Positions 1-64,000 of a stretch of 64,000 bases of DNA are shown here, in pieces (positions within the stretch are counted from its first letter, which is position 1; each line of letters opens with the position of its first letter). The stretch is from positions 1 through 64,000 of the IMG/VR virus record IMGVR_UViG_3300037440_000558. One strand, given 5' to 3'. A program made the translations under genes and the position numbers. The notes under the pieces are model-generated. The model ran no database searches, was not told the origin of the DNA, and was given only the letters and a program-made list of their open reading frames with translations. The stretch comes from a virus. Lineage: Duplodnaviria; Caudoviricetes.

Positions 1-160
1 TCGGCTGGCAACCCGGCCCCCGACCCGACGAACACACTCCCATCATCGCCGAAGAAGGCACCGCCGGACCCTGGTACTGCGACGACCACCCCGACAACGC
101 CGTCGCCACCTTCCACACCCAACCCCGCCACCCCGACTGCCCCACCTGCCCCCAAAACCA

Positions 161-889
161 ATGATCGAACACACGTGCGACTGTAGCACTCCGTGGGACC
201 CGAGCACCCCACCGACAATGCTGCTTGTCGACAAGAAAAACCACCCACCACACCAAACCTGGCAACTCCCATATCACGGCTACCGCGCCCAAGCCGACAA
301 CACCCTCACCCGACACGGCTACCAACCACCCACCAACTGGGAACCCACCACCCACACCTGGAACCCCAACCCCGACCAACCAGGACCCAAAAACCGACCC
401 GCCCTGACCACCCAACTCCGACCCCAAGACACCCAACAACCCACCACCGCCATCATCGACACTCCCAACTACACCGGACCCACCGGCCACCACTGCCCCG
501 ACTGCCACGCCAACTTCGCTGACCAACAGACCGCCCAAACCCACAAACCCACCTGGCGCCACCAGTGCCGCCACCCCAGCTCGATCCGTAATATCCTCAC
601 CGGCCAACCGCTGCTCCGGTACGACGGAGCGGTGTGGCACTACAACCGTGACAGTTGCTGGCCCAACGGCCACCCCGACCCCGGCCCCCTCCTACTCGGC
701 GAGACCCTCCGCGCCACACCACCTGAACAACGCCGCGTCTACTGGCGCTACGGCGTCCGCTGCTACGGTTGGTGGGTCGCCAAAGCCGTCGACTTCGGTA
801 TCGCCGTCGGTGACGACTGGTACGCCTGCAACACCTGCCCCGGCCGCGGAGACGGCCACTGCGAACGGAAGGGAGCTCTACGACCATGA
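161..889 (+). CDS. hypothetical protein (Cys/His-rich, Zn-finger-like)
   Basis: 242-aa ORF with HCPDCH and CNTCPG motifs; overlaps the next gene start at 886. Confidence 0.55.
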   Translation: MIEHTCDCSTPWDPSTPPTMLLVDKKNHPPHQTWQLPYHGYRAQADNTLTRHGYQPPTNWEPTTHTWNPNPDQPGPKNRPALTTQLRPQDTQQPTTAIIDTPNYTGPTGHHCPDCHANFADQQTAQTHKPTWRHQCRHPSSIRNILTGQPLLRYDGAVWHYNRDSCWPNGHPDPGPLLLGETLRATPPEQRRVYWRYGVRCYGWWVAKAVDFGIAVGDDWYACNTCPGRGDGHCERKGALRP

Positions 890-1371
890 CCGACTACACC
901 GCCCATCTCGCCGCTGCCCGCACCCCGCTGCTGACCGGCTGCGGCCAGCCGTGGCAGCAATGGCAAGCCCCCGCCGGAGCACCCGACACTGTCCCACCGT
1001 CCACTGCCCCGCGGCCACACCGCGACGAGGTCCGGTCATGTGGCGCCTGCCAGAGGAGAGCCATCCCGGTGGCCCAGCCCCGGACTTGGTACCTGCTCGT
1101 CTGCTGGGGATGCGACCCCGAGGGTAAGACCCCGATGCCGTTCGAGACTCCCGCTGCTCGCGGCAAATGGGCAGATAGGCACCGCGACAGCACCGGCCAC
1201 GACCGGTGGTGGTGCCCCGATATCACCGAACCGCTGCCCGACCCGACCCACGGGCGGATTGACCCCGACATCCAAGCCGAGGTCAATGAGATGAACCCCC
1301 GCGACGTCGGCCAACGAGTCGCGCTCGAGAACACCCTCCAAGAGCAACGAGACCGCTGGAGCCGGCCATGA
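886..1371 (+). CDS. hypothetical protein
   Basis: ATGA coupling to both neighbours; CGACQ and CWGC motifs. Confidence 0.55.
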   Translation: MTDYTAHLAAARTPLLTGCGQPWQQWQAPAGAPDTVPPSTAPRPHRDEVRSCGACQRRAIPVAQPRTWYLLVCWGCDPEGKTPMPFETPAARGKWADRHRDSTGHDRWWCPDITEPLPDPTHGRIDPDIQAEVNEMNPRDVGQRVALENTLQEQRDRWSRP

Positions 1372-1601
1372 CCATGCCCGCCCAAAACCCATACAATGAG
1401 ACATTCCAGGCTGCCCTGACCCGGGAACATGTCGCCCAGGAGGACGCTCGAACCAGCCAGGTTGTCGTCGCTGTGATGTTGGCAGCTGGCATCCAGGAAA
1501 TGGTAGTCACCGAGAAGAACAAACTAGACGCATCGGAACACCGACTGGTCTTGCGCGACCTGGGCGACGGAGCGGTAAAGATCGAGGTCCGACCACGATG
1601 A
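1368..1601 (+). CDS. hypothetical protein
   Basis: ATGA-coupled gene chain. Confidence 0.6.
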   Translation: MTMPAQNPYNETFQAALTREHVAQEDARTSQVVVAVMLAAGIQEMVVTEKNKLDASEHRLVLRDLGDGAVKIEVRPR

Positions 1602-1795
1602 TCTACCACCGCAGCAAACCAGGCGACGGGCTGTTCCTGGTCGTCTGCGGGCTGGGTTGGCCCGGCGCACCCGAACGCAACGACTACTACGAACATCTGG
1701 TCGCCACCGGCGAAGCCACCTGCGGCGGCCAACGACCGAACACCGTCAAACGGTGCACCTGCAAGAAACTACCCGAGAGGAGCAAACCCGAATGA
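1598..1795 (+). CDS. hypothetical protein
   Basis: ATGA-coupled gene chain. Confidence 0.5.
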   Translation: MIYHRSKPGDGLFLVVCGLGWPGAPERNDYYEHLVATGEATCGGQRPNTVKRCTCKKLPERSKPE

Positions 1796-2034
1796 CCGCC
1801 ACACACCGTAAGATGCGAGACCCCAACCAACACGACTGCCCCGGCGGCTGCGGTAACCGCGTCCCACACCACCTGTTCGCCTGCCGCCGCTGCTGGGGTC
1901 GGCTTCCAACCAGCCTGCGGGTGCCGATCAACGAGACACATCTGCGTGCTGTCGTCGGCCACCGCCAGGCGATGGCAAATGCGCTCGAATGGTACCGGAA
2001 ACACCCGGTCCGGGATACCGGTGGTTTGGGATGA
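1792..2034 (+). CDS. small Cys-rich hypothetical protein
   Basis: GAGAGGAG upstream of ATG 1792; CPGGC...CRRCW motif typical of actinophage small proteins. Confidence 0.6.
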   Translation: MTATHRKMRDPNQHDCPGGCGNRVPHHLFACRRCWGRLPTSLRVPINETHLRAVVGHRQAMANALEWYRKHPVRDTGGLG

Positions 2035-2405
2035 ACAGACACGGGAATGTCTCGACGACCTACTCCGGAGCCACACGGACGCCACGGAAGCTGCGAGAGG
2101 CTATCGGGATACCCCCCTGGCAGCTTGATGGCAGCAAGAATGTCCCGGGACCGACCCACAGCCACGGGCGGTGTCGGAGCTGTGACGCCCCGATCATCTG
2201 GGCTGTGACCCCCGCCGGGCGGCCCATGCCCGTCAACTCCGAACCCGTCCCTTATCGTGGCAATATCCGGCTTGAGGTGCAGCCCGACGGCCGACCGCCG
2301 TTGGCGTGTGCCATCCCGGTGATGTATTGTTTCGGTCGCCGCGACCTGTACTTGTCTCACTTCGTCGACTGTCCAGAGGCGGACAAATGGCGACACAAAC
2401 GGTGA
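2031..2405 (+). CDS. hypothetical protein (Zn-binding)
   Basis: ATG 2031 overlaps the upstream stop; CRSCDAPIIWAVT...SHFVDCP phage motif. Confidence 0.6.
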   Translation: MNRHGNVSTTYSGATRTPRKLREAIGIPPWQLDGSKNVPGPTHSHGRCRSCDAPIIWAVTPAGRPMPVNSEPVPYRGNIRLEVQPDGRPPLACAIPVMYCFGRRDLYLSHFVDCPEADKWRHKR

Positions 2406-2575
2406 CTATCCAGCTCGGGCTGCGGTGCCCGGTCTGCCCGGAGGTGGTGAACGTACCAGTGAAGATCTCGATCATCGACGGGACGACACTCGAGTTCGAC
2501 CCCGACGTAGCCGACCTGTGGGTACACGCCTGGACACACACAGACCCGCCACCACCAGAGAAGAGCACTCCGTGA
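2387..2575 (+). CDS. hypothetical protein
   Basis: CPVC motif; GAGG upstream of ATG 2387. Confidence 0.5.
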   Translation: MATQTVTIQLGLRCPVCPEVVNVPVKISIIDGTTLEFDPDVADLWVHAWTHTDPPPPEKSTP

Positions 2576-2835
2576 ACGCTGAGCCCACACAGCCGCCCAC
2601 ACAGGAGCTCCAAGACTTCCTCAACTTGATCAACCAGCGGGTCAGCCAAATCACCGACGAGTATATCGAGACGAGACTTCGGCGGGCGCTTAAACAACGC
2701 CAGTTCCAATGCTGCCGCTGTGGGAAATACAACTCCGATGCTTTCACATTCGGCTACGGGAAAGGCCACACTGTCTGCTTGCACCACATCCCATGGTGGG
2801 TCCGGTTCCGGATGCGGCTCTGGCCGGTCGACTGA
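2572..2835 (+). CDS. hypothetical protein
   Basis: GTGA coupling. Confidence 0.5.
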   Translation: MNAEPTQPPTQELQDFLNLINQRVSQITDEYIETRLRRALKQRQFQCCRCGKYNSDAFTFGYGKGHTVCLHHIPWWVRFRMRLWPVD

Positions 2836-3020
2836 TGCCTGCCGCTGCCGGCGACTGCCCGACCCCGGTCGAGCTGCACGCTGCGAACCGGCGCGGTCCA
2901 GTCGTCGTGTGGTGCGGTTGTGGTGAATGCCCGGAACCCGACCTGACCCCGGAGGAATATCGCCGGCTGGTGGACAATGCACTGTTCGAGCCACCGGAAT
3001 ACCAGGATCGGTTGTGGTAG
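2835..3020 (+). CDS. hypothetical protein
   Basis: TGATG coupling. Confidence 0.4.
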   Translation: MPAAAGDCPTPVELHAANRRGPVVVWCGCGECPEPDLTPEEYRRLVDNALFEPPEYQDRLW

Positions 3021-3241
3021 ATCTCCATGTCTATTTCCGGACGTACTGCTACGGCTGCCGCCGCGGTGCCCGGTGGCATGGCCGGTGCCTGTGGCCACGC
3101 CACCGGTGGGATTGGGAGTACTACATCATGGCGGATGGCCGGCGGTTGGTGCAGCGGCAGTCGTTCGCTTCGTGGGATCGGGCGTGGCGGTCGGCGCAAC
3201 GATCGTGGGCGAAGTTGGCGGTCGCGTTGCGTGAGGTATAA
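3014..3241 (+). CDS. hypothetical protein (Trp/Arg-rich)
   Basis: GTG 3014 in the gene chain. Confidence 0.4.
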   Translation: MVDLHVYFRTYCYGCRRGARWHGRCLWPRHRWDWEYYIMADGRRLVQRQSFASWDRAWRSAQRSWAKLAVALREV

Positions 3242-3266
3242 CAGGGATATCGAGCTGACAAGGGGA

Positions 3267-3296
3267 TTGCCAATTGATACGGGTGCGTGGTAAGGT
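3267..3296 (+). promoter_or_regulatory. putative sigma70-type promoter
   Basis: TTGCCA-N18-TAAGGT in the intergenic gap before 3379. Confidence 0.35.
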
Positions 3297-3378
3297 GGAG
3301 GCTTGACCCCGGAGGTTTGGACCGAGATAGGAGCTAGGCCCCCATGGACCAACCCAACCCCCGACCCCAGGAGAGAGC

Positions 3379-4062
3379 ATGGACTACACGACCGTAAAAC
3401 ATGACCCGTTCGCCGTACCCGTCCTCGCCGCACCCACCCCCGTGTACCGCCGGCCCACTGCCAGCCAGTCGCGGCGCCGTATGCTGGCACGACGGATACG
3501 GCAGATCGAACAGGAACTCGCCGCGCTCGACCAGTTCCCCGACCAGGACCCCCATGAGGACGGGACGATCCTGCGGGTCGTCACCAGCGAGACCGCTGCG
3601 ACACACGCGTACACCTACATCGCCACCCGAATCAACGGCCTGTGGTACACCACCGGCCGCACCGGACCGTACAAGGCCAGTTGGGCGAAGCTCGTCGAGT
3701 GGCTGGTCAGCCGGGCCGAGACGGTCGAGCAGGTCTACCCGCGGCCGTCGTCGGAGGGTGTCGAGTGGATCGAGCCGGTTGTCCGCCGGCACTTCGAGAT
3801 GCGCACCGAAGACGCCGGCTTGGCGTTCCGGCTGATCAGTGACCTCAAGAGCGCTGCACCGTCCGGGCCGGAACATCCGGGGTTGGATTGGGTCGACTCG
3901 ACGGTCGACCGTTGGTTCAGCAAGTGGGGCCAGGATGAACACCCGGTCGGCCTTAGCGCTTTGTCTGACCTGGTCGCGATGTTGCGGCGGGCTGCGCCGT
4001 GGGCCAACCCAGAGGAGCTACACGGGCAGCTGGGCGACATACCACAGGAAGGACCCTCCTAG
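3379..4062 (+). CDS. hypothetical protein
   Basis: 227-aa ORF with strong SD (CAGGAGAGAG). Confidence 0.7.
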   Translation: MDYTTVKHDPFAVPVLAAPTPVYRRPTASQSRRRMLARRIRQIEQELAALDQFPDQDPHEDGTILRVVTSETAATHAYTYIATRINGLWYTTGRTGPYKASWAKLVEWLVSRAETVEQVYPRPSSEGVEWIEPVVRRHFEMRTEDAGLAFRLISDLKSAAPSGPEHPGLDWVDSTVDRWFSKWGQDEHPVGLSALSDLVAMLRRAAPWANPEELHGQLGDIPQEGPS

Positions 4063-4070
4063 AGACGCAC

Positions 4071-4101
4071 CACCGGGGGCGGTGTCACACCGCCCCCGGT
4101 G
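4071..4101. other. perfect 14-bp hairpin
   Basis: CACCGGGGGCGGTG-tca-CACCGCCCCCGGTG. Confidence 0.85.
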
Positions 4102-4104
4102 CCC

Positions 4105-4222
4105 GGGCTGGTATGCCAAGAGGAGAGCAGACCACTGGAGGAGACCGCCGTGGCGCGAAAGCCAACGCGGGTACACGTCCACACTCCTGGTTGTCGTCCG
4201 GGTTCGACTCCCGGCCGGCCCA
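4105..4222 (+). ncRNA. tRNA-like RNA with expanded anticodon arm
   Basis: Acceptor GGGCTGG(4105)/CCGGCCC(4215-4221)+A; U8, D-loop GG; T-arm CCGGG-TTCGACT-CCCGG; about 46 extra nt in the anticodon loop. Confidence 0.65.
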
Positions 4223-4223
4223 C

Positions 4224-4454
4224 ATGAACCAACAGCTAGTTAAATGGTTGTTGCGGAGACTTGCCGACGGTGAGATCGTCGGGCTGTCCCTCACTGACGA
4301 GGAGCGGCGTATCCTTGCTGCCCGAGCTAGGGTCGAAGCTGCCAACGAGACCGACTCCCGTTATTGGCATCTAGACCTGGCCGAACGGCAACGTCGCCAC
4401 GCTCGGTGGTGGCAGATCGCTGACACCCTACACTCCAACCCCTACCAGGAGTAG
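4224..4454 (+). CDS. hypothetical protein
   Basis: ATG directly after the tRNA-like element. Confidence 0.5.
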   Translation: MNQQLVKWLLRRLADGEIVGLSLTDEERRILAARARVEAANETDSRYWHLDLAERQRRHARWWQIADTLHSNPYQE

Positions 4455-4456
4455 CT

Positions 4457-4849
4457 GTGGATACCACTGCAGGCACTAAGACCTTCGGCATCATCGCTAT
4501 GCTGATCATCGCCGCCGTGACCGGTAGCTACATCATCTTCCAGTCGCCCACCGGCGACGACCAGCGTAGCGACCACATCCCTGTCGAATTCTCCGCCCAC
4601 TGGGAACCCGGCGATAACCGGGTCCAGTTCTTCTGGCTGGTCGGGGTCCGAGGTGAAGCCCCGGTAGTCACCGGCCCGAGTTACACTTACAAAGACGTTG
4701 CTCCCCGGGGAGTCAGGGTGGAGCTGCTGGTGATCCCTGAGCTGCCGATGGACCGGTTGACCTGCCGGATCAGCGTCGGGGACCAGCCGCCGGTGTCCGA
4801 TGAAGTGTCCGGTGTGGCACCCTGCCAGGTGGTGGTGACCACCCTGTGA
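4457..4849 (+). CDS. membrane-anchored hypothetical protein
   Basis: N-terminal hydrophobic helix FGIIAMLIIAAVTGSYIIF. Confidence 0.6.
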   Translation: MDTTAGTKTFGIIAMLIIAAVTGSYIIFQSPTGDDQRSDHIPVEFSAHWEPGDNRVQFFWLVGVRGEAPVVTGPSYTYKDVAPRGVRVELLVIPELPMDRLTCRISVGDQPPVSDEVSGVAPCQVVVTTL

Positions 4850-5478
4850 CACTAACCCCAGAATGGCAGGCCCGACTGCACCAGCAACACCCTGACGTCG
4901 AGCAGTGGGAAGACCTTGGCCGGGGGTTGTACCGCGGCGACCGTGGGCAACTGCTGGTCTACGTGTTGATCTTGCCTGACCGGCGGGTCCTGAAGACCCG
5001 CCCAATCCCGGTGGCGTCGACCACCAGTACCGAACCACCCGGCCTGCTGGACGACTCGGAGCTGATCCGCGGTGGGGTGGCCTCGATGGCAGTTTCGTTC
5101 GACTTGGACGAACCCGAGACCGAACAGTGTATCCGGACAGAACTCACCCGGGGAATCGAACACCAGAACCTGCCCGGATGTGTCGTCCCCGCTTGTGAGA
5201 AGAAGGCCACGGTTCGGTTCAAAGCTGCTGAGGCGGGCCGGCTCGCCGGCCGGGACTGGGTGTACGGTGACCCGATCCTGGTCTGCACGGCCCATTCCCA
5301 CGATATCTATCAGGCGCAGGGTGTGTACGGGTTGGACCAGCTCGTGGAATGGCTCCGTCTAGACGCTAGGCTGGACGCGTTTGACCTGTTCGACGCGGCC
5401 ACCGACCTGCTGTATGGGCGGCAGATCGCCCACGACCGCGCCAGGATGTTGCACCTGGTTAGAGAGGAGCCGACGTGA
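4846..5478 (+). CDS. hypothetical protein
   Basis: GTGA coupling, 210 aa. Confidence 0.6.
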   Translation: MTLTPEWQARLHQQHPDVEQWEDLGRGLYRGDRGQLLVYVLILPDRRVLKTRPIPVASTTSTEPPGLLDDSELIRGGVASMAVSFDLDEPETEQCIRTELTRGIEHQNLPGCVVPACEKKATVRFKAAEAGRLAGRDWVYGDPILVCTAHSHDIYQAQGVYGLDQLVEWLRLDARLDAFDLFDAATDLLYGRQIAHDRARMLHLVREEPT

Positions 5479-5792
5479 GCATCGTCGTTGAGCGGGTCCA
5501 AGCTGGCGCGGCCTGGTTGGAAGAGCACGAACCCGGGTGGTTGCATTGGATCGACCGGGACCGGCTGGACCTTGCAAACTGCGCCCGGTGCATCGGTGGA
5601 CAGCTGGCCGGGGTGTATTCGAGCTTCCTGTGGCGGCATGGCTTGACGCACGCCGATGCGATCTCGCTGGGATTCAGCCTGCCGGGCCTTGGCGGGGACT
5701 ACGGGCAGCTGACCGCCGCGTGGCGTGAGTTGATCGACACCCGCCGATCGTCTAAATCATCGAAGGTTAAGGAGGGGACCAATGAAGTATGA
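5475..5792 (+). CDS. conserved actinophage-type hypothetical protein
   Basis: GAAWLEEHEPGW...DL..CARCIGGQL motif; SD GAGGAG. Confidence 0.65.
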   Translation: MSIVVERVQAGAAWLEEHEPGWLHWIDRDRLDLANCARCIGGQLAGVYSSFLWRHGLTHADAISLGFSLPGLGGDYGQLTAAWRELIDTRRSSKSSKVKEGTNEV

Positions 5793-6057
5793 TCGAGACC
5801 GGATCAAACTGGTTGCCGACAAGTGTCGCGATTGCGCCAGGCAGGACCAGGAATATGCGCCCATTATGACTGCCATGGCGGAGCTGTTCCACGCCTATGC
5901 AGTGCTGCGGCCGTTGGATTCACATGGTCGGGACAGGTTGACCTCAGCGATCGACCGGCTGGTCGATCTGACCGAGGAAACGTTCGCTGATGAGCCGGCT
6001 GATGAGCCGGCTGATGAGCCGGCTGATGAGCCGGCTGATGAGGTTGGACCACAGTGA
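5782..6057 (+). CDS. hypothetical protein with ADEP repeats
   Basis: SD GGAGG; C-terminal tandem repeat. Confidence 0.6.
   Translation: MKYDRDRIKLVADKCRDCARQDQEYAPIMTAMAELFHAYAVLRPLDSHGRDRLTSAIDRLVDLTEETFADEPADEPADEPADEPADEVGPQ
5986..6042 (+). repeat. 12-bp tandem repeat GCTGATGAGCCG x4.75
   Basis: Read directly; encodes ADEP. Confidence 0.95.
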
Positions 6058-6209
6058 TCGCGGGGATTGCACCCGTAACCGACCGCGGTGTCCGGTCCTC
6101 CCACCACCGCAGAGTCCCGTTGTGGTTCGAGATCGTCGTGGCCGGGTTGGTGGCCGCCGGTGGGTTGGCTGCTATCGGGGTATTGGTCGCCCTGATCGTC
6201 GTGAGTTGA
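6054..6209 (+). CDS. small membrane protein (51 aa)
   Basis: GTGA-coupled; C-terminal hydrophobic stretch; below the ORF-track cutoff. Confidence 0.45.
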   Translation: MIAGIAPVTDRGVRSSHHRRVPLWFEIVVAGLVAAGGLAAIGVLVALIVVS

Positions 6210-6235
6210 CACAACCATTGCCAGCCTGTTAGGCT
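6206..6235 (+). promoter_or_regulatory. putative promoter for purB
   Basis: TTGACA-N18-TAGGCT; the -10 lies within the inverted repeat CCAGCCT-gtt-AGGCTGG. Confidence 0.45.
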
Positions 6236-6267
6236 GGGTTGGGTCCATGGGAGGAGAAACCCCGGAA

Positions 6268-7743
6268 ATGCACGACTCGAACGAACGCTGGGCATCCGCT
6301 GCCCTCCGCAATCTGTGGACCGACCGCGAGACCACCATCCAACGCCGCAGACTGTGGGTCGCCGTCCTCCGCGCTCAACTCAAGAACGGCATGATCGCCA
6401 CCGACCATGACCACGGCGATGCCCTGGCCGCCTACGAAGCTGTCATCGGCGCATATAACGCCGAACACATCCACGACAAAGAGCTCCAGACCGGCCACCA
6501 CCTCCAAGCCCACCTGATGGCATTCGAAGAACTCGCCGGTCTCAGCCGTCATGGCGGACAGTTCGGCCTACTCCACCGCGGCCTGACCTCCTGTGATATC
6601 GAAGACCTCGTCACCCAAGGGCAGATCCTCGCCAGCCTCGGGATCATCAACGAGCACTGGGCCGCCGCCACCGAACGGCTCACCAACCTCACCGACGCAC
6701 ACCGGACCACCCCCACCGCTGCCCGCACCCACGGACTCCCCGCCCAGCCATACACCGTCGGACGCCGGCTCGCCAACTACCTCGACCAGACCCTCTACAC
6801 CCATGGTCGGTTCGCCCAATTCCGCAGGTACTACCCCGTCCGGGTGTTAGGTGGCGCAGTCGGCACCCGCAGCGATCTCACTGGACTCGCACCCGACGAA
6901 GCAGCCATCGAGAAGCTGATCGACACCGCCCTGGTCGCGATGGGGCCAGCCACCAGCCACCACCCCGTCTCGGTTGCTACCGGACAGACATATCACCGGC
7001 TGCTCGACTTTGAACTTGCTGCCACCCTCACCCTGCTGACCACCCCCTACACCGGGCTGGCCGCTACCCTCCGCGCGATGGTCACACTCGGCCACGCCAC
7101 CGAACAACCCACCACCGACCAAGTCGGCAGCTCCGCGATGCCCCACAAACGGAACCCCCGATACCTCGAACGGATCGCCGCCCTACACAGCCTGCTCCGC
7201 GGCCACCTCACCACCCTCGCCAACAGCAGCACCGGGCAGCTGTTCGAAGGCGACGTCGCCGACTCCGCAGCTCGCCGGATCGCCATCCCCGGTGCGCTGA
7301 TGGCCGCCGACGGGATCCTCTGCGCAGTCATCACCGCGCTTGACCGGCTCCGGTTCAACGAGCGGGCCATCATAGATGACCACCATTATAACCTGCTGTT
7401 CATCTCCACCGGGTGGCTGCTGGCACAGGCCGTCCAGCACAACCCCGACGCTGACCGGCACGCACTGCACGGACGGATCAGACACCACGCCGCTGATGCT
7501 TTGGATATGGTCAACCGGAACCACCCGCGGTGGGCAATCACCGAGTATTTCGCCAAGGCGCTGAGAGCCGACCAGATGCTCGGGTTGACCGACGACGACC
7601 TGGTCGCCGCCCGACGCTCGCCACCGCTCGGGCAAGCCCACGAACAGACCAGCAGCGTCCTGTCCCATGCTCGGATACTGTTGGGCAGCTACCTCACCAA
7701 CACCCGCGGATGGACCCCCGAGAAGGAGAGAGAAACCCTATGA
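6268..7743 (+). CDS. purB: adenylosuccinate lyase (fumarase/ASL superfamily)
   Basis: Signature GSSAMPHKRNP, RTHGLPAQP, HRGLTSCDI, GAVGT; SD GGAGGAG before ATG 6268 (alternative start 6247). Confidence 0.9.
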   Translation: MHDSNERWASAALRNLWTDRETTIQRRRLWVAVLRAQLKNGMIATDHDHGDALAAYEAVIGAYNAEHIHDKELQTGHHLQAHLMAFEELAGLSRHGGQFGLLHRGLTSCDIEDLVTQGQILASLGIINEHWAAATERLTNLTDAHRTTPTAARTHGLPAQPYTVGRRLANYLDQTLYTHGRFAQFRRYYPVRVLGGAVGTRSDLTGLAPDEAAIEKLIDTALVAMGPATSHHPVSVATGQTYHRLLDFELAATLTLLTTPYTGLAATLRAMVTLGHATEQPTTDQVGSSAMPHKRNPRYLERIAALHSLLRGHLTTLANSSTGQLFEGDVADSAARRIAIPGALMAADGILCAVITALDRLRFNERAIIDDHHYNLLFISTGWLLAQAVQHNPDADRHALHGRIRHHAADALDMVNRNHPRWAITEYFAKALRADQMLGLTDDDLVAARRSPPLGQAHEQTSSVLSHARILLGSYLTNTRGWTPEKERETL

Positions 7744-8414
7744 CCGCCCACCTGACGCCCGATGTCGACGACCTCGCCGACGCCGCTGACTTGACTTGGC
7801 TCGGTCCGTCTGACCGACCCAACCTCGGGTTGGCTACTACCCGGCAGCTGCTCCAAGAGCTGATGGTGCGGTTCTACCCCGCAGTCTCACCTGACGGCGC
7901 TATCGCCGAACCGTACATCGACCTCGACTACTCCACCGTCGGCGGGGAACGCGGCATCCACCTCGAAGACAGCCCCCACGTCAACCACGCCATCCGCGAA
8001 CTCGACCTGTGTGGCCAGACCGCCGAAGACCCTGTTTACGTGGCCAGCCTCGTCCGGACCGTGAAAGAGTTCTTCTCCTATGGCCACTCCGGCGGGTCCG
8101 CTGAGACAGCGATCTGGCAACTCCACCAGCTGTTGCAGGGACACGCACTCAGTCCACTGACCGACGACCCAGCCGAATGGGTAGACCGTACCGAGATATC
8201 CGGCACGCCGTGGTGGCAGAACCGCCGCGACACCCGGGCAATGTCCCACGATCAGGGGAAGACGTTTTGGCTGGTCGACAACGACCCACACCCTGACAAC
8301 CCACAGCATGTGTATGCCCTTTTCGCCCCCGGCGGGGTGGAAGCATATTTACTCGAGGATCGCAAGTGGTGGTACCGCAGCCAACCGGCCGGAGATGGTA
8401 GGAACAGCACGTGA
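7740..8414 (+). CDS. hypothetical protein
   Basis: GHSGGSA...ALSPLTD..EW phage motif; ATGA coupling. Confidence 0.65.
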   Translation: MTAHLTPDVDDLADAADLTWLGPSDRPNLGLATTRQLLQELMVRFYPAVSPDGAIAEPYIDLDYSTVGGERGIHLEDSPHVNHAIRELDLCGQTAEDPVYVASLVRTVKEFFSYGHSGGSAETAIWQLHQLLQGHALSPLTDDPAEWVDRTEISGTPWWQNRRDTRAMSHDQGKTFWLVDNDPHPDNPQHVYALFAPGGVEAYLLEDRKWWYRSQPAGDGRNST

Positions 8415-8746
8415 CCAGAAACCTCCCGGGTTACCTCGCCTACGGCGACATTACCACCCATGACAGCGACCCGCAGGTCGCCCACCGCCCCCGCAAGGGC
8501 CGGCTCGCTCGCGGCCCCCGTCAAGACCGTCCTGCTGCGTGTCCGGCCGGCGACGACGCACCCGAACAGACAGGGCTCCGCACAGTCGAAGATGGTAACA
8601 AACACGGCCTGGCCGGCGGATTCTACCCGCCGCTGACCACCGGCTGGTCCGAACTCGGCGCAGCCCGCGCCATCCAGGTGCTTGATATGGCACCCTGCGG
8701 CGCCGAACAGTGTTTCCCCGAGATCTACCTAGATGGGATGCCATGA
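8411..8746 (+). CDS. hypothetical protein
   Basis: GTGA coupling. Confidence 0.45.
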   Translation: MTRNLPGYLAYGDITTHDSDPQVAHRPRKGRLARGPRQDRPAACPAGDDAPEQTGLRTVEDGNKHGLAGGFYPPLTTGWSELGAARAIQVLDMAPCGAEQCFPEIYLDGMP

Positions 8747-8868
8747 CCGCCGCCCCGGGACCCCCGAAACCCTCCCTACCTGCAGCCCAAGCTGTGGTCA
8801 TCATCGCCCTGGCTGTGGTGATCACCGTGTGTTTCCTCGGCACCCTCTGGATCACGAGGACCACCTGA
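8743..8868 (+). CDS. small membrane protein (41 aa)
   Basis: ATGA coupling; one hydrophobic helix. Confidence 0.4.
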   Translation: MTAAPGPPKPSLPAAQAVVIIALAVVITVCFLGTLWITRTT

Positions 8869-9077
8869 TGGACTCCGCCGCCGGGAGGAGAATCCTCATC
8901 TATGGGATATCCTCCGCCTGTGCCGGCGCGTTGTACGTCATAGTTGTGCTCATCTTGCTGGTGTTCGTTGGCATTTTAGCGGCTACTGTGTTCGCCATCT
9001 GCGGCGCAGCCAGTGTCGCGGTGCTGGTGTTGCATTTCGGTGACGAAGTAATCCAACATAGCGACCGAGGGGAGTAA
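8868..9077 (+). CDS. membrane protein (2 TM)
   Basis: TGATG coupling; long hydrophobic stretches. Confidence 0.5.
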   Translation: MDSAAGRRILIYGISSACAGALYVIVVLILLVFVGILAATVFAICGAASVAVLVLHFGDEVIQHSDRGE

Positions 9078-9148
9078 CCTGTGGAATCGCTGCTGTGGGC
9101 CAACACGGCGCTCGGTGCCGGGTTGGCGTTCTGGATCTGGAGGACCGG

Positions 9149-9505
9149 ATGAACGACAAGGCCGACCAGGAGAAGAACACCCCACCCGACCCGCTCAACC
9201 CCGACCAACGTGCCCGAGTGGTCGCCGCCCAAGCAGCCAGGGAGTTGCTGTCCGCCCGGGGGCCGATGTTAGTCGCTCAGGCCGACCCTGAGCAGGTGAT
9301 CCAGCTTGCCCAGTGGATCCTCGACGGCGGTGCGGAGCTCGCCGAGAGGCCGGCCTTCCTGGACCCCGACGACCAACAATCCCAGATCCATAGCCTGGCT
9401 GCGGTGTTGCGGCGGATCGGCTACGACGACCGCCCACCGGTGGCAGTGGCGATCGACCTGTATGCGCAAGGTGCCCGTGTCCCCCAGCTCGGCGGGGGCA
9501 ACTGA
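9149..9505 (+). CDS. hypothetical protein
   Basis: SD GGAGG before ATG 9149. Confidence 0.55.
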   Translation: MNDKADQEKNTPPDPLNPDQRARVVAAQAARELLSARGPMLVAQADPEQVIQLAQWILDGGAELAERPAFLDPDDQQSQIHSLAAVLRRIGYDDRPPVAVAIDLYAQGARVPQLGGGN

Positions 9506-9918
9506 TGCGCACATATGCAGTCGACTTCGACGGCGTCATCCACCGCTACTCCAAGGGATGGCACGACGGCACCTGCTACGACCCGCCCATCAGCGGCGCG
9601 TTCGACCGGCTAGCCCGGCTGATGGAGTACGGCGCCGTGTGCATCTACACCACCCGTGACTTGCTGCAGGTCGGGACCTGGCTCGACCTGAACGGCAGAC
9701 TGTTCGACTGGGTCACCGACACCGAACTGCCCAGCTGGTCCGCCCCCGGCCTCACCCCACCCGAATGGGACGGCCAGTTCTGGAACCGCCAAGACATGCT
9801 GCTCATCACCAACCGGAAACTACCCGCGGTCGCCTACATCGACGACCGGGCCGTTCGGTTCCACAACTGGAACCAAGCGTGGATAGAACTGGAGATCCGG
9901 GGGTACCTCCGTGTCTAA
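9505..9918 (+). CDS. HAD-superfamily hydrolase (phage phosphatase-like)
   Basis: Motif I AVDFDGVIH, motif II YTTR, motif IV YIDDRA. Confidence 0.85.
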   Translation: MRTYAVDFDGVIHRYSKGWHDGTCYDPPISGAFDRLARLMEYGAVCIYTTRDLLQVGTWLDLNGRLFDWVTDTELPSWSAPGLTPPEWDGQFWNRQDMLLITNRKLPAVAYIDDRAVRFHNWNQAWIELEIRGYLRV

Positions 9919-10026
9919 AGTTGCCCATTCGGTAACCGCTAGACGTTGGTGGCGGGTGTACTGGCTGGCGGTTGTCGTCTTCGCGGTGTATGTTGCCTTC
10001 TTCACGGACTGGCGTGGCTGCACATA

Positions 10027-10479
10027 ATGTCTGACCGTCCCAATTGCACCCTGTTCCTGAACCCCCTCGACTACGACACGATCGCCGGCCGTGCCGCCAC
10101 CGACTACCCGAACGAATCCTGCGGGGTCATCCTCGGTCGGGTGACCGGTGACCGGTACTACGCAACACGCACCCTCCCGGTTCCCAACGTCCACCCCAAC
10201 CCCACCCACTTCTATACCATGGACCCTCCCACCCAGCTTGAGGTGTACCAACTCGCCGACCAGCTCCAACTGCACCCGCTGTGTGTCTGGCACACCCACA
10301 CCACCGCATCATCTACCACCTACCCCTCGGCCGCCGACATCGACAACGCACATGACCCCCGTGTGCTGCAGTTGATCCTGCGCATACAGGATGGTACCCT
10401 GACCGGACAGGACCTGTGGCAAGTTAACCGCCACGCCGACCCGCCTGTGACCCCGGCCCGATTGGAGCTTCTCCCATGA
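10027..10479 (+). CDS. JAB/MPN (Mov34, M67/Mec-like) metallopeptidase
   Basis: ESCGVILG and WHTH-x9-SAAD JAMM motif. Confidence 0.85.
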   Translation: MSDRPNCTLFLNPLDYDTIAGRAATDYPNESCGVILGRVTGDRYYATRTLPVPNVHPNPTHFYTMDPPTQLEVYQLADQLQLHPLCVWHTHTTASSTTYPSAADIDNAHDPRVLQLILRIQDGTLTGQDLWQVNRHADPPVTPARLELLP

Positions 10480-10856
10480 ACGGACCCCGCGTGTTCGGTC
10501 GTGAACCGGCCCTGTGGACCCAACTCGCAGCCGCCGCTCTCGGTGTCCTGGTCGGATTCGGTATGCCCGGGCTGACCGACCACCAAGCCGCCGCAGGTAT
10601 CGCCGTCATCAACACCGGGTTCGGCGTGTGGATGGCCATCCGGGTCCGCCCGGTCGTCCCCGCGGTGTTCACTACCTTCGTCGCAGCCACGTTCGCGCTG
10701 TTGGCCGCCTACGGACTTGACGCCACCCAACAGAGCATCGCCGCAGTCAACATCCTGGTCCTGTCCGCGTTGGCGTTCATCGCTCGCGGGCAGGTCTCAC
10801 CCGACCAGGACATCGACCCCGCGGTACTCGGCCGGGCGGAACGTACCCACCTGTGA
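10476..10856 (+). CDS. holin-like membrane protein
   Basis: VFGREPALW N-terminus typical of actinophage holins; about 4 hydrophobic helices. Confidence 0.6.
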   Translation: MNGPRVFGREPALWTQLAAAALGVLVGFGMPGLTDHQAAAGIAVINTGFGVWMAIRVRPVVPAVFTTFVAATFALLAAYGLDATQQSIAAVNILVLSALAFIARGQVSPDQDIDPAVLGRAERTHL

Positions 10857-11122
10857 CCAGCGACGGCCACACCGGGATCGACCAGTCCATCAGTGGGCTG
10901 GTCAACGAGGCCATCCGTGAACTTCGACTAGCCGAGACCCGACACACCGAGAAACTGCTCCAACAAGCAACACACCAAGGCTGCGGGGTCCGGATCGACC
11001 GGTACTACTCCAAGACAACAGCAGTGGTCGACCCGACCATCCCAGCTGGCGAACTGCACCAACACGACCATTCGGCTGCCGACGGGTACCGCCGATGGGC
11101 CGACCTCATCCATCCCGAGTAG
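10853..11122 (+). CDS. hypothetical protein
   Basis: GTGA coupling. Confidence 0.45.
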   Translation: MTSDGHTGIDQSISGLVNEAIRELRLAETRHTEKLLQQATHQGCGVRIDRYYSKTTAVVDPTIPAGELHQHDHSAADGYRRWADLIHPE

Positions 11123-11147
11123 AAGAAACCCCCCAAGGAGAAAGACT

Positions 11148-11621
11148 GTGCGGTTTCCGAAAATAGCCGTCATCCGCTCCGGGTTCCCTGGCAAGGATCG
11201 CCGCCAGACGGTGGGGTTGCTGGTCGACGGCGAACTGTTCCCGTACCCGACTTTCGGCGGGTACGTCATCGCCGTGGACCGTGAGACCCTGCCCGGGGTG
11301 AACCTCACCCTCGCCGCCGACTCGGTGGAAGTCCAAGACGAGGTAGACGGAGCCCGGTTCGAGGAGCTCACCGCCGCGATGCGGGAGAAGATGGCGCCAC
11401 GGGCGTGGCTGGTGTATCACGCCTACAACGGCGAGTCGTCGATCGCGCTGGTCGGGCTCGCCGGCAACCTCGGAGCCGCCCAGAAGCTGACCGGAACCGA
11501 CCGGGCAGGCGACAACACCGCGCCAGCGCTCGAGTGGTGCCAAGAATCAGAGACCCACTGGGTAGCCCGGACCGGAGACAACGGCGCTTACTATGCCACT
11601 GAATACCCGATCCACCACTGA
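11148..11621 (+). CDS. hypothetical protein
   Basis: SD AAGGAG before GTG 11148. Confidence 0.6.
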   Translation: MRFPKIAVIRSGFPGKDRRQTVGLLVDGELFPYPTFGGYVIAVDRETLPGVNLTLAADSVEVQDEVDGARFEELTAAMREKMAPRAWLVYHAYNGESSIALVGLAGNLGAAQKLTGTDRAGDNTAPALEWCQESETHWVARTGDNGAYYATEYPIHH

Positions 11622-11666
11622 CCGCGGTGGCTGGCCCGGTGCCGGCACTAGTCAGAAGGTCAACAG

Positions 11667-12260
11667 ATGACACCGGTGATCGACATCGTAATCCCCTCCA
11701 TCCCACCCCGAGCCAAACAGCTCGAACGGGCAATCGATTCGGTTTACAGCCAAACCCTTCCTATCCGGAAGATTTGGCTCACTGTGGACCTTGCCCATCG
11801 GGGAGCCGCTGCCGCCCGCAACAACAGCCTTGACATGGCCGCCAACCACGAAACTGGCCCTCCCGATTTTGTCGCCTTCCTAGACGACGACGATTGGTGG
11901 TACCCACACCACCTCGAGACCCTCCACAAACTGCACCAAGAGACTGGCGCCGATTACCTATACTCCTGGTTCGATGGGAACCCCGCCCTGCAACGGTCGT
12001 CGTTTGCACTGAACCGCGGTAAGAAGTTCGACCCCGAGAACCCCCATCACACCACTATGACCGTCATGGTGGCCTGGTCTATCGCCGGCAGGATCCGATT
12101 CCGGACCGACCACCCCGACGGGTGGACCCTCCCACAGGAAGATTGGCGGTACATCCTGGACTGCCGCGACGCTGGGGCCACGTTCGCCGGCACCGGCGAC
12201 GTGACATGGTGGTACAGTAACCACGGAGGGAATACTTCAGGGATGGGTGACCGGTGGTAG
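11667..12260 (+). CDS. glycosyltransferase family 2
   Basis: IDIVIPS, GAAAARN, FVAFLDDDD motifs. Confidence 0.85.
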   Translation: MTPVIDIVIPSIPPRAKQLERAIDSVYSQTLPIRKIWLTVDLAHRGAAAARNNSLDMAANHETGPPDFVAFLDDDDWWYPHHLETLHKLHQETGADYLYSWFDGNPALQRSSFALNRGKKFDPENPHHTTMTVMVAWSIAGRIRFRTDHPDGWTLPQEDWRYILDCRDAGATFAGTGDVTWWYSNHGGNTSGMGDRW

Positions 12261-12445
12261 GACAGAGCACACCCGAGCAGCGGTTACAGGCGGCCGAAGA
12301 GCAGCTTAAACGGCTCGACCAGCGGCTATATGAGCTCGAATGCCGGCTTGACGGGCGGATGCGTAACGGCGAACGGGCAGGCGGCGGCATCGAAGACCGA
12401 CTGCGCCGGCTTGAGCTACAGCTGACCCGGGCGGGTGGGTCCTGA
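12254..12445 (+). CDS. small coiled-coil protein
   Basis: Heptad pattern; overlaps the GT2 stop. Confidence 0.4.
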   Translation: MVGQSTPEQRLQAAEEQLKRLDQRLYELECRLDGRMRNGERAGGGIEDRLRRLELQLTRAGGS

Positions 12446-12482
12446 ATAGACACGTACCCAGTGTGCCAGCTACACTCAGAAG

Positions 12483-13148
12483 GTGACACCTGACGAGCGC
12501 CGCGACCGAGTACGGGCGATGGTGCTTGATGGGATCAGACAGAGACAAATCGCCGTCTCACTCGGGTACCACCTCACCACCATCCGCAGCGATATCCGGA
12601 AACTCCGCGAAGAAGGCCAACTGCCCCCACCCCATGGCCGGACCACCAAATCGGTTCTGGTCCCCGACCACCCGCGGGCAACCACCAAAGCTACCCGCAG
12701 CCGCCCCGAGCGGGCATTGCAACGCGCCGAAGCATTCAAGATGGTCCTCAGTGGCGCCGGCCATGAAGCGACAGCCGAGAAGTTCGGCGTCTCCAGGCGC
12801 ACCATCACCGAATGGGTGCAAGTGGAGATCGAACAGATCATCGTACCGGCTGTGGAGGAGTTGCGTAAGTTCCAAGTCGCACGGCTCGAGTCGTATCTCA
12901 TATACCTGCAACCGAAGATACAACAGGGTGACGACAAGGCGGTCAATGCCGCGATCAGGATTTCCGAGCAGATTGCTAAATACGAGGGGTTGTACAAGCC
13001 GGTCAAGGTTGACATCACCCACCACGAGCTGGACAAAGCCGACGCGGAGCTGGCCGACATGGTCAACACCGCCAAAGCCAAGATGGCGTTAGAAGAACAA
13101 CAACTCCGCGAGCAGGCCAATGCCGACCGTCGTCACTACGGAGACTGA
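12483..13148 (+). CDS. terS: terminase small subunit (HTH)
   Basis: Two HTH-like segments; directly upstream of terL; TACACT 6 nt before GTG (leaderless). Confidence 0.75.
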   Translation: MTPDERRDRVRAMVLDGIRQRQIAVSLGYHLTTIRSDIRKLREEGQLPPPHGRTTKSVLVPDHPRATTKATRSRPERALQRAEAFKMVLSGAGHEATAEKFGVSRRTITEWVQVEIEQIIVPAVEELRKFQVARLESYLIYLQPKIQQGDDKAVNAAIRISEQIAKYEGLYKPVKVDITHHELDKADAELADMVNTAKAKMALEEQQLREQANADRRHYGD

Positions 13149-14706
13149 CCGGCAACGGATCGCCGACCCGTACCACCCAGACGTCAACAGCGAGTCGTTC
13201 GACCTGGATGAGTACCTCGCCCAATTCGACCCACGGCTGCTGAACACCCCCGAAGGCCGTAGGACCCTGACCCGGCTCGACCCGTTCCTGTTCGCGATCG
13301 TCTACATGCGTCGACACCTCCGTAACCACCGCGGGGTTTTGTCGTTCGCCGACTGCCACTTCCTGTGGGCCAAGCAAGCCCGGTTGTGGGCGTTGATCGT
13401 AGACCCCGAACCCCGCGAATACCGAGACGCCTACGTCGCACCCCGCGACACCGGGAAAACCACCTGGTGGTTCCTGGTTATCCCCATGTGGGCCGCCGCC
13501 CATGGGCACGCCAGGTTCATCGCCGCGTTCGCTGACTCCGGTGGCCAGTCCGAGCTGCACTTAGCGACCTTCAAACGGGAGCTCGGCGACAACGTTTTCC
13601 TCAGGACCGACTACCCCGAGCTGTGTGAACCCGCCCGCCGGTACACCGGTAAAACCGTCTCCGACACCCAGACTATGTACTACGCTAAATCTGGGTTTGC
13701 GATGGCCGCCAAGGGGATCGACTCCACATCCTTGGGTATGAAGATCGACGAACACCGCCCCACCCATATCGTCTTCGACGACATCGAACCCCCCGAAGGG
13801 ACTTATTCGGAGTACCAGCGGCAGAAACGGCTGTCGACCTTCCAGAACGCTATCCTGCCGCTGAACGAGCGGGCGTTTGTCACGTTGATTGGCACTGTCA
13901 CGATGCCTGGGTCGATCGTCCATGCGTTGGTCCGTCACTCGGCAGATGATCTAGATGAGGACGAACGGAAAGCTGAGCAGTGGATCGTCGATGAGAACTT
14001 CAAAGTCCACCACGCTAAGCCGATCCTGACCCGTGATGATGGGTCGGAACGGTCGATCTGGCCGGAGAAATGGGACTTGGTATACCTGGCGTTGATCAGG
14101 CATACCCGGTCGTACAAGATGAACTTCGAGAACGAACCGGTCGGCACCGACGGGTCGTATTGGACCCCCGACGACTACACCTACGGCCGGCCAGAGGGGA
14201 TCACGTTCGAGCTGCTGTCGTTGGACCCGTCGAAGTCGACGAAGAACACGGCGGACTTTGCTGGCATCAGTGTGATCGGGTACGCCCCGGCCCGGAAGGG
14301 TGTTCCGGCGCAGTGTTGTGTTGAGGAAGCGGTCGAGATCCGGAAGGTCGGCGAGGAGCTGCGGTTGTTCCTGCTGGAGATCGTCGCTCGTAGGTCTCGC
14401 ATCCGAGCGGTACTGGTGGAGATCAACGACGGTGGGGAGCATTGGCAATCGATCTTGCACAATATGGGGGTCCCGGTGGTGACGGTCACCCAGACTGAAC
14501 CGAAGGAGGTTCGGGCGGGGAACGTCCTCAACCTGTACCAGCTTGGGCAGGTGAAACATGCTCGGCGGTTGGTGAAGTTGGAACAGCAGCAGATGTCGTT
14601 CCCCCGGGCGGCGCACGACGATTTGTTAGACTCGGTTGGGTCTGGTGTTTGGCGGCTCCTGCGTCCTCGTCGCCGTGCCGGGGGGGAGACACTACACCAA
14701 CACTGA
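13120..14706 (+). CDS. terL: terminase large subunit
   Basis: Walker A APRDTGKTT, Walker B IVFDDIE, IGT coupling motif, RNase H-like LSLDPS...DFAGI and HDDLLDS. Confidence 0.95.
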   Translation: MPTVVTTETDRQRIADPYHPDVNSESFDLDEYLAQFDPRLLNTPEGRRTLTRLDPFLFAIVYMRRHLRNHRGVLSFADCHFLWAKQARLWALIVDPEPREYRDAYVAPRDTGKTTWWFLVIPMWAAAHGHARFIAAFADSGGQSELHLATFKRELGDNVFLRTDYPELCEPARRYTGKTVSDTQTMYYAKSGFAMAAKGIDSTSLGMKIDEHRPTHIVFDDIEPPEGTYSEYQRQKRLSTFQNAILPLNERAFVTLIGTVTMPGSIVHALVRHSADDLDEDERKAEQWIVDENFKVHHAKPILTRDDGSERSIWPEKWDLVYLALIRHTRSYKMNFENEPVGTDGSYWTPDDYTYGRPEGITFELLSLDPSKSTKNTADFAGISVIGYAPARKGVPAQCCVEEAVEIRKVGEELRLFLLEIVARRSRIRAVLVEINDGGEHWQSILHNMGVPVVTVTQTEPKEVRAGNVLNLYQLGQVKHARRLVKLEQQQMSFPRAAHDDLLDSVGSGVWRLLRPRRRAGGETLHQH

Positions 14707-14714
14707 CACAGAGA

Positions 14715-14743
14715 TTGTCAGAGGCGCGGGAGGGTGCTACGAT
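14715..14743 (+). promoter_or_regulatory. sigma70 promoter, leaderless
   Basis: TTGTCA-N17-TACGAT-N6-GTG(14750). Confidence 0.65.
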
Positions 14744-14749
14744 GGGTAT

Positions 14750-14956
14750 GTGGACCCTTTCTCTGCCCCCGGAGGTGCTTTCGTGTTGACCGATGTTGCC
14801 CGCGAGTTTGGGTTTGTCCCACCCGAATGCACCGAGGACCGTGGTATCCAGCATATGCGCAACTACGCCCAGATCTTCCAGATTGCCGATGTCAAGACCC
14901 TGCGATGCGCGTACAGCAAAACCCGCCGGTCTGTCGAACGGGGGATGGCGCGATGA
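14750..14956 (+). CDS. hypothetical protein (68 aa)
   Basis: Start placed by the leaderless promoter. Confidence 0.5.
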   Translation: MDPFSAPGGAFVLTDVAREFGFVPPECTEDRGIQHMRNYAQIFQIADVKTLRCAYSKTRRSVERGMAR

Positions 14957-15011
14957 TAGAGTTGGTGTGCCGGGTGTCTTGGCGGCAATGCCTCTACGTG
15001 TGACAGGAGAA

Positions 15012-15040
15012 TTGACAGGGACGCTGGGGCGTGGTACGAT
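15012..15040 (+). promoter_or_regulatory. sigma70 promoter, leaderless
   Basis: TTGACA-N17-TACGAT-N6-ATG(15047). Confidence 0.75.
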
Positions 15041-15046
15041 GGGGGT

Positions 15047-15226
15047 ATGGAACCCCCTGCCTGCCCCGGAACCCCCCACCGCGGCCACACCGACCCCGGC
15101 ATGGCCTGCCCGAACCAACCCGCAACCGGCACACACGGGCCAGGCTGCCCACCCCGCAGCGACGGCGACGGCGGCACCCGAGAGTGCACTCACTGGGACC
15201 ACGACCCCCAGCTCTGGAAGGAGTGA
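15047..15226 (+). CDS. small Cys/His-rich protein (59 aa)
   Basis: Start placed by the promoter; MEPPACPGTPH...; below the ORF-track cutoff. Confidence 0.5.
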   Translation: MEPPACPGTPHRGHTDPGMACPNQPATGTHGPGCPPRSDGDGGTRECTHWDHDPQLWKE

Positions 15227-15231
15227 CCGAA

Positions 15232-15813
15232 ATGACCTACACCCCACCCGACCCCAACGCCAACCCCCGCGACACCGGCGGTGACCTCGTCCACTTCACC
15301 CCCGACCGGTTCGGTGGCCCCCACTATCCGAAGGTCGACCACCACACCTGGGGTGAGTTCGCCTACCTGGCCGTCGAAGCAGGCGGTTACAGCGACCTCA
15401 CCGCCATCAACCCCTACACCGGCGACCGGCTCTGGGTCGGCGGGTCCGACACCCCCCACGAACTCTGCCTCGCCAGGTGCAGCATCTGCGGCAACCGCGC
15501 CCACCGAGACGACCAGGGCAGCTTGGTCCACGCCGATGCCCGCTACCAGCACACTGCCTACGACCACGCCGCAGCTGTGCCGGACCCCGACACGATCGAC
15601 TGCCCCCACAAGCATGGCGGCCGAGTCGGGATCATGTCCAACAACCAGGCCAGTCGCGACTACTTCGACGGGCTGCGGCGGCGGTTCAGCCTACCGTACG
15701 GACCACCCGACCCCTACGACGACACCGCCAGCGTCTACGAGCAGCTGCGCCGGCTCGTCGACGTCATGGAAGCCAGCCGATTCCTTGGACCCCAGGAAAG
15801 CGACACCCCATGA
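15232..15813 (+). CDS. hypothetical protein
   Basis: SD GGAAGGAG before ATG 15232. Confidence 0.65.
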   Translation: MTYTPPDPNANPRDTGGDLVHFTPDRFGGPHYPKVDHHTWGEFAYLAVEAGGYSDLTAINPYTGDRLWVGGSDTPHELCLARCSICGNRAHRDDQGSLVHADARYQHTAYDHAAAVPDPDTIDCPHKHGGRVGIMSNNQASRDYFDGLRRRFSLPYGPPDPYDDTASVYEQLRRLVDVMEASRFLGPQESDTP

Positions 15814-15896
15814 AAGCCATCGAGCAGCTGATCAGGGTCGCCGCTGCCCTGGTCGTCCTCGGCGTCCTGGTCGCCACCTTCGCCAACTACCAATGA
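15810..15896 (+). CDS. membrane peptide (28 aa)
   Basis: ATGA coupling; MKAIEQLIRVAAALVVLGVLVATFANYQ. Confidence 0.4.
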   Translation: MKAIEQLIRVAAALVVLGVLVATFANYQ

Positions 15897-15986
15897 CCAC
15901 CCTCCTCCTCCGCCGGTCCCCCGGGTTCACAGCACCCGGGGGACCGGCTCTTGCCACCCACCCCCCACCACGGGTACGCTGTACCC

Positions 15987-16130
15987 ATGGCAGGAATCTA
16001 CGTTTCCAAGAGCGGCACCGCGAAACGCGTCGCCAAGAAGATGGTCCGGCGCAAGGGCATGACCCGGAAGGCCGCCGCCGCATTCGGCCGTGTCGCGGCC
16101 CGTCGTGGTGGTGCCCGCAAACGCCGGTAG
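15987..16130 (+). CDS. basic protamine-like microprotein 1 (47 aa)
   Basis: TACGCT-N6-ATG; MAGIYVSKSGTAKRVAKKMVRRKGMTRKAAAAFGRVAARRGGARKRR. Confidence 0.7.
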   Translation: MAGIYVSKSGTAKRVAKKMVRRKGMTRKAAAAFGRVAARRGGARKRR

Positions 16131-16174
16131 CCGGCAGACATTCATGGCAGCAGTCGTGCGGTAGACTTCTCGGT

Positions 16175-16948
16175 ATGGCACGCCTAACTCGGAGTCTCCG
16201 CCGTGGCCGCAGGTGGAACCCGGCTGACCACCCGAGGAACCTCAGAAACGGCCGGTTCGTCCGTAAAGGCACTGGCGCAGCCACTGACTGGGCCGAGCAG
16301 ATCTCTGACAAGATCGGCAGCAGCAGACCCGGACCCGAACGTAGCAGCGGTGGGCCGGACGACGTCGCCATCCGCAACGCCTACGACGCCCTGGCCCGCG
16401 GCGAGGGCGCATCGATCGATGCCCCCCAGCTTGACGAACTGCTGCACGCACTGACCGACCCCCCGCCGCAGACCAGCGCCAACCTTGCCCACCTGGATGT
16501 CGGCGGTTATGGGACCATGTTCGCTACCGACAAGGCCGACGCACTCGACCGGTCCAAGATGCCACAACTCGGCACCAGCGAAGCTGAGATGCGGCCGTTC
16601 CTGGACCTGCTCCAGTCCAAAGGTGTCCAAGTCCGGATCGCCGAACTCGACCCGACCACCCTCCGCCCATCGCAGACGGAGATCTCCGGCGCCAAAACTG
16701 GGAAGATCGCCAAATCGATGGCCAAATCTGGCTGGCTCCCCGGTGGGTTGTTAGTGACCTCCGGCGACGGGTACGTGGTCGACGGACACCACCGGTGGTC
16801 TGGTGCCGCCGCAGTCCGGGCATCCGGCGTCCGCCCGGATATGACCATCACCGGGTTGGTGGTCGACGCACCGATCGACGAGGTCCTGCAACATGCGATA
16901 TCAGTGGCGTCGTTTGAGCCGCTCGAGTTCGAACGCCCAGGGAAGTGA
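16175..16948 (+). CDS. HPR-tagged protein 1 with ParB/Srx-like domain
   Basis: TAGACT-N7-ATG; RRWNPADHPRNLRNGRF tag; LRPSQ...VVDGHHRW ParB-like motif. Confidence 0.8.
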   Translation: MARLTRSLRRGRRWNPADHPRNLRNGRFVRKGTGAATDWAEQISDKIGSSRPGPERSSGGPDDVAIRNAYDALARGEGASIDAPQLDELLHALTDPPPQTSANLAHLDVGGYGTMFATDKADALDRSKMPQLGTSEAEMRPFLDLLQSKGVQVRIAELDPTTLRPSQTEISGAKTGKIAKSMAKSGWLPGGLLVTSGDGYVVDGHHRWSGAAAVRASGVRPDMTITGLVVDAPIDEVLQHAISVASFEPLEFERPGK

Positions 16949-17175
16949 TGACAATGGTGACCAACCGCAAGTTCAGCCCGCCGGCCGGGGAACCGGTCGA
17001 CCTGAGTTCGAAGCCGCCCGGGCCGCCACCGGAACCGGGGATGGTGTGGTTCGACAAGAAACACGGCTGGCGGCGGGTGGTAGTGGACGACCCGGAAGAC
17101 CGGAAGCCACTGCCGAAACCGAAGCGGTGGGATGACCGGGTGTCGGAGAAGATGGGACGACGCAGGCGGAAGTGA
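16948..17175 (+). CDS. small Pro-rich protein with C-terminal W..RVSEK.G motif
   Basis: TGATG coupling; ends KPKRWDDRVSEKMGRRRRK. Confidence 0.6.
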   Translation: MTMVTNRKFSPPAGEPVDLSSKPPGPPPEPGMVWFDKKHGWRRVVVDDPEDRKPLPKPKRWDDRVSEKMGRRRRK

Positions 17176-17241
17176 CAGTCAGACGTTACTGGGAAGGTGA
17201 TACGCTGACGTTGATCACCTGCGAATCTTCTGGAGGAGCCC

Positions 17242-17523
17242 ATGGCAACCCCCACCCTCGGCCAGGTCGTGCACTACCAACTGGGCGACACCGACGTCAA
17301 CTTGATCATCAAACGCCGGGTCGATCTGAAAGCTGCCGGCGGCGGTGTCGTCGGCAATCCGGTCTCAGCTGGCGAACCCTACCCGGCCACCGTCGTCCAG
17401 GTGTTCGGTGACGACCCGTATGTGAACTTGCAGGTCCACCTGGATGGCTACGACACCTACTGGGCCACCTCCCGGCGAGAGGGCACCGGACCTGGCACCT
17501 GGTGTTGGCCGCCTCGGGTTTGA
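17242..17523 (+). CDS. conserved actinophage hypothetical protein
   Basis: PTLGQVVHY...PATVVQV...VNLQVHLDG...W.WPPRV motif; SD GGAGGAG. Confidence 0.75.
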   Translation: MATPTLGQVVHYQLGDTDVNLIIKRRVDLKAAGGGVVGNPVSAGEPYPATVVQVFGDDPYVNLQVHLDGYDTYWATSRREGTGPGTWCWPPRV

Positions 17524-17578
17524 CACCTGCTGCGAGGCACTTAGAAATGGGGGTGGTCGGGAGTGGTCAGTTCTAGGG

Positions 17579-17761
17579 GTGGCCGCTTCGGCTTTCGTAT
17601 ATAAACACCGCCACGACGTGTACCGGGCGTTGCGGCGGAAGGGGATGACCAAGTCGAAGGCTGCCCGGATTTCTAACGCCGGCCGGACCCATGCGCAGCG
17701 TTCGCTTATGTCCCGGAAAGCGGCCCGGACGCGGAAGCTGCGGGGCCGCCGCCGTCGGTAG
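17579..17761 (+). CDS. basic microprotein 2 (60 aa)
   Basis: YRALRRKGMTKSKAARISNAG...RKAARTRKLRGRRRR. Confidence 0.7.
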   Translation: MAASAFVYKHRHDVYRALRRKGMTKSKAARISNAGRTHAQRSLMSRKAARTRKLRGRRRR

Positions 17762-17800
17762 TTCTACCGGTGATGACCACCGTGCGGTAGACTCCACGGT

Positions 17801-19957
17801 ATGGCCCGTGCTGTGCGTGGTGTCCGTCGCCGGTGGCGGGAGGAGCATCACCCCCGCAACCCGAATAGCGGCGAGTTCGTCCGGAAGGGCAGTCCGGAGG
17901 CTGCCGCGTGGGCGGTGAGGCTGTCGGAGAAGGCTGGGGAGCACCGGGGGCGGATGGCGGAGCTGCACCCGTCGGATGGAAGCCGGCAGCGGTGGGCCGG
18001 TCTACTGTCAGACAAGGCAGAGCAGCAGCTGACACCGGAGCAGCACCAGTCGGTGGAGCGGCTGCAGAAGAAGGGGGCGCCCGTGTCGGTGCTGCCACCG
18101 GTGGGGTCAGACCAGCCGGTCAAACCTCGGTTCAAGACTGGCGATCTGATCACCAACGGGTCGAGAGTGGGGACGGTCATCGAGCGGGTCGAGCGGGGTC
18201 CACATGGGCAGGGGCCGGGTGTCCGGATCCAGAACATCTCGTTGGAACGGTTCGGTGGGAACCGGGGGATGTCTTCGTTCGTGCCGGACACCAGGTCGGG
18301 CGGCTGGGAGAAAATGACGCTAGGGGAGTGGAAACCAGTCAAGGGTGGTGGGTTGGAGGAGCGGTTTGTCTGGAGCTCCGACCATTCGCATTTGCAGCGG
18401 GAGGTCCGGTCGACGGCTCTGCCGAAGCCGACGCAGGCACCGGGCAGCAAACCGATTACCCACTCCGACCTGTGGCGGACCACCCCTGACCCTGATAAGA
18501 CGCGGGCTGAGGGGCTCAAGCTGGCCCAGGTGGGTTGGGAGGGTGGCGGGTCTTACTTCGGTGAAGGTGTCTACCTGCACACCAGTAAGGCCGATTCGGA
18601 CCGATTCGCCGAAGGTGAGCGGCGATTCGGTGTGGGCCGCGCCGAGCAGTTGCCGGCCCAGGCCAGTGTGTCCAATCCGTTTGTGGTCACTGCCCGGCCG
18701 GGTGATCGGGACGCGCGGGCGGTCATGCAGCGGGCGTTGGAGGGTGCGGGGGTGGTTAAGCCGGGTGAGCGGGTGTCGGTGCAGGAGTTCACCCGCCGGT
18801 TGAAGGAACGCGGTCACGATGGGGTGGAGGTGCGGGGGGCTGAAGGCAACGACCACTTGGCCGGGAACCAGTTGGTGGTGTTCGATGCGGCGGACGCCAG
18901 CATCAGACCCGACGACAGTGGCAGTGGGGTTGACAGGGAACGTGGTGTGGGGTTTAATGGAGGTAGAACACCCCCGCAGGAGGGGTCAACCCCCGGAGGA
19001 ACCCAGATGGAAACCAGCGAACTCGGCCGGCCACTCAGGCAACGCGAGATCTGGCGTGGTAAGCAGATCACCATCGTTACCCGCGACGGGAAGCAGGTCA
19101 CCGGCAACGTCGCCGAATGGGGCACCCAACGGCGTACGCTCATAGTGGACGGTAAGCGGCAGCAGATCCCGCGGCACCAGATCGCCACCATCCACGAAGT
19201 CGCTGCCCCCAACAGCGTCACCGAGACACCTGCAGTCAGGGAGCCAGTTGAGATCCGGACGGTCGGCCAGAACCCCAAAGATGCTGGCGATTGGGTCGAC
19301 CGGCGGACTGGTGCGAAGGTCGACCGGCCATCGCAGGTGGACATCGTCCGCGGCAACGTCGTGAAGGACAGCCCAACGGCCCGTGTCCAGCGCGAAGGCA
19401 TCGGGGCAGCCACAACCGACGACTTGAAAGCGCTCGTAGCGGACCCAGATGCGCCAGCCCACCAGAAGACCCAGGCCCGCGCAGAGATCAACAGACGCGG
19501 AGCCAAGCCGAAGACCGCAGCCCGGCCCGGGAAGAAGATCCCCGCCAGAGGCGCACCCGCCGGCTACGAAGTCCGTGATCAAGGCGACACCGACTACGCC
19601 GGCAAACCCGTCTACCAGGTGTACGGCCCCGACGGCAACAAGGTTGGGACACTCACCAAAACCGAACAGACTACCCAGATCCGGGCTAGGTCCGGGAATA
19701 TCTCCGTTGGAAGTAGGACCCGGAAAGGCTACCGGTTCGCCCCCGGCGACACCCTGCCGACCAGCGGTTCCAGCCTCCGCCCGACCGTGGCCGACGCGAT
19801 CGACGACTACCACAGGGGCATCAAACCGCATCTTGACAAGTACCGGGGGATGAGCGACGACGAGCTGGCTGCTGCCCGGACTCGGATGGCTGGGCAGTAC
19901 AACACCTTCCACGCCAACCTGATCGGCTCCGTCCAGCGTGAGCGTCGCAGAGCATGA
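17801..19957 (+). CDS. HPR-tagged polyvalent protein 2 (ART-like and Sm-like domains)
   Basis: RRRWREEHHPRNPNSGEF tag; GSYFGEGVYL...GHDGV...NQLVVFD ADP-ribosyltransferase-like; internal Sm-like segment. Confidence 0.75.
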   Translation: MARAVRGVRRRWREEHHPRNPNSGEFVRKGSPEAAAWAVRLSEKAGEHRGRMAELHPSDGSRQRWAGLLSDKAEQQLTPEQHQSVERLQKKGAPVSVLPPVGSDQPVKPRFKTGDLITNGSRVGTVIERVERGPHGQGPGVRIQNISLERFGGNRGMSSFVPDTRSGGWEKMTLGEWKPVKGGGLEERFVWSSDHSHLQREVRSTALPKPTQAPGSKPITHSDLWRTTPDPDKTRAEGLKLAQVGWEGGGSYFGEGVYLHTSKADSDRFAEGERRFGVGRAEQLPAQASVSNPFVVTARPGDRDARAVMQRALEGAGVVKPGERVSVQEFTRRLKERGHDGVEVRGAEGNDHLAGNQLVVFDAADASIRPDDSGSGVDRERGVGFNGGRTPPQEGSTPGGTQMETSELGRPLRQREIWRGKQITIVTRDGKQVTGNVAEWGTQRRTLIVDGKRQQIPRHQIATIHEVAAPNSVTETPAVREPVEIRTVGQNPKDAGDWVDRRTGAKVDRPSQVDIVRGNVVKDSPTARVQREGIGAATTDDLKALVADPDAPAHQKTQARAEINRRGAKPKTAARPGKKIPARGAPAGYEVRDQGDTDYAGKPVYQVYGPDGNKVGTLTKTEQTTQIRARSGNISVGSRTRKGYRFAPGDTLPTSGSSLRPTVADAIDDYHRGIKPHLDKYRGMSDDELAAARTRMAGQYNTFHANLIGSVQRERRRA
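18930..18958 (+). promoter_or_regulatory. internal sigma70 promoter within the 718-aa ORF
   Basis: TTGACA-N17-TTTAAT, then SD GGAGGA and in-frame ATG at 19008. Confidence 0.55.
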
Positions 19958-19960
19958 TGC

Positions 19961-20239
19961 TCACTGTTGCTGAAACACTACCTTGATGGTTTTCTGTCGC
20001 ACCCGCCCACCTACGGTGATGATCCGGTTAACCAAGTCGTAGTCGGCTCCGTCGCTACCACCGGACACCCACACTGTTGCGGTGTTGTCATCGAATGACT
20101 CGTCGACTTTCACCAACCCGGCTTCGAGCTCCCACTCTGAGTCGGTGATCGTATCTTCGATCTCAGCCAACCAGAACTGCCAGTCGATTGGGTAATCGAG
20201 GACATCACCCGGGCTTTGCACGTACACATCAGCCGGCAA
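19961..20239 (-). CDS. phage fibre/tail adaptor-like protein
   Basis: SPGDVLDYPIDW..WL...DTI..SEW...ATVWVSGG..G..Y.LVNRI.T.GGR family pattern. Confidence 0.7.
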   Translation of the reverse strand: MPADVYVQSPGDVLDYPIDWQFWLAEIEDTITDSEWELEAGLVKVDESFDDNTATVWVSGGSDGADYDLVNRIITVGGRVRQKTIKVVFQQQ

Positions 20240-22424
20240 CTGTACCGCCTCCGTCCCTGGGTACCACCGTCATCCTACCGCCAGTAGCCACCATCGTCAC
20301 CCGGCCCAGTTGTCTAGCTACCACCGTCACCCGGCTAGCCGGTGTAGCGACCTCCGGTGTTGCCGGTTGCGCCTCAACTGCTCCCAGGCTGAACCCACCA
20401 CCGAACAGCCCTGAGACCACCCCCGACAGCTTCGACCCCAACACCCTGCCAAAGACACCCACCCAGTCCGCCGTGCGTCCCGTGGCCACACGGACCGCCA
20501 CAGCAGTACCACTCGAACCACCCACCCCCCGGCTGGTACTCCCGGCGGACTTCACAGTCACCGTTTGGCTTGCCCCACCCGCCCAGGCCACCGCCGATGC
20601 ATTCTGCTGCCCTTCTATCGTGATCACAGCCCGGCTGAGAGCGCCACCGAACCCCACACCGGACAGTGACCCCCGTTTGGTGATTACCCCAGACGGTGCG
20701 CTCGCAGCCGACCCAGTTGTAGACCCGACCCGGACGGTGGCCACATCCCCGGCCACCCCCAAGCCACCCCCCGTAATCAACCCTGACTGGGTGGCTGTTT
20801 TACCTGCTGTCGCCGTGCCTTGGCCACCGCCGACCCCGATCCCCGACCCAGGCACCGGCCCACTTACCGCACTGCTGACACCAACCCCGTACCCGCCGCC
20901 AGCACCTACCCCCGACCCTCGGGCTATTCTGTTAGCTGCAGATACACCAACCCCAGCCGACCACCCCACACCGGCACCGGACCCCGTTCGGTTCGCTACC
21001 GCCGACCCAACCCCGGCACCGAAACCGGCACCACCACCCGCCACCCCTGTGTCCACCGGGGCCGGGTTGAACACGATGATTCCGGCAGCCCAGTCCCGGT
21101 TGGTGATCTCCGGGTTCCACGTCTGGCTGCCGCCGGTGGTGACCAGCTTGTATGCCCCGCGGATGGTTGCGTTCGACGCGGCGGTGCCGGATTCGGTGGA
21201 CAGGCTGGTCAGACCAACCCAAACGCCGTTCGTGGTGTCGGCGTCCTGGGTGTACGTGTCCCCGGCCGGTCCTTCAATCGCCAGCCAGCCGTAGATCAAC
21301 TGGTCCGCGGCGGTCGGGACGATAGTCACCGTGGGAGAAGCGGACCCACCGTTGTCAACCACCTGGGTGACCGCGATCGGGTCAGCCCGGTCGATGTTTG
21401 CCCACTCCTCCACCACGACTGCATCCGCGGCGGTGTTGTTGCCATAGTTGAACGTCAGGTCGTCGCCGTCCTGGTATGGCGTGGTCGGGATGCAGTAGGC
21501 CATTCGGCCGGTGATCCCCGCGTTTGCCGCCCCCGGGTCCCGGTTGGACGCGTCCCCGACCACCCATGTGTTACCGCGGGGGTCGGAGATATCCACGTTA
21601 GTGGCCTGGCCACCGCCGCCGGAGTTGTCCCCGGCCCACCGGGCGGTCAGGATATTGTTGGTGGTGTCGATTGACCCGCCGTCTGGTAGGTCGACCACGG
21701 TTGACTGTGAGCTGGTCAGGTTCTGCGCCGAACCCCGGTCGGCGACCTTGAACGGCGTAGTCGGTGGGATCACTTCACCGGCGGCGGCGATCGCCAACGA
21801 CAGGGCAACCCCGGCCACGTTGTTGTTCGCGAACCCAAACGAACGGGTGCCGGTGGCTCCGGAGCTGGCAAGCTGCTCGGTAGCCGCGGTAAAGCTGGTG
21901 TCACCGCCGCCGGAGGTGCCGACCTCGAATTCCTCAGCCATCCCGCCGGGCGGAGTGTAGGCGGCGACACCGCCGAACACTGCGGTGGCCGCCGTGCACA
22001 CCAGGAAAGCGTCGGCGCTGGCCGGGCTGACCGACGGAGCCACATGCACCGACGGGGTCGCAGCTGAGGACGCGGCCCCGTCGAAGTCCTCCACCGGGTC
22101 GTCCAGGTCTGCACCCTCAAGTACCAGCACCGCCAGTGCGATACCCTCATCGATCATCGGGTCCAGGTCGATTTGGGTGGCACCACCGGGGGCGGTTTTG
22201 ACCCAGGCACGGAGCTTCGTGTCATCACCCGGCAGTTCGGCCGTGGCCACCTGGGTCCAGCCGCCGCCGGTCGGCGGGCCGAAGGTGTTACCGGACAGGT
22301 TGTAAAACTCCGACATGCCGATTGCCAACAACAGATCAGTGGCTTGTGTGCCGGCTCCGGTGGTAACCGAGGCAGTAGTGCTGATCGCAACGTCGGTGAG
22401 AACCTCGCGGGGCGTGACGGCCAT
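20229..22424 (-). CDS. large Gly/Ala/Thr-rich virion surface or fibre protein
   Basis: 731 aa; two repeated beta-rich modules plus a G/A-rich C-terminal stalk; flanked by adaptor-like genes. Confidence 0.6.
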   Translation of the reverse strand: MAVTPREVLTDVAISTTASVTTGAGTQATDLLLAIGMSEFYNLSGNTFGPPTGGGWTQVATAELPGDDTKLRAWVKTAPGGATQIDLDPMIDEGIALAVLVLEGADLDDPVEDFDGAASSAATPSVHVAPSVSPASADAFLVCTAATAVFGGVAAYTPPGGMAEEFEVGTSGGGDTSFTAATEQLASSGATGTRSFGFANNNVAGVALSLAIAAAGEVIPPTTPFKVADRGSAQNLTSSQSTVVDLPDGGSIDTTNNILTARWAGDNSGGGGQATNVDISDPRGNTWVVGDASNRDPGAANAGITGRMAYCIPTTPYQDGDDLTFNYGNNTAADAVVVEEWANIDRADPIAVTQVVDNGGSASPTVTIVPTAADQLIYGWLAIEGPAGDTYTQDADTTNGVWVGLTSLSTESGTAASNATIRGAYKLVTTGGSQTWNPEITNRDWAAGIIVFNPAPVDTGVAGGGAGFGAGVGSAVANRTGSGAGVGWSAGVGVSAANRIARGSGVGAGGGYGVGVSSAVSGPVPGSGIGVGGGQGTATAGKTATQSGLITGGGLGVAGDVATVRVGSTTGSAASAPSGVITKRGSLSGVGFGGALSRAVITIEGQQNASAVAWAGGASQTVTVKSAGSTSRGVGGSSGTAVAVRVATGRTADWVGVFGRVLGSKLSGVVSGLFGGGFSLGAVEAQPATPEVATPASRVTVVARQLGRVTMVATGGRMTVVPRDGGGTVAG

Positions 22425-22485
22425 CGGGTGGTCCTACACAGGCGTGAACTGTAGGCTGCTGATCAAGATCTCCCTCCCGGGTCGA

Positions 22486-23103
22486 TCAGATGACGTTGGC
22501 GTTCAAACCCAGATCACCGGTGTCGGTGGTCAACTGCCCCGCCGACCCGAACGACTCCGGCACCCCGTTCTGCCACCACAGTTCGCCTGCCGCCGTGATA
22601 TCCACCGCTGCCCCACCCGCGGTCAGACTGACCTGGAACGTGTCTGTTGCCGCTCCGACCACGTGGTACAAAGTCCCCTCCGACAGCCCGGTGGGCAGCG
22701 ACTCCGCGTGGACGTTGTACACCGCGACCCGGCCCCCGTCGACCAGGCCATGGCCAGCCGACTTGATCGTGTTGTTGGTGACCCCGTCCGCATCGACCGC
22801 GGCGAACCCTGACAGCGTCGACCCGATCAGCGCATGCCCGTAGAACGTCGACCCGCCGCTGGTGTCCCAAAACCCGTAAGTGATCCCAGTCGACCCGGAT
22901 GGCATCTCATGGGTGACCGGGGCGTTGTTGTCTGAAACCCCGAGGGCTTCCGCGGACCATGCCACTGGTTGCCGGACGTATGACCCGCCAGTGATCTCAT
23001 CCGACCCGCTGTCATCGGGGATCGCGTCGTGGACGCTGACCGCACCGATAGCGTCGGTCAGCCCGACCACCATAGCGTTTTTCCCATTCGTGTTGAAACC
23101 CAC
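22486..23103 (-). CDS. phage tail-fibre/decoration-like protein
   Basis: EITGGSYVRQPVAW...ITYGFWD..GG.FY pattern with inserted GHGLVDG.RV...LPTGL..GTLY.V module; SD GGAGG. Confidence 0.7.
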   Translation of the reverse strand: MGFNTNGKNAMVVGLTDAIGAVSVHDAIPDDSGSDEITGGSYVRQPVAWSAEALGVSDNNAPVTHEMPSGSTGITYGFWDTSGGSTFYGHALIGSTLSGFAAVDADGVTNNTIKSAGHGLVDGGRVAVYNVHAESLPTGLSEGTLYHVVGAATDTFQVSLTAGGAAVDITAAGELWWQNGVPESFGSAGQLTTDTGDLGLNANVI

Positions 23104-23200
23104 GTCCTCTTCCTCCGGTTCGGGCGGTCTTACTTTCCCTGCCGAGTCTACTGTACACTGGTGCCCGACGAGTAGTCTCCCAAGCCAGACGGGACGCGGG

Positions 23201-24967
23201 ATGCCGGGTACGGTCGAATTGGTTGAGAGCTTCCGGGAGTTGCAGGAAGCCGAACCTGGCTATACTCGGGCCGACGAATTCTACAACGGTGAAGTGTCTG
23301 AGGCGTTCGCTTCGGCGAAGGTGAAACGGCTGCTGGCGAAAGCCCAAGCCGACGAACTCGACGACTTCGGCTACGCGAAGATCCCCGTCGATGTGGTCGC
23401 GGGGAAGCTGCGCATCTTGTCGGTGGTCGCGGTCCACGCCGAACCACCCGAACAGGAGATCCCCCGAGAACAGGACACTGTGCTGCAACACGCGCAGGAC
23501 CTGATCCAGCAGATCATCCAGCGGAATCAGTTTATGGCCGAGTATGTCGGTGTACACCTGGACGTGTGCAAGTTCGGGGACGCCTACCCGTTTGTGTGGC
23601 CGGTCACCGACGACCAAGGTGTGGTCACCGATGTCGACATGTTCATGCACTCACCCTACACCGTACGGGTGTTCTATGGGGAGGAGAATCCGCTGCAGGT
23701 GTCCCACACCATCAAAGCGTGGGATATCGAAATCCCCCCACCGGACGACCCCTTCGGGAAACCCGAGAAACGTCGCCGGGCCAACCTGTACTACCGGGAC
23801 CGGATCGAGAAATGGATCACCGCCCCCGGCCGGGCCGGGAAGCTGCTCGAAGACTGGGAACCCTACGAAGAAACCAACCCCACACAAGACGACGACAACA
23901 ACCCGACCACCGACAGCGACCCCGGACAGCTCCCACCCGGTCACGAGATCCCCAACCCCTACGACCAGATTCCGTTCTTCCACCTCCGCAACAGCCGACC
24001 CTACGGGATCCCCCGGCACCGGCCCGCGTATGGGCCGCAGCTGGTAATCAACAAACTGGTCGAAGCACACATGGTCACTATCGACTTCCACTCCTTCCCG
24101 CAACGATACGCGTTGATGGACCCCAAACAAGACGACCCGTTGGCAAACTTCGTCGACCCGATCAACCCCGAAGACGAGGACGACGACCCAGAGGGCGACC
24201 ACAACGCCAGCCAGCTCCGGTCCGACCCCGCCGCGGTGTGGCGGCTCCGGGGGATGAACTCGGTGGGGCAGTTCAACCCCGCAGACCCATTGGTGTTCCT
24301 CCAGCCATTCGACCGGTACGTTAAAGCAATGAGCGAGTTGACCGGGGTCCCGCTGTACAAGTTCGGAACATCGTTCGCTCAGCCACCATCCGGGACGGCG
24401 TTGGCAAAGATCGACGCACCGGTCGACGAAGAAGCCGAACAGCTACAAGACCGGCTCGGGTCAGTGTGGGCGGACGCGTTCGAGTTTGCGCTCCGGCTGC
24501 TCGGGGTGGAGGATATCCGGGTGGAGGTGAAGTGGAAGCCGGTCCGGACTGTCACCGACCAGGAAGGGTGGCAGACCCTCGGGTTGAAGATCGCGTCGGG
24601 GGTGACGGTCCGGCAGGCGCTGCTAGAAGCCGGGTACACCTCCGAGCAGGTCGACCAGATGCTGCCGGATGATGCCACCCAGGATCTGATTCGGCAGGTG
24701 CAGATGCTGAACCAGATCGGGACTGCGGTACAGTCGTTGGGTGCGGGGGTCGGGTTGGGTGTCCTGTCGCAGGAGCAGGCTGCGGCGGCTGTCCAGCGGA
24801 TCTTGGCGTTGGGTGAGCTGCAGGGTGGCGCGCCGGATGACCGTTTGGCGTTGCCACCAGACAAGTACGGGTCGGCCGGGGGGAAGACGGAGCTGCTCGA
24901 ACCGAAAGATCCGAACCCGCCGCCGCCGGCACTGCCGACACCGGGTGGTGGCACCGATGGGCAATGA
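23201..24967 (+). CDS. portal protein (SPP1 gp6-like)
   Basis: YYxG-like FYNGEV, FGYAKIPVD, FGDAYPFVW, FPQRY, PSGTAL motifs; ATG 23201 preferred over 22880. Confidence 0.9.
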   Translation: MPGTVELVESFRELQEAEPGYTRADEFYNGEVSEAFASAKVKRLLAKAQADELDDFGYAKIPVDVVAGKLRILSVVAVHAEPPEQEIPREQDTVLQHAQDLIQQIIQRNQFMAEYVGVHLDVCKFGDAYPFVWPVTDDQGVVTDVDMFMHSPYTVRVFYGEENPLQVSHTIKAWDIEIPPPDDPFGKPEKRRRANLYYRDRIEKWITAPGRAGKLLEDWEPYEETNPTQDDDNNPTTDSDPGQLPPGHEIPNPYDQIPFFHLRNSRPYGIPRHRPAYGPQLVINKLVEAHMVTIDFHSFPQRYALMDPKQDDPLANFVDPINPEDEDDDPEGDHNASQLRSDPAAVWRLRGMNSVGQFNPADPLVFLQPFDRYVKAMSELTGVPLYKFGTSFAQPPSGTALAKIDAPVDEEAEQLQDRLGSVWADAFEFALRLLGVEDIRVEVKWKPVRTVTDQEGWQTLGLKIASGVTVRQALLEAGYTSEQVDQMLPDDATQDLIRQVQMLNQIGTAVQSLGAGVGLGVLSQEQAAAAVQRILALGELQGGAPDDRLALPPDKYGSAGGKTELLEPKDPNPPPPALPTPGGGTDGQ

Positions 24968-25208
24968 CCGCCGAGTGATGGTGTTGCGTCTTGTCGACAG
25001 CGCCGAACCGCTCGGCTGGTTGCGGCTTACCAGCAGCGGAGAGGTAATAGCAGATGAAGAAACCGAACCGCTGCTGAGAACACAAGCCAGGATCGGTCGA
25101 CAAACTGAACGAGAGGCGTTCGACTACTTGTGGCGGCAGGGTTGGACCAACGGGATTTTGACTCTTGGCCGTGTTGGTTGGGTGGGGTTACTCGGAGACA
25201 GGATGTGA
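24957..25208 (+). CDS. small protein, possible kinase partner or immunity protein
   Basis: 83 aa, directly upstream of the kinase; AFDYLWRQGWTNG. Confidence 0.5.
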   Translation: MGNDRRVMVLRLVDSAEPLGWLRLTSSGEVIADEETEPLLRTQARIGRQTEREAFDYLWRQGWTNGILTLGRVGWVGLLGDRM

Positions 25209-25211
25209 ACG

Positions 25212-26342
25212 GTGGTCCGACCTCATTGGCGTGACCAACTACGCGTCCCCCGCGGCAGCGAAAGAGGTGGGGAGTGGACCGATAGCCCGGTGGCGGTTGT
25301 GGCTTCGCGGTATCACCTGTCTATGGATGACAGGACTGCGGATTTGGCACAGGTCATCGAAGGAGGGGACTACACCAGAACTCGTCTGGCTGTAGGCGGG
25401 ATACGGGGCACTAAAGCCAAACTGACCACCCCAGACGGCAGCCATATCTTCTACAAAGATTCATCTGCGGGTGAAGTGTACGCTGGTCTCGGTGTGCAGC
25501 AAGCGGACAGTGAGCAGCTTGCTGTGGGGGTGGCCAAAGCGGTCGGGTTGGACGTGCCGCGGGTTTATCGGAATACGCCCGGTGCGATCTACCACGAGTG
25601 GGTGGAGGGTGTCCCCTTCTCGGTCGCCAAGAAGAGCGAAGACAAAGAACTCCGGCGTACTGCCAACAGACTGGTTAAAGCCGAGCAGGGGCAGAAGCTG
25701 GCACTGTTCGACCTGCTCACGCTTAACATGGACCGCCACGGGCACAACATATTGGTGTTCGACGGTGAACTGGCGGCGATCGACAATGGCGAAGCGTGGC
25801 AGTGGGCGGTAGGTCTGGATTTTGACGATCTGCTGCCGGGTGACATCGGCAGTGCTTTGCTCTCCTCGAAGGGACCGGTCAAGCGGTTTTTCGTGGACAC
25901 AGAGACCAACCAGTGGGGTGTTGCTACTGCGATTTTGGGACGTCCGGCTTGGTTGACAGACACAGAGGTCCGGCGGTTGGAGGTTGAACTGGGAGAGCTG
26001 AGGCCGCAGTTTGACAAGCTTGGGCGTGGGGAGTGGTTGGACCGTTCGCTGGCTATCTTGGGTGTCCTCCGGGGCAAGGTTAGATGGCCGGAGAAACAGC
26101 GGGAGATGCTTGCGGAGTTCGGCTTGAGTGACGACGGGACGATCCGGTACAGCACTAGGGAGTTGCCACGGCGGTTTTATTACATCCGGGGTGGTCGGAG
26201 GGTGGATATCCCCGTCAGTGGGGCGTTGGTGGCGCAGCGGCTGGTGTTGAAGGGTGCCGCAGATGAGCAGCTGGGCGAAGGTCCGGAACGCATCTTGCGG
26301 GTGACGGACTTGGGGCGGGCTATTCTCGGTGGTGGTGGCTGA
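25212..26342 (+). CDS. tagged HipA/PI3-PI4-kinase-like protein
   Basis: IFYKD, SEQLA..VAKAVGLDVP, LFDLLTLNMDRHGHNIL, AAIDNG; N-terminal WRDQLRVPRGSERGGEW. Confidence 0.8.
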   Translation: MVRPHWRDQLRVPRGSERGGEWTDSPVAVVASRYHLSMDDRTADLAQVIEGGDYTRTRLAVGGIRGTKAKLTTPDGSHIFYKDSSAGEVYAGLGVQQADSEQLAVGVAKAVGLDVPRVYRNTPGAIYHEWVEGVPFSVAKKSEDKELRRTANRLVKAEQGQKLALFDLLTLNMDRHGHNILVFDGELAAIDNGEAWQWAVGLDFDDLLPGDIGSALLSSKGPVKRFFVDTETNQWGVATAILGRPAWLTDTEVRRLEVELGELRPQFDKLGRGEWLDRSLAILGVLRGKVRWPEKQREMLAEFGLSDDGTIRYSTRELPRRFYYIRGGRRVDIPVSGALVAQRLVLKGAADEQLGEGPERILRVTDLGRAILGGGG

Positions 26343-26379
26343 TGGATTGCGAGACGTCACCGCAGATGAGAGGGTCGGA

Positions 26380-26607
26380 GTGAGCACACCGGGACGTGCG
26401 CGGGCGTTACGGGCGTTGGGGCGCCGGAAGCGTGCCAACACTCGTCGGATCGCGAAGGGGTTGAAACCGATAGTCGGTGGCCGGCAAATGTCGTTGTCGG
26501 CATTCCGGAAGAAGACCGGGTCGAAGACGACTAAGGCTAAGGCCAAGATCGCGGCCGGGCGGAGATCGCGGCGTACGCGGCGTGGCCGTGGCCCGCATGG
26601 GTTCTAG
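26380..26607 (+). CDS. basic microprotein 3 (75 aa)
   Basis: GTG 26380; Arg/Lys-rich with no Asp or Glu. Confidence 0.6.
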   Translation: MSTPGRARALRALGRRKRANTRRIAKGLKPIVGGRQMSLSAFRKKTGSKTTKAKAKIAAGRRSRRTRRGRGPHGF

Positions 26608-26617
26608 GGGGGTAGCG

Positions 26618-34983: not shown

Positions 34984-34996
34984 GGAGGCGATTGTC

Positions 34997-35563
34997 GTGG
35001 CCGACCCGCAGAACCTGGTCATGGGACCGGGGACCCTGTTCATCAACGACTTCGATGCCACCGAACCCGACGACACAGATGTGGACACTCCCCCATCGTC
35101 TGCGGCCGGCTGGGAGAACATGGGTGGTACGGTCGGCGGGATCACCGTCAACTACAACCAGACGTTCACTGAGTTGGTCATGGACCAAGTCGTCGACGTC
35201 GCCGGCCGTCGACTCACCGGCAGGGATGTGCAGATCCAGACCCAGCTGGGGGAGGTGACGCTGGAGAACCTACGGTATGCGTTGAACGACGGGATCATCA
35301 CCACCGGCGCCGGGTTCAAGAAGTACGCACCAGCGTTCACCGACTCCGCGACCCAGCCGGCGTACCGGGCGTTAATCCTCGACGGGTGGGCACCCGGCGC
35401 GAACCAGCTCCGCCGCCGGTTCATCTCCCGCAGGATCTTGTCAATCGCAGCGGTCGGGGTCGCATACCAGAAAGATGGGCAGACCGTCTACCCGGTGACG
35501 TTCGGTGCCCACTACGTGGATGACGAGACCGAACCATACGTCACCATCGACGCCACCAGCTGA
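34997..35563 (+). CDS. major tail protein
   Basis: NLVMGPGTLF...MGGT.GG..V.Y.Q.FTEL.MDQ pattern; SD GAGGAGG. Confidence 0.85.
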   Translation: MADPQNLVMGPGTLFINDFDATEPDDTDVDTPPSSAAGWENMGGTVGGITVNYNQTFTELVMDQVVDVAGRRLTGRDVQIQTQLGEVTLENLRYALNDGIITTGAGFKKYAPAFTDSATQPAYRALILDGWAPGANQLRRRFISRRILSIAAVGVAYQKDGQTVYPVTFGAHYVDDETEPYVTIDATS

Positions 35564-35620
35564 CCCGGGGATTTCGGGACTACCGCGAAGATGATCAGAG
35601 AACCGAAGTAGGGGGCCGGC

Positions 35621-36019
35621 GTGTCGGTGGTGGTGGTCATGTACGAACCGGGGATGGAACGGGTCCGTCGTCGGACTGAGCATTTCGCGTGGGCAGTCAC
35701 CGAAGCTGTCGAACAAGACGCTGTCCGGTTCTGCCCGGTCGACACCACCGAGATGGTTAACACGATCGAATCGGAGCGGTTGAGAAACAAAGGCCGGGTG
35801 TGGGTTGGCACCGACCACTGGGCGCCACAAGAATACGGTGCCCGCCCACACATTATCCGCCCGAAAGGACCACCAGCCGGGAAGAAAGCCCTGTGGTGGC
35901 CCGGGCTGTCTCATCCTGTCGGCCGGGTCAGGCACCCCGGGAACTCACCCCAACCGTTTATGCGACCGGCTTTATACCGTCAACGTTACATCCTGTACAT
36001 CAGACCAGAGGCCGGGTAG
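35621..36019 (+). CDS. HK97 gp10-like tail component
   Basis: CPVDT...EYGARPHIIRPK..KAL...V.HPG..PQPFMRPAL. Confidence 0.85.
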   Translation: MSVVVVMYEPGMERVRRRTEHFAWAVTEAVEQDAVRFCPVDTTEMVNTIESERLRNKGRVWVGTDHWAPQEYGARPHIIRPKGPPAGKKALWWPGLSHPVGRVRHPGNSPQPFMRPALYRQRYILYIRPEAG

Positions 36020-36052
36020 ACCAGCCTCCACCAGGGAAGGAACCATCCTATC

Positions 36053-36517
36053 GTGGCGAGCACCAGGGCAGCGGCCGGTAGACGGCCAGCTGAACTCGAC
36101 AAGAAGAAGCCGGCGGCCGTCACCGCTGAAACCGACCTGCCCAACGGCAAAGGCAAGGGCAGCGGGATCACCGTCCCCTACGACGTCGACGAGCTCGATC
36201 AGGAATTGATCCCCTCCGGGGTGTACCTTGAAGGTGAGCCGATCCCCGACGGCCGGGTCGAGCTGTTCCACCTCGAAGAGAAGGTGTATACCGCGCCGCG
36301 TCATCTCCCGCCGAACATGCCGTTCAAGTTCATGCGGAAGATGCGCAACACCGACGCAGACCTGGCGTCGTTCTGGCTGATCGAACAGTACCTGGGTGAG
36401 CATGTCGTCGATGTTCTCGCCGACCACGACGAGCTCACCGATGACGAACTCGACGCCATCCTCAAGGTGGTCCGGAAGCACACCATGGCGACCCTCGAGA
36501 AGGCCACGGGAAAATAA
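36053..36517 (+). CDS. tail assembly chaperone
   Basis: Upstream of the tape measure gene; ends at a slippery site. Confidence 0.75.
   Translation: MASTRAAAGRRPAELDKKKPAAVTAETDLPNGKGKGSGITVPYDVDELDQELIPSGVYLEGEPIPDGRVELFHLEEKVYTAPRHLPPNMPFKFMRKMRNTDADLASFWLIEQYLGEHVVDVLADHDELTDDELDAILKVVRKHTMATLEKATGK
36508..36514 (+). other. -1 programmed frameshift site G GGA AAA
   Basis: X XXY YYZ immediately before TAA; the -1 frame is open into the 36538..36876 ORF. Confidence 0.85.
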
Positions 36518-36876
36518 CCGAACGCGCCGGGGAGCTCTTGTGGATCTTAAACCACCTGGACGACGTCGACTCCGACTTCCGGGTGTTTCACCGGGTCGAC
36601 GGCGTGGCAGATGGGCAATACGGCGGGCTTACGGCCGAACGGTTTTTCGCCCTAGCCGAACGGCTGCCGACCTACCACGGCGCGGTTAGGCAGGTAGCGT
36701 TGGCGGAACAACAGGAGAACAAACCGGACCGGCCAGAGCAGATCGGCGCCGGAGCCGGGGCAGGTAAAGACATGGGGGTGGGCAGGGACCAGTTCGCGGC
36801 CAGATCACATGGACAGGCCACGATACCAAACCGCGACGTGTACGAGCAGCGGCTCAGGTTGATGGGGCAGGCGTAG
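36508..36876 (+). CDS. tail assembly chaperone, frameshift extension
   Basis: WILNHLDDVDSDFRVFH...LAERLPTYHGAVR actinophage chaperone pattern. Confidence 0.75.
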   Translation, partial: GKITERAGELLWILNHLDDVDSDFRVFHRVDGVADGQYGGLTAERFFALAERLPTYHGAVRQVALAEQQENKPDRPEQIGAGAGAGKDMGVGRDQFAARSHGQATIPNRDVYEQRLRLMGQA

Positions 36877-36892
36877 GAGGGAGGGACCGGCA

Positions 36893-39800
36893 GTGACACA
36901 ACCCATCCGCCGTGGCGGCAGGGGATTCAAAATCGCTGATGGGTTTGTTGAAGTCACAGGTGTCCATGACCGGTCCCGCACCCGCCGTGCTGCGCAGGAG
37001 GCTGGTGGCGACGCCGGCAACTCGTTTACCCGGGCGATGGCGGACCGGGTCGGGGGGAAGAACAGCAGCAATCAGATCGCCAAAGCTATGCTGGCCGGGT
37101 TGGGGACGGCGGTCAAAGGTCTGCTGGTCGGGTCGGTCGGGTTGGCCGCGATTGCCGCTATCGGCCAGGGTGTGGCTGCGGCGCTGGCGGGGTTGACTGC
37201 GGCTGCGGCTGGTGCGATCCCGCTGATCAACTCGCTGGCTGCGGCGTTGGCCACCGCCGCAGGTGCGGCGTTGGCGTTACCTGGGGCGATCTCTATTTTG
37301 GCGTTTGCGATTGCGTCGTTGAAGGTCGGCCTGGCCGGTGTCGGGGAGGCGTTGAAGGCCACCGGCGGGGATGCTGCGACGTTCGAGGAGGCTATTAAGG
37401 ACTTGGCGCCGGAGGCGCAGAAGTTCGTCCGGGTTATCCGGGAGATGCGGCCGGCGTTCAAAGAGCTCCGGCTGGATGTCCAGAACGCACTGTTCAAAGA
37501 CCTCGGGGAAAGTATCCACGAGCTGGCACACGTCCACATGGTGTCGCTGCGGTCCCAGATGGTCGCGGTCACCACCAGCATCAACCGAGGGCTGATTGCC
37601 GCTATCGAGCGGCTGTCGACTGCGGCAGCGAAGGCGGACATCCGGTCGATTTTCTCCGATGCTGCCAGTGCTGTGTCGAATGTCACGGAGGCGTTCGGGC
37701 CGTTGGTGCAGATCCTGTTGGACCTGTCGACGGTTGGCGCCAAGGTGGTGTCGGGTCTGACTCAGGGGTTCGAGGGGTTTGTCATCCGGTGGCAGGAGCG
37801 GATCGCGGAGATGCGCGAGTCCGGCGAACTCGAGCAGATGATACGCGATGGTCTCGACGCGCTCAAACAGCTCGGCCGGGCGTTGGGTGACCTCGGTGGG
37901 ATCATTAAGGGGGTGTTCGGGGCTGCCGGCCAAGCCGAGAGCAGCGGTGGGCTGTTCGGGCTGTTGGACCGGCTGAACGAGTTTGTGAACCGTGGTGACA
38001 CGCAGAAGAAGCTGGTTGCTTTCTTCGACAACGTGGGTCGGGTTGGGTCAGCGTTGATGCCGGTGCTGTCGGCGTTGTTGGGTGCGTTAGGTACGGTGTC
38101 GGGGGCTATCGGTGATATTGCAGAGCGGACCGCACCACATTTGGCTGCATTCCTGACCCTGTTCGGCGATGCGTTGGCCCGGCTGGCCCCTGCGTTTATC
38201 GCTCTCGGTCCAGCTGTGGTTGCACTCGGGAAGGGGTTAATGCCGCTGGCAGAGATCTTGTCAGATTTGGTGGTCGCTGCAGCACCAGGGATTGAAGCTT
38301 TCCTGTTGGGCCTCGGGGGCGCCCTACATGAACTGGCCCCAGTTGCTGGCCCCGTCGGCAAAGCCCTAGGCGACCTGATGACCGCAATCGCACCGCTACT
38401 CCCCGTGCTGGGGGGTGCTTTGGCGCAGAGCCTATCTGCTGCTGCGTCGGCACTGTCCGCGTTCGCAACCGCCTTTGCACCGCTGATCGAACAATTCGCC
38501 AGCGGAGTCATGAAAGAGATGGACCCCCAAACCCTCGTCAAGCTTGCCGAAGCCGGGGCACTGCTCGGTGAGTCATTCGCCAAACTCGCTGACGAACTCG
38601 CCCCCATGATCCCGTTGCTGGTTGAGTTCACCGTATTCGTCCTGAACACGTCGGCGATCTCAGGCATTTTGATGGTTACCGCCGCAATCGACCAACTCAC
38701 CCGCGCGCTCGACATATGGAAGAAGCCGTTCGAGTTCGCCATCGGTCTGTTCCACACGTTCCAAAACATCGACTGGGGCGGCACCGGCTCCGCTATCGGC
38801 AACGCGTTCACTACTGCCTGGGATGCCGTCTTCCGGTTCGTATCCGGTGTGGTCACTTGGTTTACGAACCTGCCCGGTCAAGTAGTCGGGTTTATCTCCG
38901 AACTGCCAGGCAAAGTCGCCGCTGTGTTCCTCGACCTGACTGACCGGGCTCTCTACTGGGTCGGGTATGGGATCGGTCGCATCCTGCGATTCTTCATCGA
39001 TCTCCCCGGCCAAGTGATCGGGTTTATCAGCGGCCTACCCGCCCGGGTTGGTGCGATCATCCACAGCACCATGGAACGCGCCCGTGTTTTGGTGTCCCGC
39101 GGAATCTCCAACGTCGTCGGGTTCTTCAAAAACCTCCCCGGCCGGGCACGGACCGCGATCTCCAGCCTGTGGTCCCGGATGTCCGGCGTGTTCTCCTCCG
39201 CCGGGTCGAATGCCAAAACCGCAGCTAAGAACCTGGTCAGTGGTTTTATCGGCTTCCTCAACGACCTACCCGGGAAAGCCCGCGCAGAAGCGATCAAGGT
39301 CAAAAGCAGGATTGTGTCGGCATTCTCCGGCGCCAAAGGCTGGCTATACAGCGCTGGCCGTAACATCTTGGTCGGGCTGGCGAATGGGCTCAGAGGTGCT
39401 ATCGGCGTAGCTGTCCAAGCAGGCAAAGACGCCGCCGGCAGCGTCCTGAGGGGGATCAAGGAAGGTCTGGGTATCCGTTCCCCGTCGGCGAAGTTCCGCG
39501 ACGAGGTCGGATATTGGATTCCCGCTGGTATCGCCGAAGGTATCAAACTGAACCGGCGAGCTGTTGTCGACGCCATGGCTGTCCTGGGCCGGATGACTGA
39601 GCATGACATGCGGGTGGCCACAGATGCCACAATTGGGCCGGTCGGTATGAAGATCACCCGGCAGGTCACTTCCGATATTGAGGCTGCCCATGCGGCCCGA
39701 GCGATCGAATACCAACTGCGGCGGCTCGTTGAAGCGCAGGAACGGGCCGCCCGGGGCGGCATGCAACAGATAACGATCCCGATCCAGATCGGGGATGAGG

Positions 39801-39898
39801 TCACCCGGGTGGTGGAAGTCACCATAGGCAACTTCGCCCACGACGTCAAGACCACCAGCCGCCAATATGGGTCTAAAGGCAGGGCAACCAGGATATGA
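36893..39898 (+). CDS. tape measure protein
   Basis: 1001 aa, Ala/Gly-rich helical with periodic W/F; SPS..FRDEVGYWIPAG near the C-terminus. Confidence 0.9.
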   Translation: MTQPIRRGGRGFKIADGFVEVTGVHDRSRTRRAAQEAGGDAGNSFTRAMADRVGGKNSSNQIAKAMLAGLGTAVKGLLVGSVGLAAIAAIGQGVAAALAGLTAAAAGAIPLINSLAAALATAAGAALALPGAISILAFAIASLKVGLAGVGEALKATGGDAATFEEAIKDLAPEAQKFVRVIREMRPAFKELRLDVQNALFKDLGESIHELAHVHMVSLRSQMVAVTTSINRGLIAAIERLSTAAAKADIRSIFSDAASAVSNVTEAFGPLVQILLDLSTVGAKVVSGLTQGFEGFVIRWQERIAEMRESGELEQMIRDGLDALKQLGRALGDLGGIIKGVFGAAGQAESSGGLFGLLDRLNEFVNRGDTQKKLVAFFDNVGRVGSALMPVLSALLGALGTVSGAIGDIAERTAPHLAAFLTLFGDALARLAPAFIALGPAVVALGKGLMPLAEILSDLVVAAAPGIEAFLLGLGGALHELAPVAGPVGKALGDLMTAIAPLLPVLGGALAQSLSAAASALSAFATAFAPLIEQFASGVMKEMDPQTLVKLAEAGALLGESFAKLADELAPMIPLLVEFTVFVLNTSAISGILMVTAAIDQLTRALDIWKKPFEFAIGLFHTFQNIDWGGTGSAIGNAFTTAWDAVFRFVSGVVTWFTNLPGQVVGFISELPGKVAAVFLDLTDRALYWVGYGIGRILRFFIDLPGQVIGFISGLPARVGAIIHSTMERARVLVSRGISNVVGFFKNLPGRARTAISSLWSRMSGVFSSAGSNAKTAAKNLVSGFIGFLNDLPGKARAEAIKVKSRIVSAFSGAKGWLYSAGRNILVGLANGLRGAIGVAVQAGKDAAGSVLRGIKEGLGIRSPSAKFRDEVGYWIPAGIAEGIKLNRRAVVDAMAVLGRMTEHDMRVATDATIGPVGMKITRQVTSDIEAAHAARAIEYQLRRLVEAQERAARGGMQQITIPIQIGDEVTRVVEVTIGNFAHDVKTTSRQYGSKGRATRI

Positions 39899-40248
39899 CC
39901 AAACGGAAGCTGCAGAGCCGTGCCAGGGAGGATGGAGCCCGGCGGATTGCGGATGCCTTCAACACTCACCCCGGCCGGAACATCGACGGTGCGTTAACTG
40001 TCACCACCAGGTTCGGCAGCATCCGACTGGCCAAGGTCGAATATGCTGCCCTGGGGGGCCGCTCCTGGGTGGACGTTTGGGTAGGCAACCCCTCCGACAG
40101 CGCGCCCGCCTATCGGGTGGTGAACCCACCGATCTTGATGGAAACCCCCCGCGGGGAGATTGCCCGCGGCAATCGGCGGTACACCGAAGACCCCTTGGGT
40201 GCGTTGGCTGAGGTGATTGGCGGAATGCACCGGGGGGTACACCGATGA
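39895..40248 (+). CDS. virion-associated hypothetical protein
   Basis: ATGA-coupled within the tail module. Confidence 0.6.
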   Translation: MTKRKLQSRAREDGARRIADAFNTHPGRNIDGALTVTTRFGSIRLAKVEYAALGGRSWVDVWVGNPSDSAPAYRVVNPPILMETPRGEIARGNRRYTEDPLGALAEVIGGMHRGVHR

Positions 40249-43200
40249 CTGCCGTGGTCATGTTCGCTGACAGCGTAGACGCTGAAGTCCGTTCCAGCAG
40301 CAACTCCTACGCCTCAGCGCTGGTCGGGTCCAACCGGGTTGTCGCAGGATCTAGCCTCACTGTTGGCCAGCGTTTCCCCGGTGTCGGCGCGAGCTACTCA
40401 TTGTACCAATCCGGGTTGGAGTTTTCCTACACCCACGACAGCGGTCTGGTCGTCGTCTCGCCATACCTACGACTCCGTAACAACTTCACCCAGGGCACCA
40501 CCAGCCGCAACATCGAAGTAGGCGAGTTTGACTTCGATGCTTCGATCACCGCCGCCGATTGGCGGACGCCCAGCCAGCTGTCCGGGCTGTTCACACCCGC
40601 TAGGTTGGTGAACGCTCATCTGCTTAGCTCCAGCAGCATCTTCCGGATGGGGCTGGAGGTTGGGCTCCCCGATGCGTCCATCGAGCTACGTTACTGGTTG
40701 TTCTCATCACGGAACCGCACCCAGGCCACCCCAACCGGCAACGAGTACAACAACATCTTCGCCACCGAGGCCACTGGCACTGCCAGCGACCCAGCACTGT
40801 ACTACACCACCGCCCCTGTGTCCGACCTGTTCGGTGTCCTCGGTGCCCAAATACAACTGTCCGATGGTACGCATGCGTTTCTTGAACTGGACGCTGACAG
40901 CCATGGCAGCGGAACCAACATCCTACTGCGCCACCACGACGGCAGCACGACCACCACCATCGCTACCCTCACCATCGCCGACTCTGGCGGGAGCTCATCA
41001 GCGTTTGCCCACCCCGACGTCGAAGGTGCCCAGGGGATGACCTTGGTCACCGACAACGCAGACAACCTGTACGTTGTCGGTGTCAGGAACAACAGTCCCA
41101 ACGACATCGCCGCACAAGCCTACGCCAAGGGTTCCGGTCACAGCTGGACTGCCCGGACATTCCGCAGTTCTGCCACCTCCACCAACTATACCGGCCATAT
41201 CAACAACCTGGCCGTAGCCTGGCACGACGTGGGCACCTCCGGAACTATCATGGCTGTGATCAGCCACCACGCCGGCAGCAATCTTGGCAACGACTCCGCC
41301 TACTTGTTACTGAACTGCGACCATCTGCTCAATGGCACCGGCGGGTTGATCCGCGGCAGTGGGGCAGCCGCCGGCAACGTCATTTTCTCGTCTGGCCACA
41401 CCGGGTTTAACAGCTTCACCAACGAGACCGGGTCGATGTTGGATGTCGCTGCCGCACCCGGCGCGGCAGGGGTCGGATATGCGATCAGCACCCACCGTGG
41501 TACTGAGCTCGGCGACACTGGCGCGGGCAGTGTCTGCAAATACACCCTGGCCAGCGACGGAAGCAAGATTCTTTCCGCAGACCGTAGCGCCACCTGGCCG
41601 GTGGCACCGTCCGGCACCAAAGACGCTAACGCCAAATACCGGGTGATCGGGGTCAGCGCTACCCGGTATGTCGCGGTCTGGGCCGACCCGCTGCCCGGGT
41701 TCGGGTTGACTGTGTCACTCAACGAGCAGCCCGGCGGAACTGCTTTCAACAACCTTGCTGTGGTGCATCTCGAGGCTGAAGGTATCACCAGCATGCCGGC
41801 GGGGAGCGCTGTGGCAACCGCCCTCAACTGGGACGCAGCGTATAACCCGGTCGACAACAAGCTGTGGGTGTATTACTTCGACCAGGCAGACAACCGCCGA
41901 CTTATGCGCACCAGCATCAACCTGTCCACCGGGCTTGCCAACCAGGACGAACAACAGGTCCAGGCCGCTGTCGGTGGAGCCGGGTCAACCAACCATGCTA
42001 TCCGGGTGCACCGCGGCACCGCCGCCGGCTCACGGGTGTTGGTGGTGGTCGCCAATGAGACTTCCGGCGGAGTCCATTCCACCGTCTACATCGTTGATTC
42101 GCTCAATGCCCCACCCACCGAACCGACGTTGACCCCGAAAACGAACTTTAGTGCCAACAATAGCGCCCTGTTCGAGTGGGAGTTCAATGACCCCGACGCC
42201 GGTGATTCCCAGTCTGCGTACCAGCTGCAGGTCAACACTTCGTTGGGTGCATCTGCGGTTGACACGGGGAAGATTGTCGACACAGACGAAAACCACACGC
42301 TGGCTGCGTCTGCGCTATCCAACCCAGGGGATTGGCAGTGGCGGGTGCGGACCTGGGACGCGTTGGACATCGAAGGACCGTATTCGGAATTCGGCACTTT
42401 CCAAACCTCAGCATCGGGGACGGTCACTATCATCGACCCCGCAGCGGACAACCCGGACGGTGTCACCACCGCCGAATACCTGATCGCATGGGTGGTCACC
42501 GACACCACCCAAGCCGAATACCGGGTGGTGGTCGTCCGCACCGACACCGCGGCGGAGCTGGTCGATACCGACTGGGTGGCATCCACCGACACCACTTACC
42601 TGGTGGAGGGGATGGAAACCGAGGTCGAATATGAAATCCAGCTGACGATCCGCAACGGAGCCGTGGTTGAGACCAACACCGCAACCCGGTTGATCACTCC
42701 GAACTACTCCAACCCGGTCACCCCCACAATTGTTGTTACCCCGGTGAACTCGGATGGTTACACCGAAGTGGCAGTTGGCAACCCGCCCCCCGGTGACGTT
42801 TTGGCCACCACCGCCGATGGGACCTTCGAAACCGCCGAAGTGTCTGATTGGGAAGTGAACGGCGGCAGTTTAGTCGCATCATCTGCGCAGGCGTTCGAAG
42901 GTATATGGTCCGGGCTGATCACCGTCTCGGGTGGGCCGAGTGAGACTACCGTCCGCGCGACGCTGGCCAACAAAGTCGCCGCGATCGCTGGTCGGCAATA
43001 CACCGTGAACTACCATGCATACAGCCCTGATGGCTACGACGACCTCGGTCAGGCCATCGCGTGGCTCGACTCGGGTGACAATGTTCTGTCAACCTCCCAG
43101 AACACCTCCCCCATCGTGTCGGCTGCTTGGACTGAACGTAGCTCGACATTCTACGCTCCCCCGGACACCCAAGCTGCCATCTACGGCCCCACACTGGCCG

Positions 43201-43844
43201 ACAACCCCCCCAACGGTACCGTCCTATACGTCGACAACCTTGACCTGTTCGACGCATCCGACCAGCCGACCCCTAGCACCAACGAAATCTACCGCCGGGT
43301 GTCCGGGACCACTGGGTTGTTCCACCTACTCGGCGAAGCCGACCCCAACGGGTCGTTCCGCGACTACACTGCCCTATCCGGTGTCACCTATGAATACAAA
43401 GCTAAAGCGATTGCCGGTGAACGATCCGCCGAATCTGCCACCGCCACAGGCACGCTACAATTACAGGGGGTTTGGCTGCACGATCCGCTCGATCCCGGTG
43501 GCACCATCTACCAATTCCCGTTCGGGAAAGCTTCTCGGGCCACCGACAACGAGATCTCCCAGGGACTGCAACACTTCGCTGGCCGCGAAGACCCCGTCGC
43601 CGACCATGGCGAACATCGCACCCACACTTATCGGATCAGCTCGTTTGTCCCCTTCGGCGATGACTACGCCGCTGGCCTGGCTGCGGCTGTCGGGTTTGCC
43701 GAAGCTCGTCGTACTCTGGTATTGCGGGACAACCGCGGCCGGGGAGCAGCAGGTGCCGTGTCCCGGTACACAGAAACCGACCGTGAGGCTGGTACCGACA
43801 TCTCCTACGCGTTTACCAGGATCGACTCAGACGAGGTCATCTGA
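40245..43844 (+). CDS. large minor tail protein (FN3-like and CBM-like domains)
   Basis: WEFNDPD.GDSQSAYQLQV...WQWRVRTWD FN3-like; GTFET...W...YVDNLDL CBM4-like. Confidence 0.7.
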   Translation: MTAVVMFADSVDAEVRSSSNSYASALVGSNRVVAGSSLTVGQRFPGVGASYSLYQSGLEFSYTHDSGLVVVSPYLRLRNNFTQGTTSRNIEVGEFDFDASITAADWRTPSQLSGLFTPARLVNAHLLSSSSIFRMGLEVGLPDASIELRYWLFSSRNRTQATPTGNEYNNIFATEATGTASDPALYYTTAPVSDLFGVLGAQIQLSDGTHAFLELDADSHGSGTNILLRHHDGSTTTTIATLTIADSGGSSSAFAHPDVEGAQGMTLVTDNADNLYVVGVRNNSPNDIAAQAYAKGSGHSWTARTFRSSATSTNYTGHINNLAVAWHDVGTSGTIMAVISHHAGSNLGNDSAYLLLNCDHLLNGTGGLIRGSGAAAGNVIFSSGHTGFNSFTNETGSMLDVAAAPGAAGVGYAISTHRGTELGDTGAGSVCKYTLASDGSKILSADRSATWPVAPSGTKDANAKYRVIGVSATRYVAVWADPLPGFGLTVSLNEQPGGTAFNNLAVVHLEAEGITSMPAGSAVATALNWDAAYNPVDNKLWVYYFDQADNRRLMRTSINLSTGLANQDEQQVQAAVGGAGSTNHAIRVHRGTAAGSRVLVVVANETSGGVHSTVYIVDSLNAPPTEPTLTPKTNFSANNSALFEWEFNDPDAGDSQSAYQLQVNTSLGASAVDTGKIVDTDENHTLAASALSNPGDWQWRVRTWDALDIEGPYSEFGTFQTSASGTVTIIDPAADNPDGVTTAEYLIAWVVTDTTQAEYRVVVVRTDTAAELVDTDWVASTDTTYLVEGMETEVEYEIQLTIRNGAVVETNTATRLITPNYSNPVTPTIVVTPVNSDGYTEVAVGNPPPGDVLATTADGTFETAEVSDWEVNGGSLVASSAQAFEGIWSGLITVSGGPSETTVRATLANKVAAIAGRQYTVNYHAYSPDGYDDLGQAIAWLDSGDNVLSTSQNTSPIVSAAWTERSSTFYAPPDTQAAIYGPTLADNPPNGTVLYVDNLDLFDASDQPTPSTNEIYRRVSGTTGLFHLLGEADPNGSFRDYTALSGVTYEYKAKAIAGERSAESATATGTLQLQGVWLHDPLDPGGTIYQFPFGKASRATDNEISQGLQHFAGREDPVADHGEHRTHTYRISSFVPFGDDYAAGLAAAVGFAEARRTLVLRDNRGRGAAGAVSRYTETDREAGTDISYAFTRIDSDEVI

Positions 43845-45583
43845 TGGCCCACCTGCATGTCCCTACCGGCCTACACAACCCCAACGGGCATACCCACGAT
43901 GAGATCCTCGAAGCGTTGCAATATAAGACTGGCAGCCGGAAGCAAACCTTCCGCTACGAGCTACTCGATTCGAACAACACTAAGCTAGCCGATCTCGATC
44001 AGGTTGAGTCGTGCACTGTCACCCAGGATTGGCTGGCCGATATTAAACGGAAGGCGACTTTCGTGTTACGGTCTGCGGGGCAGATCGATTTCCTGTCCAA
44101 CCGGATCAAACCGTGGGTGAAGCTGCACCTTCCACCCTATGGGGGTAACGATTGGGTCGAATGGCCGCAGGGGGTTTTTCTGTTATCCACCCCGGAGCGG
44201 ACCACAGACATGAACGAAACGGTCCGGCGGGCAGTATCCGGGTACGACCAGTTGAAGATCTACCTCGAAGACACCACCTTCGACAGGTTTACCGTCCCGG
44301 CTGGTACCCGGTACACAGACGCCATCCTGGACATGCTGGTGGCCACCAACCCAGTTGTGGTCACCCGAGACGAATTCGGCCGGGTCAACACCACATCCTG
44401 GGGTAACGACGAGAACGGCCACGTCTGGGCCGACCACGGTACGATCAACGCAACCTACGCAGTGTCCGGCGGCCAGGGGCACATCGATGTAACATCTGGC
44501 AACGCATATATGGCGCTCACCGATATCACCGTGGTCGACATGGAAGTGGTGACATTGGTAACCTCCACCACCGTGGATTCGTTCACGGGGGTAGTCATGC
44601 GGTTCTCCGAACCCATCGTGGGGGAGACACTTGCCAACGGATATGGTTGCGCTGTCAACGGGACCACCGGTGACCTCGAAATCTACCGGAATATCTCCGG
44701 GACCGGCGCCACCCTGCTCGACTCAGCTAGCATCCCCGGATGGACAGCTAACACCCGTTGGTATCTCAGATTCCGCGCAGTAGGATCACTGCTGCAGGGG
44801 AAAGCCTGGGCTGAAGACAGCTCAGAACCGGCGATATGGTCGGTGGAGGCCACTGACACTACCCACACAGGTGGCACAGCGGCCTGCCAGCGGATCGGCA
44901 CGGGCATCGCGCGGTTCGACAGCTTCCAGCTGATCGACCCACTGTCCGGAGTAGCTATCAGCCACTCGACGGCTACATTGCAGGTGGATAGAGAATGGGA
45001 CCCGGGCACCCCGATGCTGCATGTTATCAACGAACTGCTCGGCACAATCAACTACAACTCGTTGTCGTTTGACGCGGAAGGCCGCGCCGTGATCGCCCCC
45101 TACGTATCACCGCAGGACCGGCATCCGTCGTATGTCTACGCCGACGATGAGGTTTCTGTGTTGCACCCGGAGGTCATCCAAGAGCTAGATCTGTTCTCGG
45201 TGGCGAACCGGTGGGTGTTGGCCATGTCCGAACCGGACCAAGATCCTATTGTGTCGGTGTTCACCAACAACGACCCCGGTTCACCTACGTCGACGGTCCG
45301 CCGGCAGCGGGTGATCACCGATTTCCGGACTGAGATCGAAGCAGCCGACCAGTCCACCCTGGATGGGAAGGTTGCCCGGTTGGCGTTCGAAGCATCCCAG
45401 GTGTTCGAGGCGGTCGAGTTCACCACCGCGTTGATGCCGTTCCATGGTGGCAACGACGTGATCCAGCTCAGGTTCAACCCGCTGGCGATATCGGGGAAGT
45501 ATGCCGAAGTGTCGTGGTCGATGCCGTTGAAAGCCGACGGTGTGATGGCTCACCGAGCCAGAAGGGTGGTGTCGGTTGGTTAG
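43844..45583 (+). CDS. minor tail / baseplate hub-like protein with lectin-like insert
   Basis: DIKRKAT...EWPQGVFLLSTP...N-terminal pattern; W.LRFRAVGS.L.GK.W...EP..W insert. Confidence 0.7.
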   Translation: MAHLHVPTGLHNPNGHTHDEILEALQYKTGSRKQTFRYELLDSNNTKLADLDQVESCTVTQDWLADIKRKATFVLRSAGQIDFLSNRIKPWVKLHLPPYGGNDWVEWPQGVFLLSTPERTTDMNETVRRAVSGYDQLKIYLEDTTFDRFTVPAGTRYTDAILDMLVATNPVVVTRDEFGRVNTTSWGNDENGHVWADHGTINATYAVSGGQGHIDVTSGNAYMALTDITVVDMEVVTLVTSTTVDSFTGVVMRFSEPIVGETLANGYGCAVNGTTGDLEIYRNISGTGATLLDSASIPGWTANTRWYLRFRAVGSLLQGKAWAEDSSEPAIWSVEATDTTHTGGTAACQRIGTGIARFDSFQLIDPLSGVAISHSTATLQVDREWDPGTPMLHVINELLGTINYNSLSFDAEGRAVIAPYVSPQDRHPSYVYADDEVSVLHPEVIQELDLFSVANRWVLAMSEPDQDPIVSVFTNNDPGSPTSTVRRQRVITDFRTEIEAADQSTLDGKVARLAFEASQVFEAVEFTTALMPFHGGNDVIQLRFNPLAISGKYAEVSWSMPLKADGVMAHRARRVVSVG

Positions 45584-46319
45584 CCCACTGAGCTTCCTCG
45601 AAGACATCGCGGGGTTTGCCCAGGCACAACAACGGCAACCCGACATGCGGCCCCACCATCTGAGACTGGCTACTGTCGACCCGACCTACGACGCAGACAG
45701 TTTCCCGGAGACGCTGCCGAAAGTGATCTTCGACGGAGAGTCGACACTGTCCGGCAGGTTCTACCCGGTAATATCACCGTACTGGCCGCGGGCATCAGAC
45801 CGGGTAGTGATGGCCACCTCAGGGCACACATACGTGATAATCGGCACTTTGGAAAACGACGCAAACGGATATTTCGGTGGAAACCTGAACGTAGCCGGGC
45901 GGATACCCGGGCAGGAGATCGCGCAGACCGAGCTGGTAGCCGACAGCTCCAACTTCACCACCACCGAGACGACGGTCATCTCGGTGACCGCGCCGGTGGT
46001 GGCCGGCCGGACCTACAAGATCGTGTTCTCGGGTCACGGGAGTTCTGATGTTGGGACCGATGTGATCGTGTTCCGACTGCGGGACACCAACGCCACGGGC
46101 ACCGAACGGCAGTCGGATATCTGCGAAGTGAACGGGTCGACCACCCTGGGCAAGTCCAGCTACATGGAGCGGTCGCTGCCGGTGACAGTCACCGAGGACC
46201 GAACCTGGGTGGTCGCCGGGGTACGGACCGCCGTTAGCAGCGGCAACTGCCGCTTGGAGGCGGCGGGCATCCGTCCCGCGTACCTGCGGGTCATCTACGA
46301 GGGTGTGACCGCCACTTAG
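45576..46319 (+). CDS. minor tail / fibre protein
   Basis: LATVD..Y...PKVIFDGE..LS..YPVI..Y.P..DRV pattern. Confidence 0.65.
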   Translation: MVSPLSFLEDIAGFAQAQQRQPDMRPHHLRLATVDPTYDADSFPETLPKVIFDGESTLSGRFYPVISPYWPRASDRVVMATSGHTYVIIGTLENDANGYFGGNLNVAGRIPGQEIAQTELVADSSNFTTTETTVISVTAPVVAGRTYKIVFSGHGSSDVGTDVIVFRLRDTNATGTERQSDICEVNGSTTLGKSSYMERSLPVTVTEDRTWVVAGVRTAVSSGNCRLEAAGIRPAYLRVIYEGVTAT

Positions 46320-46362
46320 AATCTCCAACCGATCATCGAAGTAAACGGCCAGGCAGGAGACA

Positions 46363-46632
46363 ATGGACGAAGTCGTCACCGCGATCGCCGGTTGGGTCGC
46401 GCAGGGGGGGCCACTGGCACCGCCCAACCTGTGGTCGCTGCTGATCCAGGCCGGTATTGTTAGCGCGGTCACCGGTGTGTTCACCCTGTTGCATCGGTCG
46501 GTGGTGGCCGCCTACCGGGAGATGGTGGTGCTCAACAAAGAAATCGCAGCCACAGAACGTGCCCGTGCGGACACTGCCAACGAGCAGCTGTTCCGGCTGA
46601 TGACACCGATTCAGAAAGTTGACACGCTATGA
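46363..46632 (+). CDS. lysis-cassette membrane protein
   Basis: TM helix followed by coiled coil; SD CAGGAG. Confidence 0.6.
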   Translation: MDEVVTAIAGWVAQGGPLAPPNLWSLLIQAGIVSAVTGVFTLLHRSVVAAYREMVVLNKEIAATERARADTANEQLFRLMTPIQKVDTL

Positions 46633-46799
46633 ACCCGCTGTTCTGGCGTAGACGGCCAGCCGAAGCAGCAGAGGCCGAACAAGAGCTTGGGCGGGCCAAA
46701 GAACGGCTTGAGAGTCAGCGCCGGCGTTGGCCGCAGGTGCGCCGAGCCGAGGCCAGTCTAGACCGGTTGATACGCCGTGCAGCTCGGGGCGGTATTTAA
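46629..46799 (+). CDS. small helical protein (56 aa)
   Basis: ATGA and TAATG coupling; MNPLFWRRRPAEAAEAE... Confidence 0.55.
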   Translation: MNPLFWRRRPAEAAEAEQELGRAKERLESQRRRWPQVRRAEASLDRLIRRAARGGI

Positions 46800-47134
46800 T
46801 GCTCTGGTTTGTCATTGGGCTGCTGGTGCTCCTGGTGGTGCAGTGGGTCGTGTTCACAATGTTGGTGTCGTTCGTGGTTGTTGCTGACCCGGCCACCGGC
46901 CGCCGCCGGGTTCGGTTGGTACGGTGGTGGAAATCCAAACAGAGCAGACAGCTTGGAATGATGGCCATCCTGAGCATCCTCGAACCGGCGTCGTTGATTG
47001 CTCTGGGGACTGGCCACTCCCCGCCGCTGTGGGTGTTTGCTGTCCTGTATGGGTCGATCAACGGTTTGACAGCCCGGTGGATGTGGCTGGTCTGGGACAC
47101 CAGATACAACGGTGGCCGGCACGCACGGGAGTAG
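46799..47134 (+). CDS. putative holin-like membrane protein
   Basis: Three hydrophobic helices. Confidence 0.55.
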   Translation: MLWFVIGLLVLLVVQWVVFTMLVSFVVVADPATGRRRVRLVRWWKSKQSRQLGMMAILSILEPASLIALGTGHSPPLWVFAVLYGSINGLTARWMWLVWDTRYNGGRHARE

Positions 47135-47176
47135 CCTGCCGGCCGGTCCGGTTTGGCTCCCCGCCGCTTCGGACTG

Positions 47177-48172
47177 TCAGGTGCGGGTGTCGGCACCCCC
47201 AACAGACCCAGACGCCCCCGTGGGCTCCCGGGGCCGTCCCCGGGGGTCCAGCTTGTACGACTTCCGGACTTCACCATGGTCAGCCGACCCGCGGGCATAT
47301 GCCGGTATCCAGTATCGGCCTTCCAGTTTCCCGAACAGCTTTCCCTTCCCGTACCGTGGCCCGTATTCAGCGAAATGCCCCCGCACCGAGGCCAACGGCA
47401 CCCCTGGCTGCACCGGTTCGCCTTTGGTGTGGCTGCGACGCCCGACCGGGCGGACTACCAATATGTGTACCTGGACACCGAGCCGCTGCAGCCGGCGGCG
47501 GGCCGGCCGGGGCCGGGCCGGTTCTACCGCGTCGACGTTACTGCAGTTCAGGAAGTTCAACCCTGCGGACAGCACCGCTTGGGATGCGTCCCAAGTGTGG
47601 GGGTCGACATCGGACAGTAGTTGCACCCAGTGTAGGTCAAGCGGTTCGCCGTTGTCGGCGATCACCGCCTGGAATAGGTGGGCGGGGCCGGTGGTGGGCA
47701 GGTCGGGTGCGCCGGGGGGGAGCTCGGCGTGTCGGCCCCCCACCCAGATGAAACTGTCTGTGATCCATTTGGCGCGGTCCCAGTCGATCGGGTTGGTGGT
47801 TTCCCATCTGCCGACTGTGATACCCAGTTGGGGGTCGATTATGTCGATCCGGTCGGCGGTTCGGTCGATCGGAACCCGGGTGGTCTGCAATAGAGACACG
47901 TTGCCGTGGCGGTTGACATACCCGAACCAGGCGTGTTCCCACGGCGGGGTGATACAGGGGAACGATTCGTACAGTCCGATGTTGTCGCCGCGGTTGACCC
48001 GTTCGAACAGGTCTTGGTAGACCGGGGTGATGTCGACGACGGTCTCCGATTGGAGTGCCCGCATCTGGGCGACCAACCGGACCCGTTCGTCCATGTTGCT
48101 ATCGGGCCACCGGAACCGGCGTTTGCGGATGTCATCCAGCACCCTGGCGATAGCTTCGGCGGAGTCAACCAT
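47177..48172 (-). CDS. conserved phage hypothetical protein
   Basis: SD GGAGAG before ATG 48172; C-terminal VRGHF..YG motif. Confidence 0.65.
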   Translation of the reverse strand: MVDSAEAIARVLDDIRKRRFRWPDSNMDERVRLVAQMRALQSETVVDITPVYQDLFERVNRGDNIGLYESFPCITPPWEHAWFGYVNRHGNVSLLQTTRVPIDRTADRIDIIDPQLGITVGRWETTNPIDWDRAKWITDSFIWVGGRHAELPPGAPDLPTTGPAHLFQAVIADNGEPLDLHWVQLLSDVDPHTWDASQAVLSAGLNFLNCSNVDAVEPARPRPARRRLQRLGVQVHILVVRPVGRRSHTKGEPVQPGVPLASVRGHFAEYGPRYGKGKLFGKLEGRYWIPAYARGSADHGEVRKSYKLDPRGRPREPTGASGSVGGADTRT

Positions 48173-48309
48173 TATTCTCTCCGGCAGTCTCAGATTCGTG
48201 CATGGTCTCCCGGTACCGCCGCCAGCACCGGATATGCCGGTGGCCATCGAACCGCACAAATCTCTGCCATGGCCAGATACGACGGTGACAGCCGACACAT
48301 GCGGCACCA

Positions 48310-48591
48310 GTGGCTAGCGACACCGTAACTCCCTTCGATTGGCCCTCTCACCTGAAGTCCTCAGCGTGGTCAGCTTGTACGGGCGGCGGCATTCATCGGA
48401 CGGCATTCCGTGCGCAAGTGGAGCCGGGCATCGTCGGCGGCTTCACCGAGGGTGGTGTGCCCCTGCCCGGCAGCACCCGGGAGGGGACTGCCCGGCCCTG
48501 CGCACCGCCAACAGACCCAACACCAGCCGCGGTAGAACCAGACCCGGATCGGGTTGGCCATGGTTGCCCCCTGAAATATGCGTCGATCTGA
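48310..48591 (-). CDS. hypothetical protein
   Basis: In the leftward gene chain. Confidence 0.35.
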
Positions 48592-48676
48592 CGGTTGAGC
48601 CGGTCGGCCCGAGCGATCAGCTGGCCCATCCGGCGGAACAGCCGTTCCAGCTCGGGGTCGGCAACCCGGGCGGCCA

Positions 48677-49060
48677 TCAGGGTATCTCTGGTTGCTCGGT
48701 GGACAGCCACACGGCTGTAGCGAGTAGCGATTGCCAGCTCATCCGGTTGCCGGTGCGAACATTCAACCACCAGCCGGCCCGGGTAGTATCGCGATCCCAG
48801 CGTGCACCGTGACTGCTCCAGACGGTGGTGACCTCCGGCCCGGGCTCCAACGGAAGCGCCCACACAGTGGTCGGGGCCGCGTCCAGCTCGTCGGCCCAGG
48901 CGAGCAACCGGTCCAGCGTATAACGCTTCTGTTGGCTGGCGGCTTTGGTTTGCGGCGTGTTCCACTGGCCGGTCGGGTCGGCCCATGCGGTCGACGGTTC
49001 CAGTCGATGGGTGGCCCAGCGCAGCGCTCCGGCCGGTGTAGTCGGCGGGTCGGTGGTCAC
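48677..49060 (-). CDS. hypothetical protein
   Basis: GTGA coupling with the SLOG gene; SD GGAGAG. Confidence 0.5.
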   Translation of the reverse strand: MTTDPPTTPAGALRWATHRLEPSTAWADPTGQWNTPQTKAASQQKRYTLDRLLAWADELDAAPTTVWALPLEPGPEVTTVWSSHGARWDRDTTRAGWWLNVRTGNRMSWQSLLATAVWLSTEQPEIP

Positions 49061-49563
49061 AGTGGCTCTCCTCGATACTTGAACCCGGGGGACAGCCTCG
49101 GCCGGAACAACGGGAACACCTGGCATGGGATACCATACGACGCGGCGTACATCAGACAGTTCCAAGTGCCGGACCGGTAATTCACCCCGGGACCGGGGAA
49201 CCCCAGGCAGATGTCCCCGCCCTTGGCGCACATCCGATCGTTGCGGGCCGGGCCGAGTATCTGCCCGTTGCGCTCCTCGGCGGGGTTCTCGTCGATCTCC
49301 CAACCCCACGCGCGGCCGATGGTGTCGGCGATCAGATCGGCACCGCCGTATTTACACCGGCCATGGCGCAACAGGACATTGATACCGTATTCCGCGCGGA
49401 TGGGGGCGAGCGCGTCGATGATGACCAGCCCGTGGGTGTTCTGGATGGCGTCGCGCCAGCCGGTCATGATAACGGTGTACTTGTCCGGCTGTGAGTGGGT
49501 GGCGATGACCGCGCCGGGCCAAGGCCGTTGCAGGGTGGGGGTGGCCATCCGCGTCACCACCAA
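49057..49563 (-). CDS. SLOG-family protein (DUF2493/YspA-like)
   Basis: VIMTGWRD, HG.CKYGGAD.IA, GPARN..M, GFP....SGT..C. Confidence 0.8.
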   Translation of the reverse strand: MVVTRMATPTLQRPWPGAVIATHSQPDKYTVIMTGWRDAIQNTHGLVIIDALAPIRAEYGINVLLRHGRCKYGGADLIADTIGRAWGWEIDENPAEERNGQILGPARNDRMCAKGGDICLGFPGPGVNYRSGTWNCLMYAASYGIPCQVFPLFRPRLSPGFKYRGEPL

Positions 49564-49694
49564 CCGGGAGGTATCCGGGACAGTTCACGACGCCGGTACC
49601 ACCGTTGGATCTTGGCGATGACGGCTGCCCGTCGAACTGCCCGTTGCAGGTCGCCGGTCATTGACACTACCATAGGGGGGTCCCTTCCGGGGGG

Positions 49695-49731
49695 GGGTCC
49701 CGTCCCCGGGGGGGAGCCGGGGACGGGACCC
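49695..49731 (-). terminator. 15-bp hairpin downstream of the surface-protein gene
   Basis: GGGTCCCGTCCCCGG/CCGGGGACGGGACCC; no U-tract. Confidence 0.55.
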
Positions 49732-49757
49732 GTAGCAACAGCAGTTGAACCCTGGTG

Positions 49758-50714
49758 TTACCCAGCGGTGAAGGTTACCCGCCGAACGCGGTTCAGCCCG
49801 TATGCCAACCCGCCGAACAGTAACAATAACGCGGCGCCGATGGCCAGCAGTCCCGGGTTGGCGATGCCGCTGCTGGTCTTCGGCAGCTCACCGCCGCTAC
49901 CGGTCGCGACGCTGCTGATCCCATCGTCTCCGTCGGTGCCGTCCTGTCCATCGGCACCCGGGTTCCCGGGCAGCCCCGGGGTTCCCGGGCAGCCGTTGAT
50001 CGCGCCGAGCGTGAACGTCCATTCCGGCTTGAACTCCGGCGGGAACGCGTAACCCGGCTCCGGTTCGGCTGTCACGGTGTACGTGCCCGGTGCCAGTTCA
50101 TGGGTGCCGGCCTCGATCGGCTCGCCGTCAAGCAGGTACTGCACACCTTCGGTGTCCGGGATCTCGATCGTGCCGGCGACGGTCGGCGCGGTCGCAGCGG
50201 CGCATTCCAACTGGTTGCTGGTCGGCTCCCCTGGGGTCACGCATCCGTCCCGCCTGGCGTACCGCCACGGCTTGAACAACTCCAGCGGTGCGGCCAACAG
50301 CGAGTCGGCGGTCAGGGCGTCGTAACTCCCCGGCCCGTCGGCGCTCTTGATCCAGTCGTCCAGCCCTTGCCAGCCGCCGGTCGGCAGGTGGTTGTCGCTC
50401 TCACCGCCGCCGAACACCCGGTAGCGGATCGTCGTCGGCCCGGCCTCCGGGTTGAGGCTGATCGTGCCCTCCCCCGTGATCAGCTTGAGAACGTGCAGCT
50501 CCGTACCGTCGTGGACGACCAGCCACGGCGCCCACTTCTCTGGCACGACCTGGAAGCCGTACGCCACGACCACGGCAGGCGCACACGGGTCATCGCCCCT
50601 GAACTTGACGGCCGGGTCGACAACAGCCTGCGCCGGGCCGGCGGCCAACGCCAACCCCACCAACGACAGCACCAGCGCCAACACCACGGCGCCAATCTTC
50701 TTCGGATATGTCAT
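49758..50714 (-). CDS. sortase-anchored (LPxTG-type) surface protein with short collagen-like tract
   Basis: Signal peptide ending AQA; GTPGLPGNPGADGQDGTDGDDG; LPKTS + TM helix + RVRR. Confidence 0.8.
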   Translation of the reverse strand: MTYPKKIGAVVLALVLSLVGLALAAGPAQAVVDPAVKFRGDDPCAPAVVVAYGFQVVPEKWAPWLVVHDGTELHVLKLITGEGTISLNPEAGPTTIRYRVFGGGESDNHLPTGGWQGLDDWIKSADGPGSYDALTADSLLAAPLELFKPWRYARRDGCVTPGEPTSNQLECAAATAPTVAGTIEIPDTEGVQYLLDGEPIEAGTHELAPGTYTVTAEPEPGYAFPPEFKPEWTFTLGAINGCPGTPGLPGNPGADGQDGTDGDDGISSVATGSGGELPKTSSGIANPGLLAIGAALLLLFGGLAYGLNRVRRVTFTAG

Positions 50715-50767
50715 CCGTTTACTCCATCCTTCCATTCCATCCCGCCACGCAGAGGAGGCGGGGGGTC

Positions 50768-51388
50768 TTAGGGGATCTTCCAGAACGCCAACGACCGAGA
50801 CGACCCCGGAGCATACACCAACTCAAGTCCCCCATCGGGGACATCGAACACCAGGTCCGCAGTGACCCGCTCCCCCGGGTTCAACTCGGTGTGGTTCAGC
50901 GTATCGTCGACCGCCCACAACGAAGTACCACCAGCGAACTCGTACCGCCGGCCGTCCCCATCGCGGGTATAGAAGTCGTACGGGTTCACCGAGTACAGGT
51001 CCTCGCCGGTGGCGACCACCTCGATGGTGACCAACAGGAACCCGTCGTTGTCCGGCGGGTCGCCGTATTCGGTCCGCGGGCTGTCGAACCGCTCAGCTGA
51101 CAGTAAAGTCAATTCGCCGACTTCGTTGTCAGCTTCGGCGTAAGTCCCGGTGTCGCCGACCTTCATCGAGGTCGGCCCGTCCGGGGTCCGCTTCTGGGTG
51201 GGAGTGGCGCCGGGTGGCTGCCGGTCCACCGCGGTCACCGTGGGGTCGTCCCCGGCCAGAATGAATATGGCGGCGACACCACCACCGAGACAGCACAACG
51301 CGAAGACGACAGCCACGCCCGCGATCAGCCACACTGGTGCGGTGAGCCGGCTCTTCGGGGGGGTTTGCAGGGGGGTCTGGGGGTTCAT
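50768..51388 (-). CDS. DUF4352/MPT63-like membrane-anchored protein
   Basis: TM helix with LCC; VNPYDF...DGDGRRY...LNPGERVTA.LVFDVP. Confidence 0.75.
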   Translation of the reverse strand: MNPQTPLQTPPKSRLTAPVWLIAGVAVVFALCCLGGGVAAIFILAGDDPTVTAVDRQPPGATPTQKRTPDGPTSMKVGDTGTYAEADNEVGELTLLSAERFDSPRTEYGDPPDNDGFLLVTIEVVATGEDLYSVNPYDFYTRDGDGRRYEFAGGTSLWAVDDTLNHTELNPGERVTADLVFDVPDGGLELVYAPGSSRSLAFWKIP

Positions 51389-51645
51389 TGGGGGACTCCT
51401 GTCATTTGGTCGATCTTGATGGCGGCGGTGCGCAGCTCCGTGGCTGCTTCTCGGTAGGCCAACGCACGGGCTGTCCACGCCACCTGGGCGGGGCAGTCCT
51501 TGCCGTCTTTGCAGTAGGTGTGGTGACGTGCATGTGCCGTCGCGTATTGGTCAGCGTCGTCGAACACCCGGGCGACGGCGCGTAGGGTGCGAGAGTCCAA
51601 CAACGGACCATCAGACGGCAGCGGCAGTTTCATGGGAGTGCCCAC
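51385..51645 (-). CDS. hypothetical protein
   Basis: Coupled leftward chain. Confidence 0.5.
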   Translation of the reverse strand: MGTPMKLPLPSDGPLLDSRTLRAVARVFDDADQYATAHARHHTYCKDGKDCPAQVAWTARALAYREAATELRTAAIKIDQMTGVPQ

Positions 51646-52094
51646 CCGAGTTTCGGGGTAGTCTGGAACGGCCGACCCAGCCGTTGGCTAGCCCAAACTT
51701 CGAACGCGGCCCGGCTCTGGTATGGTTTCGGGGTCCACCGCGGGCCGACTGCATCAGCGACCAGCCGGGCACGGAACGACACGTGGACAACGCTGGCCAG
51801 CCACGCCAGTGACGGTGGAACCTCGGAGAAGTCGTGGCGTGGGATGTGCCCGGTATCGGTGGCCAGTACCGCAACAGGGTTGACGCAACCGGCACAATGC
51901 CGTCGGGTGCAGATGATGCAGTCGCGTAGCTGCTCGACTGGGTCCACAGATCGTAGTGCATCTGTGACGTCCACCGATGGGGCGTTGGGGGTGCGCGGCC
52001 AGATGCTGTAGATGACCCACATCGTGGCCAGACTGAGGATTATCGCGGTCCAGCAGATCACAAACACGGTTGGGTCAGTGTCGGCGGCGTTCAT
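51630..52094 (-). CDS. membrane-anchored hypothetical protein
   Basis: TM helix then CIICTRRHCAGC. Confidence 0.5.
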   Translation of the reverse strand: MNAADTDPTVFVICWTAIILSLATMWVIYSIWPRTPNAPSVDVTDALRSVDPVEQLRDCIICTRRHCAGCVNPVAVLATDTGHIPRHDFSEVPPSLAWLASVVHVSFRARLVADAVGPRWTPKPYQSRAAFEVWASQRLGRPFQTTPKLGWALP

Positions 52095-52408
52095 CCTACT
52101 CCCGTCCGGAATGGAGCGGTGGCACGTTGGTGTTGGGTGTCTGCGAATTCGCGGCATATTTGGTCGTATCCGGGCATCCTCATGATCAGTGTGGTCTGCC
52201 CGGTCCGTTGGGTGTTGTCTTCGACCTGTTCGACTGGCCGGCGAGTCCGGGACAGCCGGCGGTTGACCTGCTCCGCGACCAGGGCGCGTTGTTTCCAGTA
52301 GCTGGTCTGCTCGCGGCAGCACAAGATGACGACCCCCAGGATGGCCAAAGTGGATATGCCCCAGCCGCCGATGCCGAGCAACACGGGGTTCATGAGTGAC
52401 AGGTCCAT
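52091..52408 (-). CDS. membrane-anchored hypothetical protein
   Basis: N-terminal TM helix. Confidence 0.5.
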   Translation of the reverse strand: MDLSLMNPVLLGIGGWGISTLAILGVVILCCREQTSYWKQRALVAEQVNRRLSRTRRPVEQVEDNTQRTGQTTLIMRMPGYDQICREFADTQHQRATAPFRTGVG

Positions 52409-52659
52409 TAGTGGCTACCTTCTGGGTGTTGATTGGGGATGATCTGGCATTGGAGTTTGGCATCTAGGGCTTCGGTGATCCGGGTAAGGGTGGACAGTAG
52501 GGGGGTGACGTGGCCGCCTTCAATCCGGGAGATGTGGGCGTGGCTGATACCGGTGAGTTCGGCAAGGGTGCGTTGGCCGATGCCGAGATCGCGGCGGCGT
52601 TGGCGGAGTTGGGTGACCAGGTCGTCGACGATGGGGTTGCCGGTGGTGTTGCTGGTCAT
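52408..52659 (-). CDS. XRE-family HTH transcriptional regulator
   Basis: LRQRRRDLGIGQRTLAELTGISHAHISRIEGGHVTP.LSTL.RI..AL. Confidence 0.9.
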   Translation of the reverse strand: MTSNTTGNPIVDDLVTQLRQRRRDLGIGQRTLAELTGISHAHISRIEGGHVTPLLSTLTRITEALDAKLQCQIIPNQHPEGSH

Positions 52660-52859
52660 GGTCGGTACCAGCCGGCATCGCGCATCCATTGGATAGCTCC
52701 GGCGCGAGTGTCTTCGTCCATGCGGGTCAGCCCGTTGAGCACCAGCGATAGGAGCTCTGCATATCCTTTGGGGAGTTGGTCGACGACGGTGGCGAGTCGT
52801 TCGTAGGTTTCTTTCCGCCGCGAGCCGCTGGGTTCGACCGACTGGTCTGGTTGGGGCAT
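52656..52859 (-). CDS. hypothetical protein
   Basis: SD AAGGAG; ATGA-coupled to the XRE gene. Confidence 0.55.
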   Translation of the reverse strand: MPQPDQSVEPSGSRRKETYERLATVVDQLPKGYAELLSLVLNGLTRMDEDTRAGAIQWMRDAGWYRP

Positions 52860-53200
52860 CTCCGATCTCCTTGCTGAGGGAGGGGTTCTAGCAGCTGGCC
52901 CCCTTGGGGGGTTGATACCGGTTGGGGGGCCAGCGCTACCCCCGAGTAAAACACATGGACGGGGGGACTGTCAACTAGTGTGTCAGCAACCGGTTGATGA
53001 TGATGCGTCCACGGAGGGTGCGATTGCGGAAAGACGCCTGTGCCTTGGCGATGACGACGGCGCGTAGGACGGAGCGTTCGAAGTCGTTGGCGACATACTT
53101 CGGGAGGGGCGGGGTGGTGCGACGGCGGCGTCTGGGCACGGGCCATTCTATCACCTGGGGTTGGTGTGGCCAATGCCACACAGGGGTGCTGCCAGGGAGG

Positions 53201-53229
53201 TTGCCACGTCCTGGCGCACATGTTATGCT
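53201..53229 (+). promoter_or_regulatory. sigma70 promoter of the rightward operon
   Basis: TTGCCA-N17-TATGCT. Confidence 0.6.
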
Positions 53230-53275
53230 GGAGTTAAGCGGGGCCACCGGCCCCCGAACCCCCAGGAGGCATCAG

Positions 53276-53548
53276 ATGGCCAGGACAGCCCGCCGCCGCC
53301 GCCCAGCCGCCAAGATCCGCTGCGAAGAGACCGACCGGTACGGTTGCCCCGGTGGCCCGGCCGGCGACGAGTTCGCCCCGGTCGTTTACGTCCGCTGCCG
53401 CCGCCCGGCCACCCACTTGGCCAAGTCCGAGAACCCCTGGCCGGCCCCCGGCGAACCGGCCACGCTACAAACAGAGCTGTGCGAGCACCACGCAGCCCAG
53501 GCCGCCGGCTACGACTTCGAGCGAGTTTACCGGTTCCGGAAGGTCTGA
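53276..53548 (+). CDS. hypothetical protein
   Basis: SD CAGGAGG. Confidence 0.6.
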   Translation: MARTARRRRPAAKIRCEETDRYGCPGGPAGDEFAPVVYVRCRRPATHLAKSENPWPAPGEPATLQTELCEHHAAQAAGYDFERVYRFRKV

Positions 53549-53549
53549 C

Positions 53550-53735
53550 ATGATGAACGTCCAGCTCCACAAAGGCGGCAGGACCCACCAGCCACACCCC
53601 AATGGGCGCAAACTCCCCGCCTGTGCCAGAGGTGCCTACCAAGCCGGCGTGATGACCGTTCAGAACGAACGGCGCTATCGCTGGGTTACCACCCCAGTCA
53701 CCTGCATCAACACCCACTGTGGAGGTCCGAAATGA
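53550..53735 (+). CDS. hypothetical protein
   Basis: In the gene chain; HQPH...PAC...VTCINTHC. Confidence 0.5.
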   Translation: MMNVQLHKGGRTHQPHPNGRKLPACARGAYQAGVMTVQNERRYRWVTTPVTCINTHCGGPK

Positions 53736-53968
53736 CCATCGACGAAATGATCGAAACCCTCGAAGACGCCCGCGATGAACACGGCGGCCACCAGACTATC
53801 CTGATCGCCCACCAGCCGCACTGGCCGTTCGAACCGTTCGAGTACGAGACCGCCCAGGTGGGCGTGACTCTCGACGGAACGGTGTACATCGCCGAAGGTG
53901 AACAGCTCGGCTGCCTGCAACACGATGGCGCTGTGGCAATCGGGTGGGCCGCGAAAGAGTGGATCTGA
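53732..53968 (+). CDS. hypothetical protein
   Basis: MTIDEMIETLED...VYIAEG.QLG common phage pattern. Confidence 0.65.
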   Translation: MTIDEMIETLEDARDEHGGHQTILIAHQPHWPFEPFEYETAQVGVTLDGTVYIAEGEQLGCLQHDGAVAIGWAAKEWI

Positions 53969-54032
53969 CCAGTCGGATGGGGACCAGCCCCCCGCTGGCC
54001 CCACGTCCGACCGGCCAAACCCAGGAGGAATC

Positions 54033-54236
54033 GTGACGACTTATGGCATCCCCGACCCGCCCGCTGCCTCCGATGTGGTGCTGCGTGGCACGGATGGCAG
54101 CCGGTGGCAGTTGGCCACTCAATATGGGCTGGACATGTGGGTGCAGCTAGATGTCGAGCCGGGTGTGATCGCGGTTCGGTCCTGGTCGCGGTTGGTGTTC
54201 GAGCGGGGCGCGTTGACCGAGGAAAGGATGCTTTGA
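54033..54236 (+). CDS. hypothetical protein
   Basis: SD CAGGAGG. Confidence 0.55.
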   Translation: MTTYGIPDPPAASDVVLRGTDGSRWQLATQYGLDMWVQLDVEPGVIAVRSWSRLVFERGALTEERML

Positions 54237-54754
54237 TGGGCTGGGTCTACAACGACGGTGGCCGGACTGCCGCCGGCTACCGCGGCTATTCGGCCAGTGA
54301 CTGTGCCTGCCGGTCGATCGCGATCGTCACCGGCTTGCCCTACCAGCAGGTGTATGACCAACTGAACGTGCAGGCGACCCGGGAACGACCCGGGCCGGGC
54401 CGCCGTCGGTCGAGCTCCCGGACTGGTGTCAAAACCCGGACGATCCGCCGATACCTGGCCGAGCTGGATTACGAGTGGACACCGACGATGCAGATCGGTG
54501 CGGGCTGTACTGTGCATCTGCGGGCGGACGAGTTGCCGGAAGGCCGGCTGATTGTCTCGGTGAGTAAGCACATCACGGCCGTGATCGACGGTGTGATCCA
54601 CGACAACCATGACCCGTCCCGGGACGGGACCCGTTGTGTCTATGGTTACTGGAGGAGGCGTTGCGGCATATGGCTGAGCATGCTGCGGTGCGAGATGTGC
54701 GGTCAGGGTTACGACCCGACCACTGGTGATCTGGTCGACAGAATCGCCCAGTAG
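54236..54754 (+). CDS. conserved phage hypothetical protein (DC..R.IAI.TG.PY family)
   Basis: YNDGGR..AG...DCACRSIAI, H.TAVIDGVIHD..D. Confidence 0.7.
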   Translation: MGWVYNDGGRTAAGYRGYSASDCACRSIAIVTGLPYQQVYDQLNVQATRERPGPGRRRSSSRTGVKTRTIRRYLAELDYEWTPTMQIGAGCTVHLRADELPEGRLIVSVSKHITAVIDGVIHDNHDPSRDGTRCVYGYWRRRCGIWLSMLRCEMCGQGYDPTTGDLVDRIAQ

Positions 54755-54792
54755 TGTGTGACCAAAGTCATACAACGGCACTGCCACCCGAC

Positions 54793-54821
54793 TTGCCAGG
54801 GACGCAGCAGGGGGGTAGACT
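54793..54821 (+). promoter_or_regulatory. sigma70 promoter
   Basis: TTGCCA-N17-TAGACT. Confidence 0.6.
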
Positions 54822-54867
54822 TGGACGTAGAAGGGGCGCCCCGCCCCGGACCCCCAGAGGAGGAACC

Positions 54868-55305
54868 GTGAACCTCAACCAGGCAATCCGGACCGTGTTC
54901 ATCGACCAGACCAACGGCTGGGCCGGAGACACCAACCCCACCCCCCGCGAGGCCATCGACCACGCCCGGAACGTCCTGTCCGTGGATTCGCTGCTGGACA
55001 TCGGCGACGGCAACTACGGCGCCTACCGGCTGGTCCTAGAGGCCAGCGACGAGGCGATCGAGGCCGCGTTGAACGCCCTCGATGCTGCCCCCGACGACGG
55101 CCGGACCCCGAAGCAGATCAAGATCGAGGACGCGCAGAGCTGGCGCGAAGACGACGTTCTGATCGGGTTCACCCGGGTCTATGACTCGAAGAAGTCCGAG
55201 ACCGAGACCGTGGCGCTCACCCTGGACGAGCTGCAGGAGCTGATCATCCAAGCCCACGCGATTTTGATGGCCAAGCGTGGCGAGTGCATCACCAGCCGCA
55301 GCTGA
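54868..55305 (+). CDS. hypothetical protein (C-terminal domain paralogous to the next gene)
   Basis: SD GAGGAGG; VALTLDELQELII.A.A.LMAKRG. Confidence 0.65.
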   Translation: MNLNQAIRTVFIDQTNGWAGDTNPTPREAIDHARNVLSVDSLLDIGDGNYGAYRLVLEASDEAIEAALNALDAAPDDGRTPKQIKIEDAQSWREDDVLIGFTRVYDSKKSETETVALTLDELQELIIQAHAILMAKRGECITSRS

Positions 55306-55735
55306 CCAGTCCGGTGGGGGGCGGGTAACCCGCCCCCACGCCGGATCGGCCAGACCCCCGGAAGGAGACAAGCCATGGAACGAACGTTCGAATACGAAGA
55401 GGTGACCTGGCGTCCCGACGCCGAAGTACATCTTAAGGTCCGCGAACAGACCAACGCCAAGCAGACCCGCACCACCATCGTGGCACTGACCTACGACGAG
55501 CTGCAGGAGCTGGTCATCGGGGCCACCGCAGAACTGATGCGGAAGCGCGGCCGGGCGGTCTACACCCGCCACTCGGAAGACACCCACGTCCGCCCGCACC
55601 CCAACATCGAGGCAGCCCGCGACCAGGCAGCCACCCGGAACGCGCAGCGGTACGGGACCGACCCCAGTTGGTACGGCTGCTGACCAGTCCGGTCGGGGAC
55701 GGGCAACCCCCGCCCCCGCGCCGGATCGGCCAGAC
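55301..55735 (+). repeat. about 55-bp intergenic direct repeat, two copies (55301-55355, 55679-55735)
   Basis: GCTGACCAGTCCGGT-GGGG..CGGG.AACC.CGCCCC..CGCCGGATCGGCCAGAC. Confidence 0.9.
55375..55683 (+). CDS. hypothetical protein
   Basis: SD GAAGGAG; VALTYDELQELVI.A.A.LMRKRG. Confidence 0.65.
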   Translation: MERTFEYEEVTWRPDAEVHLKVREQTNAKQTRTTIVALTYDELQELVIGATAELMRKRGRAVYTRHSEDTHVRPHPNIEAARDQAATRNAQRYGTDPSWYGC

Positions 55736-55764
55736 ACCCTGACCGACCCCCCAGAGGAGGAATC

Positions 55765-56994
55765 ATGGGAGCACGGAACGCAACCCTTGAGCAGCTCGCC
55801 GAACTGCTCCGCGACGAGCACGCCCGGAAGCTGGACGTCGTCGTCCCCGCAATCGGGATCGAGATGACCGACGGGAACCTCACTCTCCGCGGCGTCGAGG
55901 CCGAACTGACCGAAGACGGGGTCACCCCCGTCGACGGCAACTACACCCCGACCGCGGTCTGCGACAGCGGGCTGGCCGACCGGCTCGGCATCCCACCCGG
56001 GTATTACAACCGGATGCGCCGCGACCACGTCGAACTGCTCGGTAAGAACGTCAACGGCTGGCTCAAGGACGCGGCACAGGAAGGCCGGAAGTACCTGGTC
56101 CGGACCTTCCGCGGCGACGGTGGCGGCCCGGGGATCGCGCGGGCGTTCCTCACGGACTCGTACCGGCCGATCGACAACCTGGACGTGCTGATGGCCGCCC
56201 TGGACGGCGTGAAGCAGGCCGGCGCCCCGGTGAAGATCGAGGCATGTGACCTGACCGAGACCCGGATGCGGGTCAGGGTCTGGTCGGATGAGGTCGTGGC
56301 GTGGGCACCGAAGCTGCTGGAGCGTTACCGGTCGCCGTTCGACAACGGCGGCGGGATCGTCCGGGCCGGTGACTGGGTGCCGGAGAACAATGGCCCGATC
56401 CGCGACGAGAACGTCGCCCGGTGGATGCGGGTGGCTGACGCTGAGGGGCAGGGGTACAAGCCGGGGACCGAGCCGATCGTGTTCGGTGGGTTTGAGATCT
56501 CCAACTCGGAAGTCGGCCGGGGTAGGTTCCAGATCGTCCCGCGGATCGTTGTCCGGATCTGCCGTAACGGGCTCACCTTCCCGATGGATGCGTTCGCGCG
56601 GCAGCACCTCGGGGCGAAGCTGGACGCCGGGGTCATCAAGTGGGGTGACGACACCCAGCAGAAGAACCTGGACGTGGTGACATTGCAGGCGCGAGACGCG
56701 GTCCGGACTTTCCTGGACGTCGACTACGTCACCAAGAAGATCCAGCAGCTGGAGGCCAAGGCCGACACTCCAGTTGGGGACCCGGCGAAGGCCGTCGAGT
56801 TCATCTCCAAGAAGCTGCGGTACACCGAGGACCGGCAGGCTGACATCCTGGCGCACTTCATCCGCGGCGGGCAGATGACCGCCGGTGGTGTCCTGAACGC
56901 GATGACCTCGCTGGCACAGGCAGTAGATGACGCCGACGCGGCGTCCGAGCTGGAAGCCGACGCGGTCCGCGCGATGGAGCTGGTGGCCGCGTAG
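55765..56994 (+). CDS. DUF932-family protein
   Basis: QLADRLGIP-like LADRLGIP..YY, RAFL.DSY..IDN, GFEISNSEVG.G, R.VC.NG-like VRICRNG. Confidence 0.75.
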   Translation: MGARNATLEQLAELLRDEHARKLDVVVPAIGIEMTDGNLTLRGVEAELTEDGVTPVDGNYTPTAVCDSGLADRLGIPPGYYNRMRRDHVELLGKNVNGWLKDAAQEGRKYLVRTFRGDGGGPGIARAFLTDSYRPIDNLDVLMAALDGVKQAGAPVKIEACDLTETRMRVRVWSDEVVAWAPKLLERYRSPFDNGGGIVRAGDWVPENNGPIRDENVARWMRVADAEGQGYKPGTEPIVFGGFEISNSEVGRGRFQIVPRIVVRICRNGLTFPMDAFARQHLGAKLDAGVIKWGDDTQQKNLDVVTLQARDAVRTFLDVDYVTKKIQQLEAKADTPVGDPAKAVEFISKKLRYTEDRQADILAHFIRGGQMTAGGVLNAMTSLAQAVDDADAASELEADAVRAMELVAA

Positions 56995-57072
56995 GTCGGA
57001 TGGCCCACCCCCCGCAGGTTGGGGGGTGGGCGTTTCCGATCTCCACACGGAGACCAGGAAGGAGCAACCCCC

Positions 57073-57786
57073 ATGGCCAACAGGAAGACCAGCCTGCAGC
57101 ACCTGGTAGACCGGTGCCGGGCTGTCGGCTGGCGGGTCGACCAGACCAGCAACGGCCACTACAAGGTGTTCAACCACGCGGGTCAGACTTTCACCCTGGG
57201 TGGGACGGGCAGCAAATCATCTGCCCTGGTGAACGAGAGACTCGCCAACAGATATGGTCTCAAAACCGCCGAGCGGATGATGGAGACGAAACCAGCAGCC
57301 GAACCACAACAGCCACCGTTGGTGTTGGGTGGCGGTGACCGGGTGGACGGGCAGGCGGTGATCAACCGTCAACCGGCTATCCTGGCCACCGTGTTGGCGT
57401 CCGGTCCGCTGCGGGACACCGAACAGGTGCAACTGGAGGACGGGTCGACCGTCTACCAGTGCACCTCCTGCGGTGACACCCGCAATAGCGTGCTTTCGGC
57501 CCGGGGACACCAAGCCAACCACACCCGGAGGCAGAAGAAAGCCGCAGCCGAGCAGGAGGCACCCGAGCCCGCGCCGGCTGCTCCGAAACCGACGGCGGCC
57601 AAACGGAACCGGTCCGCGACCCCACCGGGGCGGCAGGCACCGGCGGCCGGGACATCCGAGACCCGGATGGTGGTGTACGATTTCCCGTTGCGGCCGGACC
57701 TGATGGTCCGGTTGACCTTGCCAGTCGACCTGACTGAGAAGGAAGCCGCCCGGCTGGTGGGGTTCGCCCGCACACTGGCGTTCTAG
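57073..57786 (+). CDS. hypothetical protein (HicA-like N-terminus, C2H2-like finger)
   Basis: GWRVDQTSNGHYKVF; CTSC...GHQANH. Confidence 0.6.
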   Translation: MANRKTSLQHLVDRCRAVGWRVDQTSNGHYKVFNHAGQTFTLGGTGSKSSALVNERLANRYGLKTAERMMETKPAAEPQQPPLVLGGGDRVDGQAVINRQPAILATVLASGPLRDTEQVQLEDGSTVYQCTSCGDTRNSVLSARGHQANHTRRQKKAAAEQEAPEPAPAAPKPTAAKRNRSATPPGRQAPAAGTSETRMVVYDFPLRPDLMVRLTLPVDLTEKEAARLVGFARTLAF

Positions 57787-57799
57787 CCAGCCACGCCCC

Positions 57800-57828
57800 C
57801 ACCCCCCCGGGAGATCCCCGGGGGGGTG
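57800..57828. terminator. hairpin at the convergence of opposing operons
   Basis: CACCCCCCCGGG-agatc-CCCGGGGGGGTG. Confidence 0.6.
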
Positions 57829-58045
57829 GTCAGTGTTGGCGGGTCGACCACCGCACCGACCCTACCGCCGTAGGCTTGGCACCGTTGGCACAACCCCCAC
57901 ACCCGGGCCACAACTGCTGGTCCCCAGATGGGGACCTTCCACCCGGCGGCAGTGCCAAGGTCATGGATGGTCCGGACCGCGACGGCCGGCGACAGGATGA
58001 GCCGGCTGGCGCATCCGAACGTCTGGCAGGTCAGCGTGGTGCTGT

Positions 58046-58714
58046 TCATGCGACGACCGCCGCGGGTGGCCGGCCGCCGGTGTTGGCGTCGTGCAGCCGG
58101 TACAACCAGGTCCGTTCAGGCAGGTGGTGGAACTGTGCCCCGGCGTCAAGCAGATGCAGCAGAAGCCCGAAATCTTCACAGTCGCTGCTGATATTCCCAG
58201 GTGAGGCCCTAAATCGCCCTGGTTGGGGGAACCCGCCGACCCTGGTGACCAGCTCCCGCCTGACCACATGGGTCACGGGGATGAACCCGCCGCGGTGGCG
58301 TAGCCACCACTCTTGTTCCGGGCCGAACGGGACGCCGAACGGCGATACCACCCTGCCGTTCTGCAGGGTGGCCAGCGGGTCACGTTGGCCGGCGAAATCC
58401 GGGTACGGGTACACTAAGTCGGCGCCGGTCTGTTCGGCTGCGTCCAGACAAGCCTGGAGGTGGTCCGGGTATAGGATATCGTCGTCGTCCAGGAATGCGA
58501 CCCATTCGGTGGTCACCCGCTGCAACGCCTTGTTCCGGGTGGTGGTGGCACCTTCGCGGTCCCGGTCGAGCTGCATCACGTACCCGGGGAACGCCTGCTC
58601 CGGATGTGCCACCCATTCGGTCTGGTCCAGCACCGACTGGGTGGCTGCCCGCAGTAGATCCTCCCGCCCGGGGATGGTCGGGATGATCACCGTCACCGAC
58701 CGGTTAAACACCAC
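58046..58714 (-). CDS. glycosyltransferase family 2
   Basis: VTVIIPTI, GATTTRN, WVAFLDDDD, EDF. Confidence 0.9.
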   Translation of the reverse strand: MVFNRSVTVIIPTIPGREDLLRAATQSVLDQTEWVAHPEQAFPGYVMQLDRDREGATTTRNKALQRVTTEWVAFLDDDDILYPDHLQACLDAAEQTGADLVYPYPDFAGQRDPLATLQNGRVVSPFGVPFGPEQEWWLRHRGGFIPVTHVVRRELVTRVGGFPQPGRFRASPGNISSDCEDFGLLLHLLDAGAQFHHLPERTWLYRLHDANTGGRPPAAVVA

Positions 58715-59015
58715 CTGGACCCTCCCCTACGACAGCTACGCTGCGGACCCGGAATTGCACGTTCAACCGGTCCGGGTGGTAACACGCCCACGTCTCACCT
58801 GGTTTCAACGTCGCCCCGGCTGGTGGCCGCGCGTCGGCGGGCCACCGGTGTCCGTACTCCAACGTGTCCTCACATGCCTGCACTGCGGCAGCCAGGGTGT
58901 ACGCCACCCCGATATACTTCGTGTCCCTAGCCACCCCCAATCCGAGGTTGAGTGTTGCTTCTTCTGTCGCCACGTAGACGAACAACTGCCTGCCTCCTAA
59001 GAACGCCCCAACCAC
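58704..59015 (-). CDS. hypothetical protein
   Basis: Fills the gap between two GT genes with short overlaps. Confidence 0.5.
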   Translation of the reverse strand: MVGAFLGGRQLFVYVATEEATLNLGLGVARDTKYIGVAYTLAAAVQACEDTLEYGHRWPADARPPAGATLKPGETWACYHPDRLNVQFRVRSVAVVGEGPGGV

Positions 59016-59641
59016 CTGAACAGGGCCGTATCGTACGGGTACAAGCCGACATCTCGCTGTGGCGCGGCAGACCCCGGTGTCGGCCCGAGTGTATGCCCAT
59101 CCCAGAAGTCATAGTAGTACAGGCACCGGTCGATGTATACCGTATCCCACACCGGGTGTACCCGGATCAGACCCTCCAACCACCGGAAATCTCCCCCGGG
59201 CTGGTCGGTGAACTGGGGGGCCGACAACACCAGATCCCTGCGGATCGGGCATTTCAAGCTGATATGCCGCAGCCAAGTCCCGGAGTGGTTCTGCCCGCGG
59301 GCCGGGTCGTGGATTATCTCAGCTTGGTATACCCCGTCGCGGGTGTACAGGATCCGGTAGCCGACGAAGTCGGGAACGGCCTGCCGCCAGATACCCGCCA
59401 TCACGGCGCTGACATAGTCCGGGGTGACCAGATCGTCGTCGTCGACCGAGACCACGAACCGGCCCCGGGCAGTGTGGAACATCTCGTTGCATTTCGTGCC
59501 CACACCCACCCGGTCGTCAGCATGGACCAACACCTCGACCTGGCCGGCGAACACCTGGACCTGCGGTTCGAGCGTCCACAGCAGCCGCGACAGCAACGAC
59601 CGGCGGGAACTGACCGTCGGTATCAGGATACTCAGCTCCAC
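58997..59641 (-). CDS. glycosyltransferase family 2-like
   Basis: LSILIPT, VGTKCN, FVVSVDDDD, GGDFRW. Confidence 0.8.
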   Translation of the reverse strand: MELSILIPTVSSRRSLLSRLLWTLEPQVQVFAGQVEVLVHADDRVGVGTKCNEMFHTARGRFVVSVDDDDLVTPDYVSAVMAGIWRQAVPDFVGYRILYTRDGVYQAEIIHDPARGQNHSGTWLRHISLKCPIRRDLVLSAPQFTDQPGGDFRWLEGLIRVHPVWDTVYIDRCLYYYDFWDGHTLGPTPGSAAPQRDVGLYPYDTALFRWLGRS

Positions 59642-60297
59642 AGGTGTTTCCTAGCCCGGTACAGGGCACGGTCGGCGTCGTGCCACCGTTCGTTGTCGGT
59701 GTAGGTACGGTCGCTGGGGGATTTCCGCACAGTCGGGTGCAGGTGTTCGGTGACCGCGTCCGCAGCGTACGCCCACACCCGCCGGTGTTTGGCTGTCTCG
59801 TTCAGCTCGTTGTCCGCGTAGTTCTTACGGTACCCAGGGTGGAACACCATCCCGGGGTACCCGACAGACAGCCCATGCTGCACGGCGTAGGGCCGGTGGA
59901 CCAGCCACGTCACCGACCATTCGGTTTCTGGTGGCCGCAGCAGGTCGTTCAAACCGATCACTTCGGCGCCGGTCCGGTTGGCGCAATCCAACGCAGCAGC
60001 CAACCACCCGGGGTGGTACCGGATATCGTCCTGGCCGACCACCACCCACTCGGTGGTGGTGACGGCAAACCCGAGATTGGTGGCGGTCACCCCGGACGGT
60101 TCGACCGTCGTATCTAGAACCACCGCCAACGACCCGGCCACACCCACTTGAGACAGGGCATGGTGTGTGGCCGGGTCGGCGGTGTGGCGCACCACCACTG
60201 GTATGGCCCCAGGTGTGCCCCACAGCTCGTCGAGGACCCTCAGCAGCGAATCTGGCCGGCGGTAGGTCGGGATAACTACCTGAACAGCTTGGCCCAT
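59632..60297 (-). CDS. glycosyltransferase family 2-like
   Basis: VVIPTYRRP, ATNLG, GQDD, YADNEL. Confidence 0.8.
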   Translation of the reverse strand: MGQAVQVVIPTYRRPDSLLRVLDELWGTPGAIPVVVRHTADPATHHALSQVGVAGSLAVVLDTTVEPSGVTATNLGFAVTTTEWVVVGQDDIRYHPGWLAAALDCANRTGAEVIGLNDLLRPPETEWSVTWLVHRPYAVQHGLSVGYPGMVFHPGYRKNYADNELNETAKHRRVWAYAADAVTEHLHPTVRKSPSDRTYTDNERWHDADRALYRARKHLWS

Positions 60298-61325
60298 GCG
60301 GTCGCGGCCTCCTTAAATATGACCAACCACGGTTGCCCGGGGTGGCGGGGGTTGCTGTCGGGGACCCGCGGGCAACCTGGTAGGTGGTCGGGGAGTTGAC
60401 TGACCAGTTCGGTGTAGCAGTCGGCTACGGCATTGCTGCCCGGATTAACCGGCCGCAGGGTGATATCCGCTACCGCTTGCCATAGGTGCTCGTTCATCTC
60501 CATCCCTGGTGTCTGCTTCAACAGGTTGACGTATACGTCGGACTGCTTCCGATGGCGCACTGACGGCGCGCCGGACCGGACCGCGTAACCGAGATGGTCG
60601 CAGACCTTCTTGACCAGGACACCAGCCCAGATATCATCGAACTGGTCGAACCCGTAGGCCGGCCCGAACAGGCCGAAATACAGTGCGGGGGTGAGCGCGG
60701 GCCGCCACGCAAGGTTCATCCCGCACATGGGGAAGAACACCCCCCGGGGGATGGCTTGGGTTGTGCCCGCGGGTGTAGGTGGTAGCCGCAGGTCGGGATA
60801 ATGTAACCAGGTGGGGGCGTCCAGGTCGGGAACCCCGGACCACAACCCGTGGCTCAGCCAGGTCTCATGTATTCCCCGGATCCGGTAAGGGAACCCGCGT
60901 GCAGGTGGTCCGCCGGAGAAGGTGTCAACCCACTCGGTGGTGGCGTGGTTGGCCAACGCCTGCCGGTGGCCGGCGATCCAATAGGGGACCATGGATTCCG
61001 GGTAGCAGTCGTTGTCCAACGTCAGGACGATGTCACCCACATCGGCCATCTGCCCCGCTATGTAATAGCCGAACGACCGACACGCCGAGCTGTTCGACGG
61101 GACAATCCATGACAGATCGCCGAGCTCTCGCTCGATTGCTGCCCGGTCGTAGGCGAGGATCTCCATTCCCCTCCCACTGAGTTTGTCCAAATCTTCCCCG
61201 GGCAGTGGCCCGGTGTCCTGGACCACAATCACCCGGACATCCCGGTCACGGTGGAACTCCGTATCCCACACCCCCAGGAACCGCAGATGGGGTAGATGGT
61301 TAGGCACTACCACATATGCTGTCAC
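60276..61325 (-). CDS. RGP / UDP-arabinopyranose mutase-like protein (GT75)
   Basis: SACRSFGY, TLDNDC, RGFPY, SHGLWSGVPDLDAPT, FPMCGMNLA, ALYFGL, FDDIWAG...VCDHLG match plant RGP motifs. Confidence 0.9.
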   Translation of the reverse strand: MTAYVVVPNHLPHLRFLGVWDTEFHRDRDVRVIVVQDTGPLPGEDLDKLSGRGMEILAYDRAAIERELGDLSWIVPSNSSACRSFGYYIAGQMADVGDIVLTLDNDCYPESMVPYWIAGHRQALANHATTEWVDTFSGGPPARGFPYRIRGIHETWLSHGLWSGVPDLDAPTWLHYPDLRLPPTPAGTTQAIPRGVFFPMCGMNLAWRPALTPALYFGLFGPAYGFDQFDDIWAGVLVKKVCDHLGYAVRSGAPSVRHRKQSDVYVNLLKQTPGMEMNEHLWQAVADITLRPVNPGSNAVADCYTELVSQLPDHLPGCPRVPDSNPRHPGQPWLVIFKEAATAWAKLFR

Positions 61326-62167
61326 TTAACGCTCCTGACCCACCCCATGGTCCGGTGGACCCCCTCTTCCCACCTGACCCGTGGTGTCCAGCCGCGGACC
61401 GCGTGGACAGTTCGGTTGTCGTTGACCACCCGGGAGATGTCTCCCGGGATGCCGGCCACCCGGCGGGTGTTGTGGTATCGCAGATGGTTTAGCAGCTGCT
61501 GGATAGTTAGTTCGTTGTCCGGCCCACCGCCGACGTTGTAGGTGTTACCTTTGTACGCGTCGAAATGCTCTACCTGGTCGATCAACAGATCCACATAGTC
61601 ATCTACATACAAGACATCCCGGCTGTTAGACGGGTCGACCCACAGGTCGATCTGTTTCCCGGCCACGGCGCAGCGGATGAAGTGGGTAACCCACCCGCCA
61701 TCTGCGGTCCCGTCCTGTCCTGGCCCGTAGACGCTGGACGGCCGGTTCACCACACAACGCACGCCGTACAACTCGGCATACATCTGCAGGTACAACTCAC
61801 CGACCAGTTTGGACATCCCGTAGGGGGTGATTAAGCGATCCTCGCCGGGAGTAACCTTCATTGTGGAAGTGTAGACCACGGGCAGTTCCCAAAGGCGGGC
61901 TGCTTCGCAGACGTTGAACGTTCCCACGGTGTTGTCTAGGAAATCGCTGGCCGGGTTCCTCAGGGACCGCTGCGAGGAACAGTTCGCACCCAGGTGTACG
62001 ATGAGCGCTGGATGGCGCCGCAAGATCACCCGTTCGAGCTCCGGCCAGTCCGCGGTCGACACGCCGGTGATCTTGTCGATCCCGATAGCCTCATGGTCTG
62101 CGGACAGCCGCCTACGCAGGTGCCTGCCGATGAAACCGTCCGCACCTGTCACCAAGATCCCGCTCAT
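61322..62167 (-). CDS. NAD-dependent nucleotide-sugar epimerase/dehydratase (extended SDR)
   Basis: LVTGADGFIG, TPYGMSK (YxxxK), VYGPGQ, YNVGGG. Confidence 0.9.
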   Translation of the reverse strand: MSGILVTGADGFIGRHLRRRLSADHEAIGIDKITGVSTADWPELERVILRRHPALIVHLGANCSSQRSLRNPASDFLDNTVGTFNVCEAARLWELPVVYTSTMKVTPGEDRLITPYGMSKLVGELYLQMYAELYGVRCVVNRPSSVYGPGQDGTADGGWVTHFIRCAVAGKQIDLWVDPSNSRDVLYVDDYVDLLIDQVEHFDAYKGNTYNVGGGPDNELTIQQLLNHLRYHNTRRVAGIPGDISRVVNDNRTVHAVRGWTPRVRWEEGVHRTMGWVRSVK

Positions 62168-63186
62168 GTGGCCCCCAAACCGTAGGCTGCCACCCACTGC
62201 GACCAATGCTGCTGGATCGTGTACTGCTCGGCCAGCTTCCGCGCGTCACGACCCATTGCCTCCCGCATCGGCCGGTCGTTGACCAGGTCCCGCAGATACC
62301 GTCCGAACTGATATGGCTGTTTCGCTAGATAACCGGTCACCCCATGCTGTACGAACTCCCGGTAGGGCGGTTCGTCCGACGCCACCACCGGGATCCCCCG
62401 GGCGGCGTACTCCAACGCCTTGATGTACGACTTCGAGTTGTTGAACGTCGTCCTGGTCAACGGGGCGATCCCAATGTCGAACGACAGGTGCTGGTAGTAC
62501 GTGGTCAGGTCGGGAATCCACTCAATCGACGCACACGGGACCGGCAGGTTGTAGCTGGTGCCGAGGAACACGTACAGCAGGTTCCGTTGCCGCTGCCCCA
62601 ACAGGACCAGCTGGTCCCGGACCAGGTTGAAATCCCGGTCGTGGGTCGGGCTGGAAGTGTACCCGACCGTGACCATATCAGGCCACTCGATCGACTTCTC
62701 ATCCCGGCCCCGGATGTCCAGCGGCACCCCCGGCAGGGTGAACACCTCCTGGTCAATGTAGTTCGGCAGAACCACCACATCCGAGTTGTACCGGCGTATC
62801 TGTTCAGCCAACGGCTCGGTTGACACCGTCACCCGGTCGGCCACCCTGAGGCAACCTTCCATCACGTCGACGGTTTCCGGGTGGCTGTAGAAGTAGTATG
62901 GCCGCTCCGAAGACGGGTCGATGTTGAACACGTCGTCATCGACCTCATACACCAGCATATTCCGGCGGCGGCGTGCCAAATGTTGCCACATGATCGCCGG
63001 GCCGGTTTTGCCGATCCGCTGCCCAACGATCACCAGGTGGGTGTTCCGATGGTCGCCCAGTTTCTGAGCGTACTCCGCCGGATATCCGTGGTGGCGCAGC
63101 TGGTCCAGCGGCAGCTTGACCCGGTAATGGAAGCAGCCACCTTCGTCAGCTGCCCACCCGAACACACCCGTTGGGGTGTCGACCAT
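62164..63186 (-). CDS. glycosyltransferase, GT-B fold (GT4-like)
   Basis: YEVDDD, DIGIAPL....FN.SKSYIKALEYAARGIPVVASD..PY. Confidence 0.9.
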   Translation of the reverse strand: MVDTPTGVFGWAADEGGCFHYRVKLPLDQLRHHGYPAEYAQKLGDHRNTHLVIVGQRIGKTGPAIMWQHLARRRRNMLVYEVDDDVFNIDPSSERPYYFYSHPETVDVMEGCLRVADRVTVSTEPLAEQIRRYNSDVVVLPNYIDQEVFTLPGVPLDIRGRDEKSIEWPDMVTVGYTSSPTHDRDFNLVRDQLVLLGQRQRNLLYVFLGTSYNLPVPCASIEWIPDLTTYYQHLSFDIGIAPLTRTTFNNSKSYIKALEYAARGIPVVASDEPPYREFVQHGVTGYLAKQPYQFGRYLRDLVNDRPMREAMGRDARKLAEQYTIQQHWSQWVAAYGLGAT

Positions 63187-63191
63187 TCCTT

Positions 63192-63449
63192 CTACTCCTC
63201 TGATCTCAGTTCGGCTGCCGTCGTCTCGGCCTGCTCGCATTGTGTCGCATATGAGAGCATCCCGAGTGAATCCCACGCCATGACATCGGGCGCAACCAGG
63301 GTCCATACCATCCGCCGACCGTCATCTGCCTGGATGACCTCAGCGAGCAGGACCCACTTGGTGGTCATATCACCGTGGGTGCGGAGCACCGCCGAGATGG
63401 CTTGATCCAACTCGGCGATGATCCGCTTCTTGAGTTCCGGGTCGACCAT
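63192..63449 (-). CDS. hypothetical protein
   Basis: TAATG-coupled to the upstream gene; KWVLLAEV...MAWDSLGML. Confidence 0.55.
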   Translation of the reverse strand: MVDPELKKRIIAELDQAISAVLRTHGDMTTKWVLLAEVIQADDGRRMVWTLVAPDVMAWDSLGMLSYATQCEQAETTAAELRSEE

Positions 63450-64000
63450 TACCCGGAGTACACCACCGTCATACCGGTGGCCTCGCCGATCTGCCGGATG
63501 ACCGCGTCGAACGCCCCGTCGATCACTTCCTCGACTGCGGTCAGTTTCACTCCCATCGACAGCTGTCCCTCCCGGATCTGGTACCGCAGGCGGGCGGTCA
63601 CCGAATCGGCAACCTCCGCCCGCCGGAACACCGGCACCGCCAATTGCAGCTTCTCCGGGATCGTCAGGTTGCCCTTCGTCCCACCAGCCGCTTGGATGTT
63701 CTCGGTGTAGACGAGCTGCCGCTGCCCGGTCGCCAGGACCAGTCCGGACTTGAAATCGACCTTGGTGGTCGCGTGGAACGACTGCACCAGTTCGTACACC
63801 TCGGCAGCTGCTGGCTCTTGGATGGTCTGGCGCCACTCCTCGATGTGCTCGGCGAACTCCCCCTGAGACATCAGCTGGTTGTTGATCTGCATCCAGGCAG
63901 CCATCGCTTCCGAATATTGCAGCTTCATCTCGAGGGTGTGCTGCTCCCACCGCGGGCCGTTGATCAGGTGCGCGTCTAACACCGCGGTCACTGTCAACCG
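63449..64000 (-). CDS. DUF2303 (YfdQ-like) family protein, 5' truncated
   Basis: SQ.EFAEHIEE, F.AT..V.FKSG, IPE...LA.PVF, ARLRY.I. Confidence 0.8.
   Translation of the reverse strand, partial: RLTVTAVLDAHLINGPRWEQHTLEMKLQYSEAMAAWMQINNQLMSQGEFAEHIEEWRQTIQEPAAAEVYELVQSFHATTKVDFKSGLVLATGQRQLVYTENIQAAGGTKGNLTIPEKLQLAVPVFRRAEVADSVTARLRYQIREGQLSMGVKLTAVEEVIDGAFDAVIRQIGEATGMTVVYSG

Follow-up and report, generated by a model that had tools for sequence, protein, structure and literature searches.

A conserved tRNA-like element with an extended anticodon arm abuts a start codon in actinophages and may punctuate a polycistronic transcript

Introduction

In plant mitochondria, tRNA-like "t-elements" define the ends of mRNAs (PMC1920247). 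The phage locus described here resembles these t-elements, organellar tRNA punctuation and the mascRNA of MALAT1 in that a tRNA-shaped module with a non-decoding acceptor/T-arm stack is predicted to lie within a longer transcript. As with t-elements, its borders would be the ends of the flanking mRNAs, and it is predicted to be cut by the ordinary 5' and 3' endonucleases of tRNA maturation. Unlike t-elements and mascRNA, however, it resides in a bacterial virus, has an anticodon arm with a long, structured extension, and ends 3' against a start codon, such that cleavage would be predicted to yield a bacterial mRNA with almost no leader; the element shares no sequence homology with either.

Short "enigmatic" introns have also been described in the tRNA genes of Lak megaphages (Devoto et al. 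2019, PMC6784885). In both settings a conserved insert of ~40–60 nt breaks up the anticodon loop of a phage tRNA-type gene; the insert is far below group I size and has no known removal route. The element differs from the Lak genes in that its "exons" would not make a chargeable tRNA, in that no RNA ligase was found (RtcB and Rnl2-type enzymes were searched), and in the host clade, which is high-GC Actinobacteria rather than gut Bacteroidota.

Two further non-decoding RNAs, tmRNA and YrlA, likewise join an acceptor/T-arm/D-arm module to a long helix that replaces the anticodon arm. tmRNA, which also has pseudoknots, needs a G3·U70 pair and a tag reading frame, whereas all three copies of the element described below have G-C at 3:70 and ARAGORN (-m) finds no tmRNA. 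YrlA has its RNA ends in the Ro-binding stem, is a circular permutation of the tRNA-like module, and acts together with Ro, a TROVE protein encoded nearby (PMC4201824), whereas the element keeps the 5'-to-3' order of a tRNA and belongs to a phage whose genome has no TROVE domain. Both identities had been set aside in a first-pass annotation of the sequence, rightly so on these results.

Results

We analyzed a stretch of 64,000 nt (the window; positions 1 to 64,000 of IMG/VR record IMGVR_UViG_3300037440_000558) from an 80.5-kb orphan actinophage genome that is ~90% complete. Its nearest relatives are Streptomyces phages, to which its terminase is closest, and the host is bacterial, of the high-GC actinobacterial clade. 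This phage and the relatives introduced below carry canonical tRNA-Lys(UUU) and tRNA-Gln(UUG) genes (plus tRNA-Glu(UUC) in one relative, L011), all of which read A-ending codons, and the phage itself encodes at least one anti-defense homologue, Tad3.

With introns of up to 200 nt allowed, ARAGORN returned a single match in the window, a tRNA-Ser(GGA) at 4105–4223 with an insert at 4142–4187, and made no call for the element when the intron option was off. The score (105.0) compares with 118 and 124 for the phage's two real tRNAs, and dinucleotide shuffles gave 11 intron-mode matches in 4.8 Mb (~0.18 per genome), with all eight captured shuffle scores at or below 103.3; taken alone, the ARAGORN score is borderline. 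The Rfam tRNA model (RF00005, gathering score 29 bits) did not match the element even at E-values up to 10, and it scored the phage's tRNA-Lys and tRNA-Gln at 64.6 and 57.8 bits. A weak match to mascRNA-menRNA (RF01684; 4167–4221, 13.9 bits, E = 5.8) reflects merely a shared T-arm and acceptor shape, and the element matches no Rfam family. Folding energy was no better than that of shuffled sequences (whole element, z = -0.5; extended arm, z = -0.8), and thermodynamic stability speaks neither for nor against the structure. We nonetheless judged the element real because it sits in a non-coding gap and is conserved in two other phages, where compensatory changes occur.

The element spans 118 nt from G1 to discriminator A73 (4105–4222, plus strand, as for all features below), a delimitation based on ARAGORN in intron mode, a match to the model R1 described below, and non-coding composition. 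It lies on the coding strand of a 161-nt non-coding gap (GC3 < GC2). The acceptor stem pairs GGGCTGG (4105–4111) with CCGGCCC (4215–4221) over 7 bp, one of them U5·G68, and is followed by discriminator A4222 (3' strand and discriminator, 4215–4222) with no encoded CCA, the next bases being C-A-T. U8 is at 4112. The D-arm (4114–4129) combines a 3-bp TGC/GCA stem with a 10-nt loop containing G18G19 (4122–4123), and the T-arm (4198–4214) reads CCGGG/TTCGACT/CCCGG, i.e. a 5-bp stem and a 7-nt loop with T54-T55-C56-R57-A58; this is the sole occurrence of the GGTTCGANYC T-loop motif in the window. The anticodon stem pairs GACCA (4130–4134) with TGGTT (4188–4192), and a 5-nt variable region, GTCGT, occupies 4193–4197 (4 nt in the second relative, L013). 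Every feature listed in the first-pass annotation is present where it was placed. Its description of an intact L-shaped core needs qualifying: the core is tRNA-like but near-canonical, since the D-stem has only 3 bp with a C13·A22 mismatch and directly abuts the anticodon stem, N26 being absent.

The anticodon arm is not the uninterrupted 5-bp stem and 7-nt loop of a tRNA, as 46 extra nucleotides precede the 3' strand of the stem. This insert and the 118-nt total had likewise been recognized at first pass; ARAGORN places the insert at 4142–4187 rather than 4141–4186, and the anticodon-arm extension measures 38–46 nt across the three phages, the shortest (38 nt) being that of L013. In the predicted fold, C4135 and U4136 of the nominal anticodon loop (C32-U33-GGA-G-G, 4135–4141) are bulged, and G4137–G4140 pair with CUCC at 4184–4187, such that the nominal anticodon is masked inside a helix. 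The GGAG/CTCC pairing and a CCGC...GCGG hairpin had both been noted before and both exist, but the former does not lie wholly within 4141–4186: it straddles the insert boundary because GGAG comprises the anticodon and G37 (4137–4140). The inner GC-rich hairpin (4145–4170, loop GCGAAA at 4155–4160) has a conserved base, and in L013 a shorter stem of 5 bp, capped by a GAGUAG loop, takes the place of its tip. A predicted single strand of 13 nt on the 3' side of the insert (GUACACGUCCACA, 4171–4183) is nearly conserved, with one deletion and one transition in L013. Overall, a single imperfect hairpin and this unpaired strand make up the predicted fold of the insert, which has no T-loop motif. It was rejected as an acceptor/T-arm minihelix mini-intron (different fold, no T-loop motif, no NCCA end) and, since it occurs only once in the genome, as a repeat or mobile element, and no alternative cloverleaf accommodates a long variable arm in its place.

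We found two homologues, both in metagenomic relatives (L011 and L013), with element identities to the window of 96.6% and 82.2%, respectively. Between the window and L011, identity was 63.7% for the upstream gene, 78.6% for the P0002 gene and the lyase, and 85.5% for the terminase; the neighboring gene was 61.9% identical in L013. The element is thus the most conserved stretch of the neighborhood in both diverged relatives. All 29 modeled pairs are retained (87/87 pair cells paired across the three sequences, vs 34–51% in slid-partner controls), including 7/7 in the acceptor stem, where compensatory changes occur at 4:69 (C-G, C-G, U-A across the three copies) and 5:68 (U·G, U-A, C-G), and pair 7:66 is G-C, G-C, G·U. 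In the inner hairpin, U47·G63 to C-G and C58 to U both preserve pairing. A 31-nt D-arm/anticodon block (4110–4140), which includes the GACCA strand, is invariant in all three copies, and variation falls in predicted loops and the inner-hairpin tip. The GGAG/CUCC helix is uninformative for covariation because it is invariant, and covariation statistics are weak (shuffles matched the observed values in 117/500 trials) because there are only three sequences, two of them 97% identical. The conservation nevertheless shows purifying selection, accompanied by compensatory changes. The first-pass annotation had tied its reading to covarying homologues and to novelty relative to Rfam, and on both counts it held up: L011 and L013 carry compensatory changes, and no family matches.

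A model built from the three copies (R1; 154 bits in the window, 156 in L011, 130 in L013) was scanned over the sequences retrieved here plus 153 genomes. Where identified, its top matches in two actinobacterial genomes were ordinary tRNAs (tRNA-Lys and others, 33–40 bits), and it also detected the phages' own tRNAs; the element is tRNA-derived. R1 found only ordinary tRNAs in 151 Micromonosporaceae genomes, and no such element was present upstream of more distant homologues of the neighboring protein (P0005, P0006, P0008, P0009, P0013 and P0021). Nor were there matches in a megablast of 3000–6000 against 50,697 phage records, in tblastn of two flanking proteins against phages, in IMG/VR scans with the 3' half, gapped exon blocks, the D-arm and two proteins, or in the JGI metagenome contigs scanned. 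Blastn of the element against phages recovered generic T-arms only, and none of the genomes in a collection of 185,579 species carried its 3' half.

Unannotated acceptor/T-arm elements were also observed in cultured actinophages, namely Mycobacterium phage Konstantine, Gordonia phage Morgana, and Microbacterium phages Count and RunningBrook ("tRNA-OTHER"), which R1 scores at 20–28 bits. Like the element, they are intergenic, lie on the coding strand, mostly start within ~10 nt of the upstream stop codon, and combine an acceptor stem, canonical T-arm and discriminator with an aberrant or missing anticodon arm. They differ in being 46–76 nt long, without the 31-nt block or the insert, and the next gene follows 20–45 nt on with its own Shine-Dalgarno (SD) sequence; sequence homology does not extend beyond generic tRNA features.

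The genomic context, overlooked at first pass, is the most informative feature of the element. A GC-rich hairpin (4070–4101; a perfect 14-bp stem with a 3-nt loop and no U-tract) begins 8 nt past the stop codon (TAG, 4060–4062) of an upstream 227-aa ORF and ends 3 nt (CCC) 5' of the element. L011 and L013 have a hairpin in the same place with unrelated sequence, the region being only 53% identical between the window and L011. At the other end, a single spacer base, C4223, separates the discriminator from ATG 4224 of a 76-aa ORF (spacer and ORF, 4223–4454). This ORF heads a chain of translationally coupled cistrons (4224–4454, 4457–4849 and 4846–5478). The ATG falls exactly one base past the discriminator in all three phages (junction ...CCCA-C-ATG), where it opens three unrelated ORFs, none of them with an SD: in L011 P0003 is called from this ATG, and in L013 the ATG begins a membrane-like ORF of 30 aa that is GTGA-coupled to P0004. 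The shared CACATG could partly reflect common ancestry of a recombination junction.

No SD was found in the 22 nt 5' of ATG 4224. Elsewhere in the phage, two other hairpin-containing intercistronic gaps that were examined have a C-run and a strong SD, and the canonical tRNA-Gln is followed by a ~60-nt gap with an SD-like GGAG ahead of the next GTG. The missing SD is not unique to ATG 4224, however, because only 41/105 starts in the phage (crude gene calls) show an SD core. No sigma-70-like promoter was found in 3000–5500, and a promoter inside the element serving a leaderless transcript was rejected by inspection and promoter scan, as no TANNNT lies at the proper distance from ATG 4224.

Discussion

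The hairpin and the one-base spacing to the ATG in all three phages point to a substrate of RNase P and RNase Z whose processing would affect the flanking mRNAs. Like t-elements, the element has an acceptor/T-arm stack and discriminator without CCA, is intercistronic on the transcribed strand, and has borders at cistron ends, as it also does in L011 and L013. We therefore propose, on sequence evidence and at slightly less than even odds (roughly 0.45), that it is a conserved RNA of tRNA origin that does not decode and most likely serves to punctuate the phage polycistronic transcript. Transcription would pass through the U-tract-less hairpin at 4070–4101, and host RNase P would cut 5' of G4105, leaving the upstream mRNA with a protective 3' hairpin. 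RNase Z cuts CCA-less actinobacterial pre-tRNAs after the discriminator, and host RNase Z would cut here after A4222. The two cleavages would free a stable 118-nt tRNA-like RNA, likely a substrate for CCA addition, and leave a downstream mRNA starting C-AUG, which may be translated in a leaderless or near-leaderless manner, a mode common in Actinobacteria. In Streptomyces coelicolor, CCA is not encoded in 53 of 65 tRNA genes, and the leaders of 264 mRNAs are under 10 nt (PMC4681348). The predicted mRNA would have a one-base leader and a 5' monophosphate, and its translatability and stability are assumed.

Punctuation alone leaves the invariant 31-nt D-arm/anticodon block and the conserved insert unexplained, because RNase P and RNase Z would need no more than an acceptor/T-arm minihelix. 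That the D-arm and anticodon stem, together with a large part of the insert, are so strongly conserved implies that the released RNA may have a second, trans-acting role. A fuller and distinctly more speculative proposal, to which we give clearly longer odds, is that a tRNA-shaped module has replaced the SD leader; its excision by host RNase P and RNase Z would leave the upstream mRNA protected by a hairpin and the downstream operon with a leaderless message, and the excised 118-nt RNA, its anticodon masked, would persist as a stable non-decoding tRNA mimic acting, for example, against a tRNA-targeting host defense.

It is also possible, albeit unlikely, that the trans role is primary and adjacency to the start codon secondary, the released RNA serving as a non-decoding mimic (a decoy or inhibitor of a host nuclease that targets tRNAs or of a host enzyme that binds them, or a ligand of a phage protein). 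Conservation of the 31-nt block and of the 13-nt strand exceeds what a processing signal needs, the nominal anticodon is predicted to be hidden in a helix, and a Tad3 homologue is present. The tRNAs of these phages also fit, as tRNA-Lys, tRNA-Gln and tRNA-Glu are classic anticodon-nuclease targets. Against this, no Ro/TROVE protein, RtcB or other recognizable RNA-binding partner was found in the phage genome, and a trans role by itself does not explain a one-base spacing conserved before three different start codons. Such a role is compatible with punctuation and not exclusive of it.

The remaining alternatives concern what kind of gene this is. ARAGORN models the element as an intron-containing tRNA gene, from which an undescribed bacterial route (host endonucleases plus a ligase such as RtcB) would have to remove the 46-nt insert to give a 72–73-nt tRNA with anticodon GGA. 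The insert does sit at the classical 37/38–38/39 position and is paired with the anticodon as in archaeal and eukaryal introns, short unexplained inserts are recorded in Lak tRNAs (PMC6784885), and insert length varies (46 or 38 nt) between almost invariant "exons." We nonetheless regard splicing, the other option raised at first pass, as improbable on structural and genomic grounds. A bulge-helix-bulge (BHB) motif consists of two 3-nt bulges on opposite strands flanking a 4-bp helix, and in the BHB of 37/38 introns, residues 32–35 pair with the intron 3' end. Here there is no such motif: C32 and U33 bulge from the 5' strand, the GGAG/CUCC helix (residues 34–37 with 4184–4187) stacks on the anticodon stem without a 3'-strand bulge, and its other side leads into loops of 4 and 13 nt. 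The insert is not of the minihelix type, the host is bacterial, and searches of the ~90% complete phage genome found no EndA (PF01974), RtcB (PF01139) or Rnl2-type ligase (PF09414), although a host ligase may exist. The spliced product would itself be anomalous, with G37, a 3-bp D-stem, no N26 and, as the first-pass annotation had pointed out, a GGA anticodon beside a 5-nt variable region (4 nt in L013). The long variable arm is the main identity element for SerRS, and so the product cannot be a normal tRNA-Ser, for which reason the non-decoding role favored at first pass fits best. Nor is UCC a rare codon type at 64% GC, and the real tRNAs of these phages read A-ending codons. An archaeal virus with an ordinary BHB intron was rejected (terminase nearest Streptomyces phages, no BHB, no EndA). 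Group I introns have a catalytic core of P3–P9 and usually span at least 200 nt; the 46-nt insert has no group I match in Rfam at E-values up to 10, in agreement with the earlier exclusion.

A decaying tRNA pseudogene, disrupted by an insertion and now functionless, might be expected to show the borderline score (105.0 vs a maximum of 103.3 among the captured shuffles), the lack of an Rfam tRNA match, the imperfect D-arm and the unexceptional folding energy seen here. It fits the conservation data poorly, and we consider it very improbable: the element is locally the most conserved stretch in two diverged relatives, every acceptor-stem substitution preserves pairing, and the L013 deletion preserves a hairpin. 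Translation of the region is a slightly slimmer prospect still. An upstream ORF could run from GTG 4150, preceded at 6 nt by an SD-like GGAGGAG in the window, to TGA 4225–4227, overlapping ATG 4224 as ATGA and permitting termination-reinitiation, and in L011 the same frame ends in an ATGA at the third codon of P0003. In L013, however, GCG replaces the GTG and a stop interrupts the frame, both window-vs-L011 substitutions are non-synonymous while keeping RNA pairs, and GC by codon position (0.69/0.73/0.63) reverses the coding pattern of the genome (~0.67/0.48/0.80). Alternatively, the downstream protein could start at ATG 4113, whose frame is open and in frame with the equivalent of ATG 4224 in all three phages (the L013 indels sum to 9 nt), but the middle of that frame is shifted in L013, such that the peptide is not conserved, and no SD precedes it. 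Least probable of all is that the element represents a phage attachment site (attP), or a scar left by integration, in a host tRNA gene that the phage captured. Integration commonly targets tRNA genes, with the crossover of many integrases falling in the anticodon loop. An attP normally holds only the 3' part of a tRNA, not two halves that flank an insert, a search of the ~90% complete genome revealed no tyrosine integrase, the 3' half is absent from all genomes of the 185,579-species collection, and the element is absent from the 151 Micromonosporaceae genomes.

If the punctuation reading is true, actinobacterial phages would set translation starts through RNA processing rather than a ribosome-binding site, borrowing host tRNA-maturation enzymes as organelles do and thereby combining mitochondrial-style punctuation with leaderless translation in a phage. 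This would add a mechanism for the formation of leaderless mRNAs, whose abundance in Actinobacteria is poorly accounted for, and would explain a class of "odd tRNA" calls discarded by annotation pipelines; the elements of Konstantine, Morgana, Count and RunningBrook make the idea testable in cultured phages. The conserved anticodon-arm extension poses a separate question and is a candidate for a new tRNA-mimic function.

Detection, conservation and structure of the tRNA-like element

Every feature that the first-pass annotation had described for the 118-nt element (4105-4222, plus strand) is present in the window sequence: a 7-bp acceptor stem (4105-4111 with 4215-4221, + strand, including U5·G68), U8 and a GG-bearing D-loop, an anticodon stem GACCA/TGGTT followed by C-U-GGA, a 5-nt variable region, a T-arm (CCGGG-TTCGACT-CCCGG), and discriminator A4222 with no encoded CCA. 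The core is slightly off canonical (3-bp D-stem, nucleotide 26 absent), and the 161-nt gap around the element is non-coding by codon-position G+C. Neither standard ARAGORN nor Rfam at gathering thresholds called the element, and a permissive Rfam search gave chance-level matches only, with no notable tRNA, tmRNA or group I. With introns allowed, ARAGORN called one gene in the window, namely the element, as tRNA-Ser(GGA) with a 46-nt insert. This mode yielded about 0.18 matches per dinucleotide-shuffled genome, and the element scored 105.0 versus ≤103.3 for eight captured shuffle scores (the genuine phage tRNAs Lys(UUU) and Gln(UUG) at 73.3-73.6 kb scored 118 and 124). By itself, the call is borderline, and predicted folding stability was no better than that of shuffles.

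A search with the 227-aa flanking protein returned its self-match alone. A small family was found for the protein encoded two genes downstream (4846-5478), and the contigs of its closest members, when fetched, held two further copies of the element. One is on L011, a JGI contig of 18 kb that shares its gene order with the window (upstream-gene homologue, hairpin, element, conserved protein P0003, PurB-like lyase, Tad3, JAB, terminase), and the other on L013, a 1.4-kb ENA contig. ARAGORN gave each a tRNA-Ser(GGA) call, the insert measuring 46 nt in L011 and 38 nt in L013. The element was absent from more distant members of the protein family, and was not found in cultured phages, by pattern scans of IMG/VR, metagenome and species-genome collections, or in 151 Micromonosporaceae genomes searched with R1, a covariance model of the three copies. 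The element family therefore stands at three known members.

No other part of the neighbourhood is as well conserved as the element. Between the window and L011, identity was 96.6% for the element, 63.7% for the upstream gene, 78.6% for the downstream gene plus lyase, and 85.5% for the terminase; against L013 it was 82.2% (89% without gap columns), compared with 61.9% for the adjacent gene. In the three-way alignment, 31 consecutive nucleotides are invariant, a block that starts at acceptor position 6, spans the D-arm and anticodon stem and ends with CUGGAG. Standard pairs fill 87 of the 87 pair cells of the proposed structure, versus 34-51% in a control with partners slid by 1-3 columns. In the acceptor stem, C-G at pair 4:69 is replaced by U-A, 5:68 varies among U·G, U-A and C-G, and 7:66 is G-C or G·U; the remaining substitutions sit in predicted loops or at the inner-hairpin tip, where L013 has a shorter 5-bp stem and a different loop instead. 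Shuffles reached the observed covariation in 117 of 500 cases, a weak statistic because there are three sequences, two of them near-identical, and no information comes from the extended-arm helices, which do not vary. Covariation supports the predicted structure, short of proving it. R1 also retrieves ordinary tRNA genes; its top matches in two actinobacterial genomes, wherever identified, proved to be such genes, headed by tRNA-Lys. The tRNA-like nature of the element core is thus shown independently.

Phage, host and gene neighbourhood

The source virus record, from IMG/VR, is 80,560 bp long with 64% G+C, and its initial 64 kb make up the window. Its predicted host is an actinobacterium, not an archaeon, because the large terminase (13120-14706) resembles those of Streptomyces phages (41-46% identity). 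Micromonosporaceae MAGs hold distant homologues of one neighbouring gene. The phage had no nucleotide match among 50,697 phage records, and neither the 227-aa flanking protein nor the terminase had close relatives in IMG/VR; by these searches it is an apparent orphan. In its full-length record (G000:C1), canonical tRNAs lie outside the window at 73330-73403 (Lys(UUU)) and 73542-73613 (Gln(UUG)), corresponding to 10330-10403 and 10542-10613 of the fetched locus L008, and the relative L011 carries a canonical tRNA-Glu(UUC) at 1739-1812. These three are the trio with modified U34 attacked by known anticodon nucleases, and they read codons ending in A, a rarity in hosts of high GC content.

Directly after the two canonical tRNAs is a PurA- or PurZ-like Adenylsucc_synt gene (G000:C1, about 73670-74715), which, with a PurB-like Lyase_1 gene at window 6247-7743, may belong to a 2-aminoadenine (Z) or other purine modification pathway. 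Next to the lyase, at about 7.5-8.4 kb as placed by synteny with L011 5474-6151, the phage encodes a Tad3 homologue (Thoeris inhibitor; PF25185, best E 3e-26 in the proteome), and a Prok-JAB protein is encoded further downstream.

Comparison with known RNA classes and coding alternatives

The element is not a canonical tRNA: it has no Rfam match, and it lacks the Ser long arm that normal charging would require with a GGA anticodon. A UCC-decoding tRNA would also fit poorly with the A-ending-codon tRNAs otherwise carried by these phages. The earlier exclusions of a group I intron (46-nt insert, no Rfam match), tmRNA (pair 3:70 is G-C, no tag frame) and YrlA (unpermuted order, no Ro protein in the phage) all held. 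An intron-containing tRNA had been the other proposal. A BHB intron was rejected (C32 and U33 bulged, no 3'-strand bulge, no EndA in the phage), and the phage encodes neither RtcB nor an Rnl2-type ligase. The Lak 'enigmatic introns' (PMC6784885) were compared, and a minihelix-shaped mini-intron was discarded, as the insert has neither a T-loop nor an NCCA end. An attP site was dismissed given the absence of an integrase from the phage and of a host match.

Two coding alternatives fail on L013, codon-position G+C and substitution pattern: an upstream ORF that starts at GTG 4150 and has a stop overlapping ATG 4224, and a downstream protein extended N-terminally to ATG 4113. An SD-like GGAGGAG lies 6 nt before GTG 4150, which opens a 25-codon frame with its TGA overlapping ATG 4224 as ATGA (window 4137-4227); the equivalent L011 frame stops as ATGA on the third codon of P0003. 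The frame is probably fortuitous because it is unconserved in L013.

A recurrent junction and possible tRNA punctuation

Between the upstream stop codon and the element, all three phages have a strong GC hairpin that lacks a U-tract, stops 3-9 nt short of the element and is unrelated in sequence from one phage to the next. After the element come a single C and then ATG (...CCCA-C-ATG). This ATG begins a different ORF in each: 76 aa in the window, P0003 in L011 (where the gene caller uses the same ATG and the N-terminus aligns with homologues), and in L013 a 30-aa hydrophobic ORF with GTGA coupling to protein P0004. The mosaic junctions thus sit exactly at the start codon, and the distance from the tRNA-like 3' end has survived at least two independent gene replacements. 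No Shine-Dalgarno (SD) sequence precedes the ATG, nor is there room for one. In contrast, two other hairpin-containing intercistronic gaps that we read in the phage (window 55301-55375 and 55682-55767) have stop-codon-anchored nested GC hairpins, a C-rich run and a strong SD, apparently the normal layout between cistrons in this phage. The gap after the canonical tRNA-Gln is roughly 60 nt, with an SD-like GGAG before the next GTG. No sigma-70-like promoter was detected near the element. A 9-bp hairpin (ACCAACAGC...) is predicted at window 4229-4252, inside the start of the 76-aa ORF and 5 nt past ATG 4224.

The simplest mechanism that uses all the recurrent features is tRNA punctuation, to which we assign a probability of about 0.45, and for which we infer both the cleavages and the mode of translation. 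Cleavage by RNase P at G4105 would leave a 3' hairpin on the upstream mRNA. Cleavage by RNase Z after A4222, in keeping with a CCA-less precursor, would give a downstream operon mRNA that starts C-AUG and is translated in leaderless fashion. In Streptomyces coelicolor, CCA is not encoded in most tRNA genes and 264 mRNAs have leaders <10 nt (PMC4681348). Punctuation does not account for the invariant D-arm/anticodon block and the conserved single strand of the insert. The first-pass annotation proposed that the RNA acts in trans; we regard this role for the excised RNA, which is compatible with punctuation, as rather unlikely. For tRNA punctuation itself, mascRNA is a further precedent of a tRNA-like kind, and the closest is provided by the t-elements of plant mitochondria (PMC1920247).

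tRNA-like elements in other actinophages

T-arm matches in cultured actinophages mark tRNA-like elements that lie unannotated between genes. These have an acceptor stem, T-arm and discriminator but an aberrant or absent anticodon arm, and the gene after them bears its own SD. Mycobacterium phage Konstantine (L003, FJ174691.1) has four copies of 46-64 nt in successive gaps (264-327, 736-782, 1494-1539 and 2253-2298). All four combine an acceptor stem and discriminator A with a canonical T-arm (GGTTCGA/GGTTCAA), and a small hairpin separates each from the next SD and start codon. Three of them start no more than about 10 nt after the stop codon of the preceding gene, and the copies look like repeated tRNA-like intercistronic signals. 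Acceptor and T-arm are likewise intact, and the anticodon arm missing or odd, in Gordonia phage Morgana (L007; several, including tandem, copies at about 560-605, 1490-1532, 1580-1620 and 1864-1928), Microbacterium phage Count (L004; one copy at 1468-1529, with a D-arm and no anticodon arm) and RunningBrook (L006; 1455-1530, annotated tRNA-OTHER, with a 5-nt 'anticodon' loop).

In Streptomyces phage Faust (L005, NC_070783.1), a T-arm-like match at about 1440-1530 is a candidate YrlA-like Y RNA; it falls in an unannotated gap of 285 nt, some 700 nt before the gene for a 'Ro-like RNA binding protein'. Separately, a Micromonosporaceae MAG locus (L027, G001:C350:10135-13213) carries 19 tRNA genes of many isotypes on one strand over about 2.6 kb, probably a phage or prophage tRNA array.

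We found no description of the cultured-actinophage elements in the searchable literature. They suggest that actinophages commonly carry tRNA-like elements between cistrons, a loose class of which the window element would be an elaborate member. The element in the window is a genuine, conserved and previously undescribed tRNA-like RNA; the known kinds to which it is related are processing elements of tRNA-like shape and phage tRNAs that contain unexplained inserts.

Follow-up and report, generated by a model that had tools for sequence, protein, structure and literature searches.

Two bacterial GT75 enzymes have been characterized, MtdL from the A201A pathway of Marinactinospora and Hyg20 from the hygromycin A pathway of Streptomyces; both are actinobacterial, and they are GDP-L-Gal/GDP-L-Fuc pyranose-furanose mutases (PMC9937993; PDB 7xpr, 7yua). 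In MtdL, R257 contacts the beta-phosphate and the ring oxygen, and the R257K variant is inactive; the equivalent arginine is absent from the inactive plant class-2 reversibly glycosylated polypeptides (RGPs), including AtRGP5 (PMC9937993). The plant members of the family comprise the class-1 UAMs/RGPs (AtRGP1-3, OsUAM1/3) and a solved class-2 protein, OsUAM2 (PDB 8cid). Some phages make furanose donors for their DNA with other enzyme families, either de novo through A5P-isomerase to UDP-Araf (RB69, DLP3) or by a Glf-type, FAD-dependent UDP-galactopyranose mutase (Pootjesviridae) (PMC13326640). In actinophages, clusters of small soluble GT-A transferases are found in the virion glycosylation operons of Che8 (gp108-110), Corndog and Myrna, and in Che8 the modification is made on the capsid and the tail tube (Freeman et al. 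2023, as summarized in PMC12363180). A similar cluster is formed by the GT-MT-GT genes in Zukovirus phages of Streptomyces. None of these operons has a GT75, and our literature search turned up no publication that describes a GT75 from a phage.

The window analyzed here is a stretch of 64,000 nucleotides from an 80,560-bp IMG/VR record with TerL, portal and tape-measure genes, which confirms that the GT75 gene it contains is phage-encoded. The phage is uncultured and probably a lytic siphovirus, and its host is probably actinobacterial. The record is ca. 90% complete, so that gene absences in it are weak evidence. Positions 63186 to 57783 of the minus strand are one tightly overlapping leftward operon, coding in this order for a GT4, a short-chain dehydrogenase/reductase (SDR), the GT75, GT2a, GT2b, orf103, GT2c and orf88. 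The span 60276-63186 holds exactly the first three. The GT4 (GT-B; 62164..63186, 340 aa; PF00534, 1.1e-11; phrog_7162, 6e-46) is read from ATG 63186, with a Shine-Dalgarno site ahead of it; a longer ORF with a start at 63306 is probably not real. The SDR (61322..62167, 281 aa; PF01370, E 2e-39), an extended-SDR protein of the NDP-sugar epimerase/reductase type, is better started at ATG 62167, a start that shares the letters ATGA with the GT4 stop. The GT75 (60276..61325, read from 61325 to 60276, 349 aa) opens with a GTG that is preceded by an AGGAG Shine-Dalgarno site and overlaps the SDR stop as GTGA. The three genes are thus translationally coupled, and the first-pass annotation was right to place the GT75 and the SDR together in a multi-glycosyltransferase operon. 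Downstream of the GT75 each gene overlaps its neighbor by 4 to 22 nt. GT2a (59632..60297, 221 aa), preceded by an AAGGAGG Shine-Dalgarno site, starts 22 nt before the GT75 gene ends and is followed by GT2b (58997..59641, 214 aa). Orf103 (58704..59015), a small ORF without a family match, occupies the space between GT2b and GT2c (58046..58714, 222 aa) and overlaps both; orf88 (57783..58049) overlaps the GT2c stop, is the last gene of the operon and converges on rightward genes. At the other end, orf85 (63192..63449, also on the minus strand) lies between a DUF2303 gene and the GT4 with a TAATG overlap upstream, and its membership in the sugar unit is uncertain.

The GT75 assignment is practically certain. 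The HMM search that the first-pass annotation had proposed gave a match to PF03214 (RGP) far beyond chance (E 1.3e-40; 140 bits, the cut-off being 23.8), covering residues 5-315 of the protein and profile positions 8-316 of 342. All the motifs quoted there in RGP order occur in the translation, namely SACRSFGY (residue 80), LDND (103), RGFPY (143), SHGLW (158), FPMCGMNLA (198), DDIWAG (230) and VCDHLG (241). The AF2 model (pLDDT 94.3, pTM 0.93) has the GT-A Rossmann-like N-domain, the unique GT75 core and the C-terminal helical domain. Its top seven Foldseek matches all fall on the two solved GT75 folds, MtdL and OsUAM2 (E 1e-19 to 2e-21, TM 0.72-0.76; best to MtdL, E 2e-21 and TM 0.76; to OsUAM2, E 1e-19 and TM 0.74), and the others are generic GT-A folds at E of 6e-7 or weaker. 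With the plant enzymes, including OsUAM2, the protein shares the Pfam RGP domain, the SACR and RGFPY motifs and the arginine that is autoglycosylated. However, the description "plant-type" does not hold, since its distance to rice UAM2, the one solved plant member (only 69 bits by phmmer), is much like that to MtdL (54 bits). It is ca. 20-25% identical to the plant and MtdL structures (ca. 22% to MtdL), and its closest relatives, at 45-82% identity, are viral or bacterial. In the tree, which contains no plant sequence, it falls inside a separate prokaryote/virus radiation, in a compact subclade (clade A) found mostly on phage contigs.

The active site is largely that of MtdL and Hyg20, with the same fold, DxD aspartates, nucleophilic Arg, two flanking Asp and Mn-binding His, but it has been remodeled. 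The phage enzyme retains D104 and D106 (MtdL D109 and D111), R143 within RGFPY (R159), D167 (D195), D231 (D260) and H258 (H287), all of them invariant or nearly so in two sets of 93 and 137 homologues; D167 and D231 are present in 93/93 and 137/137, and R143 in 93/93 and 136/137. The middle residue of the DxD is Asn, giving DND in place of the DDD of the characterized plant and bacterial enzymes. The substrate-binding arginine expected of an active mutase, which the class-1 plant enzymes retain, is missing, the equivalent of MtdL R257 being Gln228, so that mutase activity could be lost or changed. This glutamine is found in all 23 clade-A members, while the other 70 homologues and 134 of 137 library representatives have Arg. 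Q229, D87 and the stacking I15 of MtdL are likewise replaced, by Met, Ser and His. In the same 23 members an arginine, Arg259, is fixed next to the metal-binding His258, and it may compensate for the one that was lost.

From these residues we predict a Mn2+-dependent NDP-sugar pyranose-furanose mutase that is probably active. It is rather unlikely that clade-A proteins have given up this activity and work as ordinary or arginine-directed glycosyltransferases, self-glycosylating or priming a glycan on themselves or on a phage protein. Such a role would fit the clade-wide loss of the R257 equivalent, given the dead R257K variant and the inactive class-2 plant proteins without this residue (PMC9937993), as well as the change from DDD to DND, and a GT-A fold with a DxD in a family whose members autoglycosylate on Arg. 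Yet the Mn-binding His258, which the class-2 RGPs lack, is kept together with Arg143, Asp167 and Asp231, and Arg259 and Lys260, in the loop that closes over the diphosphate in MtdL, could replace the missing contact. The pairing with an SDR that modifies NDP-sugars, strict and coupled in translation, also suits a role in donor synthesis.

This pairing extends well beyond our phage. An SDR lies within 3 kb of the GT75 in 44 of the 98 loci having flanks, SDR homologues co-occur with GT75 homologues on at least 19 contigs, and in nearly all viral contigs the SDR is within ca. 0.7 kb, mostly directly upstream (2.7 kb away in one, L008). SDR steps precede the GT75 mutase in the Hyg20 and MtdL pathways, and the phage pair matches this known bacterial logic of a sugar-nucleotide step, then a mutase, then a transferase, although those genes belong to antibiotic clusters and ours is phage-borne. 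The SDR, the only one in the genome, has a GxxGxxG motif and the Thr-Tyr-Lys triad (T...YxxxK). Its best PDB matches, the CDP-tyvelose 2-epimerase TaTyvE (9rl0, E 4.5e-31; PMC13098431) and short GalE (7ys8, E 4e-29; also 4zrm), reach only ca. 100 bits, the protein is ca. 50 residues shorter, and its regiochemistry cannot be assigned. A canonical TyvE seems excluded, for the VAM, TNK and Gln205 signatures (PMC13098431) are replaced by CSS, TMK and Gly, even if a D-G-G-W loop resembles that of TyvE. A canonical GalE was also rejected, and no equivalog model passed its cut-off against the SDR. Nor is it an RmlB-like 4,6-dehydratase, having TSTMKV and no Thr-Asp-Glu motif. In most other viral GT75 loci, however, the partner is precisely such a dehydratase, with the sequence STDEVYG, which hints at a 6-deoxyhexose as the sugar.

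The first-pass annotation had proposed a self-contained pathway of pyranose epimerization, furanose conversion and transfer; taken as a route from UDP-Xyl to UDP-Arap and on to UDP-Araf, this is not borne out. An SDR that is neither a dehydratase nor a canonical GalE or TyvE leaves the step from UDP-Xyl to UDP-Arap unsupported; neither a UDP-xylose synthase nor a nucleotidyltransferase is encoded, and an NDP-sugar from the host would be required. The specific scheme in which the SDR is a 4-epimerase of UDP-xylose (or UDP-glucose) and the GT75 a plant-type mutase making UDP-L-Araf for the transferases is unlikely. It draws on the plant-like SACR (S80, C82), P8 and D230. Plant UAMs also take UDP-Galp (PMC9937993), and a variant from UDP-Glc through UDP-Gal to UDP-Galf would need UDP-Glc alone from the host, L-Ara and D-Gal having the same ring configuration. 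It is opposed, apart from the missing synthase and the distant SDR matches, by the position in the tree, by His10 and Gln228 in the places of the stacking Ile and the canonical Arg, and by the dehydratases of related viral loci, which lead to 6-deoxyhexoses and not to pentoses. The base-contact positions are mixed (P8 plant-like, S79 MtdL-like, H10 for the stacking Ile), and the nucleotide cannot be called; of the UDP-selecting residues P, D and D (T13, N42 and S86 in MtdL) the phage protein shares P8 alone with the plant enzymes and has Gly at position 39 and Ser at 79. The contrast that had been drawn with a host supply of arabinose through decaprenyl-phospho-arabinose is also weakened, because the host is only inferred and MtdL and Hyg20 are themselves actinobacterial (PMC9937993).

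The operon is a cytoplasmic glycan-building cassette. None of its proteins has a transmembrane segment, and the cluster includes no flippase, polyprenyl-phosphate GT or other membrane protein. The GT4 upstream is as first described, and it shares 33% identity with gp5 of Streptomyces phage Zuko (E 3e-52). The three downstream genes (58046-60297) had all been called GT2s; they are indeed small soluble GT-A-like proteins with DxD motifs (GQDDIRY in GT2a, VDDDD in GT2b, LDDDD in GT2c), but only GT2c passes the PF00535 cut-off of 23.3 bits (52 bits, 8e-14), GT2b (23.0) and GT2a (22.2; 1.5e-4) being just below. Searches against PHROG place GT2b and GT2c in glycosyltransferase families with values of the order of 1e-24 to 1e-27 (phrog_14775, 7.7e-24 and 7.7e-27), whereas GT2a has only a weak match (phrog_14945, 1.5e-5). 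GT2b is similar to Che8 gp108 in the GT domain at the N-terminus of that protein (31% identity, E 4e-14) and GT2c to gp107 of Streptomyces phage KimJongPhill (34%, E 3e-26), with a weak match to Che8 gp110 (E 0.003 only); Che8 gp109 found no match among the transferases of the operon. GT2c also has a GT2-like paralogue on the plus strand (11667..12260; PF00535, 3e-8), two genes upstream of the TerL gene; this fifth glycosyltransferase shares 30% identity with GT2c and 35% with KimJongPhill gp107. The operon itself has no methyltransferase, unlike the GT-MT-GT sets.

The cassette here is away from the head genes, at the end of a leftward operon whose genes are early or DNA-metabolism-like, with an exonuclease among those upstream. 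In three other phage lineages it sits in the head module: in one (L005) the order is TerL, portal, capsid, GT4, dehydratase, GT75 and DUF3431, and in the other two (L017 and L004) it adjoins the portal and capsid genes. This, with the kinship of GT2b to Che8 gp108 and the fifth transferase near the TerL gene, argues for virion proteins as the target, with roughly an even chance, and the earlier suggestion of the virion as a target remains sensible. At the C-termini of capsid and tail tube, where a Che8-type system would be expected to place O-glycans, nothing is remarkable besides terminal Ser/Thr, and no glycosylation site was identifiable. The earlier suggestion of DNA fares worse. A furanose on a hypermodified base, as with UDP-Araf or UDP-Galf for 5-hydroxycytosine, would share with RB69, DLP3 and Pootjesviridae a phage-made NDP-furanose donor for phage-encoded transferases (PMC13326640), and it would suit the neighborhood of the operon and the nucleotide-pool genes of the genome (PurZ-like, dUTPase/DCD-like). 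Still, a thymidylate-synthase-like 5-hydroxycytosine synthase belongs to those routes, and no gene of this type (hydroxylase or hydroxymethylase) was found in the 80.5 kb, which leaves no 5-hydroxy or 5-hydroxymethyl pyrimidine as acceptor. The likely base modification, 2-aminoadenine through PurZ, offers no hydroxyl, and the transferases are closer to those of actinophage virion glycosylation than to T4-type DNA GTs. With the head-module location in relatives also against it, glycosylation of DNA is very improbable. A glycan placed on a host molecule (a cell-wall polymer, lipid carrier, protein or small molecule) for superinfection block, receptor masking or anti-defence is quite improbable too. 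GT4 and SDR homologues do occur in Streptomyces chromosomes, and some GT4 homologues carry the JGI label "involved in cell wall biosynthesis." Against this stand the lack of membrane functions in the cluster, the same head-module cassettes and the failure to find an integrase in the 80.5-kb record, which makes lysogenic conversion unlikely.

Glycosylation of the virion with a furanose is thus our best reading, to which we give a probability of about 0.45. The SDR would convert a host NDP-sugar into a pyranose with the C4 hydroxyl set for ring contraction (galacto-type). The GT75, with Mn2+ held by D104, D106 and H258, Arg143 as nucleophile and Asp231 as base, would then turn this pyranose into an NDP-furanose. 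Finally, the small GT-A transferases together with the GT4 would build a short furanose-containing glycan on virion proteins during particle assembly, the candidate acceptors being the capsid, the tail tube or a decoration protein. A bolder version, possible although we hold it doubtful, starts from the rebuilt pocket of the phage-rich subclade, in which the canonical Arg has been lost, a new Arg stands by the metal-binding His and a His takes the place of the base-stacking Ile. This pocket and its dedicated SDR would make an undescribed furanose donor, for example a 6-deoxy-hexofuranose or a furanose on an unusual nucleotide, and the phages would coat their capsids with the product. If true, unrelated phage lineages ranging from 37% to 70% GC would share a phage-specific way to furanosylate their virions that does not depend on FAD.

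The gene at 60276-61325 on the minus strand is a genuine member of family GT75. All the motifs reported for it in the first-pass annotation are present in the 349-aa translation, and the profile search that it proposed gave a match to the RGP/GT75 family (PF03214) with an E value of 1.3e-40 and a score of 140 bits (cut-off 23.8). An AlphaFold model built from 35 homologues (pLDDT 94.3, pTM 0.93) had only two strong PDB matches by Foldseek, the bacterial mutase MtdL (E 2e-21, TM 0.76) and the plant enzyme rice UAM2 (E 1e-19, TM 0.74), with generic GT-A transferases next in the list at E ≥ 6e-7. No PHROGs or NCBIfam family covers the protein. The public gene call is a 296-aa product that starts at Met54 and lacks the conserved N-terminal nucleotide-binding strand (the copy in the ESM Atlas is shortened as well). 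We place the true start at GTG 61325, since homologues align from residue 1-5, an AGGAG Shine-Dalgarno site precedes it and there is a GTGA overlap with the stop of the upstream SDR. The stretch originally singled out (60276-63186) holds three genes, all on the minus strand: GT4, with its start at ATG 63186 preceded by a Shine-Dalgarno site (a start at 63306 was rejected), the SDR, from ATG 62167 with an ATGA overlap with the GT4 stop, and GT75. Downstream come GT2a, GT2b, orf103, GT2c and orf88, each with a 4-22 nt overlap with the gene before it. A DxD-type motif is found in all four GT-A proteins of the cluster, and no hydrophobic segment in any of its proteins, from GT4 through orf88. A scan of the cluster for promoters and terminators gave no signal above chance. 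A fifth transferase gene, GT2-like and paralogous to GT2c, is located at 11667-12260, two genes ahead of the terminase.

The description of the enzyme as plant-type did not hold, as rice UAM2 reached only 69 bits and MtdL 54 bits in phmmer searches against the PDB; the protein belongs instead to a virus-associated subclade (clade A). Its metagenomic relatives are 45-82% identical, and pattern scans recovered homologues at 66 loci in MAGs of bacteria or archaea (Planctomycetota, Chloroflexota, Patescibacteria, Acidobacteriota and others), in 14 IMG/VR contigs and in 75 contigs from metagenomes. A phylogeny had also been suggested at first pass. In the maximum-likelihood tree built from 93 sequences, the window protein groups with the IMG/VR contigs L003-L005, with contig L017 and with proteins encoded on contigs of 37-44 kb (SH-aLRT 98-99), and cellular GT75 sequences fall in other clades; separateness from plant and MtdL sequences, which are outside this tree, is read from bit scores and identities. 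There are two more viral GT75 groups, one of them with low GC (36-40%). A full-library HMMER search put the family at ca. 1100 clusters at 50% identity, two of which make up clade A, and the nearest ESM Atlas cluster is rich in Uroviricota. Against GenBank phages, megablast of the cluster gave no match and tblastn of GT75 a single one, to an uncultured jumbo phage. L017 (CAZZDD010000015.1, 39.8 kb, binned as “Peribacteria” and encoding portal and capsid) and L018 (JADLBB010000281.1, deposited in a Chloroflexota MAG, with a GT75 gene nearly identical to that of L005) look like phage contigs deposited as parts of MAGs.

Active-site residues were mapped from the structures and mutants of MtdL (PMC9937993) and an HMMER alignment. 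D104 and D106 (the DxD), R143, D167, D231 and H258 are kept in the window sequence; by equivalence with MtdL, R143 would be the nucleophilic, autoglycosylated Arg, D231 the proposed base and H258 a Mn ligand (PMC9937993). The position of MtdL R257 is occupied by Gln228, as in all 23 clade members, and by Arg in 70 of 70 other sequences and in 134 of 137 library representatives. In MtdL, this Arg contacts the beta-phosphate and the ring oxygen and the R257K mutant is inactive; its equivalent is missing in the inactive class-2 RGPs of plants (PMC9937993). The clade-A enzymes may, then, have lost mutase activity. They do share (23/23) an Arg259 adjoining the Mn-binding His, in the loop that covers the diphosphate in MtdL, along with His10 at the site of the base-stacking Ile, DND for DDD, Ser80 and Cys82. 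Judging from these residues, the pocket has probably been remodelled and is still functional, with an altered specificity. The specificity residues of MtdL gave mixed signals, and no call of nucleotide or sugar was made from them. In any case, a subclade missing an essential Arg amounts to a natural experiment on the mechanism of GT75, which is still unsettled.

The SDR has a Rossmann motif and a Thr...Tyr-x3-Lys triad and is not a 4,6-dehydratase, as the Thr-Asp-Glu motif is absent. Its best PDB matches were TaTyvE, a CDP-glucose/tyvelose 2-epimerase (E 4.5e-31), and GalE enzymes of the short type (E 4e-29 and 2e-26), and no NCBIfam equivalog came near its cut-off. The signature segments of TyvE, VAM, TNK and Gln205 (PMC13098431), are replaced by CSS, TMK and Gly. 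Close homologues (ca. 280 aa, 50-86% identical) are often labelled “CDP-paratose 2-epimerase” by JGI, and at least 19 contigs, including the 14.7-kb contig of the nearest relative, are apparently common to the SDR and GT75 homologues by an indirect comparison, in which contigs of identical length were paired between the match lists. At other viral loci, GT75 is adjoined, mostly directly upstream, by an RmlB-like dehydratase (STDEVYG, YSASK; E 1e-46 to RmlB structures). Of the 98 loci with flanking sequence, 44, among them all the viral ones, have an SDR no more than 3 kb from GT75, which, with the dehydratase pairings, indicates that the conserved unit is an NDP-sugar SDR plus GT75. GT4 was discarded as a specific partner of GT75 (a single contig was shared within the top 120 matches), leaving SDR-GT75 as the conserved core. 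SDR steps precede the mutase in the hygromycin A and A201A pathways, and the unit fits their logic. The route from UDP-Xyl through UDP-Arap to UDP-Araf envisaged earlier is unsupported; by analogy, the dehydratase partners at other viral loci hint at a 6-deoxyhexose. Incidentally, gp4 of the cultured Streptomyces phage Zuko (L084 1319-2380), next to Zuko's homologue of GT4, has STDEVFG and YSASK and shares 41-47% identity with the RmlB-like 4,6-dehydratases adjoining GT75 in IMG/VR contigs, so that its label “UDP-glucose dehydrogenase” is probably wrong.

The source record is a linear IMG/VR virus of 80,560 bp (ca. 90% complete by CheckV; the window is bases 1-64000). Its large terminase (13120-14706), portal (22880-24967), tape measure (36893-39898) and tail proteins (extending to 45583) are those of a siphovirus-like phage. 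The portal shares ca. 31% identity with the portals of Streptomyces and Microbacterium phages, the GC content is 60-67%, and we infer that the host is likely actinobacterial. The SDR is the only one in the genome, and no sugar nucleotidyltransferase, tyrosine or serine integrase or thymidylate-synthase-family gene (PF00303) was found in the 80.5-kb record (ca. 90% complete). Three nucleotide-pool genes, all on the plus strand, code for an adenylosuccinate-synthetase homologue (PF00709, E 1.7e-31; PurZ-like), a PurB-like protein and a protein with a dUTPase/dCTP-deaminase-like domain (whole-record G000 73450-74715, i.e., 11451-12716 of L002, a further stretch of the record; window 6247-7743; L002:15299-16141), and the phage may have a 2-aminoadenine (Z) genome. 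The cassette is at the end of a leftward operon, after exonuclease and RDF-like genes. Of the two exonucleases, at L002:3448-4026 (-) and L002:4579-5295 (-), one is similar to RNase AS, a poly(A)-specific enzyme of mycobacteria (NF033638, E 2e-51, 174 bits with the cut-off at 200), and the other is RNase_T/DnaQ-like.

Virion, DNA and host surface had all been offered as targets of glycosylation, and only the first stands as best candidate. DNA was set aside as the leading idea by the lack of a PF00303 gene in the ca. 90% complete record, and lysogenic conversion or envelope modification by the lack of an integrase and of transmembrane segments. In L005, the gene order is TerL, portal, capsid, GT4, dehydratase, GT75 and DUF3431, and portal and capsid genes likewise adjoin the cassette of L017 and that of L004, the latter with a methyltransferase. 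The transferases resemble actinophage proteins: GT2b is 31% identical to the GT domain of Che8 gp108 (E 4e-14), GT2c and the GT near the terminase have 34-35% identity with KimJongPhill gp107, and GT4 is 33% identical to Zuko gp5. A PDB sequence search with GT2a and GT2c gave generic GT2 matches only. The location by head genes in relatives, the actinophage-like GTs, the soluble proteins and the lack of an integrase and of a hydroxy-pyrimidine pathway make virion proteins the best candidate acceptor, to which we would give an even chance. Two points weaken this reading: in this phage the cassette comes at the end of the leftward operon described above, after exonuclease and RDF-like genes, and no specific acceptor site could be named. 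The C terminus of the tail tube (34997-35563) reads ...TIDATS. Following the major capsid gene (31822-32940), 33050-33664 (+) codes for a SAP/HeH-like N terminus, five ADPPP repeats and a Pro/Thr-rich linker; such Pro/Thr-rich segments are O-glycosylated in actinobacteria, and the product is a candidate acceptor on sequence grounds. A DUF3431 (PF11913) protein of ca. 180-190 aa is found directly downstream of the clade-A GT75 in L003, L005, L017, L018 and L093; in L004 it stands behind the methyltransferase, ca. 0.8 kb downstream of GT75, and the window has none there. The DUF3431 protein may be the cognate transferase. GT2a has no similarity to it and was rejected as its homologue.

In the best mechanism that we can offer, with a probability of about 0.45, the SDR and the GT75 mutase would supply a furanose donor for virion glycosylation. 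To our knowledge, the only GT75 mutases characterised are those of plants and of two antibiotic pathways in actinobacteria, and virion glycosylation has so far been shown only for a few mycobacteriophages. Furanose sugars are strong antigens and recognition signals and, as far as we know, are absent from animals. No paper on a phage GT75 was found in the literature searched; the furanose donors that phages are known to make, for DNA, are UDP-Araf, through an A5P route, and UDP-Galf, through a Glf-type mutase (PMC13326640). The contribution of this window is the clade-specific change of the active site, the SDR-GT75 core and the actinophage context with five GTs. Clade-A enzymes could serve for making rare NDP-furanoses. 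If the enzyme is active, this would be a second, flavin-free way for phages to obtain furanose donors, and it would extend virion glycosylation to chemically unusual glycans and to many uncultured phages, with a bearing on receptor masking, particle stability and antibody evasion in phage therapy.
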